Assembly (NCBI RefSeq): GCF_963921235.1
Contig: NC_086097.1
Span: forward strand, 81,904,001 to 81,968,000
Length of the DNA: 64,000 nucleotides
Source: Mobula hypostoma
Lineage: Eukaryota
Direction: 5' to 3'
Shown here: piece after piece, positions 1 to 64,000 of the stretch
How positions within the stretch are numbered: the stretch's first letter is position 1
Layout of the letters: each line of letters starts with the position of its first letter
Made by a program: the position numbers and the translations under genes
Notes under the pieces: model-generated
Seen by the model: only the letters and a program-made list of their open reading frames with translations
Told to the model about the DNA's origin: nothing
Databases searched by the model: none

Positions 1-797
1 AATTCAAAAGGTTTCAATGAGATCCCCCCCATCCTTTTAAATTCCAGCGAGTACAGACCCAGAGCCATCAGACATTCCTCATATGATAACCCTTCCATTC
101 CCAGAATCATCCTTGTGAACTGCCTCTAGACCCTCTCCAAAGTCAGCACTTCTTTTCTTAGATGAGGAACCCAAAACTGTTCACAATACTCAAGGTGAGG
201 CCTCACTAGTGTCTTATAAAGCCTCAGCATCACATCCCAGCTCTTGTATTCTAGACCTCTTGAAATGAATGCTAACATTGCATTTGCATTCCTCACCTGC
301 GAGTTAACCTTTAGGGTGTTCTGCACAAGGACTCCCAAGTCCTTTTGCATCTCAAATCTTTGGCTTTTCTTCCCATTTAGAAAATAGTCCGCACATTTAT
401 TTCTACTACCAAAGTGCATGACCATGCATTTTCCAACATTGTATTTCATTTGCCACTTTCTTGCCCATTCTCCTAATCTGTCCAAGTTCTTCTGCAGCCT
501 ACCTGTTTCCTCAACTCTACCTGCCCTTCCACCAATCTTCATATCATCTGAAAACTTGGCAACAAAGCCATCAATTCCATTATCCAAATCATTGACAAAA
601 ATGTAAAAAGATGCAGTCCCAACACCGACCCCTGCGGAACACCACTAGTCACTGGTAGCCAACCAGAAAAGGGTCCTTTTATTCCTACTCACTCCCTCCT
701 ACCAATCAGCCAATGCTCTAACTGTTTTAGTAACTTTCCTGTCATACCATGGGCTCTTAACTTGGTATGCAGTATCATGTGTGGCACCTGGTCAAAG
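1..797 (-). mobile_element. CR1 LINE fragment (RT C-terminal part)
   Basis: ORF 126..587(-) has KFSDD..., WQMKYNVGKC, LYKTLVRPHLEYCEQFW, typical of CR1 ORF2; runs off the window start. Confidence 0.9.
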
Positions 798-2008
798 GAA
801 GAATAACCTAAACTATATATCAAAGAATACAATTTAAAAATTGTGCAAGGTAAAAAACTAAAATCAAAATTAAAACAGAATGCTGGAAATATTCAATGGA
901 TCTGGAAATACCTGTGGAGTGAGAAACAAAGATCATATTTCAGGTCAATATTTCATCATTCACTTTTTTTAAAAATTTTGCTTTTAGATATATTAAATGA
1001 GGATTATAAGATTGTGTGCTTGATAAGTGGTTGAAGTAAAGGGAAATTAAAGATTAACTGAAAAAGGAAGAATGAACGGACTAGCTAAACTAGTTAGCCC
1101 AACTGCGAATTTTCAAGTGACCATTTCTGTGTAATTCCATCTAATAGTTACCTCCCGTGAAAAGTTGATCTGATTGACAATTTCCCCTTGTAAAATGTGT
1201 TTTGAACAATTGTGAATGATATTGTTCTCCCTCCTTGACATGAAGTTTAAGTAATGTGAAAGAGTACTCCAACCCAGAGTGGAATAGAATCATTATTATG
1301 CACTGCTTTGTGGGACAGCATATGTGACAACAACGTGTAGATTAATCACTACTTGAGGAACTGAAATCATTTCTTTCCCGTGGTACTGTGAAAATCATGA
1401 ATTGTCTTAATTGTTCTGAAGCTATCTTTGAAGTGTCGGAAATGAAGTCATGTGCTTCCTTACACAGATGACAAACTGATCTATCTTCTTTGGAAGTTAT
1501 TTTGATCTCATGAAGTTCAGACTAAATAGTTTGCTCTTTTCCCGAGCTTTATCCTGCATCCGCCCAGTATGTACTTCAGCTGTAAAGGAATTGATTGCTT
1601 ACACTCCATCCAGCCAAATCAGACAGCATCTTGCATTGCCTGTGCTATAAGCAAAGGGCCAATTTACAAATGAGGTCACTTCCACTGGCCAGATGAATTA
1701 CTCCAAGCTTCTGCTGCCAGCCACTTTGATCCTCCATCCCATTCAGATCTCTCTGTCCGTGGTTTCATGCACTGTTATAATAAATCTCAGTGCAAACTTG
1801 AGAAACATTCCTAATCTTCTGACATTGAGCCTGCGGGGTTACAGAAGAAGCTGCTTCCTGGACTCAGTTTGCTTTCTCTGTGATATTTCCTCAGTTTTTC
1901 CCTCCCATTAACACATCCTGACTTGCTAGGTATGGCCTACAACCCTGATATTTGCAGCACATAATATTCCATCTGTATTACATCTCTCCAACTGCCCCAT
2001 TAACTCAT

Positions 2009-2690
2009 TTAGATTATGAGAACACTCAGTCCTCTTTTATGTCATTTAGAAATGCATACATGCATTAAGAAATGATACAATGTTCCTCCGGAGTGATATC
2101 ACAGAAAACAAGACAGACCAAAGACTAACACTGACAGAACCACATAATTATAACACCTAGTTACAGCAGTGCAAAGCAATACCATAATTTGGTAAAGAAC
2201 AGACCATGGGCACGGTAAAAAAAAATCTCAAGTCCCGATCAACTCCCGAGTCCCCGATAGCAGGCGGCAAAAGGGAGAAACTCCCTGCCATAAACCTCCA
2301 GGCACCGACAACTTGCCAATGCATTGGAAGCACCGACCACAGCCGACAGTGAGTCCGTCCATCCAAAAACTTCGAGCCTCCGACCAGCCCCTCCGATACA
2401 GCCTCCTGAGCGCCATCCTCTGCCGAGCGCCTTCGACCTCGCCCCAGCCGCCGAAACAAGCAAAGCCGAGGATTCGGGGCCTTCTGCTCCGGAGATTCCA
2501 GTTACCACACAGTAGCAGCAGCAGCGAAGCGAGCATTCCAGAAGTTTCTCCAGATGTTCCTCCGCACTCTCACATCTGTCTCCATCAAATCAGAATTGTG
2601 CACGGTGTCCTACCTGACAGATTACAGATATCATTCACCGGAGAGGCCGCGCGCGCTGTCGTTGTGCTGCCAATCTTCTCCTCCTCCTCC
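2009..2690 (-). mobile_element. Non-autonomous ~0.65-kb retroelement, copy 1 (GC-rich head, TCATAATC tail)
   Basis: Alignable end to end with 5772-6412 (+) and 44232-44904 (-); no consistent ORF. Confidence 0.8.
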
Positions 2691-4381
2691 TTTGATTAGG
2701 GGCATATACAAGTTATCCCCATGACAACCCCGGCTTTATACTCTCACTGATACCACCTTCAGCCAAATAATTCCTTCCACCTTTTCTTTAATTTCATACT
2801 TACTAGTGCTTTCCCTTTTCCAGTTCTGAAAAAGAAGTTTCAGCCTGAAACATTAACTCAGTTTCTCTTCGGATGCTTCCTGATCTCTTCATGTTTCAAG
2901 TATTTTCTGATTTTATTACATCAATACACGACTGGGTTATTCATCTTTTTTGACCCACTCCGTCATTCAACTAGAAATGACACACCATTCTGTTTTCCTG
3001 AGTCTGCTTGGTATCTCAGCCATGTAAACTACAACTCTTCCAGCATTAAAGCTTCTAGGGAGAAAGATTTTTAATATCTTATGTGTAAATTATCATGATA
3101 TTGTTAACAGTTGAGCAGTCCTAGAGACTTCTCAAATCAATGGAATAATCAGTACAACATGTTTAATCCCATCAGAATTAACAATATGCAAATACCATAC
3201 ATATCAAACTTAATCCTTCTCTACCCTCGAGCCAGGATCATAATGGCTAGAAAACAGTCAACCAAAAAAAGCTGCCCTGGTATATTAAGTCCGAGCAGTG
3301 CATGATAGTGTGCACCTAGAACTTTGACAACAAGAGATTTTTAGTTTCCTGGAGGATTAAATACCATAGATTATTTGAAAGGAATGAAGATTTAGAGTTT
3401 AGAAACAGAGCAAAAGGAAAGTAAGGGCAATGAGTTACTAACAAGTGACACTCTTGTTTATCTGTGTAAAAGCTCTGTGTTTAGTGCCTAAGTCTCGATC
3501 TTTAAATCAATTTTAAAGATCCTACAAATACAACTGTTTTGTGAAATAAATGTTTATCAGCAATTAATGCCTTAAATCATTTCATGTTAAATCCAAATAG
3601 TATTATCAAATTAACAGGATATAAATCTCTGAGATCTGACAATTCTTCAGTATTGTGTCCAATTGCTCACATGTAACCTAAATATCATTGGATTGTTTGA
3701 CCATCAATTGACGCAATATCTCAGCTAAACCAGGCAACCTCAGTCCTACCTCGACTTGAGGCTGATTCTCAAGCATGGCTGCAAGAGTCCCACCGAACTG
3801 TCCAGAATAAGAAGCTGACACAAGTTGGCTCCCTCTAGCTAGACCAAATGCAGATCTGTCATTGCCCCATCTGTGGTTAAGAGACACAGCGATGAGGATA
3901 AAATCGGGGACTTCCTAGTCTATTCTAATAGATTACTCGCTAGGTAAATCCACTGAGTCTTTTGGAGAAATGATTGGATATTCTACCATTCTGGTTGTCA
4001 CTTGTCATGTGAAACCAGGAAAATCCTGACTGCTTGTAAAATACCTTGCACGATTGAGGTTCTATCAACAGTACACAGTCAATCAACAATTCTATGGAAC
4101 ATTAGAGGTGTAAGAGGTTCCAGATCTATTCTCTCCCTATTGCTATTGCAGACCACATTTTGACTGGTACTGGTGTTGATGCAGAAAATTTAGTGAGGTA
4201 TGAAAAGAATTCATGAGGAATTTATGTGAAAATCTCCTCAGTTGTCACTCAAGTAAACCATTTATGAGGAGATTGAGGTCAGGCTGGATAGACCATGCTA
4301 TCTTTTAGCTTTTTCCTGTAGAAGAGGGAAGATCACTCAACAGCAAATATATGCCTGGTGCTTAATCATGAGCTGCCCTTG

Positions 4382-4850
4382 TAATGTAGCTGTTAGCATG
4401 ACAGCATTACAGCTCATGTTGTTGGAATTCAGAGTTCAATTCTGGCACCATCTGGTTGGAGTTTATACTTCCTCCCCATGACCTCCGTTGTCCTCCCACA
4501 GTCCAAAGAGGTACCATTTAGTAGGTTAGTTGGTCATTGTAAATTGTCCCCTGATTAGGGGGGAATGTCGACTCAGACCATGAGAGGCCTGCATCGGGCA
4601 TTTTCATGCCTTACAAGGAAGTTTGTGTGAGGCGCCACTCCTCGCACAGACTAGAGCAATGTGTGATTAAGTGCCCTGCTCAAGGGCACAAACACGCTGT
4701 CGCAGCTGAGGCTCAAACTAGCAACCTTGAGATCACTAGACGAATGCCTTAACCACTTAGCCACGTGCCCAACGCCTGATTAGGCTAGGATTAAATATAT
4801 GGGCTGATGGAAGGGTCTGTTCCACATTGTATCTTGAAATAATCAAAATA
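4382..4850 (+). mobile_element. V-SINE/HE1-like tRNA-derived SINE, interrupted by a second SINE
   Basis: B-box GAGTTCAATTC, V-domain-like TCCTCCCACAGTCCAAAGA and TTGGTCATTGTAAATTGTCC motifs. Confidence 0.7.
4560..4774 (-). mobile_element. tRNA-derived SINE with 10-bp TSD
   Basis: Minus strand: A box TGGCTAAGTGG, B box AGTTTGAGCC; TSD CCTGATTAGG at 4550-4559 and 4775-4784. Confidence 0.85.
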
Positions 4851-5771
4851 AATACACATTCCTGAAATAATAAAGTAAATTCTGGAAACTGAGGAAAGAG
4901 CCAAACAGGGCTCTTGTGTGAACAGAAAGATCTATCCCTGAAAAATGTTCATAGGCACTAGGCCCCTTCATTCACCCATGATTAGAAACCCTAAAACAAT
5001 ATCCTTTGTCCTTTTCTGGGCCTTCTATCATTTCAGTACCTGGGGTAGTTTATGAGATATAAGGTTGCTATTTCTGAACCCAAACCAAAAGTTTTAGAAA
5101 AGTCAAATTTATCACAGCACAGGAAGGTGAAAATCCAGCAGGCAAAAGAGAAGAAGCTCTTCTTGATCAGATACTCCTGCACTAGTGAACTCCTGCAGCT
5201 GCTAGGCTAACTCAACAGAGGCATCAAAGTTGTGGCTTTCTTTCTTATTCATTAACGAGTACAAGCATCACAGGTAAGAACATGGTTTGTCATCTATCCC
5301 TTACAAAGATGGCTGTGGGTGAACTCTTGAACCAAGTGTGAATGATGTCCTGCTCTTGTTGCAAGTGGCCCCAGATTGTTACCTGAGCAACCGGGAGTTG
5401 ATGAGCAAGTGTCACCTAAAAGCTCTGCGGGCAATTCTTTCCATTGCCTCAGGAGTAGAACTGCTGAGAGTCAGAGGAGCTAAATTAAATTTGTCCTGCC
5501 TTTTATAAACAGAACATACCTCAGCAACTTCCAATAATTTCAGATTTTTGTGACAGTTTAAGTATTGCAGTTGTATTATTATCTGGCTACCTTGTTTCTG
5601 CTGCGACCAGTGTTCGTGATGGTATTTTGGTAATGAACAGCTTCAGCAGTGATGAGGATCTCAGCAGTAGATCTGGATAGATCACAAATAGGACATTTTT
5701 GTGCTAAGTAAGGAAATAAGCACTTCAGTCTCATATTTGCACCCATGTGCTATCCTCTTCACTCTTTTGAA

Positions 5772-6412
5772 GGAGGGAGGAGAAGATGGCGGCGCGATGC
5801 AGCGGCGCGGCTGTTCCGAATGAATATCGATATCTGTAACTAGGGGCCGTGCATCAATCTGGATTTGATGGGGACAGCCATGAAGCACAGAGGAACATCT
5901 GGAGTAACTTCTGAAATGCTTGCTTCGCTGCCGCTGCTACTGTGCGATCGAGAATCTCCGGAGACGAAGGCCCCAAATCCTCGGCTTTGCGTATCACCTG
6001 TTGCTGGGGCCGGGGTCGAAACGCTCGGCAGAGATGGTGCTCGGTGCTCGGTGTCGAAGAGGTGGGTCGGAGGCTCGGAGTTTTTCTGACAGACTCGGAG
6101 TCGGACTGTGGTCGGATGCTTCCAGGATGCTGCATCGGCAAGTTGGTGGCGCTGGAGGTTCACCGTCTGCGTGAGATGATGGGACTTTTGAGAGACTCTG
6201 AGATTTTTACTGTGCCATGGTCTGTTCTTATCAAATTACGGTATTGCTTTGCACTGTTCTAACTATATGTTATAATTATGTGGTTTTTGTTAGTTTTTAA
6301 GTTGGTTTGTCATGTGTTTTTGTGATATCATTCTGGAAAAACATTTTTATCATTTCTTAATGCATGCATTACTCAATGACAATAAATGGGGACTACGTGT
6401 CCTCATAATCAT
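5772..6412 (+). mobile_element. Non-autonomous ~0.65-kb retroelement, copy 2
   Basis: Starts GGAGGGAGGAGAAGATGGCGGCG, ends GTGTCCTCATAATC; reverse complement of the 2009-2690 family. Confidence 0.8.
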
Positions 6413-6739
6413 ATATCTTTCAACCTCCTTCTCTATTTAGATATTCAAATATCCATCACCATTTAAAACTTAAAGCAATGGCACTGCTAAGTTTTTATCT
6501 CATATAGTTTGAGATAATACATTAATCCATTGGTTGTCCGAATATTTAGTCTTGTCCATTCCATGCTGCCTTTGCTGCTCAGCATCAATGTCGTTGGTCT
6601 ACTTTATTATTTCACCAACATGACTGGTATGCTCTTCAATCCTTGTCATTGAAACAGTGCTCAGAGGAACATAGGATACGCCCTAATAGTCCAATGAGCC
6701 GTGCCACCCAGCAACACACCTATTTAACCCTAACCTAAT

Positions 6740-7680
6740 CAAGCTCCTTTGTCACCTCCCAAAAAAGCTTGATCACGTTTACAGGTCATGACCTACTCTG
6801 AAAAAGCCATGCTGACTGTCCCTAAGCAAGGCATGCCTTTCCAAATGCACGTGAATTCTATCCCTCAGTATCTTCTCCAGTAGGTTCCCTACTGACGTGA
6901 AGCTCACTGGCCAATAATCTCCTTGGTTATCCCTACTTCCCCCCTTGATAAAAAGGCCCAGCATTTGATACTCTCCTGTCTGCTGGGAGCTTGCCTGTTG
7001 CTAGTGAGGGCACAAAGATTCTTGTCAAAGCTCCAGCATTCTCCTCACTTGCTTCAATATTCTAGGAATATGCCACCAGGCCCTGGGGCATCCATCTTAA
7101 TTCTTTTCAGAAGAGCCTGCAATATTTCCTTAGTCTCAAAATGTCCCACTCTGTTTTCACTATCCTTAAAATCCCTTTCCTTGGTAAGTACCCACACAAA
7201 GTACTCACTTAGTACCTCAGCCACTTGCTCTGATGCCAAATACAAATTCTCTCCTTTATCCTTGAGTAGATCTACCCTCTCCTTCGTTATCCTCTTTTTC
7301 TTAATATAAATGTATTAATGTCTTGGGATTCTCCTTGATCCCACTGGCCAAGGATACTTCATGGCCCCTTTAGGATATCCTAATTTCCTGTTTGAGCACT
7401 TTCCATTATCTTTATATTCCACAGGCCCAATCTGGTTTTAGCTTTCTAAATATTATGCATGCTTCTTTTTTCTTCCTGACTATATCAAGGATTTCTCTGG
7501 TCATCTGTTGTTCCATTACCTTACCGGTCTTGCCCTTCCTCCTTACCTGAACATTTCAATCCTGGTGTCCCATCAACTGGTCTCTAATGCCCCAGTCAAT
7601 GCCCCTTGGCTCCAGTCTTTCTGTATTTGTCCTCCCCCAATTTAACACCTTCCCACAAGATCTATCTTAAAGCATAGTGT
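6740..7680 (-). mobile_element. Degraded CR1 ORF2 fragment
   Basis: GDYWPVSFTSV..LEKILRDRI..SQHGF; APGPGGI. Confidence 0.8.
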
Positions 7681-7684
7681 GTAG

Positions 7685-7946
7685 TGTCACGTACCCCGTG
7701 ACGGGAATAAAGAACCAGCAGAGTTGGAAAACACTTTGGAGTCCAGTATTGCTATTAACTAATAATATTTATTAGTAACTACGCAATACAGTAGTATAAA
7801 TGCAGATATATCAAACAGGTTAGCAATGATTATTTATAAGTAAGTGTGGAAATATATGAAAACCAAGCTTCAAGTCTAGGGGTAAATAGATAGTCTTATG
7901 ATGATGAGTAAAGTTCAGTTCAGTTCGTGGTATTGAGTTGAGTAGT

Positions 7947-7990
<44 letters not shown>

Positions 7991-8512
7991 AGTCTTCAAG
8001 TGAACTGATGCTGTCGATCTTCCCTTTGTCCTCTGAAATCCTTCAGAAACCACAGAATGTGACCACAACAAAGCGGACCATTCTTCTGTGGTGGAATTAT
8101 CAACCCAGGCGAGGTTAACTCTCCACCGGTCACACTCTTTTCACACTGCGAGTGCTACTGATCGATCCGCCTGATCGATCCTCCAAAGCCCACTTTTTCT
8201 GTGGGCACGACAATGCTCATTCAGTGTTCAGAACCATGTGTCTGCAGGTCTAACCGCTGACCTTCTATTTATCTCACCGTGCTGAACACCAGCTGTCCAT
8301 CAAGCAGCTCCTCCCTTCTCTCTCTGTAAGAACACAGAAGCTGTTAGTGTCTTTGCAGAAAGTGTAAACAAACTGTGAGCAGTCCACCTCTCTCCCGCTC
8401 TCTCTCTCTCTCTCTTTCTCTCTCTTTTTAACAAGGTATCTGTGTTCCACAACTCTCTCTCTCTCTCTTTTCAAAAGCACAATTCATCGGGGTACTTCAG
8501 GACCCCGTCACG
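7685..8512 (-). mobile_element. Probable solo LTR with internal (GA)n/(CT)n tracts
   Basis: Ends TGTCACGTACCCCG... and ...CGGGGTAC..CCCGTCACG; no coding sequence; no clean TSD. Confidence 0.55.
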
Positions 8513-8513
8513 C

Positions 8514-9008
8514 TACACCCAGTCTCAACTTTACTCGGTACACCTGCTCATTAATGCAAATACATATCTAATCAGCCAATCATGTGGCAGCAACTCAATG
8601 CATAAGAGCATGTATTCATTATCAAGAGGTTTGGTTGTTGCTCAGACCAAATATCAGAATGGGAAGAAATGTGATCTAAGTGACTTTGACTGTGGAATGA
8701 TCTGAAACTGCTGATCTCCTGGGATTTTCACACACAACAATCTCCAGAGATTACAGAGGATGGTGCAAAAAACAAAAAAAGCATCTAGTGAGGAACAGTG
8801 CTGTGGGTGAAAGTTAATGAGAGAGAATGTACTGCCTGGTTCAAACTGACAGGAGGGCAACAGTAACTCAAATAATCACATGTTACAACAGTGGTGGGCA
8901 GAAGAGCATCTCTGAATGCACAAAACCTCAAACCTTGAAATGGATGGGTTACAGCAACAGAAGACCATGAACATACACTCAGTAGCTGTTTTATGAGGTA
9001 CAGGAGGT
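8514..9008 (+). mobile_element. Non-autonomous Tc1/mariner derivative (transposase N-terminal HTH remnant)
   Basis: From ATG 8659: MGKKCDLSDFDCGMI..SETADLLGFSHTTISRDYRGWC..; later LKWMGYSNRRP; TACAC(T/C)CAGT..GGTACA terminal motif at 8514 and ~8974. Confidence 0.8.
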
Positions 9009-9103
9009 CACTTGCTTGCTGAGCTGACTCTTTAGTCTATGTGATCATGTCTGTCCTCCAAATTTGGTACCCGGTTCCTGCTTTCTCCCTACGTTTAAAG
9101 TAA

Positions 9104-11200
9104 GACAAGACCATAAGACATAGGAGCAGAACTAGGCTATTCAAGGCCATTGAGTCTCCACCACTCATTATGGCTGATCCATTTCCCTCTCAACTCCATT
9201 CTCCAGCCTTCTTCCTGTAACCTTTTATGCCCTGACTAATCAAGAACCTATCAATCTCAGCTTTAAGTACACGCAATCACCCGGCCTCCACAGCTGCCTT
9301 TGGCAACGAATTCCACAGATTCATCACCTTCTGGCTGAAGAATTTCCTCCTCATTCCTGTTCTAAATGGATGTCCATATATTCTGAGGCTGTGCCCTCTG
9401 GTCGAAGATTACCCCACCGCAGGAAACATACTCTCCACATCCACTCTATCTAGGCCTTTCAGCATTTTGATAGGTTTCAATAAGATCTCCTCTCATTCTA
9501 AATTCCAGCGAGTGCAGGCCCAGAGCCATCAATTTCTCCTCATCTGATAAGCCTTTCCATCCCAGAATCATTCTCATGAACCTCCTCTGAACCCTCACCA
9601 ATGTCAGCACATCCTTTCTTTTAGCCCAAAACTGCTAACAATACTGCAAGTAAGGCCTTGCCAGTGGCTTATAAAGCCTCAGCACTACCTCATTGTGGAT
9701 GCCAACATACCACCTGCCTTCTTAACCACTTGCTGTTCCCAAATGCTTAATTTTATTGACAGCTGCGCAAAACACTTGGGTCTTATTGTACATCCCCTCT
9801 CTTAATCTAAGTCTGTTCAGAAAATAATGCCTTCCTATTATTACCACCAAGTGCATAATCTCTCCTTTATCCACATTATATTACAGCTGCCATTTGCTCT
9901 CTCATTCACTCTGTCCAATTCACAACGGAGCCATCTCTGAATTCTCCTCACAGATCGCAATCTCAGCCACCTTTGTGTCATCTATATATCTGAAGATAAT
10001 AGATGTAATTCCCTCAATCCTAACTATGTAGTGTGAATAGCTGTTGTCTGGGCACAGAACTCGACTGGTCTCTGCCTGCTATGCTAACAAGAACCAGAAC
10101 TTTTCTACTCTTTGTTACCCATATCCACCCAGTTCTCTATCCATGACTATGCATTAAACCCAATCCCACCTACTTTAACTCTGCTCATTAATCTCTTCTG
10201 TGGGACTTTGTCGAAAGCTTTCTGAAAGTCCAAATACACCAGTGGTCTCCAACCACCGGGCCGCGAACCGGTACCGGGCTGCAAAGCATGTGCTACCAGG
10301 CCGTGAGGAAACGATATGTGTCAGCTGCACCTTTCCTCATTCCCTGTCACGCACTGTTGAAATTGAACATAGGGTTGCCAACTGTCCCGTATTTGCCAGG
10401 ACATCCTGTATGTTGGGCTAAATTGGTTTGTCCCGTATTTCCCCGCTAAGGTAGAGCGTTCCTATGAAACCTTTCGTGCCAAAATGGCGTGAAGCGAAGA
10501 AGCAATTACCATTAATTTATATGGGAAAAATTTCTGAGTGTTCCCAGATCCTAAAAAAACCTAACAAATCATACCAATAACACATAAAACCGAAAATAAA
10601 TAACACTAACATATAGTAAAAGCAGGAATGATATGATAAATACACAGCCTATATAAAGTAGAAATAATGTATGTACAGTATAGTCAGGAAGATGAAGGGA
10701 AAACCGATTTGTGGGGAAAAAAAATCAGCACGTGCGCGCATGCGCACATCACATGTGCACACAGGTGCCCGCGCAAGACTTCATGGTCAAGGTAGTCTTT
10801 CCAGGGGTAAAGTGTCCCAGGATTTGACTACAACTTTTGTCCCTTATTTGGGAGTGAGAAAGTTGGCAACTCTAACTGTAAAAGACATGTTGAGGTGAGA
10901 TTAACCCTACTTGAACACCCACACCCCCCCCGCCCACCCCCCGGTCAGCAGGTCCGCAAGAATATTGTCAATATTAAACCGGTCCACGGTGCAAAAAAGG
11001 TTGGGGACCCCTGAAATACACCATATCCATTAGATCCTCCCAGCCATTGTATCATGACATCCTCAAAACAATTATAGCAAATTTATCAAGTGTGATCTCC
11101 CTTTCCTGTCCATACTCCAAATACTTTTCCAAATACTCTGCTGTCATGTCCTTAATAATGAACTTCAGCATTTTTTCCGCTACTGATATTGGTATACTGG
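9104..11200 (-). mobile_element. CR1 3' fragments (two ages), interrupted by a hAT MITE
   Basis: (ATAAGAC)n-type tail at 9104-9120; CR1 RT-like sequence resumes at 11022 after the hAT TSD. Confidence 0.75.
10240..11013. mobile_element. Composite non-autonomous hAT element (outer CAG(T/G)GGT-TIR element carrying a TAGGGTT-TIR element), copy 1
   Basis: TIRs CAGTGGTCTCCAACC / GGTTGGGGACCCCTG; perfect 8-bp TSD AAATACAC (10232-10239, 11014-11021); inner element 10370-10909 flanked by ATTGAACA/CTTGAACA. Confidence 0.9.
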
Positions 11201-11414
11201 ACTGACGGCAGTGGAGGTGGGAGAAATATGCTCTGTGGATCAATCAGCATCTACAGAGGTAAAGGGATGGATTGAGACATCAGGACGGAGAGTACTGAGG
11301 AAAGATAGCCAGTGCACAGAAGTGAGAGGGAGGGGTGAGACAGAAGTCGGTAGGTGATAGGTGGAAAGGTATCAAAAGAAAAATGAGGTAAGGGGAGCCA
11401 GGTGGGAGAAGGTG

Positions 11415-11565
11415 ATGGGACTAGGTAATGTTGGGGATTGGGGAAAAGGAATGGGACTATGTAATGCTGGGGATTGGGGAAAAAGAATGGGACTAGGTAA
11501 TGTTGGGGATTGGGGAAAACGAATGGGACTAGGTAATGTTGGGGATTGGGGAAAAGGAATGGGAC
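11415..11565. repeat. 36-bp G-rich minisatellite, ~4.2 units
   Basis: Unit ATGGGACTAGGTAATGTTGGGGATTGGGGAAAAGGA starting at 11415, 11451, 11487, 11523. Confidence 0.95.
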
Positions 11566-11589
11566 AGGTGAATAGAGGAAGAAAGACAT

Positions 11590-12225
11590 TGGGTGGACTG
11601 GTGAGAGTGGGAAAGGACTGGGGGGTCTGGGCTATTCGAAACTAGAAAATTCAATGTTCATATCATTGAGCTGTAGGCCACCCAAGCAGAATACAAGGTG
11701 CTGTTCTTCTAATTTGTGCCTGGCTTCATCCTAGTAGTGAAGAAGGCCAAGGACAAACAGGCTTCTGTGAGAATGGGAAGTGAAGTTGTCATGGCATGAA
11801 ATAAGAAGCTGAGGTTGGCCCAATGTGGACTGCAGAACGGCCTGCTGGTCTAACCAGCTAGGAGGAGGCCACATCACAAGTATAGAATGCTACAGATTAG
11901 ATTGGAGGAGGTGCATGTGAATCTCTGCCCCACCTGAAAGAATGTTTATGTCCTTGGTTGGCGATGAGGAAGGAGGTATGGGGGTGAGTATTACATCTCT
12001 GACAGTTGCAGAGAAAGGTGCCCAGGGATGGGGAGGGCCGGATGGCAAGGTGAAGGCCACATTAACCATGATAGAGGAAAAGCCACTTTTTCTGAGCAAG
12101 GAGAGCAACTCAGGAGTCCTGGAGTGGAAAGTCTCATCTTGAGAACAGATAATGTGAAGACAGAGAAACTGAGAGGAGGAGACAAGGTGGGAGGAGGTAA
12201 AGTCAAGGTAGCTATGGGAGTCTGG
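11590..12225 (-). mobile_element. Old Penelope-like element fragments
   Basis: ORF 11890..12357(-) has KPDSHSYLDFTSSH..SQFLCLHIICSQDETFHSR (PLE RT thumb); 11640-11920 resembles the GIY-YIG 3' region of 42298-43249. Confidence 0.7.
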
Positions 12226-12469
12226 TTTCTTCCACATTCCAAAGATATACAGGTCATTTGGTAAATTGGCCACAGTAAAATGTCCCTCGGTAGAATTTGT
12301 CTGCTTGGTGGAACAAGATTTGGCAAGAGTTGGGGAAGATAGAATCCAAGACATCATGTAAGAAGTATAATTCTATGAGTATAGCTATATCACAATGCTG
12401 TTCGACTAGATTGTGGGATAGTTCTTCCAATTAAGGTACGATTCCCCATTTGTTCACCATGAGGAGTTT

Positions 12470-13075
12470 TTCCTAACCTCGGTCCTAAAAGGCTTCCCCT
12501 TTATCCTCAAACTGCCTCGTTCTGGACTTCCCCCACATCGGGAACAATCATCCTGCATCTAGCCTGTCCAATCCCTTTAGGATTTTATACGTTTCAATAA
12601 GATCCCCCCTCAATCTTCTAAATTCCAACGAGTATAAGCCTAGTCGATCCAGTCTTTCATCATATGAAAGTCCTGCCATCCCAGGAATCAATCTGGTGAA
12701 CTTTCTTTGTACTCCCTCTATGGCAAGAATGTCTTTCCTCAGATTAGGGGACCAAAACTGCACATAATACTCCAGGTGTGATCGCACCAAGGCCTTGTAC
12801 AACTGCAGTAGTACCTCCCTGCTCCTGTACTCGAATCCTCTTGCTATGAATGCCAGCATACCATTCGCCTTTTTCACCGCCTGCTGTACCTGCATGCCCA
12901 CTTTCAATGACTGGTGTATAATGACACCCAGGTCTTGTTGCACCTCTCCTTTTCCTAATCGGCCACCATTCAGATAATAATCTGTTTTCCTTTTTTTGCC
13001 ACCAAAGTGGATAACCTCACATTTATCCACATTAAATTGCATCTGCCATGAATTTGCCCACTCACCCAACCTATC
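12470..13075 (-). mobile_element. Young CR1 ORF2 C-terminal fragment
   Basis: 173-aa open frame WQMQFNVDKC..LYKALVRSHLEY..LRGDLIETYKI. Confidence 0.92.
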
Positions 13076-14174
13076 AGGTGGTATGGACCATAGTCCAGTA
13101 GTTTTATTGTTTTAACTAATAAAGTGAGATACTTATTTTTAACCAATTTAATTAAATGAAATTAAATTCCGTACTGCCTTGGTAGAAATTAGTATAATCT
13201 ACCCAGCACTATTAAACTGGTTCGCTTAGTTATTCATTCAGCGTACCACTGGAAACAATCAAGTCCCACTCCAAAGATGAGAACAACTGGACAACGAGGA
13301 AACCAGAGATGTTACTTTTTGATTCATAGATTAAACTATATGCCTGACTATCCTCACAGGAGGACTTAAGACACAATGGTACTGTTAGAAGATAGATCTG
13401 GAGTTGTACTGGTGAGAGTAATTCCTCAGTTAACTCACTAGAACAGATATCAGGTCACTGTTGCTTGTGAAACGTAACTATGAGCAAGTTCTCTACTCCT
13501 TTTAGAACTTCCAGAAGTGCAATAAATTGTGAATGAGATAACACCCTGGCCATAAGTCCCAAATAAGATGAAATATATGCATTAAGTTTCATGGCAATTT
13601 AAAGAAAAATGAATATTAATATCTTCCCAAGGTGTCAGCTGCAATGAGCAATTTTATTTTTAAATACCTACTTTCTTTGCACATCAATTGCAAGAGTTCT
13701 GCTCTTGTTTATCAACTGTTTCCATCTACAATGGCTGTAAAAAGTTTCATTTGTGAGTGACAGTACAGCACACACATGACTTGAAAATCCAGGTGGAATG
13801 ATTGATTCTGTAATCAGGTAACATTCTGTATCAAAGAAAGTTGACAATTTAATACAGAAAGGGAGCAGCAGGAGGGAAAATCACAAATCACAGTTAATAA
13901 AAGATCAAAAGCTTACTCCAACAATGTGAATATTTGATATCTGTCTGAATTGATGCAAGTATAGAGATATCCACAGCTTTTGCACAATTTGTTGAATCCA
14001 ATTTATACTTCTACCACTCATCAACAAATAAACGTAGTTAAGATGCACTATGCTACCTCAAGAGCTGCCAATGAATTCTAGTTTGTAAACACGGATTGAA
14101 GTGAATAGGCAGTACAGCCAATATGTTACCAGTTAGCTCTGCACCTGACTTGAAGAGCTTGTTCTTCACTTAAT

Positions 14175-15683
14175 AGAATCAGAATCAGGTTTATTATCAC
14201 CGGCATGTGACGTGAAATTTGTTAACTTAACAGCAGCAGTTCAATGCAATACATAATCTAGCAGAGAGAGAGAGAAAAAATAATAATAAATAAAATAAAA
14301 CATAATAAATAAACAAATAAATCAATTACGTATATTGAATAGATTTTTTAAAATGTGCAGAAACAGAAATACTGTATATTAAAAAAAGTGAGGTAGTGTC
14401 CAAACCTTCAATGTCCATTTAGGAATCGGATAGCAGAGGGGAAGAAACTGTTCCTGAATTTCTGAGTGTGTGCCTTCAGGCTTCTGTACCTCCTACCTGA
14501 TGGTAACAGTGTGAAAAGGGCATGCCCTGGGTGCGGGAGGTCCTTAATAATGGACGCTGCCTTTCTGAGACACCGCTCCCTAAAGATGTCCAGGGTACTT
14601 TGTCGGCTCGTGCCCAAGGTGGAGGTGACTAGATTTACAACCTTCCGCAGCTTCTTTCGGTCCTGTGCAGTAGCCCCTCCATACCAGACAGTGATGCAGC
14701 CTGTCAGAATGCTCTCCATGGTACAACTATAGAAGTTTTTGAGTGTATTTGATGACTTGCCAAATCTCTTCAAACTCCTAATAAAGTATAGCCACTGTCT
14801 TGCCTTCTTTATAACTACATCAGTATGTTGGGACCAGGTTAGGTCCTCAGAGATCTTGACACGGAGGAACTTGAAGCTGCTCACTCTCTCCACTTCTGAT
14901 CCCCCTATGAGGATTGGTATGTGTTCCTTTGTCTTACCCTCCCTGAAGTCCACAATCAGCTCTTTCGTCTTACTGACATTGTGCCAGGATGTTGCTGTGA
15001 CACCACTCCACTAGTTGGCATATCTCACTCCTGTATGCACTCTTGTCACCACCTGAGATTCTACTAACAATGGCTGTATCGTCAGCAAATTTATAGATGG
15101 TATTTGAGCTATGCCTAGCCACACAGTCATGTGTACAAAAGAGTAGAGCAGTGGGCTAAGCACACACCCTTGAGGTGTACCAGTGTTGATCGTCAGCAGG
15201 GAGGATATGTTTTCACCAATCTGCACACACTGTGGTCTTCCAGTTAGGAAGTCGAGGATCCAGAGGGAGGTACAGAAGCCCAGGTTCTGCAACTTCTTAA
15301 TCAGGATTGTGGGAATGACGGTATTAAATGCTGAGCTGTAGTCGATGAACAGCATCCTGACGTAACAGCATCCTGTGTTGCCTAGGTCGTCTAAAGTCGT
15401 GTGGAGAGCCATTGAGATTGCGTTTGCCATTGACCTATTGTGGCAATAGGCAAATTGCAATGGGTCCAGGTCTTTGCTGAGGCAAGAGTTCTGTCTAGTC
15501 ATGACCAACCTCTCAAAGCATTTCATCACTGTCGATGTGAGTGCTACCAGGCGATAGTCATTAAGGCAGCCGACATTATTCCTCTTTGGTACTGGTATAA
15601 TTGTTGCCTTTTTGAAGCAAGTGGCAACTTCTGCCCATAACAGTGAGAGGTTGAATATGTCCTTGAATACCCCACTAGTTGGT
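14175..15683 (-). mobile_element. Rex1/Babar-type LINE, 5'-truncated
   Basis: [45 protein letters not shown]-terminus LLPSGRRYRSL..NSFFPSAIR; (GATTCT)n tail. Confidence 0.88.
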
Positions 15684-15881
15684 GTTGCTCTTTACAATGA
15701 TGTTGCCAAAATTCACTCCAAGTAATATTTTCAATCTTCAGTGATGATAGGGAAAGCTCTAGAATGCAGAAGTCAAAGATGCACTGAAGTTGTCTAAGAT
15801 CCCATTGCTTGATGATGTATATGATGGACTCAATGGTCTGGTGTTGATGGGGTATGGGCTGAATAAAATAGCATTAGTATA

Positions 15882-16664
15882 CAGTACTGTGGTAAAGTTT
15901 TAGGGACAGATATGTATAACTAGGATGCCTAAGGCTTTTTCACAGTACTATAGCAATTTTATGTTGCAATGTACTGGTGTCGCAAAAAAAGAACAAATTT
16001 CATGACACATGAGTGATGATAAACCTGATTCTGATACGGGTCTCTATTATGGACTGAGAGTGGGAAGGGACAGCGAGAGGGAAATCATGACTGGGAAAAG
16101 GGTAAGGGAGAGGGGAAGAAGCAGGAAGCACCAGAGAGACATTCCGTAATGATCAATAAATCAATTGTTTGGAATCAAATGACTTTGCCTGGTATCTCAA
16201 GACTGGGTGTGTCTGTACCCGTGCCAACCCCCACTCCTGGTGCTCTTTCTCTGCAACCTGTTCCACACTCCTCCCACACACTCCACCCTCACCATTTCCA
16301 TTATCCTTTGCTCCTGCCAGATTTTTATTTATTTGTTTGTTTGTTTGTTTGTTTTTTTGTTTATTGAGATACAGCTTGGAATAAGCCCTTTGAGGTCTGT
16401 CACCCAGCAGTCCCCCGAGTTAATTCTAGCCTAGTCACAGGACAATTTACAAAGACCAATTAACCTCCCAACCACATGGTTTTTGGACAGTGCGAAGAAA
16501 CCAGAGCACCTGGAGGAAACCCATGCAGTCACGGGGAGAACGTACAAACACATTGCAGGCAGCAGCAGGACAAATTCACTCTCTGATTCGTGTTGATAAA
16601 TAGAGTACTGTGTGAAAATCTTAGGCACTCTAGCTACTGTGACAATGGCTTTTGCACAGTACTG
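15882..16664. mobile_element. Tc1-like composite bounded by two mini-MITE hairpins (15882-15950, 16603-16664), containing a LINE tail and a V-SINE
   Basis: TA-flanked CAGTACTGTG.../...CACAGTACT(G) palindromes at both ends; V-SINE(-) at ~16360-16575. Confidence 0.65.
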
Positions 16665-17130
16665 TATATGGGTGTTTAATGGTCAGTGTAGAGGAGACTG
16701 TTTCCATGTTATAGAGAAATGCAAGGGATGATTACCTTCAGTGTGTGAGCCCCTATTGTTCCCTTCCCCCCTCAACCAAATCATGCAAGCAGGTTACCTG
16801 TTAATTATTGCTGTGTCATTTCAAGAATCTTGTTGTGGTCCAACTGGCTGTAAGTCTCCAACTTTGAAACAATAACAGGTTATCAAAAGTTACCTGGATG
16901 TTCCAAGGCCATGAAGGGGGAAATGTAAAATGAAAGCTCTTCCTTTCATTCATCCAATGTAGCACAAAAAAGCACTGCTTCTGATCTGAGTTCTTGCAAT
17001 TAAGCAAAAGTGACATGAGGAAAAGTAAGTCAGCTTGTGGGACTACCTAGATTTTGCTTTTGTCTGGCATATTGTTGAGCTATTTGATGTTCATTTCTGA
17101 CTGATGATGTTGCAGCAGTTACAATCATTT

Positions 17131-18331
17131 TGAACTGAATTGGATTGACTTTATTTCTTACATCCTTCACATACCTGAGGAGTAAAAACCTTTACGTTAC
17201 ATCTCCATCTAAATGTGCAATGTGCAATCATAGTAGTTTATAATAATTTATAATAAATTGAACAGCCAATGTAATATGGAATACACTCAAATCAGCGTGA
17301 GTTCAACAGTCTGATGGCCTGGTGGAAGAAGCTGTCCCAGAGCCTGTTGGTCCTGGCTTTTATGCTGCAGTACCATTTCCCGAATGGTAGCAGCTGGAAC
17401 AGTTTGTTGTTGGGGTGACTCGGGACCCCAATGATCCTTCAGGCCCTTTTTTCACACCTGTCTTTGTAAACGTCCTAAATCATGGGAAGTTCACAGCTAC
17501 AGATGTGCTCTCTGCAGAATCCTGTGATTAAGGGAGGTACAGTTCCCATACCAGGCACTGATGCAGCCAGTCAGGATGCTCTCAGTTGTGCCCCTGTGGA
17601 AAGTTCTTAGGATTTGGGGGCCCAAACCAAACTTCCTCAACTGTCTGAGGTGAAAGAGGTGCTGTTGTGCCTTTTTCACCACACAGCTGGTGTGTACAGG
17701 CCACATGAGGTCCTCGGTGATGTGAATGCTGAGGAACTTAAAGCTGTTTACCCTCTCAACCCCAGATCCATTGATGTCAATAGGAGTTAGCCTGCCTCCA
17801 TCCCTCCTGTAATCCACAACCAGCTCCTTTGTTTTTGCAACATTGAGGGAGAGGTTGTTTTCTTTACACCGCTGTGTCAGAGAGATGACCTCTTCGCTGT
17901 AGGTCACCTGGTTATTGTTTGAGATAAGGCCAATCAATGTAGTATCGTCGGCAAACTTACTCAGCAGATTAGAGCTGTGGATGGCGACACAGTCATAAGT
18001 ATACAGGGAGTAAAGGAGGGGACTTAGTACACAGCCCAGAGGGACTCCTGTGTTGAGAGGCAGAGGGGTGGAGGTGAGGGAACCCACACTTACCACCTGC
18101 CACAATCTGACAGGAAGTCCAGGATCCAGCTGCACAAAGCAGGGTCAAGGCTGAGGTCTCTGAGCTTCTTGTCGAGCCTGGATGGAATTATGGTGTTGAA
18201 TGCTGAACTGTAGTCCAAGAACAGCATTCTCACATAAGCATCCTTCTTCTCCAGATGTGTAAGGATGGTATGTAGTGCAGTGGCTATTGCGTTGTCTGTC
18301 GATCAGCTGTGTCAGTAGGCAAATTGTAGGG
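17131..18331 (-). mobile_element. Rex1/Babar-type LINE, 5'-truncated
   Basis: ORF 17497..18135(-): [35 protein letters not shown]. Confidence 0.88.
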
Positions 18332-19519
18332 AATAATTTTACAAAGACAGTGACAAGAGACACCAAACATGTACTGGTAATTCTTCAAATTTCACTTTCC
18401 ATTCACTTGTGTGAAATGTGCTTGATTATCATGGAGGCGAAGAGTGAAGAAATGAAAATTAAAACTTAGTTGTTTCATGGCTGAAATTAAATACCCAGGA
18501 GAACACATGCACCTAGAAAAGAGGAAAATGAGCAACACACAGAATGCTGGAGGAACTCGGAAGGCCAAGCAGCATCTATGGAAATGAATGATGTTTTGGG
18601 CTGAGACACTTCTTACAGGGTAGACTTGTGTCACTCTTCAACATGGCCATGCCTCATGATCTACCCAGTTCTATCTTCCCCATACCTGTTTGTCTCTTGA
18701 ACTGAGAAATATATCTAGCTTCTTCTTAAATATATTCAAGAAACCTTCTTAAATATATCCAGCCACCTGGGGTAGCAAATTTCACAGTTCTGGCTCTGTC
18801 TGGGTGAAGAGCTTTCTCCTCACCCCAGTCCTAAATCTTTTGACTGTTACCTGAGATGGCAACTGCTCAACCAGGTCACCTCACTTTAGTGTGAAAGATG
18901 CAAGGTGCCGGTATGTGATTTGTTGAAAACTTACACAAAGTGGTACTTGGTTCCTAACTCAGACAAGTTGCTGCATGGAACAAAAATGATTAGGAGAGCT
19001 CTGAGCCAGTTGTGTAACTATCGCTGTCATTCTGGGCAGAACGTTTACATTTAACAGACATAAAGAAGCAACCCATTGCTTTGTGTCTTTCAGGTGATTT
19101 TGATTGAATAATCTGAAACACCATGATGCTTTAGCCTTGGAATCAAGCTTCTATCTTCCATTTATTAAAAAGCTCAATGGCTGCTGTTGCTATGAACCAC
19201 TCACTGTGGCAAAGTTTTCCAAAGTTCACCAAATTTCAGTGGTATTTTATCTAATCCTCTTTCCTTTTTACTGTGGGTAAGAGCTTCAAATTAATGAATG
19301 TTCCTGACTCAGTGAATATATACTGAGAAATTCTTTCCTGGCTAGTGGCAATAATGACACAAGTTAGCTGCGTCAGCACATTGAGCTCTGTCTCCAGAGT
19401 TCACTCTGTGGGAGTTCAAACTGCTGCCACAACTCGGCTACAAGTTTAATGACAGTTTTTTGGCAAATGTCTTTCTGGAGTTATTTTAATAACATGATTC
19501 ACATATTTTGAAGATGAAT

Positions 19520-20400
19520 CATTTGGCACTAGAGCTTCTGATATGTCCTCCTACATCCAGAAACATGGCCTCCCCTCTGCCACAGTTGACAGAACCCTCA
19601 TGAATTTGCTCCATTTCGCACACATCTGCCTTCATCCCATCTTCCTAAGGCAGGACAACAACAGATTTCTCTTGGTCCTCCCATTTTACTCTAATTGGAC
19701 TCAACCTCCATCATTTCGATGAGCTCCAGTCACATTTTCCCATCTGCACCGTAGATACTTGACTGCTTTCTGCAGAGCTGATTCGTTGTGACTTCCTGGT
19801 CCACTCATCTTAACTCCCACCCACCCTTCCCATCACCAATATGTTCCCGTGCAAGTCCACGAGCTGTAAAGCCTCTCCCTTCACCTCCCTCACTACCACC
19901 CAGAGACCTAAAGAGCTCTTCCCAGTGAGCCAAAGCTTTATTTGCACCTTTTTCAGTTGGTCTACTGAATCTGGTACACAAGATATGGCTTCATCTACAC
20001 TGGGGAAACCAAGCGTAGACTAGGTAATCATTTTACAGAGAAACCACACGGTGTCCTCAACAATCATTTCAAGCTCTGGTTGCACCTCATTTTAACTCTC
20101 TTTCCCACTCCTATACTAAATGTTTGTCCTCCACCTTGTCCTTTGCTACAAGAAGGCCAAATTCATCCTACACCTGGAGAGCTTATAACACAATGATATG
20201 AACACTAAATTTTACAGTTATTGGTAGTCCATACCAGTGCTGTTCTTCTTCCATATACACTCACCTGTCCACCTCACCTTTTACTCTTGTTATTCAGTTA
20301 TCCCATCCCCAACCCACACCTGGGTTCATCTGCCCATCGACATCTTGCCATCTGATTCCATCTATCACCTGCCAGCCTCCATCTCTCTTCTATATTAGAC
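19520..20400 (+). mobile_element. Old Penelope-like fragment
   Basis: Degraded homology to 42298-43249 (TTCCCGTGCAAG.., ATCTACACTGGGGAAACCAAGCGTAGACTAGG = YIGETKRRLG-like). Confidence 0.65.
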
Positions 20401-20499
20401 AACAACACCCATCAGCCTATTCAATTAATTCCTGCAAATTCTCACAAGCCTCTGCAGTTTGCCACTCTCTATCATTTTGGGATCATATCAATCTATATA

Positions 20500-20686
20500 T
20501 TTTTTGTTGTTCTGTCATTTAGTCTAGTCCGACTCTTTGTTTTCATGGCAAGATACTGAAGTAGATTGCCAGACCTTTCTTCCGCACAGATACTGCTGCT
20601 GCCCAGGTTGGGACCCGGCTGGGTTTGAACTCAGGACCATCTGCTTTGAAGTCCAGTGCTAATGCCACTACACCACCAGCCAGCCC
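20500..20686 (-). mobile_element. tRNA-headed SINE with RTE/Bov-A-like tail
   Basis: A box TGGTGTAGTGG, B box GAGTTCAAACC; tail TGGCAATCTACTTCAGTATCTTGCC..AAAGAGTCGGACTAGAC..CAACAAAAAA; 13-bp TSD ATCA(A/G)TCTATATA at 20487-20499 and 20687-20699. Confidence 0.85.
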
Positions 20687-22494
20687 ATCAGTCTATATAA
20701 ACCCTATCATTTATCTCTAATGAATGAAATAATGTTTCAAAGCAATGAATTTTGATTAACCTGTTTTGAAATATCCTCAACCTGAAATTTTATTTCTGTT
20801 TTTCTCTCCCAGAATGACTTTTAGAGTGTTTTCAACATTTTCATTTTGTATTTCAGATTTTCAGCAATTGTGGTATTTTGCTTTTGTATGCAAATTATCT
20901 ATTCATACCAAAAACAAAATTAACCCCCACACACTAATCTGAGGCAAGTCATGATGCAACTTCACCAGTCTCCCTATTACCTTATTGCTTTCTTTCCTGT
21001 CTAAGACACCCATGCATCCATTCTGTAATATTTTATTCGAAATTTTCTTAGGATGGGAAAAGGCTGTCCCAACTACTGTCCACCCCGAAGCACCTCAAGA
21101 ACCTCATGGTGAGTTACTTTTGATGCAATAGGGTGACTTAGCCTTTTAGAGCGTTAGAGTGAGACACATTAGCATTTAAACTTATAGCTCTTTGTGCTTC
21201 ACTTCTGCTAATAAACAGTTAACAAATATTATAATGTTATAAACAAAGGTTTGTAATAAGCCTTCTGTGAAAAGATTCATTGAAATCCTTCTAAAAATTG
21301 ATATTAAACAACATCAGTTTCTCCACCCAATCAGTCTTTCTTCAAAATATATTGTTACTGTTGTCTTTAATGTTTCTCGGGTTGGCATAACCATTTCAAA
21401 GTATTAATATAAGGGATGAAAAATCATGGGGAAACAAATCTAATGCTCTCATTCCTGAAGAAAATAATTTCAACATTGGCTTATGCCAGGGTGGTGTAAC
21501 ACTATTAAGACAGCAGGACATCAGCAGTACTATCATTTGATATGTCAGTTAAATATAGTCAAACACAATGAAAAACCCAATGAAGAGGCTTTTAAACCGA
21601 CAGGAAGCAAATGCTCAGCATAAAATAAATGAAAATGATTAAAAGATTAAATTCTGTCAATGAAGTGCAGAATGGTCTCACCACCTTAGGAAGAATTGTG
21701 TGCTAAATAGACTCAACTTTAGGTTTACCACACAGTGGGAGAACTGATATTTTTTCAAATGTGAAAAACATGCAACCGGAATATGGTGTTATCATAAGCC
21801 ACGTAAGTGATACGATCTCTGGAATGAGACAACTACCTTGAAATCACTTCAAAATTGTTTTTTAATGCACCAGTTTGTTGCCATAAAGTCATATCTATGT
21901 CTTGTGCTCATTCCCTAATGCACAAAAAGGGCTCTCTGTAAATTTCTCAAATGCAGCATGCATTTAAAATACATATCTACTTCTGATTATCAAATATTTT
22001 ACATTATACATGAAAAATGTGCACTGTAATCTTAATGGGCTAATTCAATACAGTTTGTGGAGGCAGTAGCTATCAGTACAGAACATAGCATTGGGGCCAC
22101 TCTGCTGTTGACTTTCATACTGACAGTAATAATTGAGTTTGTTATGACAAGTTTCATGATAAATATCAGTTAGCTGCTTAATAAAAAGGTATTATAGTTG
22201 TGATGTGCAATAAAAGAAGTTCACCAGAGAACTTAATAATTAAAGGATAAATAAAGTGTGTATTCATGTTCAGATGCAAAAGATACATCATACAGCAGTG
22301 TTATTCAGGGAGAAATGATCTGAAAATACTTACACTAACTGTTTATTTTATGCACTGGATACAGACTGTGTCATAGTTTTCCATTAAGTTTACTCAAATG
22401 TGTATCAAAATGTATTCAAATGTCTTTTGCGCTCGATTGAAAATGTTTAAAGTGCAAAATAGTATTCTCCTCATGATATGGAAAATAGACTTTT

Positions 22495-23357
22495 ATTTAT
22501 TTATTTTAAAGATAAAACAGGTGGAACAGGCTCTTCCGGCCTAACCAGCTGCAACATCCAGCAGCCGACCTATTTAACCTCAGCCGCATCACAGGATAAT
22601 CTATAGTGACCGATTAACCTATTAAATGGCATGTCTTTGGACTGTGCGAGGAAACAGGAGCAGCCTGAGGACACCCACGTGCTCATACCAACTTCTTACA
22701 GAGGATGGCGGAATTGAACTTTAAACTCTGACAGCCTGAGCTGTAATGGCATCAGACTAACTTGAACATAGGGTTGCCAACTGTCCTGTATTTGCCGGGA
22801 CATCCCGTACATTGGGCTAAATTGGTTTGCCTCATACGGGACCGCCCTTGTCCCGTATTTCCCTTGCTAATGTAGAGTATTCCTAGGCAACCGTTCGTAA
22901 GTGGAAATGGCGTAAAGTGAAGAAGCAGTTACCATTAATTTATATGGGAAAAATATTTGAGCGTTCCCAGACCCAAAAAAATAACTTACCAAATCATACC
23001 AAATAACACATAAAGCCTAAAATAACACTGACATATAGTAAAAGCAGGAATGATATGATAAATACACAGCCTATATAAAGTAGAGATAATGTATGTAGAG
23101 TGTAGTTTCATGTAACAGAATCGGGAAGACTAAGCTAAAACCGATTTGTAGAAAAAAACCAGCACGTACACGCATGTGCACGTCACGCATGCGCACGTAC
23201 ACACATGTGCACGTCACGCATGCGCACAGGTGCCCGTGCAAGGCTTCATGGTCATGGTAGTCTTTCTTGGGGTAAACCCAAGTGTCCCGTATTTGACTCC
23301 TACTTTTGTCCCTTATTTGGGAGTGAGAAAGTTGGCAACCCTGACTGCTACACTACC
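22495..23357 (-). mobile_element. V-SINE interrupted by a hAT MITE fragment
   Basis: TCTTTGGACTGTGCGAGGAAAC..CACCCACG motif; head GACTAA|CTGCTACACTACC split by the insert. Confidence 0.7.
22769..23343. mobile_element. TAGGGTTGCCAACT-TIR hAT MITE (same family as the inner part of 10240-11013)
   Basis: TIRs TAGGGTTGCCAACT / AGTTGGCAACCCTG; interior alignable with 10370-10874. Confidence 0.9.
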
Positions 23358-24534
23358 TTGGTGTATTTCTGCAGCTAGGCTAGCAATTTTGATGTTGTGA
23401 ATCCAACTGTATCATCTGTCAAAATCACTTTTCTGCTGCTCTGGATCATTTTGGGTATTCCTGCTACTGATTTAGAAGCTTAGGGCTTCAATCTACCATG
23501 CAAAACCTTGATCCTATAGCCTAGCCTACTCTGGGCCTGTTGGAAGTTCATTTTGAATTTCTTCAGTTATAAAATAATTTACAGTCATCACAGGGAATGC
23601 AGTTATTCAGAATCCATCTCTAAATGCCTCTCAGAATGTGGTGGCGAGCTGCCTTCTTGAACAGGACTTACCCTGTTGGTCAGTTCTACTAGATACCATC
23701 AGTGACGAGGAAGAAAGTACAATGTAGATGTAAGTCAGGATGGAGAATGAAGCTGGTGTCAAAGTGACCTGGGCAGGTAAAAGCAGCTCATGCTAGAAAT
23801 GGCACAGACAGCAGAAATAGTGTGCAGGTGATGAATTCAGTGGATGTTAAGTATTGGTTCCAATGCCAATCAAATGGGCTGCTTCGTTTTCTTCTTGGAC
23901 CCTTAGCTCCCAATGGAGCATGGACCATTGTTGACCTCCCATCTCCATTGTCCAAAGTTGTTGGTATGGTTGGAGTTCATCAATGTTTCTACTGTACAGG
24001 GGATTGTAAGCTGGCTACTTGATTGGTGTTATAGAAAATATGTACAACATTAAATTATTGGATCAGTGTTGCATATAGCAGTTACTGTGCTTGAGTTGGA
24101 AAGAAAGAATTAATCTTATTAGGAGGCTTAAAATAATCTATAGGTATTTTACACCTGATTAACTACTTTTGTTATTTAGTCCAAGAGTACTGAAGAAATG
24201 TGGGTGCAATGTACTATTTGTATGACCCTGTTGCATACACTGTAATAATGCCCAGTTAAGAGGAACTGAAGGTTGGAGAGCTGGAAGTGGCCTGTTCAGG
24301 ATTTAGAGGCCTGGCTGTGCGTGAGTTGATGGATGGGTAGGAGGAAAGGGGTGTGCTTTGCTGCTGTTGTTGTTGTTGTTGCTTGTGTCATTCTGCTTGC
24401 TGTGTTGGTGCCAGAATGTGTGGCATTGCCCCCAGCACATCCTTAGCTTGTTAACACAAACAAAGCATTTCGCTGTATGTTTCGACGTACATGTGATAAA
24501 TAAATTAATCGGATCTGAACCTGTTTTATTAATA

Positions 24535-25794
24535 CCATTGATTCCTGTTAATTGACCAATCAGTTAGTGAGGCAGCCATTTATTTGGGACAACACTTAAA
24601 GAACAAAAACAAATTGAGAAAATAGTCTGGATTATCTTCCTTTATTTGGGACACTATGCCACTTAATTTGGGCATGAGACTGTTGCTGAACATTTTCTAA
24701 TTTATGTCGACCGTGTGCACATTGTGTGATCGTTAGACATGACACTCGATTAACTACTTTTAGAGCTTAGAGTGACTCATTTTAAATAGTGTCACTTGTA
24801 TGTTTGTGTTCAAAAAGCAGTGATTTTCGTCACTGATTGTTGGCGAGTAAGAGAATTCAGAATTGTTCTACTCACTGTGGTTTCAAACAGTCAAGCTTGG
24901 AGATGCTAGCAACAGCCAGGATTGAAAATAAAACAATTTTACTACTTCAACAAGCTAAGAACTACAAAGAATGTCAAGGCATCAACAATCATCTTGAATG
25001 TGGCAATAAAAATGAAGATTTGGAGGATGCAATCAAAGCAGTCCACTATTTGCACTGTTAGGGTGTTTTGGGGTTTAGAACATTTCGCAAATACTTCAGT
25101 CACGAATCTTCAGATCCGAACATGGACTGCAGGTTAAATTTAAAATGCAACTCTGGACAATAGGTTCCTAAAAGTTGTGAGCCACAGTTAACTGGAAGAC
25201 CAGATAAGTTGATTAAGATAAATGTGTGTGTCTGTAGTGTGGGTGCAAAGAAAGAGGAGTAAAAGTTACACATAATTCAAAGGAAAGCATTGTAGATACT
25301 TGTAAATATTGAATTTTCCTTTGATCTTTACCATCTAAAATGTCATGTAGTGTTGGGTCGAGCAGGCATCTTCCTCCAAAAGGGTCTCAATGTGATGCCT
25401 GCTGTGTCTCATTTTGTCAGATAAAGAAACTACTTCATATCTACCAACTACTTCTCTCCAGTGACTTTCTTCATGCGTCCATATGCACTAGGTGTCTGCA
25501 CTGATTTTGTTCATTTACAGTCAATCGTTTACAGTCAGTGTACACTGAATGAATTCCTCTGTCGATAACTATTAGCCACTAATACACAGTTTTATAGTAG
25601 TGTAGTAGTTTTGTTGGTGTTCTCATTTATTTTGTAATTCATTTAAATACATAATTTATTACCCAGTTAAACAGTAGTTTGTCTTTTTTATACCTTTATA
25701 ACTATTTCCATGAAACTTCAACTAATTGGGGCAGATGCTTAATTGGGCCAAAATGTACTGGTCCTGATGTTTTCCAAGTAAGTGGAATCCACTG
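24535..25794. mobile_element. Tigger/pogo-like non-autonomous DNA transposon
   Basis: Degenerate TIRs CCATTGATTCCTGTTAATTG / CAAGTAAGTGGAATCCACTG, TA-flanked. Confidence 0.55.
25056..25483 (+). mobile_element. Probable solo LTR nested in the Tigger-like element
   Basis: Starts TGTTAG; 5-bp direct repeat TGCAC at 25051-25055 and 25484-25488; ends TA rather than CA. Confidence 0.55.
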
Positions 25795-26189
25795 TATTGA
25801 TGAAATATGGACATTGACTGCAACCACAGATGAGAAGTTATTGTGGCTAATATCCATTATGCCACCTTGTCCCTACTTTCTGTAATATTTTCAGGAGATC
25901 AGTCCACTTGGGAAGGCTGAAGGTTTTCACTTGAATTCCCCATCCAAAAAGGACATTCAGCAAAGCAGTTTTCCCACAGTACTAAACTGAAATGCCTACT
26001 TAGTTTTTTTTGGGTGGTCAGATCCCTGGAATTAGACTCCAGCCCACATGATCAGAATGCAACCATGTAAATTACAGGTACCACCTCCAAATTGTTGTCG
26101 CAAAGTCGACATTTCAATGATAACTCATGACCTGTAAAGCACTAGAATGAGATCATGTTTTGTATTCTGTGATTGTCTTGGATCATAGA

Positions 26190-27415
26190 CCATAAAACAG
26201 GCTTCATATCTGAGCTGACCATGAGGCAAAGCTAATTAAGCTCATCAGCCTGGATATATCTGTACCCCTCTGTTCCCTGCAAGTTCATATGTACGTCAAA
26301 AAGCCTCTTAATTTGTTGCTATTGCATCTACTTCTACTGCCTTGCCGTGCAGCGTGTCCCAGGTACCTCTCATTCTGCATCTTGAATTAATTTGTCTCAT
26401 AAATCTTTAATCTTACCCCTTCACATATTAAATCTATGCCTTTTCATGTCTGACATTTCCATCCTGGGAAACAAAAGACTCTGACAATCTACCCTTTCTC
26501 TGCTTCTGATATACCAACATCAGGTCATCCCCCTGGGCCTTTGATATTTCTGAGAAAACAATCCAAGTTTGTCCATTTCTCCTTATTGTTAATACTTTCC
26601 AATCCAGGCAACATCCTGGGGCACCTCTTCTGCATCCTCTCCAACGACTCCACAAACTTCACGTAGTACAGCAACTGGAACTGCACATAGCTCTCTAAAT
26701 GTGGCCTGAAGTTTTTTGTACAGCTGGAATATGACCTTTGCAACTTTCAGACTAAGTATCCCAACCAATGAAGGCAAACATGCTCTACACCATCATTTGT
26801 TGGATTCTGATGTTTTTGATCCAAGGTTCTTTCAGAAGTCAAGGATGAGACAAAATGTCTTGCTTCATGATTGTTTGATTAAGCACTAAGAGAACAAGGA
26901 GATTTAAAAGGACAGTAGCAGCCGAGAAGGTGATGGCAGGGAAGGAGAACAAAGAAGAAAAAGAAAGCCCACGTGCTCTGTTTTTATACCAGTTTCTGAT
27001 AGCAGGCATTCATTCAAATTTTATGATAAGAGTTAACCAATCAGATAGCCCCTATTCAATTAATGCAATACCCAAGGAGCTTCCAGAATAATACAAAGAA
27101 TGTAACCACTAGCAGACAAAACTGAACAATTGCATATGCGTAAGTAATTATATAAAATACAAAGTTAAACTGCAAAGAAAATAACAATTGTACAGTCTAA
27201 CCTAACAACTCCATGCATTTGCGTTGTTACTTTCAGGTAATTATGGGCACGGATCCCAAGATTCTTCTCTACATCAGTGTTGCTAGAATTCCTGCCATTT
27301 AGTTTATGGCTTTCTCTAGCATTTGACCTCCCAAAATGCAACACCTCACCCTTGCCTAGTTTAAATTTCAACTTCCATTGTTCTGCCCAAATTTCCAACT
27401 GATTTATATCCTGAT
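26190..27415 (-). mobile_element. Old CR1 fragment with a possible solo LTR (26798-27207) inserted
   Basis: RPHLESYVQF..ERMQKRCPRMLPGL and WAEQWKLKF..GKGEVLHFGR on either side of a TG..CA-bounded unrelated segment. Confidence 0.7.
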
Positions 27416-27539
27416 AACTGACAGATCTGATAAGGACTTCTGGTAAGATGTTGGCACGTTTAAACGCAACAGCCTCTCAGGGGCCAACCAAAGGTACACT
27501 TTTCTTTTTAAAATATATTTCTTTTTATCACATAACATA

Positions 27540-28036
27540 TAATATAACCATATAACAATTACAGCACAGAAACAGGCCATCTCGGCCCTCCTAGTCCATG
27601 CCGAACTCTTACTCTCACCTAGTCCTACCGACCTGCACTCAGCCCATAACCCTCCATTTCTTTCCTGTCCATATATCTATCCAATTTAACTTTAAACGAC
27701 AACATTGAACCTGCTTCAACCATTTCTGCTGGAAGCTCGTTCCATCCAGCTACCACTCTCTAAGTAAAGAAATTCCCCCTCATGTTACCTCTAAACTTTT
27801 GCCCTTTAACTTTCAATTCATGTCCTTTTGTTTGAATCTCCCCCACTCTCAATGGAAAAAGCCTATCCACGTCAACTCTATTTATTCCCCTCATAATTTT
27901 AAATACCTCTATCAAATCCCCCCTCAACCTTCTACGCTCCAAAGAGTAAAGACCCAACTTGTTCAAGCTTTCTCTGTAACTTAGGAGATGAAACCCAGGC
28001 AACATTCTAGTAAATCTCCTCTGTACTCTCTCAATT
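27540..28036 (-). mobile_element. CR1 3' end
   Basis: ERVQRRFTRMLPG..RGDLIEVFKI..NFFT; 3' UTR and short-repeat tail. Confidence 0.9.
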
Positions 28037-29859
28037 ATCATAAGATTATACTGGACTCCAAGAACAATGGGTACAGCAGTTTGTCAATCGCATCAGTGAT
28101 CTGTTCACTGTTTGGTGTGGTGCTGAAGGAACCGGCAGATAAATCAGAGAAGAGGCCAACGCTCGGCAGGAGAAGGAGAAGCCGGTGGAAGGGCCGGAGA
28201 AGGCTCGGAGGAGCTGACCTGGGTGCAGACCATGCTGCTGCCTGCTACTCGAAGACATCTGAGTTGGTGTGCAAAAGCAACATGCAATGTAATCACGAGT
28301 GACTGTCTTGGACATTTCTCTTGCAATCGGAAGACCCTGTTAGACATCGATAATGTCAGATGCTGCAGACCATTTTCCCTTGTTTGGTGGAAAGACAGGC
28401 AAAGAGGCAGCAATGTGGCTTCAGTTGTAGCGAGGACCAGGCCACATGCAAGTTTGCCTGCTGCTGCAGCCCAGGTGAGGTGACACTGGAGGCAGTGTAG
28501 TGTGGTGTCCATGCTTTCCTCTCCCGTCAGTGCTACCCTCCAGTGTTCAAGTAGTGGAATGACAGACTGGATTGGTGGGAGCTGCACCATCAATTTGTAT
28601 GCCACTCAGGGACTTGGACTATACATGTGTTTTCTTTTGTAATGATGTGGCAATGCTTTCTTTCTCTCTCACTATTTTGAATGTATGTTATGCACCTTGG
28701 CCCCAGAGGAATACTGTCTAGTTCGACTGTATCCATGTATGGTCTGAATGATAATTAAACTTGATCTGATTTGATCTGATCCTGCTATATCCCCCAATAG
28801 CCTTTCCACAACTCTGCCAATCCTCATATGGTTCATAAGCTTATCAATCAGATCATCTATATTTTCATCCATATTTTTTCTATACATCTCAAAGTAGAAA
28901 CCACCCACTATCTAGACTTGCAAACCATAATGTCCACCTGTTAGTACTTAACGTTCCCAGATGTCGAGGGTTTGAATATCCTGAAACTGCACACACCCTG
29001 AGGGTTCTCAAAGGGGGTTATCGCACTATTCAAACCTTTCGCCTAGCTGTCAAAGGTTTTCAAATTAGTATTCACATGTTTGCTGGAGCATTCTTGATGG
29101 TATGAGATTTTGGTCCACTGGCAAGAAGATCCAGACCAATGGAAACCTGTTATGCTCCACCTTGCTACTATCCACTCCACTTATAAGATGATAATAAACT
29201 TCTGACACAATCTGCAATTATCCAGAATTCTTCTCTAAGATGTAATCATTTGTCTTAAACTGCTTTGTAATCCTCAAAAAAATTCCATTTTTAATTTAAG
29301 TTTCTATTAGTCTGGTTAAGGGTGTTGGAAACCACTGTTTTTTAAATAATACTTTTTATAAGATTTTTTAAAAAAGCAAACTCATGTATTTTTCACATTC
29401 ACTGGCAGAAAGCGATATAGCAGCTAAACTAACGGTTTATCACCTTTCTCATTTTTCATTGACTAAGTATTAGTATATTACCCATATGATGTAATTGTTT
29501 TAATTATGTAGCCTATTAACTAACTCATTCCAATCTAAAGAATTTCTTTTACTTTATCTATAAAAGTGATAGCTTTTTCCGAGGCACCATCTTGGTTTCT
29601 TTTTTGCTTTGTTTTGCACCCCCTTAGCATTACTACTTGGCCGTTTATTTACTTTGTTCAGTATGTATGTGTTTGTTTGTACTCTAAAATAAACTGAAAT
29701 CTTGGAATAAAGATTGCTGTTTCATGGAAGAGCCCCAAAAATAAACAGAGATCCTACAGGAGCAACAGAAATTTGGCACTGAAAATGACCAAAGTGCGCG
29801 CAAAGAATTTTTTAGAACTGTAAGGTACAAAAAAAAACAGTTTCTGGAAATCTAAGTAA

Positions 29860-30700
29860 TAGAGAATGCTGGAACCTCTGGGCAGGTAAGGCAGCTTCTA
29901 TGGAAGGGGTGAACTGCACAAATACCACATTGCTGATCTATCTTCAGGCCTAGCCAATTCTAATATAACCAAGAAAGGTTGGTACATCAAATTTTGTGGA
30001 ATTTAGTGTCGAGACCCAAGTGTTGAAATGGCTGTTAGATAAGATATGGTTCTTTAAACCTGTGTTGGGCTTCACTGGAATAGTGTAAGGGGTTAAAGAC
30101 AGTGTGATTGGAAAGGGAGTGTGTCAGAGATATTGGAAGCTGACAATCAATCTTACAGAATGGACAGATATCTCCTGCAAAGTAATCACTATACCAGCAT
30201 TTGGTTTCTCCGGCGTAGAGGAGACCGCATCATGAGTACTGAGCGCAGTAACAAAACTGAAAGAAATGTAAGTAAATTGTTGTTTCACTTGGAAGGACTA
30301 TTTAGTTTTCTGGATGGTAAAAAAGGAAGGGATGAAAGAGGAGCTGTTGCACCTCATCTGGTTACTTAGGAAGGTGCTGCCGGAAGGGACATTGATTGGT
30401 GGAGATGGAAGTGTGTAACAGGGAATCACAGAGAGAACAGACCATTTAAATCAATGAAAGAGGATATATAGGAAGATACATCTGCAGATGGAATCACATT
30501 GAAGGTGCCAGGCAATTATGAGAGCGTTGATGGGGCAGATAGTTGGACGTAGAGAGCCCTTGCCGTGCTCTGAGTGGGCATGAGGTCAGAAATGTGGTAA
30601 GTTGTCAGACATCACTGAGAGTTATGTCAGGTATGGTGGAGGAAAAATATAGTTAAGGATACAGATTTAATTTCTGAAGTACTCATGTGGAACGTGCTGT
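29860..30700 (-). mobile_element. Old Penelope-like fragments
   Basis: AATGCTGGAA..AGGCAGC pLTR remnant; degraded GIY-YIG region (TTGGTTTCTCCGGCGTAGAGG). Confidence 0.55.
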
Positions 30701-31718
30701 CAGTTGAAGAGATACGATAGAGCTGAACTAACATTGCCATTATTATTTAAAATATACAGTTCTCAGGGTGTATGTTTCTTTCACGGGCTTTTCCATTGAG
30801 ATAGCAAATATCAGAACTGGTGTTTATCCTAAATTTACACGTATAGCAAGCCCTTGCATCTGTAGGTGAAACTGAATAACAGGCAGCTAACAAAGTTATG
30901 TTAGGTTCAGGAGAGCTACAGCAACCTTCTACTGTATTCTTCCAATTGGCTGCAGCTGATATTGGGCACCCCTGAAGCCATGATTTGAATCGTCTTTGTC
31001 ATCTCCTACAATTCAAATCTGCTCTGTCACATGAAAGAAATCAGTGTGAAAAGGAATGGAAAAGGGTTAGACAGTTCCAGTCAGAGCAAAAACAAATATT
31101 AGTCAAGGCAAAATCAGATATATGAAGCCCAGAACAGGAGAAGAATGGCAGCAGAGAATAGAATAAAATAAGCACAAGAAACTAGAAAACAGAAAATAAA
31201 AATATAATAGTTGCATGTTAATCAACAGTGATCCACAATCACAGGAAATTAACGTCATCAAATTTAAAGGAAATTTTAACTACTTATGATGTATTTACTA
31301 ATCTGGCAAAATCTAAATTACATGTTTAACTATTTATCTGCGAATGAAATAGCATCAGGGATCCAAAGGAGACAATGTTCAGGATGATCACATCAGCCCT
31401 GGGCAACAAGATGGAGACCATCCTCAATATTTTTATAAGTGGATATAATGTTCCTTTCAGGAAGTCGTTTGAGCTGCTGGAAATCTGTAAAAGAGTGGTG
31501 TAAATAAGCATATGGTTACAATTCTTAGAATTTAAAAAAATTCTTTCTAAGTTACTCACTTCACCTACTTTTCATAAGCCATTCCTTGGGGTCACGGGGC
31601 AACTTTCTTCTGCTCCAAGTGTGTGGTATCTGAGGTAGCTGGTGGGTTCGACACAGGATCTGCATACTGTTCCTTGACTAGGACAGGTGGTCCTTGATTA
31701 GACCAAAAGTAATGAGTT

Positions 31719-32695
31719 AGACCATAAGACACAGGAACAGAAAAAGGCCATTCAGCCCATCGTGTCTGCTCCACCATTCCATCATGGCTGCTCCCAGATC
31801 CCACTCCACTCCATACACCTGCCATCTCACCGTATCCTTTGATGCCCTGATCGATCAGGAAATGATCAACTCCTGCCTTAAATATACCCACAGACTTTAC
31901 CTCCACAGCAGTCTGTGGAAGAGCATTCCTCAGATTCACTACACTCTGGCTAAAAAATTCCTCCTTAACTCTGTTTTAAAAGGTCGCCCCTCAATTTTGA
32001 GGCTGTGCCCTCTAGTTCTAGATACCCCCATCAAAGGAAACGTCCTCTCCACACCTACCCTACCTAGCCCTTTCAATATTCGGAAAGCTTCAATGAGATC
32101 CCCATGCATTCTTCTAAATTCCAGTGAGTACAGGCTCAAAGCTGCCAAACGCTCCTTTCATTCATTCCTGGAATCAATCCCATGAACCTCCTCTGGACTC
32201 TCTCCAATGACAACACATCCTTTCTGAGATATCATGCCCAAAACAGTTGACAATACTCCAAGTGTGGCCTGACTATAATAAATCCTCAGCATTAACTCCT
32301 TGCTTTTATATTCTACTCCCCTTGAAATGAATGCCAACATTGCATTTACCTTCTTTACCACAGACTCAACCTATGATTTAACCTTTCGGGTGTCTTGTAC
32401 AAGGACTCCCAAGTCCCTCTGCACTTCTGATATTTGAACTTTCTCCCCATTGAGGTAATAACACACTGTTGTTCCTTTTACCAAAATGCATTATCATACA
32501 TTTCCCACTGGATTCCGTCTACCACTGTTTGGCCCATTCTTCTAATCTGCCTAAGTCCCGTTGCAATCACATTATTTCTTCAGCACCAGCTACTCTTCCA
32601 CTTATTTTTGTATCATTCACAAACTTTGCCTCAAAGCCATCAATTCTGTTAAGCAAATCATTGACAAACAAGGTGAAAAGGAGTGGTCCCAACTC
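31719..32695 (-). mobile_element. CR1 3' portion
   Basis: LYSLEFRRMHGDLIEAFRI; NAMLAFISRGVEYKSK; tail. Confidence 0.88.
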
Positions 32696-33764
32696 TATAA
32701 ATTTGTTTCAAATTATTAGACTTATGGAAAACACTAAGTGCATCAAAAAATAAAGCTCCCTGGATAAAACTAACCATCCAACTGACTGCTTTAATTTCAT
32801 TATAAAAATGCTAATACAAAATCAAAATAAAATAATCAGATGAAAATTTCACTCTGTAAAAATCACATTCATGTTCTTTAGATTATATTCTAATATTTCA
32901 TTAATAAGGTACAATATTTTGAGAAAGAAGATAATGCTTATGTTATATGAAAGGAAAGTAAAACTTAGGTGGATAGTATGGGATAGAAACTTAGAAATAT
33001 AGAACACTTACAGCACAATACAGGCCCTTCAGCCCACAAAGTTGTGCCGAACATGTCCCTACCTCAGCAATTACTAGGCTTACCTACAGCCCTCTATTTT
33101 TCTAAGCTCCATGTACCTATCCAAAAGTCTCTTAAAAGACCCTATAGTCTCTGCCTCCATCACCATTGCCAGCAGCCCATTCCACGCACTCACCACTCTC
33201 TGAGTAAAAAACTTACTCCTGACATCTCCTCTGTACCTACTCCCCAGCATCTTAAAACTGTGTCCTCTTGTGGCAACCATTTCAGCCCTGGGAAGAAGCC
33301 TCTGACTATCCACATGATCAAAGCCTCTCATCACCTTATATACCTCTATCAGGTCACCTCTCATCCTCCGTTGCTCCAAGGAGAAAAAGCCGAGTTCACT
33401 CAACCTATTCTCATAAGGCATACTCCCCAATCCAGGCAACATCCTTGTAAATCTCCTCTGCACCCTTTCTATGGCTTCCACATCCTTCCTGTAGTGAGGC
33501 AACCAGAACTGAGCACAGTACTCCACGTGGGGTCTGACCAGGGTCCTACATAGCTGCAACATTACCTCTCAGCTCCTAAATTCAATTTCACGATTGATGA
33601 AGGCCAATACACCATACGCCTTCTTAACCACAGAAGCTGCTTTGAGCGTCCTATGGACTTGGACCCCAGGATCCCTCTTATCCTCCACACTGCCAAGAGT
33701 CTTACCATTCATACTATATTCTGCCATTATATTTCACCTACCAAAATGAACTACTTCACACTTA

Positions 33765-33983
33765 AACAACAGGAATTCTGCAGATGCTGGAAATTCAAGC
33801 AACATACATCAAAGTTGCTGGTGAACGCAGCAGGCCAAGCAGCATCTATAGGAAGAGGTACAGTCGACGTTGCAGGCCGAGACCCTTCGTCAGGACGAAG
33901 GGTCTCGGCCTGCAACGTCGACTGTACCTCTTCCTATAGATGTTGCTTGGCCTGCTGCGTTCACCAGCAACTTTGATGTATGT
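33765..33983. mobile_element. Fold-back Penelope pLTR insertion (91-bp arms)
   Basis: Arms 33801-33891 and 33894-33984 with 1 mismatch; 13-bp TSD TACTTCACACTTA (33752-33764, 33984-33996). Confidence 0.92.
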
Positions 33984-36214
33984 TACTTCACACTTATCTG
34001 GGTTGAACTCCATCTGCCACTTCTCAGCCCAGTTTTGTATTCTATCAATGTCCCACTGTAACCTCTGACAGCCCTCCACACTATCCACAACACCTCCAAC
34101 CTTTGTGTCGTCAGCAAACTTACTAACCCATCCCTCCACTTCTTCATCCAGGTCATTTATAAAAATCACAAACAGTAGGAGTCCCAGAACGGATCCCCAA
34201 GGCATTTCACTGGTGACCAACCTCCATGCAGAATATGACCCGTATACAAACACTCTTTGCCTTCTGTGGGCAAGCCAGTTCCGGATCCACAAAGCAATGT
34301 CCCCTTGGGTTCCATGCCTCCTTATTTTCTCAATAAGCCTTGCATGGCTTGCCTCCTTACTTTCTAAATAAGCCTTATCAAATGCCTTGCTGAAATCCAT
34401 AAACATTACATCTACTGCTCTTCCTTCATCAATGTGTTTAGTCACATCCTCAAAAAATTCAATCAGGCTCGTAAGGCACAACCTGCCCTTGACAAAGCCA
34501 TGCTGACTATTCCTAATCATTTATACCTCTCCGAATCTTCATAAATCCTGCCTCTCAGGATCTTTTCCATCAACTTATCAACCACTGAGGTAGGACTCAC
34601 TGGTCTATAATTTCCTGGGCTATCTCTACTCCATTTCCTGAATAAAGGAACAATATCTGCAATCCTTCAATCCTCCGGAACCTCTCTCGTCCCCATTGAT
34701 GATTCTAAGATCATCGCCAGAGGCTCAGCAATCTCCTCCCTCTCCTTCCACAGTAGCCCGGGTAACATCTCCTCTGGTCCCGGCGACTTATCCAAGGGGC
34801 ACATTCTCTTTCTTAATATCTACATGCTCAAGCTTTTCAGTCTGCTGCAAGTCATCACTTCAATCACCAAGATCCTTTTCCATAGTGAATACTAAAGTAA
34901 AGTATTCATTAAGTACCTCTGCTATTTCCTCCAGTTCCATACATACATTCCCACTGTCACACTTGATTGGTCCTATTCTTTTCATCTTATCCTCTTGCTC
35001 TTCACGTACTTGTAGAATGCCTTGGGATTTTCCTTAATCCTGCCTACCAAGGCATTCTCATGGCCCCTTCTGGCTCTCCTAATTTCCTTCTTAAGCTCCA
35101 TCCTATTAGCCTTATTATTTTCTAGATCTCTAACATTACCTAGCTCTCTGAACCTTTTGTAAGCTTTTCTTTTCTTCCTGACTAGATTTATTACAGCCTT
35201 TGTACACCACGGTTCCTGTACCCTACCATAAATTCTCTAAATTCTCTGTCTCATTGGAACGTACCTATGCAGAATGCCACACAAATATCCCCTGAACATT
35301 TGCCACATTTCTTCCGTACTTTTCCCTGAGAACATCTGCTTCCAATTTAAGCTTCCAATTTCCTGCCTGAGAGCCTCATAATTCCCCTTACTCCAATTAA
35401 ACACTTTTCTAACTTGTCTGTTCTTATCTCTCTACAATGCTATTGTAAAGGAGATAGAATTATGATCACTATCTCCAAAACGCTCTCCCACTGAGAGGTC
35501 TGACACCTGACCAGGTTCATTTCCCAGTACCAAATCAAGTACAGCCTCTCCTCTTGTAGGCTTATCTACATACTGTGTTAAGAATCCTTCCTGAACACAC
35601 CTAACAAACTCCATCCCATCCAAACCCCTCGCTCTAGGGAGATGCCAATCGATATTTGGGAAATTAAAATCTCCCATCACGACAACTCTTACACCTTTCC
35701 AGGATCTGTTTCCCTATCTGCTCCTTGATATCCCTGTTACTATTGGGCAGCCTATTAAAAACACCCAGTAAAGTTATTGACCCCTTCCTGTTCCTAACCT
35801 CCACCCACAGAGACTCCATTGACAATCCCTCCATGGCGTCCACCTTTTCTGCAGCCGTGACACTATCTCTGATCAACAGTGCTATGCCCCCACCTCTTTT
35901 GCCTCCCTCCCTGTCCTTTCTGAAACATCTAAAACCCGGCACTTGAAGTAACCATTCCTGTCCCTGAGCCATCCAAGTCTCTGTAATGGCCACCACATCA
36001 TATCTCCAAGTACTGTACCACGCCCTAAGCTCATCCGTTTTGTTCACAACACTCCTTGCATTAAAATAGACGCATCTCAAACCTTTGGTTTGAGCGCGTC
36101 CCTTCTCTATCACCTGCCTATCCTCCCTCTCGCACTGTCTCCAAGCTTTCTCTATTTGTGAGCCAACCGCCTCTTCCCCAGTCTCTTCAGTTCGGTTCCC
36201 ACCCCCCAACAATT

Positions 36215-37210
36215 CTAGTTTAAACTCTCCCCAATAGACTTAGCAAACCTCCCCTCCAGGATATTGGTCCCCCTCAGATTCAAGTGCAACCCGTCCTTTT
36301 TGTACAGGTCACTCCTGCCCCAAAAGGGGTCCAAATGATCCAGAAATCTGAATCCCTGCTCCCTGCTCCAATCCCTCAGCCACACATTTATCCTCCACCT
36401 CATTCTATTCCTATTCTCACTATCGCATGGCACAGGCAGTAATCCCGAGATGACTGCCTTTGCAGTCCTGCTTCTCAACTTCCTTCCTAACTCCCTGTAG
36501 TCTTTTTTCAGGACCTCTTCCCTTTTCCTACCTATGTCATTGGTACCAATATGTACCATGACCTCTGGCTGTTCTCCCTCCCACTGCAGGATATCTTGGA
36601 CAAGATCTGAAACATCCCAGACCCTGGCACCTGGGAGGCAAACTACCATCCGACTTTCTTTCCTGCGTCTACAGAATTGCCTGTCTGACCCCCTAATTAT
36701 AGAGTCCCCTATCATTACTGCCTTCCTCTTCCTTTCCCTACCCTTCTGAGCCATAGGGCCAGAGTCTGTGCCAGGGACATGGCCACTGTCACTTCCCCCA
36801 GGTAGGCTGTCCACCCCAACAGTACTCAAACAGGAGTACTTACTGTCAAGGGGTACAACCACAGGGGTACTGTCTAGTACCTGACTCTTCCCCTTCCCCC
36901 TCCTCACTGTGACCCACTTGTCTGTCTCCCGTGGCCCCGGTGTGACCACCTGCCTATAACTCCTCTCTATCACCTCCTCGCTCTCCCTGACCTGGCGAAG
37001 GTTATCGAGCTGCATCTCCAGTTCCCTAACTTGGTCCCTTATGAGCTGCAGCTCGACACACCTGGTGCAGATATGGCCGTCAGGAGGCTGGGAGGCTCCA
37101 GGACCTCCCACATCTGACACAGAGCACAGAAAATTGGCCTCACACACATACCTCCTCCTTTCCACAAATAGCACCAGTAAATCTACCTCGCCTCGTCCCG
37201 TTACTGCCAA
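36215..37210 (-). CDS. CR1 ORF1 protein with SGNH/GDSL esterase domain (start uncertain)
   Basis: Open 331-codon frame: CTRC plus coiled coil, then IGDSIIRG, CLPGARV, VHIGTND, DGLHLN. Confidence 0.85.
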   Translation of the reverse strand: MAVTGRGEVDLLVLFVERRRYVCEANFLCSVSDVGGPGASQPPDGHICTRCVELQLIRDQVRELEMQLDNLRQVRESEEVIERSYRQVVTPGPRETDKWVTVRRGKGKSQVLDSTPVVVPLDSKYSCLSTVGVDSLPGGSDSGHVPGTDSGPMAQKGRERKRKAVMIGDSIIRGSDRQFCRRRKESRMVVCLPGARVWDVSDLVQDILQWEGEQPEVMVHIGTNDIGRKREEVLKKDYRELGRKLRSRTAKAVISGLLPVPCDSENRNRMRWRINVWLRDWSREQGFRFLDHLDPFWGRSDLYKKDGLHLNLRGTNILEGRFAKSIGESLN

Positions 37211-37724
37211 AGCCCATTGAGCCGAAGCCCTATCACTCTGCTGCCTCTCACTCCGCTGCCCGCTGGATATGGCGGTCTTCTTTTTAAACCTTTTGCGCTC
37301 TACTGGCTGACGTCACACGCCTGCGCAGTCTTGCCTCTCTTTTACTCTGAGTGGTAAAAACGGCCTTTGTTCCGAAAATCAGCCGTTCACTTGCAGCCTT
37401 CTTGCTCTGATGTTGTGAGTTCCTTCTGCTAATTGTACTTGATCTCCATAACCATGTTTCACCAAGACTTGAAGTCATCCATGCCTTCCTGGGTGCTCCT
37501 TCTCCATTTTGATCAGTCGAAGGATTGATTGCCTTGTGTCAGCAAGGATGTGACATCTTCAAAATGGCTTTGATATCACCCTCAAACTGTTTTTCCATTC
37601 TTCTAGCTAATGCCTTGTCATAACTGTGGCCAGCGCAGTGAATCTGTCCGAGCATGGTCAGAGTCTTGATGCTGAGAGAGGAAGTTGCTTCATCTATCCT
37701 GACAATGGATTTGGAAAACTTTGC

Positions 37725-37972
37725 TGTTACATTTTGAAACTCTGAAAAATAAAATTAGTTGAAAGGAAAAGAAGGGAGTCTGAAATGCAGGTCTAACTTC
37801 ATGTTTACTTTACGCAAGATGTGTAAATTTCACATGGTAGTGTCATGACGTATGCAATTCATTGAACTTTACAAATAAGCCATAATGAATTATTTAAACA
37901 AACAAGAATGTTTAATCAAACAATATATTTACAATATTACTCAAATACTACTGAAATATTAAATACACAACA
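37725..37972 (-). mobile_element. Solo Gypsy LTR (same family as 49432-49667)
   Basis: TG..CA ends, 5-bp TSD TTTGC; its reverse complement shares a 35-nt exact block ATTTGAGTAATATTGTAAATATATTGTTTGATTAA with the LTR at 49432. Confidence 0.92.
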
Positions 37973-39144
37973 TTTGCAAAGACAACATTAATGATATCCC
38001 ACCAGTGCTGTAGTTATCTGCTGCAGGCAGTCCATGTTTCTGAAGAAAACAGTAGGTTAACTGCTGTCTAGTAGATGCTTCCTTTTGTCTAGTTTGAAGC
38101 CCTGGTCTCCAACACTTCTTCCCTCAGATATGGTGTAATTCTGCTCCTGTATCTTACAGTCTTATGACCAAAGGCTGTACTGATATTCTAAAGACAATGG
38201 TGGATCTTACCATCACTGTCCATTTCGTTGGTGCTGAGTCCATTGTCCCAGGTCCTCTCTCTGTGCTTTGTGCACTCAGGGTAAATGACAAAGAAGGCAG
38301 CTGTGGAAGTTAAGATAAACATTTTGGTGTCCACGACTCTGCATGCTGGTGTAATTTCTATATAAGCAACACTCGAAAAGAGAGATCAGCCAGAATTAAT
38401 TACAGCTCCAAACATGTCACTATTTGTTACACACCATTTTACCCAATTTAAGTGAACTCCAAAAATACATCTTCCAAATCACAGGACTTCTCTACAAAAT
38501 CTATTAGGTAATACACCATCAGTTATGGCAAGTTAATCTTAAAATTCGCAAATGCTATGTTCACACATGCTACGAGATGTCAGTATGATAAATGGAGAAT
38601 GACTGAACAATGTTGATGATTTTCCTTCTTACCTTGTGAATTACAGATATGCGCAAGCTCAAGCAATTACAGAATTTTACAGCAAAGACGAATGTCATTG
38701 TGTTTGTATTGGCTCTGTGGAAAAGCTCTCCAATTGAGACACTTACAGTTCTGTCCCCACTGCAAGTCCACTCCCCCCCCCCATGTGAAAGTATGACAAT
38801 ATGACAATTAGTCATGGTGTGAAAGGTTATGGGGAGAAGGCAGAAGAATGAGATGAGAGGGAAATTCAAATGACGGAGAATACTTGATGGGCTGAATGGC
38901 CCAATTCTTCTCCTATCTCTTATGGTCTTATGGTCTTATATCCTTTCAGATCAGTTTTAGAATTTGCTTTCACTTCCCTTTCAATAATTGCATTCCAGAC
39001 CACACATTCTATATCAAAGATGTCACAAGAACACAATAAAATAAGAGAATGAGCAGGTCATTTGGCCCCTCAAAGCTGCTTTATCATTCAATATGACTAA
39101 AACTGATCCATGTAGGCCCAAATCCTCTTGTGCCCCGTAGTCGT

Positions 39145-39440
39145 CCTTTCAATGGGTACATTTAATGTCAGAGAAATGTATACAATATACATCCCGAAAT
39201 TATTCTTCTTCAGACATCCACAAAAACACAGGAGTGTTCCAAAAAATGAATGACAGGTAAAACGTTAGAACCCCAAACCTCCCCACAACTTCCCCTCCCA
39301 GGCACAAGCAGCAGCAAGGCAACAAACCCCCCCCCAACATCTATCGAGCACTCAAGTGTGCCGCAAAGCATCAATAAAGACACAAACCTGCAGTTCCGCA
39401 AAAACTACTTATTCACCCGATAATTCGACATAGCGCAGGC

Positions 39441-39481
<41 letters not shown>

Positions 39482-39808
39482 AACCCACTGCTCCCGATGT
39501 TCTGTGTTCTCCAGCAACGCTCCGGTCAGGGGCACCAGCCTAGAATCAGCACGTCCTCAGAGCCACGAAATCCCGGAAACCTGAAGGCGTGTTCGTCTTC
39601 CCGGCCGCATCCTTGGGATGTCAAAAAGCAGCCAGTCATGAGGCCCTGAGAGCGGGTCCCATTCCCACAAAGAACCGAAGTCAGAGTGTAACTTCAGGTC
39701 AGAGTCTTCAAAAGAACCTTGAAAAGGAAAAAAAAGGAGATACCAAAGAGAGAAATAAAGCTGTTTCTGAAGTTGCAAGCAAAGGAGTTGCCGTTTAATG
39801 CCATCTTC
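39145..39808 (-). mobile_element. Second AAGATGGC-headed non-coding retroelement, with (CT)n tract
   Basis: Minus strand begins AAGATGGCA; ends in a LINE-like tail TCTCTGACATTAAATGTACC; single copy in the window. Confidence 0.5.
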
Positions 39809-39971
39809 CTCTTCTTTAAATACCACCAGAGATCCATCCTCCACAACTTCCAGAGTAGAGGATTCCAGAGATTCACCACCCTCTGCAAGAAATTCTTCAG
39901 CACCTCAGCTTTTAATGAACACCCTTTATCTTGCAAATACATGTCCCTTTGGGCCCCTCTCATTTGAGGAA

Positions 39972-41548
39972 ATACAAAGTAAACTTATTATGAAAGTACG
40001 TGCATGTCACCCTGAGATTCACTTTCTTGCAGGCATTCACAGATAATGCAAGAAGCACAATAGAATCAATGAAAGACTGCACCCAACCAAATGGACAAAC
40101 AACCAATGTGCAAAAGACAATTGTGCAAATACAAAAAGAAAGAACAAATAATTATTAATAACAATAATAACATATTGTCCCAATAGTAATATCTACAACA
40201 GGTGTCATCCCAAAGTCACTACACAATAGCATTAAACAATTAGGGCTACACAGTAAGATCTATGTAAGTCTCCAGAAAGCCACAATGCTAAACACCACTA
40301 GAATAGTCTGAAAGTTCCTAGCAATTGACAAATGAGCATACTTGGCTATACCCATATCTCAGGTCTTACCAGCTTGAGCTGAGAAAAAATAAATAAAAAT
40401 AATAATAATAATAATAAATAAATAATAAATATCAAGAACATGAGATAAAGAGTCCTTGAAAGTGAGTCCATAGACTATGGAACAGTTCAGTGATGGGGTA
40501 AGAGAAGTTGAGTGAAGTTATCTTCTCTGGTTCAAGAGCCTGATGGGTGAGGGGTAATAACTGTTCCTGAACCTGGTGGTGTGGGTCCTGAGGCTCCTGT
40601 ACCTCCTTCCTGACTGCAGCAGCGAGAAGAGAACATGGCCTGGATGGTGGAGGTCCTTGAAAATGGATGCTGCTTTCCTGTAACAGTGCTCCATGTAGAT
40701 GTGCTCAGTGGTGGGGAAGGCTTTGCATGTGTTGGACTGGGCTGTATCTACTACTTCTGCAAGATTTTTCATTCAAGGGCATTGGTGTTTCCAAACCAGG
40801 TTGTGATACAACCAGCCAATATACTCTCCACCGCACATCTACAGAAGTTTGTCAAAATGTTAAAGGGCATGCTGAATCTTCGCAAACGTCTAAGAAAATT
40901 GAGGTGTTACCATGCTCTCTTTGTAATGGCATTTATGTGCTGGATCCTCAGAAATGATTACACAGAGGAATTTAAAGTTGCTGACCCTCTCCACCTCTGA
41001 TTTCCTGATGAGGTCTGCCTCATGAACCTCCAGTTTCCTCCTCCTGAAGTCAATAACCAGTTCCTTGTTCTTGATGGTATTGAGTAAGAGATAGTTGTTG
41101 TGGCAGCATTCAACCAGAATTTCAATCTGAGTCATCACCACCTTTGATTCAGCCTTCGACAGTGGTGTCCTCAGCAAACAAATATGGCTTGGGAGCTGTG
41201 CTTAACCTCACATTCATAAGGTTAAAGCGAGTGGAGCAGGTGGCTGAGCACACAGCCTTGTGGTGCACCTGTGCTGATGGAGATTGTGGAGATGTTGTTG
41301 CCAATCCAAACTGACTGGGGTGTGCAAGCAAAAAAATGGAAGATCCAGGTGCACAAGGAGGTATTGAGCTCTTGGAGCTTGATTAGTTTTGAGGGGACGA
41401 TAGTATTGAATGATGAGCTTTAGACAATGAAGAGCATGCTGATGTAGGCAGCTTCACTGTCCAGATGTTCCAGTGTTGAGTGGAGAGCCAGTGAAATGGC
41501 ATCTCTTGTTGACCTACTGTGACAGTCGGCAAATTGGAATGGATCCCC
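39972..41548 (-). mobile_element. Old Rex1/Babar-type LINE
   Basis: DPFQFAD..DAISLALHSTLEHLD..MLFI; KELVIDFRR; LLQSGRRYRSLRTHTTRFRNSYYP. Confidence 0.85.
40171..40400 (+). mobile_element. R4/Dong-like RLE retrotransposon 3' fragment in a (TAA)n tract
   Basis: HIVPIVISTTGVIPKSLHNSIKQLGLHSKIYVSLQKATMLNTTRIV*KFLAI; TAA repeats on both sides. Confidence 0.75.
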
Positions 41549-41554
41549 CCCAGA

Positions 41555-41780
41555 TTCTAACACTAACATATACATCAAGCACAATTTGTACTGGCCAGTT
41601 AAAATTGACCTACCAACCTGCACATCTTTGGGTTGTGGGAAGAAGTCAGAACACCTGGAAGAAATACACACCATCACAGGGAGAATGTGCACACTCCAAA
41701 GAGACAGCACCAGAGATCTGGATTGATAAAGGTTCTTTAGAACTAACAAGCTGCAGCTCCACTAGCTCAGCACTGTGCCG
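41555..41780 (-). mobile_element. V-SINE
   Basis: ATCTTTGGGTTGTGGGAAGAAGTCAGAACACCTGGAAGAAA motif shared with other V-SINE copies here. Confidence 0.7.
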
Positions 41781-42297
41781 ATCTGATTGATTTTCATCAA
41801 TAATAGCACTCCTCACACACATTATCTCTCCTTTCCTTTATATCGTATATGCTTATATTCCTTATATGCTCTCCACGATATCCTGTCATCAGTTTCCATT
41901 CCTGTTCAAAATCAGCACACAGTTATAATGACCAGATAATAAATTCACACAGCAAATCTTTGTTGATTGTTTGGCTTTGATTCCACTATCGCTTCTTGCA
42001 TTCCTCTGTTGCCATTCATCCCTCCTAGTGTTCTGTCCACCACTTTGCTTCCCTCCACTGCTATGTCGAGATACTTGCCATCCCTGTCAACCTTGCACAG
42101 GGGAAATGCATCCATACTGCAAGCTGACCATAAGCCAGAACTGTTCGCAGCGCCACTGCACAACTTTCCTTCCCATTCATATGCACTTTATTCCTACTTG
42201 TACTCACCTGGGCCTGGGATAAATCAGCATTGCAGAAATATTCAATTTTCGTCCCACACCACCAGTAAAAATGTGCCAAACAACTAGCCTTCAAGGT

Positions 42298-43249
42298 CCT
42301 TAGGGATCGCTCCCTACGCGACTCCCTTGTCCATTTGTCCCCCCCATCCCTCCCCACTGATCTCCCTCCTGGCACTTATCCTTGTAAGCGGAACAAGTGC
42401 TACACATGCCCTTACACTTCCTCCCTTACCACCATTCAGGGCCCCAGACAGTCCTTCCAGGTGAGGCGACACTTCACCTGTGAGTCGGCTGGGGTGATAT
42501 ACTGCATCCGGTGCTCCCGATGTGTCCTTCTATATATTGGCGAGACCCGACGCAGACTGGGAGATCGTTTCGCTGAACACCTACGCTCTGTCCGCCAGAG
42601 AAAGCAGGATCTCCCGTGCCCACACATTTTAATTCCACATCCCATTCCCATTCTGATATGTCCATCCATGGCCTCCTCTACTGTCGAGATGAAGCCACAC
42701 TCAGGTTGGAGGAACAACACCTTATATTCCATCTGGGTAGCCTCCAATCTGATGGCATTAACACTGACTTCTCTAACTTCTGTTAATGCCCCTCCTCCCC
42801 TTCGTACTCCATCCCTTATTTACTTATTTGTTTATTTATTTATTTATCCCCCCCCACCCACCTTTTCTCTCTCTTTTTTCTCCCTCTCACTGTAACTCCT
42901 TGCCTGCGCTCCATCTTCCTCTGGGCTCCCCTCCCCTTTTCTTTCTCCCTAGGCCTCCCATCCCATGATCCTCTCCCTTCTCCCGCCTCGTATCCCTTTT
43001 GCCAATCAACTGTCCCGCTCTTGGCTCCATCCCTCCCCCTCCCGTCTTCTCCTATCATTTCGGATCTCCCCCTCCCCCTCTCACTTTCAAATCCCTTACT
43101 ATTTCTTCTTTCAGTTAGTCCTGACGAAGGGTCTCAGCCCGAAACGTCGACTGTACCTCTTCCAATAGATGCTGTCTGGCCTGCTGCGTTCCACCAGCAT
43201 TTTGGGTGTGTTACTTGAATTTCCAGCATCTGCAGAATTCCTCATGTTG
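42298..43249 (+). mobile_element. Penelope-like element 3' part (Cys-linker, GIY-YIG endonuclease, pLTR)
   Basis: CKRNKCYTCP..HFTCES..VIYCIRCSRC..LYIGET.RRL..RF.EH; 11-bp TSD GCCTTCAAGGT (42287-42297, 43250-43260). Confidence 0.92.
43117..43152 (+). ncRNA. Minimal type-I hammerhead ribozyme (Penelope pLTR)
   Basis: AGTC-CTGACGA-AGGGTCTCAGCCC-GAAA-CGTC-GACT: core boxes, stem I AGTC/GACT, palindromic ACGT stem III, GUC cleavage triplet. Confidence 0.8.
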
Positions 43250-43763
43250 GCCTTCAAGGTAATTGAGTTTTGAACTATAAAAAAAGTCCTACAAGTCTCA
43301 AAGGGGTGCTTCATTTTGTGCCAAATGCTCTATTTGTAAAAGAACATAAATTCCAATGACTAAGAAATGAAGAATGAGGCAAGACAGGAGAAAGTGATCT
43401 GTGTGTAGTGCAGTCCAATAATTATTAGAGTTGTTGAGCAGATGTACTGTAGAGAGATCTGTCCCCTGAATGTCCTCCAAGATTCAGAAGGTTCTTGGGA
43501 GAGATTCCTCCAATATGCATGGAGATGGTTCTTTCCTACATTTTATACATGTTGCTCAAAATTTCCCGCACCTGCAGAATCTCTTTTGTTTATTACTGCG
43601 AATTAATACATTTTAAAGTGTATGCATTATAAGTACAAGTTACTATAAGCAGTGCTGAGGTCACGGTCTTGGAAAAGTTTAGCTCCAAACTCTTTGCCTA
43701 AATAGCCAACACCTCAGGTAAGTATGAAGCATGAAGTCTTTGAATGGGACTTCCTGCAGTGTG

Positions 43764-43798
43764 CACTGCCCCCTGCTGACTCTGAAAATATATTGCAG
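43764..43798 (-). promoter_or_regulatory. Candidate CTCF site (core plus upstream motif)
   Basis: Minus strand: CTGCAATATA-TTTTCA-GAGTCAGCAGGGGGCAGTG, in non-repeat DNA. Confidence 0.5.
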
Positions 43799-44074
43799 GT
43801 TCTTGCTCAAATTTCTAGCACCTCGTCTAATCCAAAAATTTTTCAGCACCATTAAAGAAAGCTAAGGGATTGGAAAATGCCAATGACCATGCAAAAGGAA
43901 ACGAAGGGATTGACGTAGATACAGGGGGCTAATTTGAGCTTGGGATAGTCAGGGGAATGGGATGTGTGAACAACTGCGCCATAGATCTATGTGCTTATCA
44001 CCTCACCCACTCTTCTCACTTTATATTTTTGGCTGTGCCACTGTGTCAGTTCCAATATCATACGTTTGCTGGCA

Positions 44075-45190
44075 ACACCTGAGCTATAGGGAAAGGTTGA
44101 GTACGCTAGGAGTTTATGTAAGAGAACAGAGGAGATTTGATGAACGTAAACAAAATTATGAGGGGTACAAAATGGGTAAATGCAAGCAGGCATTTTCTAC
44201 TGACATTGGGTAAGACAAGAACTAGAGGCCATTAGATTATGAGGACACTCAGTCCTTGTTTATTGTCATTTAGAAATGCATGCATTAAAAAATGATACAA
44301 CGTTCCTCCAGAAAGATATCACAGAAACACCGGACAAACCAAGACTAGAACTGACAAAACCACCTAACTATAACATATAGTTACAACAGTGCAAAGCAAT
44401 ACTGTAATTTGATAAAGAGCAGACCATGGGCACAGTAAAAAAAAGTCTCAAGTCCTGATAGCCCCATCATCTCAGACGGTAGAAAGGAGAAACTCTCCCT
44501 GCCATGAACCTCCAAGGGCCGCCAACTTGCCGATGCAGCACCACTGGAAGCACCCGACCGCAGCAGACTCTTGAGTCCATCCGAAAACTTCGAGCCTCCG
44601 ACCAGCCCCTCCGACACAGCCTCTCCGAGCACCATCCTCTGCCGAGCGCTTCGACCCCGCCCCGGCCGCCGAGCAACAAACAAAGCCGAGGACTCGGGGC
44701 ATTCCCCTCCGGAGATTCTGGATCACACAGTAGCAGCAGCAGCGAAGCAGGCATATCAGAAATTTCACCAGATGTTCCTCCGTGCTCTCGCGTCTGTCTC
44801 CATCAAATCATGATTGTGCACGGCACCCTACTTGACAGATAACAGATATCACCACTGGAGTGGCCGCTGCGAACTGCATCGCGCCGCCATCTTCTCCTTC
44901 CTCCATTATGGGTAAAGGGTGAAAAGTGAAATGTTAAAGGGGAACATGAGAGGGAATTTTTTCACTCTGAGGGTGGTGAGAGTGTGAAAAAAAACTGCCA
45001 TTGGAAGAGGTGGATGTGGGTTCCATTTTAACATTTAGGAGAAATTTGGATAGGTACATGAATGGGAGGGGTATGGAGGAATGTGGTTGAGGTGCAGGTT
45101 GATGGGACTAGGGAGATTAATAGTTCAACATGGACTAGATGGGCCAAAGGGCTTGTTTCTGTGCTGTCATGTTTTATGATTTTATGACTT
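44075..45190 (+). mobile_element. Old CR1 3' fragment split by retroelement copy 3
   Basis: LSYRERLSTLG..; ACTAGAGGCCAT|..|GGGTAAAGGGT host continuity; (TTTATGA)n tail. Confidence 0.75.
44232..44904 (-). mobile_element. Non-autonomous ~0.65-kb retroelement, copy 3
   Basis: Collinear with 2009-2690; ends GCCGCCATCTTCTCCTTCCTCC on +. Confidence 0.8.
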
Positions 45191-45953
45191 TTATTTTACT
45201 GTCAACTAATAAATCATTAAATTTATTAAAAGGCTGAATCAAAGGTGGTGACAAATCAACATGTAGGAGGGAGATTGAAAGTCTGGTTGAATTGTGCTAT
45301 AACAACTGCCTCTCACTCAACGCCAGCAAAACCAGAGAGCTGATTATCAACCACAGGAGGAAGAACTCGGAGGTCATGAATTTATATTCATTAGGGGAAT
45401 GGAGCTGGGGAGGGTCACTAGCTTTAAATTTCTTTGTATTAACATATTAAAGGATCTGTCCTGGGACCAGTGCATACATATCATCACAAGGAAGGCTCAG
45501 CAGCTATGAAAAGCCCAGTAAATGGCAGAATTCATGGTTTAAAAAACGGTAGATACTGGGCTAGAATAATCATGAAAAAAGAGCAGAAATGGCTGGCTAT
45601 ATCAGAAAGATTTATGCATTTGATTCCACAACAGATAACTGGATTTTGTGTACTGAGCAAATTGAACAGTATTTTGAAGCAAATAAAATAGCCAATGAGA
45701 AGTGAGTACCAATTTTTAGGGTGCATTGGATTTAAAAACATATAGTTTGGTTCAAAGTTTAACAGCTCCACCCAAACCAGCTGAAATGAGCTTTGCTGAT
45801 ATCATAAAAGTAATGCAGGTACACAGAACAGAAACTACCGTTGATTGCAAAACGCTTTAGGTTTCATAAGCAGAATCAAAGGGGTGTCCATTTCAGCATA
45901 CATGGCTGAACTGAAGAAGTTGTCTGAGCATGGTCAGTTTAGTGATGGACTTA

Positions 45954-47054
45954 GTATTTAATCAGTAAACTCCAAGACCTGGTCCTCAATACTCCCTTGT
46001 GCAATTGGATCCTGGATTTCCTCACTTGTAGGCCCCAGTCAGTTTGGATTGGCAAAAACAACTCCTCCACAATCTCTATCAGCCCAGGTGCACCACAGGG
46101 ATGTGTACTAAGCCCCCTGCCCTAGTCACTTTACATCTATGACTGTGTGGTATGTACAGCTCCAACACCATATACGATTTTCCCATGACACCACTGTTGT
46201 GGGCTGTATCAAAGGTGCTGTTGAATCAGCGTACAGGAGGGAGATTTAAAAACTTGGCTGAGTGGTGTAATAACAACTCACTCAATGTCAGTAAGACATT
46301 GTAGACTTCAGGAGAGGGAAGCCCGAGGACCATGAGTCAGTAATCATCAGAGGATCGGACGTGGAGAGGGTCAGTAACTTTAAATTCCAGGGTGTCACTC
46401 TCTCAGGATTTCCTGGACCCATCTTATAAATATAATTAAGGATAAAGCAAGACAGTACCTCTATTTCCTCAGGTGTCTGCAGAGATTCAGCATGTCATCA
46501 AAAACCTTTGGCAAACTTCTATAGAAGTATGGTGGAAAGTGTGCTGTTTGGCTACATTACGACCTGGTATAGGAACATCAATGCTTTTGAGTGGAAAATC
46601 CTACAAAAGGTAGTGGATCCAGCCCAGTACATCATGGGTAAAGCCCTCCCAGCCATTGAGCACATCTATATGAAATGTTGCCGTGGAAAAGCAGTATCCA
46701 ACATCAAAGATCCCCACCACCCAGGCCATGCTCTTTTCTAGCTGCTGACATCAGATAGAAGGTACAAGAGCCTCAGGACTTGCACTACCAGGTAAAAGAA
46801 CAGTTACTACCTCTCAACCATCAGGCTCTTAAACAAAGAGCTACACTAATTTAAGAACTCTGTTATATTATTACTTCATGCTTGTTATTTATTGCTATTT
46901 ATTTATATCTGCATTTGCACGGTTTGTTTACAGTTCCTGATGTTTACAGTTACTGTTCTATAGATTTCCTAAGTCTGCCCGCAGAAAAAAGAACCTCAGG
47001 GTTGTATGTGGTGACATGTAAGTACTCTGATAATAAATTTTGCTTTGAACTTTG
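45954..47054 (+). mobile_element. Rex1/Babar-type LINE inserted in Gypsy gag
   Basis: [11 protein letters not shown] at ~46087; NFYRSMVESVL..IKDPHHPGHALF; (ACTTTG)n tail. Confidence 0.85.
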
Positions 47055-47293
47055 AATAATGGATTGAGAGATTGTTTAGTTCATGGAATCATACAAGAAA
47101 GCATTCAAGTACAGCTCCTAACTGATGCACAATTCAAAGATACTAAACTGAAGCCTGCTGTTTTCCAACTAAGAATTTATTCTGGAGAAAAGATAACTCA
47201 AGATGGGAATGACATTTGTTACAGTGAAATACAGCAGCCAACAAGCCACATTAGGCTTGTGTGTGGTAAAAACAGGAGGGCCAGCATTTGTTG

Positions 47294-48370
47294 TAGTGGT
47301 ATCGTAGTAGTAGTCATAGTTTAATGATCCCGGCGGAAATTGGTTTTCGTTACAGTTGCACCATGAATAATAAATAGTAATAGAACCATAAATAGTTAAA
47401 TAGTAATATGTAAGTTATGTCAGTAAATTATGAAATAAGTCCAGGACCAGCCTATTGGCTCAGGGTGTCTGACCCTCCAAGGGAGTAGTTGTAAAGTTTG
47501 ATGGCCACAGGCAGGAATGACTTCCTATAACGCTCTGTGCTGCATCTCGATGGAATGAGTCTCTGGCTGAATGTACTCCTGTGCCCACCCAGTACATTAT
47601 GTAGTGGATGGGAGACATCGTCCAAGATAGCATGCAACTTGGACAGCATCCTCTTTTCAGACACCACCGTCAGAGAGTCCAGTTCCATCCCCACAACATC
47701 ACTGGCCTTACGAATGAGTTTGTTGATTCTGTTGGTGTCTGCTACCCACAGCCTGCTGCCCCAGCACACAACAACAAACATGATAGCACTGTCCACCACA
47801 GACTCGTAGAACATCCTCAGCATCGTCCGGCAGATGTTAAAGGACCTCAGTCTCCTCAGGAAATAGAGACGGCTCTGACCCTTCTTGTAGACAGTCTCAG
47901 TGTTCTTTGACCAGTCCAGTTTATTGTCAATTCGCATCCCCAGGTATTTGTAATCCTCCACCATGTCCACACTGACCCCCTGGATGGAAACAGGGGTCAC
48001 CAGTACCTTAGCTCTCCTCAGGTCTACCATCAGCTCCTTAGTTTTTTTCACATTAAGCTGCAGATAATTCTGCTCACACCATGTGAAAAAGTTTCCTACC
48101 ATAGCCCTGTATTCAGCCTCATCTCCCTTGCTGATGCATCCAACTATGGCAGAGTCATCCAAAAACTTCTGAAGATGACAAGACTCTGTGCAGTAGTTGA
48201 AGTCCGAGGTGTAAGTGGTGAAGAGAAAGGGAGACAAGGCAGTCCCCTATGGAGCCCCAGTGCTGCTGATCACTCTGTCGGACACACAGTGTTGCAAGCA
48301 CACGTACTGTGGTCTGCCAGTCAGGTAATCAAGAATCCATGATACCAGGGAAGCATCCACCTGCATAGAC
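47294..48370 (-). mobile_element. Young Rex1-type LINE inserted in the Gypsy protease region
   Basis: 261-aa ORF SPFLFTTYT..QKFLDDSAIVG..KGQSRLYFLRRL..SFLPVAIKLYN. Confidence 0.9.
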
Positions 48371-48545
48371 TTGGGAGATTGATTGGCCGAGACAACTGCA
48401 ACCTGATTGGAGATCCATCCACAATTTGCATGCCACATCTCCTCCAATAGTGTCAACTGAAAGCAAATTAAGAAAGGTACTGGATGATGCCTCAACTGTC
48501 TTCATGCTGTGCAACATGAACCGTTGCCCAACAGAGGGCAAGCAG

Positions 48546-49098
48546 GTGCTGATGCCAACCTCTGTGCCTCTGGTTGGAAAGCGTATTGGATCAAGGAAAG
48601 ACCATGCTGCTCAGAGGAAGTACGAAAGTCGTGAAAGCTGTCATCTGACTACAACAGTTTTTGCAAGCAACATATCAGAGAAAGCTCCTGGTAGATTAAT
48701 CAAGCAGTTGCTTGCAAAATAAGGCTTCGTTTTAAAGTGGAAGAGAGTTCAAGGAGCTTCAGGAAAGTTGCAAGCATTTGGCTTTTGTGAACCCGAATCT
48801 GCTCTGTTTACATTAAGGTTAATGCATGAACTTCAAGTGGGATCAAAAAGCTGCTTGAAAAAGTAAATGCAAAGACTAAAGCCCAGTTGGATAAATGGAA
48901 GACCAAAAAGGAGCCAAGGGAGATATGAAAACAGAGGATTCATCAGATGATATTGTGGATGCAGAAAGCAAGAGGACAGATCAGATCATAAAGGGAACAA
49001 TAGAAGGATTAATAAGAGAATACTCCAGTGAACTACATGCACATTCCCAAGATCAAGTTGCACAAACTAAAAGGTAAGAAAAGGAAGGAGAAGAAAGG
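48546..49098 (+). pseudogene. RBM25: Processed (intron-less) RBM25 fragment, RRM region
   Basis: VLMPTSVPLVGKRIGSRKDH..TTTVFASNISEKAPGRLIKQLLAK*GFVLKWKRVQGASGKLQAFGFCEPES..LRLMHELQVG/KLLEKVNAKTKAQLDKWK/..DQIIKGTIEGLIREYSSEL..KKRKEKK, matching RBM25 as recalled; stop at 48720-48722, an apparent 3-codon deletion and frameshifts. Confidence 0.93.
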
Positions 49099-49431
49099 TG
49101 TCCAGATCTTTCAGAACCACTTCCTGCCACCTGAGAGAACTCCTACAACCACCATGGAGAAGATCCAGATCCTGATACTTCACAGTGTCCTGTATCTTCA
49201 CAGCTACAGTTCTCACCTGCCATGCACAGTGATCTCCCTTGTCAGGAAAGACACTATCCCACAATGGTAAGAATATCTCCACAGCAATGAAATCTTCAGG
49301 TCCGAATGGGGCAATTTAAAAATTTGCTATGCTGTGGATGTCTGTATAGTAGTTGTACCATATTGCATACTATGTATATAGCTTAGCTGCATTCTATATA
49401 GAGTTAGAACGTATAGCTAAGCAGGGAGGAG

Positions 49432-49667
49432 TGCTGTGTATTTAATGCATCAGTAACATTTGAGTAATATTGTAAATATATTGTTTGATTAAGGAGTCTT
49501 GTTTATTTAGTTAATTCATTATGGGTTATGTGTAAAATACATGAATTGCTGATGTCATCATGCTATCATGTGATCAGAACCCACCTCGCTTAAAGTTAGA
49601 CTCACATTTTGGACTCTAGTCTTTTCCTTTAAATTAGCTTAATGTTTTGGAGTTACAAAATATAACA
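49432..49667 (+). mobile_element. 3' LTR of the RBM25-carrying Gypsy element
   Basis: TG..CA, immediately after the polypurine tract; homologous to solo LTR 37725-37972. Confidence 0.9.
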
Positions 49668-52317
49668 GTTTTGGCTATATCAAACTTGATGTTAAGCTAC
49701 TCAGATGTGTAGCCATTTTACTGAACATTGATATTACACTGACATTGAATGACAGACTCAATGTCTCTGGAGCTCTGGGACGGAAAATTTTTCTTGTGTT
49801 CTTCTTCAGACAGCCTGCTTGCTCTGACCCGCAGCTACTAAATTTTCAATGTCAGGATATATTTATTGCAACAAATTATTTTCCTCTAACAACTTGCTAT
49901 TTGGAATGTGATTTTGTGTTGTGGCTGCCTGATCAGTTGTTCCATCATCATCAGTATATTTGAGTACTAATTAAAAAGGGAGGAATCTAATTTTGACATA
50001 TTGCAGACAGCAATTTTAACACAAATGGTTGATACACAGAAAATGCTGACTCCCTATTTCTATGCTCAAATATCACCATAAATTTTTTTTTTTGTTCTAT
50101 GATGCCTTACCATTTTATTACGTACCGGAAGGCAAGTTTTTCCTTTAGTGAAGTTAATGAAGTTGACACTAATCGGTTAGGTCTCAGTATGGGAGCTTGC
50201 ATTCACAATGTTGTGACTCAGAAGCAAGATTATTGCCACTGAACAAAAACTGATATCTACAGCAATTCCACATGTGCAAAAATACCTTTGCAAGGCGAGG
50301 GTTGGATATGTCTGCATTTATTGGTTTTGCTGTTCTCTGCATTGCCTATGGAAGCTGTTTCTTCAACATGTCAATAACTTAGACAAACATTTCTAGCCTT
50401 GATTAAGTGCTCATAGCACAATGGGAATGGACTTGAATCCATTATCTTCTCACCCAGAGGAAAAGGTTAATACTGTCCTCAATAAATGCAGCCCAGATCA
50501 AGTCAACAGCCAGAATATAAATTGTAAAGATATGATAAATTTTCATTGAATGGGCTCTCACAGTTGTCTCCAACAAAGTCAATTTCCAGCAGTAAGAACT
50601 AAAGTATTGGTGGGATTTAATCTCAAATTGCACATATTAAACTTGATATAGATAAGGTTCATTCATTGTTCACGTTCAGGACATGTGAATTATGAATAAA
50701 CATGAATTAAGCTACAACACATGTTTTTAGTTGGCTTCAGATTACTACATAATGGTCAAAATTTACTGCTGTAACTTTATTCAGAATCTCATAAATCCAA
50801 TATAAAACATGGAAGTTATTTAATACTTAATTCACCACTGATTTTCAGATACAGTAGGACATAAAAATTAGCAGTTAACACAGCGGCAAATTCTCAATTT
50901 AAATAAATGAATCTGAAATTCAAGCATTTTTGACAACGCATCTATTCTGATGAATAATAGCTAATTTGTCTGGTGAGTGAGAATTTTCAACATTGTGGAA
51001 TTACGATGTTTTATTAATAAAAGAACCAAAGGGCCAATACGCATGATCCTAAACCCCACATACATTTTGAATCTTGCAAAATGACCATCTTACAGCTATC
51101 TTGATTTTGATTTCCAAATGATGCACATCCACCCTTCCAAACCTTCCAAGTTATTTCATTCAGAAGTCAGTCTTCTAACAGATTGTAATGAAGATTTTAC
51201 TAGATTATATCAGGTCAGCTCTGATGAAATCAATCTAAGTTCAATCTTGGAAATCAATAGCGAAAATCCCACTGGTCTGTATACAATCTGTTACCAGATT
51301 CAGCATGAACAGTATAATTAATAATCAACTTCATTTAATATTGTTTCAAATTACTCACCCTTACACTGCAGATTGAACCTTGGAACAATCTTGCAATTAA
51401 AACACACAGTCGTGCTCCATGTCACTCGTTTTGATGACAGCTTAATGCTAAGTAAAGGTTTATGTCACTCTACATTCATTTAAAAATGTCTTACATTTTC
51501 TGGCTTTAACATTGCTGCTTTGCTGATGCCAATAGGTAATCAGACCACTTCCGATCCTAGCCAATACCCTGTTACATTAATTAAAGTTTCAGCCTTCCCC
51601 TGATTTTGCTTTCTGTTTGTTGCATTCCTCAATCAAGAAGTTTCACCCTGCAAATATGTAAAGATAAAATCTTTCAACCACCAACCTATACCAATTTTGA
51701 TTGTTTTTATGAAGGGGCCAGAGTAGCTACATGAACAACTCCATTTACCTTCTATTCTTAAACTAAAACCTAACAATCTGCCTATATACTGTACATGCAC
51801 TTGTTTATAGACCAGATAACTCATTCCCGTCTTTCAAGAGGATGGTTAGTGGTTCATTCCTTCACAATCTGAGATCATTCTCACCTCCTCATTTTGATAT
51901 ATATATTAAAATATTCTTGGTGAGTCTTAAGGACAGCAGAGATTTTCTCGGCAGCAATGCTACATCAATTAAGATCAAAAGCAAACAGCAATCATTTTCA
52001 ATTCAAAGTAATAAAGAAACTAACATAAATATGGTCTTCATCAAACTCATGCCCAACAAATTATCCATTATTGTGGTAATGTGCTAACGAGGGGCAGAGA
52101 TGATTGGTTAATTTCTCTATCAATCAAGCTTGATACCCACACTGCTGTAACTAATTGACAATAATGTTATGGATTTAATTTACATATAACTATTTTCTAC
52201 TCTATCCAGTCTCTGGAGAAATTACTTTGCTTTACTTGGGGGGAAGTTACTATGGTTTCTGTTTCACCCAGTCTTTGAATAGATTCTGCTAATTAAGCTT
52301 ATTGACATGTTTAGTAA

Positions 52318-53441
52318 TTTCCACATGGTAGGCTTATTCAGAAAGTCAGAAGGCATGGGATCCAGGGAAGTTTGGCCAGGTGGATTCAGAATTGGCTTGC
52401 CTGCAGAAGACAGAGGGTCGTAGTGGAGGGAGTACATTCAGATTGGAGGGTTGTGACTAGTGGTGTCCCACAAGGATCTGATCTGGGACCTCTACTTTTC
52501 GTGATTTTTATTAACGACCTGGATATGGGGGTAGAAGGGTGGGTTGGCAAGTTTGCAGATGTCACAAAGGTTGGTGGTGTTGTAGATACTGTAGAGGATT
52601 GTCAAAGATTGCAGAGAGACATTGATAGGATGCAGAAGTGGGCTGAGAAGTGGCAGATGGAGTTCAACCCGGAGAAGTGTGAGGTGGTACACTTTGGAAG
52701 GACAAACTCCAAGGCAGAGTACAAAGTAAATGGCAGGATACTTGGTAGTGTGGAGGAGCAGAGGGATCTGGGGGTACATGTCCACAGATCCCTGAAAGTT
52801 ATCTCACAGGTGGATAGGGTAGTTAAGAAAGCTTATGGGGTGTTAGCTTTCATAAGCCGAGGGATAGAGTTTAAGAGTCGCGAAATAATGATGCAGCTCT
52901 ATAAAACTCTGGTTAGGCCACACTTGGAGTACTGTGTCCAGTTCCGTTCGCCTCACTATAGGAAGGATGTGGAAGCATTAGAAAGGATACAGGGGAGATT
53001 TACCAGGATGCTGCCTAGTTTAGAGAGTATGCATTATGATCAGAGATTAAGGGAGCTAGGGCTTTACTCTTTGGAAAGGAGGATGAGAGGAGACATGATA
53101 GAAGTGTACAAAATAATAAGAGGAATAGATAGAGTGGATAGCCAGCGCCTCTTCCCCAGGGCACCACTGCTCAATACAAGAGGACATGGCTTTAAGGTAA
53201 GGGGTGGGAAGTTCAAGGGGGATATTAGAGGAAGGTTTTTTACTCAGAGTGGTTGGTGCGTGGAATGCACTGCCTGAGTCAGTGGTGAAGGCAGATACAC
53301 TAATGAAGTTTAAGAGACTACTAGACAGGTATATGGAGGAATTTAAGGTGGGGGCTTATATGGGAGGCAGGGTTTGAGGGTCGGCACAACATTGTGGGCC
53401 GAAGGGCCTGTACTGTGCTGTACTATTCTATGTTCTATGTT
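52318..53441 (+). mobile_element. Young 5'-truncated CR1
   Basis: ORF 52372..53277 (SGVPQGS.LGPLLF..KFAD..RPHLEYCVQF); (TTCTATG)n tail. Confidence 0.93.
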
Positions 53442-53484
53442 TACCTGGCATGAAACAGCAAGTCAAACATTCCACCCAACTCTA

Positions 53485-54531
53485 GTAACACACATCAAAG
53501 TTGCTGATGAATGCAGCAGGCCGGGCAGCATCTCTAGGAAGAGGCAGAGTTGATGTTTTGAGCTGAGACCCTTCATCAGGACTAACTGAAAGAAGAGCTA
53601 GTAAGAGATTTGTAAGTGGGAGGGGGAGGGGGAGATCCAAAATGATAGGGAAAACCAGGAGGGGAGGGCTGGAGCCAAGAGCTGGACAGTTGATTGGCAA
53701 AAGGGATATGAGAGGATCATGGGACAGGAGGCCCAGGGAGAAAGACAAGGGGGAGGAGGGAAAAAGAACCCAGAGGATGGGCAAGGGGTATAGTGAGAGG
53801 GACAGAGGGAGAAAAAGGAGAGAGAGAAAAAGATATGTGTATATAAATAAATAACGGATGGGGTACGACGGGGAGATGGGGCATTAGCGGAAGTTTGAGA
53901 AGTCAATGTGCATGCCATCAGGTTGGAGGCTACCCAGACGGAATATAAGGTGTTGTTCTTCCAACCTGAGTGTGGCTTCATCTTTACAGTAGAGGAGGCC
54001 ATGGATAGACATATCAGAATGGGAATGTGCCGTGGAATTAAAATGTGTGGCCATTGGGAGATCCTGCTTTCTCTGGCAGACAGAGCGTAGGTGTTCAGTG
54101 AAATGATCTCCCAGTCTGCGTCGGGTCTCGCCAATATATAGAAGGCCACATCGTGAGCACCGGACGCAGTATATCACCTCAGCCGACTCACAGGTGAAGC
54201 GTCGCCTCACCTGGAAGGACTGTCTAGGGCCTTGAATGGTTTTGCCAATCAACTGTCCAGCCATCCTCTCATATCCCTTTTGCCAATCAACTGTCCAGCT
54301 CTTGGCTCCATCCCTCCCCCTCCTGTCTTCTCCTATCATTTTGGATATCCCCTCCCCCTCCCACTTTCAAATCTCTTACTAGCTCTTCTTTCAGTTAGTC
54401 CTGACGAAGGGTCTCAGCCCGAAACGTCGACTGTACCTCTTCCTAGAGATGCTGCCTGGTCTGCTGCGTTCACCAGCAACTTTGATGTGTGTTGCTTGAA
54501 TTTCCAGCATCTGCAGATTTCCTCGTGTTTG
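53485..54531. mobile_element. Penelope insertion with inverted halves (53485-54239 minus with GIY-YIG; 54241-54531 plus pLTR)
   Basis: VIYCVRCSRCGLLYIGET; TSD CCA(C/T)CCAACTCTA at 53472-53484 and 54532-54544. Confidence 0.9.
54397..54432 (+). ncRNA. Minimal hammerhead ribozyme (Penelope pLTR)
   Basis: Identical to 43117-43152; a mutated copy lies at 53548-53583 (-). Confidence 0.8.
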
Positions 54532-55253
54532 CCATCCAACTCTAACTCACTGACTGCTGGGGTGTTGTCAGTTTGTACTCTGTTAATACACAGGGCCATA
54601 GGTGAAGCAATGATATGGTGCAATACAGACAGATGCTGTTTCTGTAGTAACTTAATCCCACAATCTCTTTCAAATAAAAATGAGGTTCTGTCTACTTCTC
54701 TGTCATGCATTAATTAGCTTGCATTGCCTTCACTGAAGCATGCAACTCAGCAGGAGGTCTTTTGACCCCCATGCGTCAGGAAACATAGAAGAGTCTTGAC
54801 CCCAAAGCAGAGCAGGAGAAACAATATAACAGTGAGCGATAACTTTAATGAGAAACTGCAAAATAACAAGCCGCAAAGGGCCACCAAACACGAGAGAACA
54901 GATACTTAACACAACAAGGCAACTGAAGGCAAGGTGCAACTGGTTGAGTCTGACTGGTTCAATGAGAGAACAAAGATTCTTTTTCTCCTTTTGACTTTTA
55001 ATGGTGGTCGGCAGTCCAACGTTAAGGTGCATTACCACCAACAACTGGACTGTAGGTGGTGTACAGAATTGAGGGAAAACCCTTTCCTCTTCTCTTTTCA
55101 AGCCCTATAGATTTTAAATAGTGAAAGATGATACTGTGAATTAAAGTCCCTTCCATAACTTAAAGATTCAAAATTAAAACTATTTACTCCCAAAGATTGT
55201 AATGAAGCCTGCATTTGATTTCTTTCAACCTTATATGCTTCATACTGTAATAA

Positions 55254-55704
55254 TCATAGTCATAGTCATAGGCATAGTCATACTTCATTGATCCCGGGGG
55301 AAATTGGTTTTCGTTACAGTTGCACCATAAATAATAAATAGTAATAGAACCATAAATAGTTAAATAGTAATATGTAAGTTATGTCAGTAAATTATGAAAT
55401 AAGTTCAGGACCAGCCTATTGGCTCAGGGTGTCTGACCCTCCAAGGGAGGAGTTGTAAAGTTTGATGGCCACAGGCAGGAATGACTTCCTATGATGCTCT
55501 GTGTTGCATCTCAATGGAATGAGTCTCTGGCTGAATGTACTCCTGTGCCCACCCAGTACATTATGTAGTGGATGGGAGACATTGTTCGAGATGGCATGCA
55601 ACTTGGACAGCATCCTCTTTTCAGACACCACCGTGAGAGAGTCCAGTTCCATCCCCACAACATCACTGGCCTTATGAATGAGTTTGTTGATTCTGTTGGT
55701 GTCT
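55254..55704 (-). mobile_element. Rex1-type LINE 3' end (same family as 47294-48370)
   Basis: Near-identical DTNRINKLI..GGSDTLSQ and 3' UTR; (ACTATG)n tail. Confidence 0.9.
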
Positions 55705-55834
55705 AATAATATACAATGTTCAACTGTTTCATAATAATGACAAACCTGCAAAACCCAGGATGACGCAAATCAGAAGGTAAGCTGCAACAAGATACAAGGA
55801 GTAATTAAGTAATTAAGTAATTAAGTAATTATAC

Positions 55835-56627
55835 CAGGGGTCCCCAACCTTTTTTGCACCGTGGACCGGTTTAATATTGACAATATTCTTGCGGACCGGC
55901 CGACCTGGGGGGGGGGTGGGGTGGTGTTCAAGTAGGGTTAAACTCACCTCAACATGACTTTTACAGTTAGGGTTGCCAACTTTCTCACTCCCAAATAAGG
56001 GACAAAATTAGCAATCAAATCCTGGGACACTTGTGTTTACCCCGGGGAAGACTACCATGACCATGAAGCCTTGCGCAGGCACCTGTGTGCGTATGTGTGA
56101 CGTGCACATGTGCATACGTGCCGATTTTTTTTTCCACAAATCGGTTTTGTCTTCATCTTTCCAACTATACTGTACATACATTATTTCTACTTTATATAAT
56201 TGTGTATTTATCATATCATTCCTGCTTTTACTATATATTAGTGTTATTTTAGGTTTATGTGTTATTTGGTACGATTTGGTAGGTTATTTTTTAGGTCTGG
56301 GAACACTCAAAAATTTTTCCCATATAGGTTAATGGTAATTGCTTCTTTGCTTTACGCCATTTTGGCCCGAAAGGTTTCATAGGAACGCTCTACCTTAGCG
56401 GGGGAAATACGGGACGAGGGCGGTCCTGTATGGAACAAACAAATTTAGCCCAGTATACGGGACATCTCGGCAAATAAGGGACAGTTGGCAACCCTATCAT
56501 CAAGTTCAACAGTGCATGACAGGGAATGAGGAAAAGGTGCAGCTGACTCCTATCGTTTCCTTGCGGCCCGGTAGCACATGCTTTGCAGCCTGGTACCGGT
56601 CTGCAGCCCGGTGGTTGGGGACCACTG
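55835..56627. mobile_element. Composite hAT MITE, copy 2 (inverted relative to copy 1)
   Basis: TIRs CAGGGGTCCCCAACC / GGTTGGGGACCACTG; TSD AATTATAC/AAGTATAG (6/8). Confidence 0.9.
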
Positions 56628-56854
56628 AAGTATAGTATGCCCAATTCTAATTCATGTCAAAATAATTCCTTCCCTTCACATTTCTTACCCCCTTCTCCCA
56701 TAAACACAACAGTATTATGTATTCTGTAAAGGAGTCTCCCCTTATGCTCATTAACCCAGCAGTCTTGCAATAACCCCTAATTCTTAACCCTACCAACCCC
56801 TTAGCTTCAGATTTGCTGAGCCAAAGGTCCATATCTGCTGTTAAACTTTTAACA

Positions 56855-57002
56855 ACACACAGAAAAATTGCTGGTGAACACGGCAGGCCAGGCAGCATCT
56901 CTAGGAAGAGGTACAGTCGACGTTTCAGGCCGAGACTACCAGCAATTTTTATGTGTGTCTCCTGAAATTCCAGCATCTGCAGATTTTCTCGTGTTTGCGT
57001 TT
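56855..57002. mobile_element. Short fold-back Penelope pLTR insertion with deleted centre
   Basis: 14-bp TSD TTAAACTTTTAACA (56841-56854, 57003-57016); inverted pLTR pieces. Confidence 0.85.
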
Positions 57003-57561
57003 TTAAACTTTTAACAGCTTTTTTAGCTAAACAATCAACCCACTCTTTCTCCTCAACGTGCAGCGACCCATATGAAGAAAACATGTAAACTTATACTTTG
57101 TATATGAAATAAGGTTTGATGAAATTTCAACAGTACATCTGACCTACTGCTAGAATGACCTGTTTTAAGACTCATCAAAGCTGAAAAAGAATCTGAACAA
57201 GTTACAACTTTACCTGGACATATTTCCTCCACCCACTTATGTATCGATGAACAACAGACTCTCAGGCATAACAGAATCCTTAAGACTTTATTAAATCCTA
57301 TAACCTGAAATCAACTAAGGTCATCAGAAAAAAAACAAGGTGGAGTTAATGAGAAAGCTACATTAGGACATATTGCGTTAACCAACAAACCCATATTCCT
57401 AGTGTGATAAGAACCCAGACACCCAAAACTAAAAACACTCTTCTTATGATGTTCCCAGCAGTCCTCCAACACACCTTTAACAGAATGATCACTTCTTTGC
57501 ACCCTCAAATTAATCCAGTAGCTTAACATCAACTTCATCCTCCACAATTGTGAAGGTAATT

Positions 57562-60250
57562 TAGGGACCACGTTAGGGAACAGGAGATACAGCTCGATGA
57601 CCTTCGTCTGGTCAGGGAGAGTGAGGAGGTGATAGAGAGGAGCTATAGGCAGGTGGTCACTCCAGGGCCTCAGGAGACAGATAAGTGGGTAACAGTCAGG
57701 AGAGGGAAGGGCAGCAGTCAGAGGCTAGAGAGTACCCCAGTGGCTGCCCCTTAACAATAAGTACCCCTGTTTGAGTACTGTTTGGTGGGGGGCGGGGCGT
57801 GGATGGCCTACCTGGGGGAAGCAACAGTGGCTGTGCCTCTGGCACACAGTCTGGCCCTGTGGCTCAGAAGTGTAGGGAAAGGAAGAGGAAGGCAGCAGTG
57901 ATAGGCGACTCTATAGTTAGGGGGTCAGACAGGCGATTCTGTGGACGCAGGAAAGAAACACAGATGGTAGTTTGCCTCCCAGGTGCCAGGGTCCGGGATG
58001 TTTCTGATCATATCCACGATATCCTGAAGTGGGAAGGAGAACACCCAGAGGTCATGGTACATATTGGTACCAATGACATAGGCAGGAAAAGGGAGAATGT
58101 CCTGAAAACAGATTACAGGGAGTTAGGAAGGAAGTTGAGAAGCAGGACCTCAGATTACTGCCTGTGCCACGCGACAGTGAGTATAGGAATAGAATGAGGT
58201 GGAGGAAAAATGTGTGGCTGAGGAATTAGAGCAGAGGACAGGGATTCAGATTTCTGGATCACTGGGACCTCTTTTGGGGCAGGTGTGACCTGTACAAAAA
58301 GGACGAGTTGCACTTAAATTCCTGGGGGGAACAATATCCTGGTGGGGAGGTTTGCTAAGGCTTTTGGAGAGTGTTTAAACTAGAATTGCTGGGGGGTGCG
58401 AACCAAACTGAAGAGACTGGGAAGAGGAGGTTGGCTCACAAATAGAGAAAGCTTGAAGGCAGTGCAAGAGGGAGGATAGGCAGGTGATAGAGAAGGGACG
58501 CGCTCAGACCAATGGTTTAAGATGTGTCTATTTTAATGCAAGGAGTATGATGAACAAAGCGGATGAGGTTAGAGAGTGGATCAGTACTTGAAGCTATGAT
58601 GTTGTGGCCATTACAGAGACTTGGATGGCTCAGGGGCAGGATTGGTTACTTCAAATGCTAGGCTTTAGGTGTTTCAGAAAGGACAGGGAGGGAGGAAAAA
58701 GAGGTGGGTGCATGGCACTGTTGATCAGAGATAGTGTCACAGCTGCAGTAAAGAAGGAAATCATGGAGGGATTGTCTATGGAGTGTGTGTGGGTGGAAGT
58801 TAGGAACAGGAAGGGGTCAATAACTCCACTGGGTGCTTTTTATAGACCACCCAATAGCAACAGGGACATCGAGGGGGAGATGGGGAGACATATTCTGGAA
58901 ATGTGTAATAATAACAGGGTTGTTGTGGTGAGAGATTTTAATTTCCCAAATATCAATTGGCATCTCCTTAGAGCCATAGGGTTAGATGGGGTGAAGTTTG
59001 TTAAGTGTGTTCAGGAAGGTTTCTTTTTTCTTTTTCATTCATATTTTATAAATTACATGAATACAAATACAAAATGCATAAGGATACAAGTAAATAATAC
59101 GAATTCCATTACATTTAAATCACAGTATCCCATATTCCAAATCAATCATGTAGAAAAAAAAGATTGAATTATGAAATGAAATAAAATAAAATAATTGCAT
59201 TTTATTTTAAAAAAATCTACCCCCACTACCAAAATGAGCTGGTTGGTAAAAAAAAAAGAAAAATACCTTACCATATGATATTGTAATAATAATGGCTCAG
59301 ATCCGTACTTTAATAACAGTTCAAAGATTGTGAAAATAATTCAGAAAGGGTCCCCATAACATTAGAAATTCATGTTTAGAATCAGGATTTGAACAATGAA
59401 TCTTCTCTAGATCAAGGCACAACATAACGTCAGATACCCATTGAACATGAGTGGGCAGGGCGGCCTCCTTCCACTTGAGCAAGATCGTCCTCCTGGCCAT
59501 AAGAGACATAAAGGCCAATACCCGCAAATTAGATGGCTTCAATTTTGTAGAACTATCCTCAACAATACCAAACAAGGCAGTAAAAGAATGTGTGTTCAGG
59601 AAGGTTTCCTGACACAATATGTAGATAAGCCTACAAGAGGAGAGGCTGTACTTGATCTGGTATTGGGAAATGAACCTGGCCAGGTGTCAGATCTCTCACT
59701 GGGAGAGCATTTTGGAGATAGTGATCACAATTCTATCTCCTTTACCATAACATTGGAAAGGGAAAGGAACAGACAAGTTAGGAAAGCACATAATTGGAGT
59801 GAGGGGAGGTATGAAACTATCAGACAGAAACTTGGAAGCATAAATTGGAAACAGATGTTCTCAGGGAAACATACGGAAGAAATATGGCAAATGTTCAGGG
59901 GATATTTGCGTGGGGTTCTGCATAGGTATGTTCCAGTGAGACAAGGAAAGGATGGTGAGGTATAGGAACCATGGTGTACAAAGGTTGTTGTAAATCTAGT
60001 CAAGAAGAAAAGAAAAAGAAAAGAAAAAAAGAAAAAAAGAAAAGAAGTGGAATGGGCTGCCAGCGACGGTGGTGGAGGCGGATACAATAGGGTCTTTTAA
60101 GAGCCTCCTGGATAGGTACATGGGGCTTACGTTTGTAGAAAAATAGAGGACTATGGGTAACCCTAGGTAATTTCTAAGTTAAGGACATGTTTGGCACAGC
60201 TTTGTGGGCTGAAGGGCCTGTATTGTGCTGTTGGTTTTCTGTGTTTCTAT
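57562..60250 (+). mobile_element. CR1 (partial ORF1 esterase, APE; RT deleted), same family as 32983-37408
   Basis: IGDSIVRG..HIGTND; AITETW; jumps from ORF2 linker via (GAAAA)n at ~60010-60045 to the 3' end; direct repeat GTAATT at 57556-57561 and 60251-60256. Confidence 0.9.
59024..59589 (-). mobile_element. L1 3' fragment with 19-bp TSD
   Basis: ALFG..ARRTILLKWK..LEKI..WGPFLNY; A-rich tail; TSD GTGTGTTCAGGAAGGTTTC at 59005-59023 and 59590-59608. Confidence 0.9.
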
Positions 60251-60987
60251 GTAATTGTCTCATTTCAACCAGTAAAGCTGAAACAGTGGATGACCTTATT
60301 GCACAAAAGCACAATCTTAAAACCTGTGCTTGTACCATATCCAAACATTTTAAAGTTGACGATGAAGCTGATCCATAAATCATACAGCCGTAATCAAGAA
60401 CAGATCTAATTAAATAAATATAAATGGTCAACAGAGATTTCATGTAGCACCCCAAGAATACTCACACAGACACCTGCTCCTTTACATTTATAAATTATTT
60501 TACTGTTATGGTGCTTCCATGTCAGCTTAATATCCATCCACGTGCCTAGAAACCTTTCTACTGAAACTTCAGGAGTTTCACCATATAATTTCAAATCAAG
60601 AACAGGTCTATTAAACCTCTTTGTAAAACACATTACTTGAGTTTTAACTACTAAAAGCTTAAATCCTCATTATTTGCCCAATGTTCAGCCTTATTAATGG
60701 CTAAGTGCATCCTATACAGAGTAAAATTGAAATTTCTACCTCAAATCCATTAATTTCTATCGTCTGCATATATTGATTTACCACCACAGTACCTATCTTA
60801 GAGAAAGTATCATTAATCATAATATTAAATAATAAAGGTCTACAAACACTGCCTTGTTCAGTCCCATTTTCCATCTCAGAGAACAAGGATTGTGGATGAG
60901 AGTTGGTTTTAAATGTGCTACAGGTGATGAGTTAGAAATGAGTGTCAGCAGACTCCTATTAGCTGGATGGAGGCTGGGAGGAGTCTG

Positions 60988-61355
60988 CATAGAAAACCAA
61001 CAGCACAATACAGGCCCTTCGGCCCACAATGCTGTGCCGAACATGTACTTACTTTAGAAATTACCTAGGGTTACCCATAGCCCTCTATTTTTCTAAGCTC
61101 CATGTACCTATCCAGGAATCTCTTAAAAAACCCTATTGTATCTGCCTCCACCGCCATCGCCGGCAGCCCATTCCACGCACTCACCACTCTCTGCCTTAAA
61201 AAAAACTTACCCCTGACATCTCCCCTGTACCTTCCTCCAAGCACCTTAAAACTGTGCCCTCTCGTGTTAGCTATTACAGCCCTGGGAAAAGCCCCTGACT
61301 TTCCACATGATCAATGCCTCAGAAAAAGCATCTGACTATCCTTATGATCAATGCC
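60988..61355 (-). mobile_element. CR1 3' end
   Basis: 3' UTR near-identical in reverse complement to 60045-60250. Confidence 0.85.
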
Positions 61356-61415
61356 ACATAAAGAATTATTATAAAATTATTATTTTCCAGTAGAGACAGC
61401 ACGTGGTCCATTGCA

Positions 61416-64000
61416 TGTCAGGCCTGACGGTATCCACACCCCCTATGGCTGGCCCCCGACAGCTCAGGATTTTCCATTTGGGTCCCGAGGATGGATCTAA
61501 GATGCAATGGGATGGCAACCGAGATCTCTCTACCGGGCCGATCCCTTCCAGTCGACCAGGTACTACACACGCCATCCACAATGACATGAATCCATCAACA
61601 GGCGAACTGTTTACACTACACCACCTTCCACCACCCTCGGTTCCAGAGGTGGAGGCACAGGTGGATTGAGTGGTTCATGGACAACAGGCCTGAGGCAGGA
61701 CACATGGAAGCTAGGTGTGATCCTGAGGGATGGTGGTAGACCGAGACAATAAGTGACTGGATTGATGTGATGGGCAGTCTTAAGGGGACCAACAAACAGG
61801 GGCAAGAGCTTGTGGGAGTTGATGTGCGGGGCAGATCTCGGGTGGACAGCCAGACGCGGTCCCCAGGCTGGTGTAGTCTGGCTGGGCAACAATGGCAGTC
61901 AGCCTGGTGTCAGTAGGCATGGTTGAGAACAAGGAAGGCCCTTTGAGCCCTCTTCCAAGCATTCCGGTTTAGGGCCCTGGCAGACGGGGCACTCATCGTT
62001 GGCTCCTCCGCGGGGAACAATGAAGCTGGTAGCCCTGAAGCACTTCAAAGGGCGAAATACCTGTAACAGAGGAGATATGTAGAATCTGGCACAATTTGGC
62101 CCAGAGCAGATGCTTCTTCCATGTGGAAGAGTTAGTTGTGGTGAAGCAGCGCAGAAACTTCTCCACTTGCTGATTGGCTCTTTCCGATTGACCATTGGCC
62201 TGCGGATGATAGCCAGAGGACAAATGCACTGAAGTAGGGAGGAGAGAGCAGAAGGCTTGCCAGAATTGTGGGCCCCAGTCCGACACAATGTACTGGGGGA
62301 AGCCGTGGAGGCAAACTAGATGTTGCAGAAACAGGTCCACCGTCTCAGTGGCTGATGGACATTTGGGAAGGGCAATGAAGTGGGCTGCCTTGGAGAACCA
62401 GTTCACTATTGTCCTGGTCACTGTGGCCCCATGGGAAGGTGGAAAACCCGTGATGAAATACATGGGGACGTGGGACCATGGGCATTGGGGGACCGGTAGG
62501 GGCTGCAGGAGCCTATAGGGCTGCTGGTTGGAGGATTTGGACCGGGCACAATGAAGGCAGGCAGCAGCGAGCTGACATACATCTGCGATCATGGCAGGCC
62601 TCAGAACTGACGTTGCAGAAAATCCAGAGTCTCTCGTGCACCTCGATGGCCAGAGAGTGGAAGAATGTGCACTTGACTGCCTCAGAGCACATGATCTCCG
62701 GCACAAACATGAGGTCATCAGGTATGTCGGCCGGTGTAGGCTCATGCAGTAAAGTCTGGTGAATCTGGTTCTCAAGGTCTCAGAAGATCGAGGTGAGGAC
62801 CTTGGAGGATGGAATGATGGGCTGAAGGCCAGTCTTCATTTTTGCTGGGTCAAACTGTTGTGACAGGGCATCCACTGAGTGTTCTTGGAGCCGGGCTAGT
62901 AGGAGCTGGTGAAGTTGAATTGCTCAAAGAAGAGGTCCCAGCAATACTAATGTGAGCTGAGATGGCAGCTTTGTTGTATGGATGAGGTTCGGCTGGTCAA
63001 TCCAGATCAGGAAGGGCTTGGTTTTCCCCATCAGCCAATGTCCCCTTTCCTCCAAGGCCCATTTAATGGTGAATAGCTCCTTGTCTCCTACTCCATAAAG
63101 GTGCTGTGTGGAGTTGAACTTGGGCAAGAAGAAGGCACAATGTGTTCAGCCCTCACTGGGAGAGGATGGTCCTAGTGCCCAGATCAGATGTGTCAATCTC
63201 TACCACAAAAGATCTGGAGGGGCTTGGATGGCAGAGAATGGGAGTGGCAAAGCGTCTTTTGAGTTCCTCAAAAGCATGGTCCATGGCAGCAGACCAGGTT
63301 ATCTGTGAGGAGCGTCACTTGGTGAGGGAGGTGCAAGGAGTGGCAATTTGGCTGCAGTTTCTGATGAACTGGCAGTAGAAGTTGGAGCACCCCAGGAAGC
63401 ACTGTAGCTGTTTGAGGGTGTATGGTCAAGGCCACTCAACAACAGCACACACTTTCTCTGGGTCCATGGTTGTGAATTGGGTGAAAGTCTGAAAGGCGTC
63501 ATCAAGTATTCGTAGTGGCCAATGGGTGTTATGGATGCTGTCTTCCATATTGCCTTGGTGGATGCGGATTAGGTTGTACGTGCTCTGTTGATCCAACTTG
63601 GTGAAGATCTGGGCCCCATGGAGTGTTTCGAGTGTGCCATCCATCAAGGCGAGAGAGTACCAGTCCTCAATGTTGATTTTGTTGAGTCCCCGGTAGTCAA
63701 TGCAGGGACGAAGACCCCCACCTTTCTCTTTGCAAATGAATCCTAAACCAGATGAGGACTGGGATGGATGAACGAAACCATGCTGTGGTGCTTTGACATT
63801 CCAGCCACGCTCCATCGCAAGGGTACCGAATTCTATGGTGTAATCCAGCACAGAGTCTGAGCCTCGACACGGGCCAAGCAGCTGCTCTGCTGCCCATTTT
63901 CCACTTCCCAGGTGGTCGAAAACCCAGCACACCTCAGCAGCGAACTCAACATATTTATTGCAAATGATGGTTTTATTGCCCCAGTTAGCGGTGGCCCTAG
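61416..64000 (-). mobile_element. Decayed chromovirus-type (Tf2/sushi-like) Gypsy element
   Basis: RT GLRPCIDYRGLN..IFTKLD; RNase H YGVGDKELFTIKWALEE; integrase PQYIVSDWGPQF..SSGYHPQANGQSER; GP..PSFHVSCLRP; chromodomain-like GIGPVERSRLP..ILDP; PPT at 61430-61445. Confidence 0.9.

What the first reader, a model, noticed from the sequence alone, without database searches (positions are those of the whole stretch)
45520..49667. Gypsy LTR retrotransposon that has swapped its pol core for a spliced host mRNA (RBM25 RRM)
Seen: once the two nested LINEs are removed, the + strand reads gag - partial protease - RBM25 segment (48546-49098, same orientation, continuous, no poly-A, no TSD) - integrase C-terminal tail - PPT - LTR. 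RT, RNase H and the integrase core are missing at exactly the position of the host sequence. Established: LTR elements and retroviruses capture co-packaged mRNAs by double template switching during reverse transcription, whereas L1 retrocopies end in poly-A with TSDs. Inference: this is a transducing non-autonomous LTR element, possibly one member of an amplified RBM25-carrying family. A solo LTR of the same family lies at 37725-37972. This copy is now dead (stop, frameshifts, no 5' LTR).
Basis: partly seen in the sequence, partly recalled or inferred. Interest (0 to 1): 0.85.

Follow-up and report, generated by a model that had tools for sequence, protein, structure and literature searches.

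The report
Retrotransposon family carrying spliced RBM25 exons
This is one dead copy of a jumping-gene family whose copying enzymes are replaced by an intron-free piece of the host splicing-factor gene RBM25, likely picked up when the copying enzyme slipped onto the host RNA, and the hybrid sits at hundreds of counted and likely thousands of places in this genome, a known kind of gene capture at an unusually large scale.

Summary
Confirmed and extended. Window 48488-49096 matches host rbm25 (G000:C1, ~99.79-99.84 Mb) exons joined without five introns of 1.7-5.8 kb, 85% identical. Both flanks belong to one Ty3/Gypsy element whose siblings carry RT, RNase H and integrase at this place. Both junctions lie in words shared by host mRNA and element: 7 nt in exon 3, in frame with gag-protease, and 9 nt in exon 10. 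The genome holds 570 near-exact copies of the chimeric 5' junction against 1,246 of the parental one, extrapolating to ~4,000 (1,900-15,000). Copies have TG...CA LTRs and 5-bp target duplications, so the chimera itself transposed, at the same time as its pol-carrying siblings (LTR pairs ~23% apart). The capture originally ran to exon 10; this copy is a shortened form. Copies decay neutrally; no sign that the captured RRM was selected. The mechanism is known (Tan et al. 2016); the scale exceeds the cases I read. The scan found this family before on other DNA of this genome (six notes).

The parts
45509..45953 (+). Gypsy leader remnant and gag 5' part (ATG at 45589), with stops and frameshifts; 5' LTR and primer site absent
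   Evidence: aligns to chimeric sibling L191 from 45509 and to pol-carrying L116; translation
45954..47054 (+). nested LINE fragment 1 (later insertion)
   Evidence: absent from siblings, where 45953 joins 47055; 72% like window 40530-41368
47055..47132 (+). gag continuation, followed by a ~470-500 nt deletion (zinc knuckle, protease start)
47130..47288 (+). aspartic protease, C-terminal part
   Evidence: aligns to siblings where P0121 protease region matches
47289..48370 (-). nested LINE fragment 2 (younger; 96% like window 55275-55704)
   Evidence: RVT_1 and ALKBH8_N hits
48371..48494 (+). end of protease and linker to the start of RT
   Evidence: 81% to pol-carrying L116; same frame runs into RVT_1 in L112
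48488..48494 (+). 5' junction: 7-nt word shared by element and rbm25 exon 3 (one base changed in this copy), same codon phase in both
48488..48497 (+). last 10 nt of host rbm25 exon 3
   Evidence: 9 of 10 identical
48498..48545 (+). host 48-nt in-frame cassette exon 3b
   Evidence: 44 of 48 identical; AG/GT-flanked in the host gene
48546..48921 (+). host exons 4, 5, 6 (RRM), spliced; stop at 48720 and frameshifting deletions near 48842 and 48906
   Evidence: 141/171, 51/58, 125/147 identical; RRM_1 over cut-off in siblings L005, L009
48922..49087 (+). host exon 7, ending in a purine-rich stretch where exons 8-9 are deleted
49088..49096 (+). 3' junction: 9-nt purine word shared by host exon 10 and the integrase tail; phase differs from integrase
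49088..49418 (+). integrase C-terminal tail and 3' untranslated stretch
   Evidence: continues the integrase frame in L116; 74% to L116; no Pfam hit of its own
49419..49431 (+). polypurine tract
   Evidence: sequence directly before the LTR
49432..49667 (+). 3' LTR, TG...CA, 236 nt
37725..37972 (-). solo LTR of the same family, separate insertion with exact 5-bp target duplication

Best explanation
This is a decayed copy of a non-autonomous Ty3/Gypsy retrotransposon family in which RT, RNase H and the integrase core are replaced by spliced host rbm25 exons 3-10, likely through two microhomology-guided template switches during reverse transcription of a co-packaged rbm25 mRNA. Shown: spliced host exons, one shared pair of junctions, 7- and 9-nt shared words, hundreds of dispersed copies with LTRs and 5-bp target duplications, nested shorter forms, and pol-carrying siblings of the same age. 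Inferred: one capture event; the hybrid kept LTRs, primer site and polypurine tract, was copied by its siblings' enzymes in a burst soon after capture, lost exons 8-9 by further slips in purine-rich repeats, and every copy then decayed without selection. The RBM25 piece is most likely a passenger.
For: Five introns (5805, 3425, 1738, 2778, 4824 nt) absent in the window copy; long copies also join exons 7-8-9-10. 12 pol-carrying or deleted siblings and 30 chimeric copies were lined up at the 5' junction and switch at a 7-nt word shared with exon 3; 9-nt shared word at the 3' junction; rough chance 8e-4 and 8e-5 for fixed sites. Neither end is an mRNA end. 570 chimeric vs 1,246 parental junctions within 1 mismatch, controls 0; 70 of 70 fetched chimeric-junction loci continue into rbm25 cDNA. 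Siblings: RVT_1, RT_RNaseH, Integrase_H2C2, rve over cut-off, in Gypsy order. Of the 5 chimeras with both LTR ends at the expected place, target duplications match 5/5, 5/5, 4/5, 3/5, 1/5. LTR-pair K2P mean 0.229 (13 chimeras) vs 0.225 (5 pol-carrying or deleted siblings). In 97 of 108 copies scored, synonymous, missense and nonsense changes occur at like frequency (transitions 0.050/0.058/0.054; transversions 0.018/0.018/0.014), tree near star-shaped. Ordinary deletion derivatives without host DNA also multiplied (5 siblings lack the same integrase-core stretch).
Against: Template switching is not observed, only its footprint; a DNA-level deletion at the 5' junction would leave the same sequence. 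The host cDNA and L116 share 37 nine-letter words, many purine-rich, so the 3' word is easy to find by chance for a slipping enzyme but also weaker as a statistic than the uniform estimate suggests. Near-fixed synonymous differences from the host (22 at >=50%, 19 at >=70%) exceed the 13.6 expected from host drift alone (P 0.02 and 0.10), a weak hint against a pure passenger. Whether short forms derive from the long form or from a second switch at exon 7 is not settled. The frame test over gag was scrambled by indels.
Confidence: 0.84

Rival explanations
1. Oncogene-capture route: an element inserted upstream of rbm25 exon 3, a DNA deletion at the 7-nt word fused it to exon 3, the read-through RNA was spliced and packaged, and a single switch at exon 10 restored the 3' end. 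Later history as in the best explanation.
For: Fits all sequence facts, including the in-frame 5' fusion; the route is recalled from retrovirology, not from a call. Two LTRs of this family lie 36 and 66 kb upstream of rbm25 exon 2 (L044, L047).
Against: Those two LTRs are in the opposite orientation to the gene; host exon 3 is intact; no same-strand remnant of the family's LTR, tail or linker was seen in the 140 kb fetched (gag was not in that query).
Confidence: 0.1
2. The captured RRM was useful to the element: the in-frame Gag-protease-RBM25 polyprotein, or small RNAs from the copies acting on host rbm25, favoured the chimera's spread.
For: 5' fusion is in frame (L008 has one open frame from protease end into the RRM); 51 callable copies keep exons 3b-7 in most cases while exons 8-9 are lost in 44; only 4 near-fixed missense vs 22 synonymous differences from the host; distance-based stem dS 0.29 vs dN 0.01 inside the RRM.
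Against: The missense deficit is expected from purifying selection on the host gene plus a short element stem; copy-copy dN/dS 0.76 with equal per-change frequencies; the sample was chosen by the 5' junction, which favours keeping the 5' exons; plain deletion derivatives spread too; none of the 150 best protein matches has a stop-free frame over 284 aa; one in three junctions is in frame by chance.
Confidence: 0.12
3. A LINE-made processed pseudogene of rbm25 landed in a Gypsy element and deletions later removed pol, the poly-A tail and the target duplication.
For: LINEs are abundant here and two inserted into this copy.
Against: Needs two precise deletions, each ending in a word shared by mRNA and element; the segment ends in exon 10, far from the gene's 3' end at ~99.79 Mb; no poly-A in any of the 51 callable 3' junctions printed.
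Confidence: 0.03

Closest known systems
LTR-mediated retrocopies of animals (Tan et al. 2016, PMC5131818; abstract and sections 6 and 9 read)
   Same: Partial spliced mRNA between discontinuous parts of one LTR element, microsimilarity at both switch points, no L1 hallmarks, secondary retroposition as a non-autonomous element, often sense and in frame.
   Different: Those cases are young and few (15 polymorphic in fly; 1-8 per other species; Bs1 1-5 copies). Here one capture gave 570 counted and about 4,000 estimated copies, about a third of the family's junction-bearing copies, with a nested deletion series.
Maize Bs1 (as described in PMC5131818 section 9 and passages of PMC13317346)
   Same: LTR element carrying spliced host gene fragments with shared switch points across copies.
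   Different: Bs1 has three donor genes, 1-5 copies and a translated hybrid; here one donor, thousands of neutrally decaying copies.
Crocodilian ERVs with captured KIT-ligand and nectin3 mRNA (PMC4299795; passages read)
   Same: Old vertebrate LTR-type elements that replicated after taking up a host mRNA.
   Different: Those are retroviral, keep pol (nectin3 replaces env), number 6-9 copies and show purifying selection; here pol is what is lost and no selection on copies was found.
Drosophila TART-A carrying an nxf2 fragment (PMC7785250; abstract read)
   Same: A retroelement carrying part of a host RNA-processing gene in many copies.
   Different: TART-A is non-LTR and piRNA targeting of the donor was shown there; nothing of that kind was tested here.
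Acutely transforming retroviruses with gag-onc fusions (recalled; mentioned in passages of PMC4299795)
   Same: Host coding sequence fused in frame behind gag in place of pol, helper-dependent.
   Different: No env or infectivity examined, no selection on the captured gene shown.

Membership tests
LTR-mediated retrocopy (Tan et al. 2016) | Partial host mRNA flanked by discontinuous parts of one LTR element | tested here: met
   Both flanks align to pol-carrying L116; host segment exon 3 to exon 10
LTR-mediated retrocopy (Tan et al. 2016) | Introns of the parental gene removed | tested here: met
   5 introns in the window copy, 8 in long copies
LTR-mediated retrocopy (Tan et al. 2016) | Microsimilarity at both switch points | tested here: met
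   7 nt and 9 nt
LTR-mediated retrocopy (Tan et al. 2016) | Secondary retroposition with shared switch points | tested here: met
   570 junction matches; target duplications around whole chimeras
LTR-mediated retrocopy (Tan et al. 2016) | Co-transcription from the LTR | not testable with these tools
   Only contigs of runs guessed to be RNA were available and the one read-laying run went to the host gene
Ty3/Gypsy LTR retrotransposon | Domain order gag-PR-RT-RNase H-integrase in the parental element | tested here: met
   Pfam hits in siblings L116, L117, L122 and their positions
Ty3/Gypsy LTR retrotransposon | TG...CA LTRs, polypurine tract, 4-6 bp target duplication | tested here: met
Ty3/Gypsy LTR retrotransposon | RT phylogeny and clade (Mag-like is recalled from the gag and knuckle pattern) | not tested
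   No tree was built
Autonomous Ty3/Gypsy element | Encodes RT, RNase H and integrase | tested here: not met
   Replaced by rbm25 exons in the chimera
LINE-made processed pseudogene | Poly-A tail, mRNA 3' end, flanking target duplication | tested here: not met
Functional captured gene / retrogene | Purifying selection on the captured frame in the copies | tested here: not met
   Equal synonymous, missense and nonsense frequencies in 97 copies; 150 best protein matches without a long open frame, not all copies examined
Functional captured gene / retrogene | Selection on the founder lineage before the burst | tested here: inconclusive
   22 synonymous vs 4 missense near-fixed differences cannot be assigned to host or element branch without an outgroup

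The most novel reading that the evidence does not exclude
The RBM25 piece was not a passenger: the element made a Gag-protease-RBM25(RRM) polyprotein from which its own protease freed a host RNA-binding domain inside the particle or nucleus, or its thousands of copies made small RNAs against the host's own splicing-factor mRNA and pushed rbm25 to change its synonymous sites. Either would make this a retrotransposon counterpart of a gag-onc virus that won a third of its family.
Probability: 0.12. Interest if true: 0.85.

Novelty: new variant of a known kind. Interest (0 to 1): 0.55.

Why it matters
It shows the last, usually hypothetical step of the LTR template-switch model (capture, then life as a non-autonomous element) at genome scale in a vertebrate, with donor gene, helper, both switch points and a deletion series all readable. 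It puts thousands of RBM25-like RRM fragments in the genome, which will mislead gene annotation and retrocopy counts. The copies also preserve an old rbm25 isoform with a 48-nt cassette exon. It makes one question testable: do captured essential-gene fragments impose small-RNA pressure on the donor gene in vertebrates?

Tried and rejected
Pfam PWI search for the host gene found three places that were not rbm25; a protein search found it. A genome-wide rve search returned other families; none of its 30 loci matched the tail or LTR. A protein-database search with a sibling protease gave one hit, P0121, and no fused gag-RRM protein among 161 candidates (weak negative). PDB sequence search with the window ORF: 0 hits. 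Frame bookkeeping across gag in 70 copies was uninformative because of indels. Sequencing runs: no RNA holder listed. Diverged joint-spanning pieces in X9 and X13 hint at copies in related organisms but were not linked to Gypsy flanks. Splicing as the cause of either junction was rejected: the 5' junction is 10 nt inside exon 3 and the 3' junction inside exon 10. Look-ups of earlier findings by place gave nothing. Literature searches listed no paper on an RBM25-carrying retrotransposon; I saw listings and abstract starts only, 20 of 29, 20 of 31, 25 of 41, 15 of 40 and 8 of 41 hits; 'rbm25' occurs 0 times in the main text of PMC13320880. No supplements were read (those of PMC5131818 and PMC13320880 could list relevant retrocopies), and repeat databases such as Repbase or Dfam could not be searched.
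Full report
Setting. The window is G000:C1:81904001-81968000 in a 3.48-Gb genome.

Observation. Translating 48500-49130 gives RBM25-like peptide broken by a stop and frameshifts. An open frame from sibling L005 retrieves RBM25 proteins (365 hits at E<=1e-10, best 4e-58), and gar RBM25 matches window 48546-49053. The host gene lies on C1 minus strand at about 99.79-99.84 Mb, 18 Mb from the window. Its exons map end to end onto the window: last 10 nt of exon 3 (48488-48497), a 48-nt cassette exon 3b (48498-48545), exons 4-7 (48546-~49085), skipping introns of 5805, 3425, 1738, 2778 and 4824 nt (exon numbers follow my recall of the human gene). Identity to the host is 85%. Two LINE fragments and a deletion of about 470-500 nt near 47130 interrupt gag-protease sequence that is continuous in siblings. 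The 3' LTR (49432-49667, TG...CA) follows a polypurine tract; no 5' LTR was found in the 2 kb upstream.

The parent element. A search with the integrase-tail sequence gave 30 loci: 11 (the query included) with rbm25 exons upstream and 19 without. I extended those 19 and one long chimera. Several read LTR-gag-protease-RT-RNase H-integrase-tail-LTR, about 4.6 kb, with RVT_1, RT_RNaseH, Integrase_H2C2 and rve over their cut-offs in L116, L117 and L122. L116 aligns to window 48380-48504 and 49087-49602, so both flanks come from one family.

Junctions. At the 5' side, siblings with pol and chimeras are alike up to a 7-nt word that also stands 10 nt before the end of host exon 3; after it the former go on into RT and the latter into the last codon of exon 3 and exon 3b (12 and 30 loci shown, a few decayed at this spot). 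The codon phase is the same in element and host; L008 keeps one open frame from the protease end into the RRM, and L112 the same frame into RT. At the 3' side, long chimeras run through exons 8 and 9 into the first ~26 nt of exon 10 and change to the integrase tail at a 9-nt purine word, out of the integrase phase, with a stop within about 56 codons in nearly all copies. A uniform estimate puts chance sharing at 8e-4 and 8e-5, though 37 nine-letter words are shared somewhere between the cDNA and L116.

Amplification. A DNA search with the host segment had 2,891 first-look candidates; the 40 scored were 79-83% identical to the window copy. A 22-nt chimeric junction pattern has 570 matches within one mismatch, the parental pattern 1,246, reversed controls 0. 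Four of the 30 loci match the pattern that closely, giving about 4,300 copies (95% range 1,900-15,000). All 70 junction loci fetched (of 570) continue into rbm25 cDNA; 7 are long (exon 8 present), 16 intermediate, 28 short like the window copy, 19 not callable because of insertions or truncation. Of 40 loci fetched with wider flanks, 13 gave both LTRs, mean K2P 0.229; 5 of 7 scored pol-carrying or deleted siblings with at least 100 columns gave 0.225. Five chimeras with both ends at the expected place have 5-bp flanks matching 5, 5, 4, 3 and 1 of 5. So the chimera was inserted by integrase, many times, while its helper was active. With slow vertebrate rates (recalled, uncertain) 0.11 per lineage means an age of the order of 100 million years.

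Selection. In 97 of 108 copies with at least 350 aligned columns, dN/dS between copies is 0.76 (uncorrected counting), and per possible change the synonymous, missense and nonsense frequencies are alike; copies carry 1.6 in-frame stops on average. Distances fit a star tree with little extra structure (residual SD 0.0094 vs 0.0087 shuffled). Differences from the host shared by at least half the copies are 22 synonymous and 4 missense. Neutral evolution of the founder for as long as the copies have decayed would give about 38 missense, so the burst came soon after capture or the founder was constrained; host drift alone would give about 14 synonymous (P 0.02 for 22, 0.10 for the 19 at >=70%). 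This small excess is the only sign for a role of the RRM or for donor escape, and it cannot be assigned without an outgroup. Among the 150 best of 5,602 protein candidates none has a stop-free frame above 284 aa. Five siblings share a plain integrase-core deletion and two lack RNase H to integrase, all rejoining at the same purine word, so shortened forms spread without host cargo.

Mechanism. Shown: spliced donor, shared words at both ends, one pair of junctions, integrase-made copies, contemporaneous helper, neutral decay. Inferred: co-packaging of rbm25 mRNA, two RT switches, mobilisation in trans, later slips that removed exons 8-9. The main rival is a DNA deletion plus read-through and one switch, which the sequence cannot exclude; the only family LTRs seen near rbm25 are in the opposite orientation.

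Known context. Tan et al. 2016 (PMC5131818, abstract and sections 6, 9) define this mechanism, including secondary retroposition, with few copies per case. Crocodilian ERV captures have 6-9 copies (PMC4299795, passages). Plant cases are reviewed in PMC13317346 (passages). TART-A/nxf2 is the precedent for a captured fragment acting on its donor (PMC7785250, abstract). Five searches listed no report of this family. Six earlier notes of this scan describe the same family at other places in this genome; they pointed me to the Tan paper and are not independent support.

Verdict. Real, mechanistically well explained, a new variant of a known kind by its scale. Interest 0.55; 0.85 if the cargo proves selected or active against its donor (probability 0.12).

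Noticed in passing
G000:C1:99832586-99832633 (L040:586-633): Host rbm25 has a 48-nt in-frame cassette exon between exons 3 and 4 that the gar, paddlefish and Xenopus proteins printed lack; the captured mRNA included it.
   Followed up: partly
L123-L129 (e.g. G000:C91:19953600-19959800): At least two plain internal-deletion subfamilies of the same Gypsy rejoin at the same purine word in the integrase tail as the RBM25 chimera: a recombination hot spot, or the edge of a sequence needed in cis.
   Followed up: partly
window 37725-37972: Solo LTR of the family on the minus strand with an exact 5-bp target duplication.
   Followed up: yes
L026:1501-2808, L190, L184: Some chimeras carry tandem duplications of the protease-RBM25 stretch or of exon 6-7 pieces, as expected from repeated template jumps.
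   Followed up: no
L044:4648-4890 and L047:4404-4635: Two LTRs of this family 36 and 66 kb upstream of rbm25 exon 2, opposite in orientation to the gene.
   Followed up: partly
L054-L080: A different, much younger Gypsy family with long open pol frames (over 1,000 aa in several rows) is abundant in the genome; a few hits (L051-L053, L056, L059, L068) look like retroviral integrases by recall.
   Followed up: no
window 47311-47740 and 55275-55704: The second nested LINE has a 96% identical copy 8 kb away, so it is far younger than the Gypsy element.
   Followed up: no
window 35242-37312 (-) and 57563-59948 (+): Two inverted copies, 86-90% alike, of a LINE 5' region with a 365-aa open frame at 36215-37312.
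   Followed up: no
window 11379-11594: Tandem array of a 36-bp unit, about five copies.
   Followed up: no
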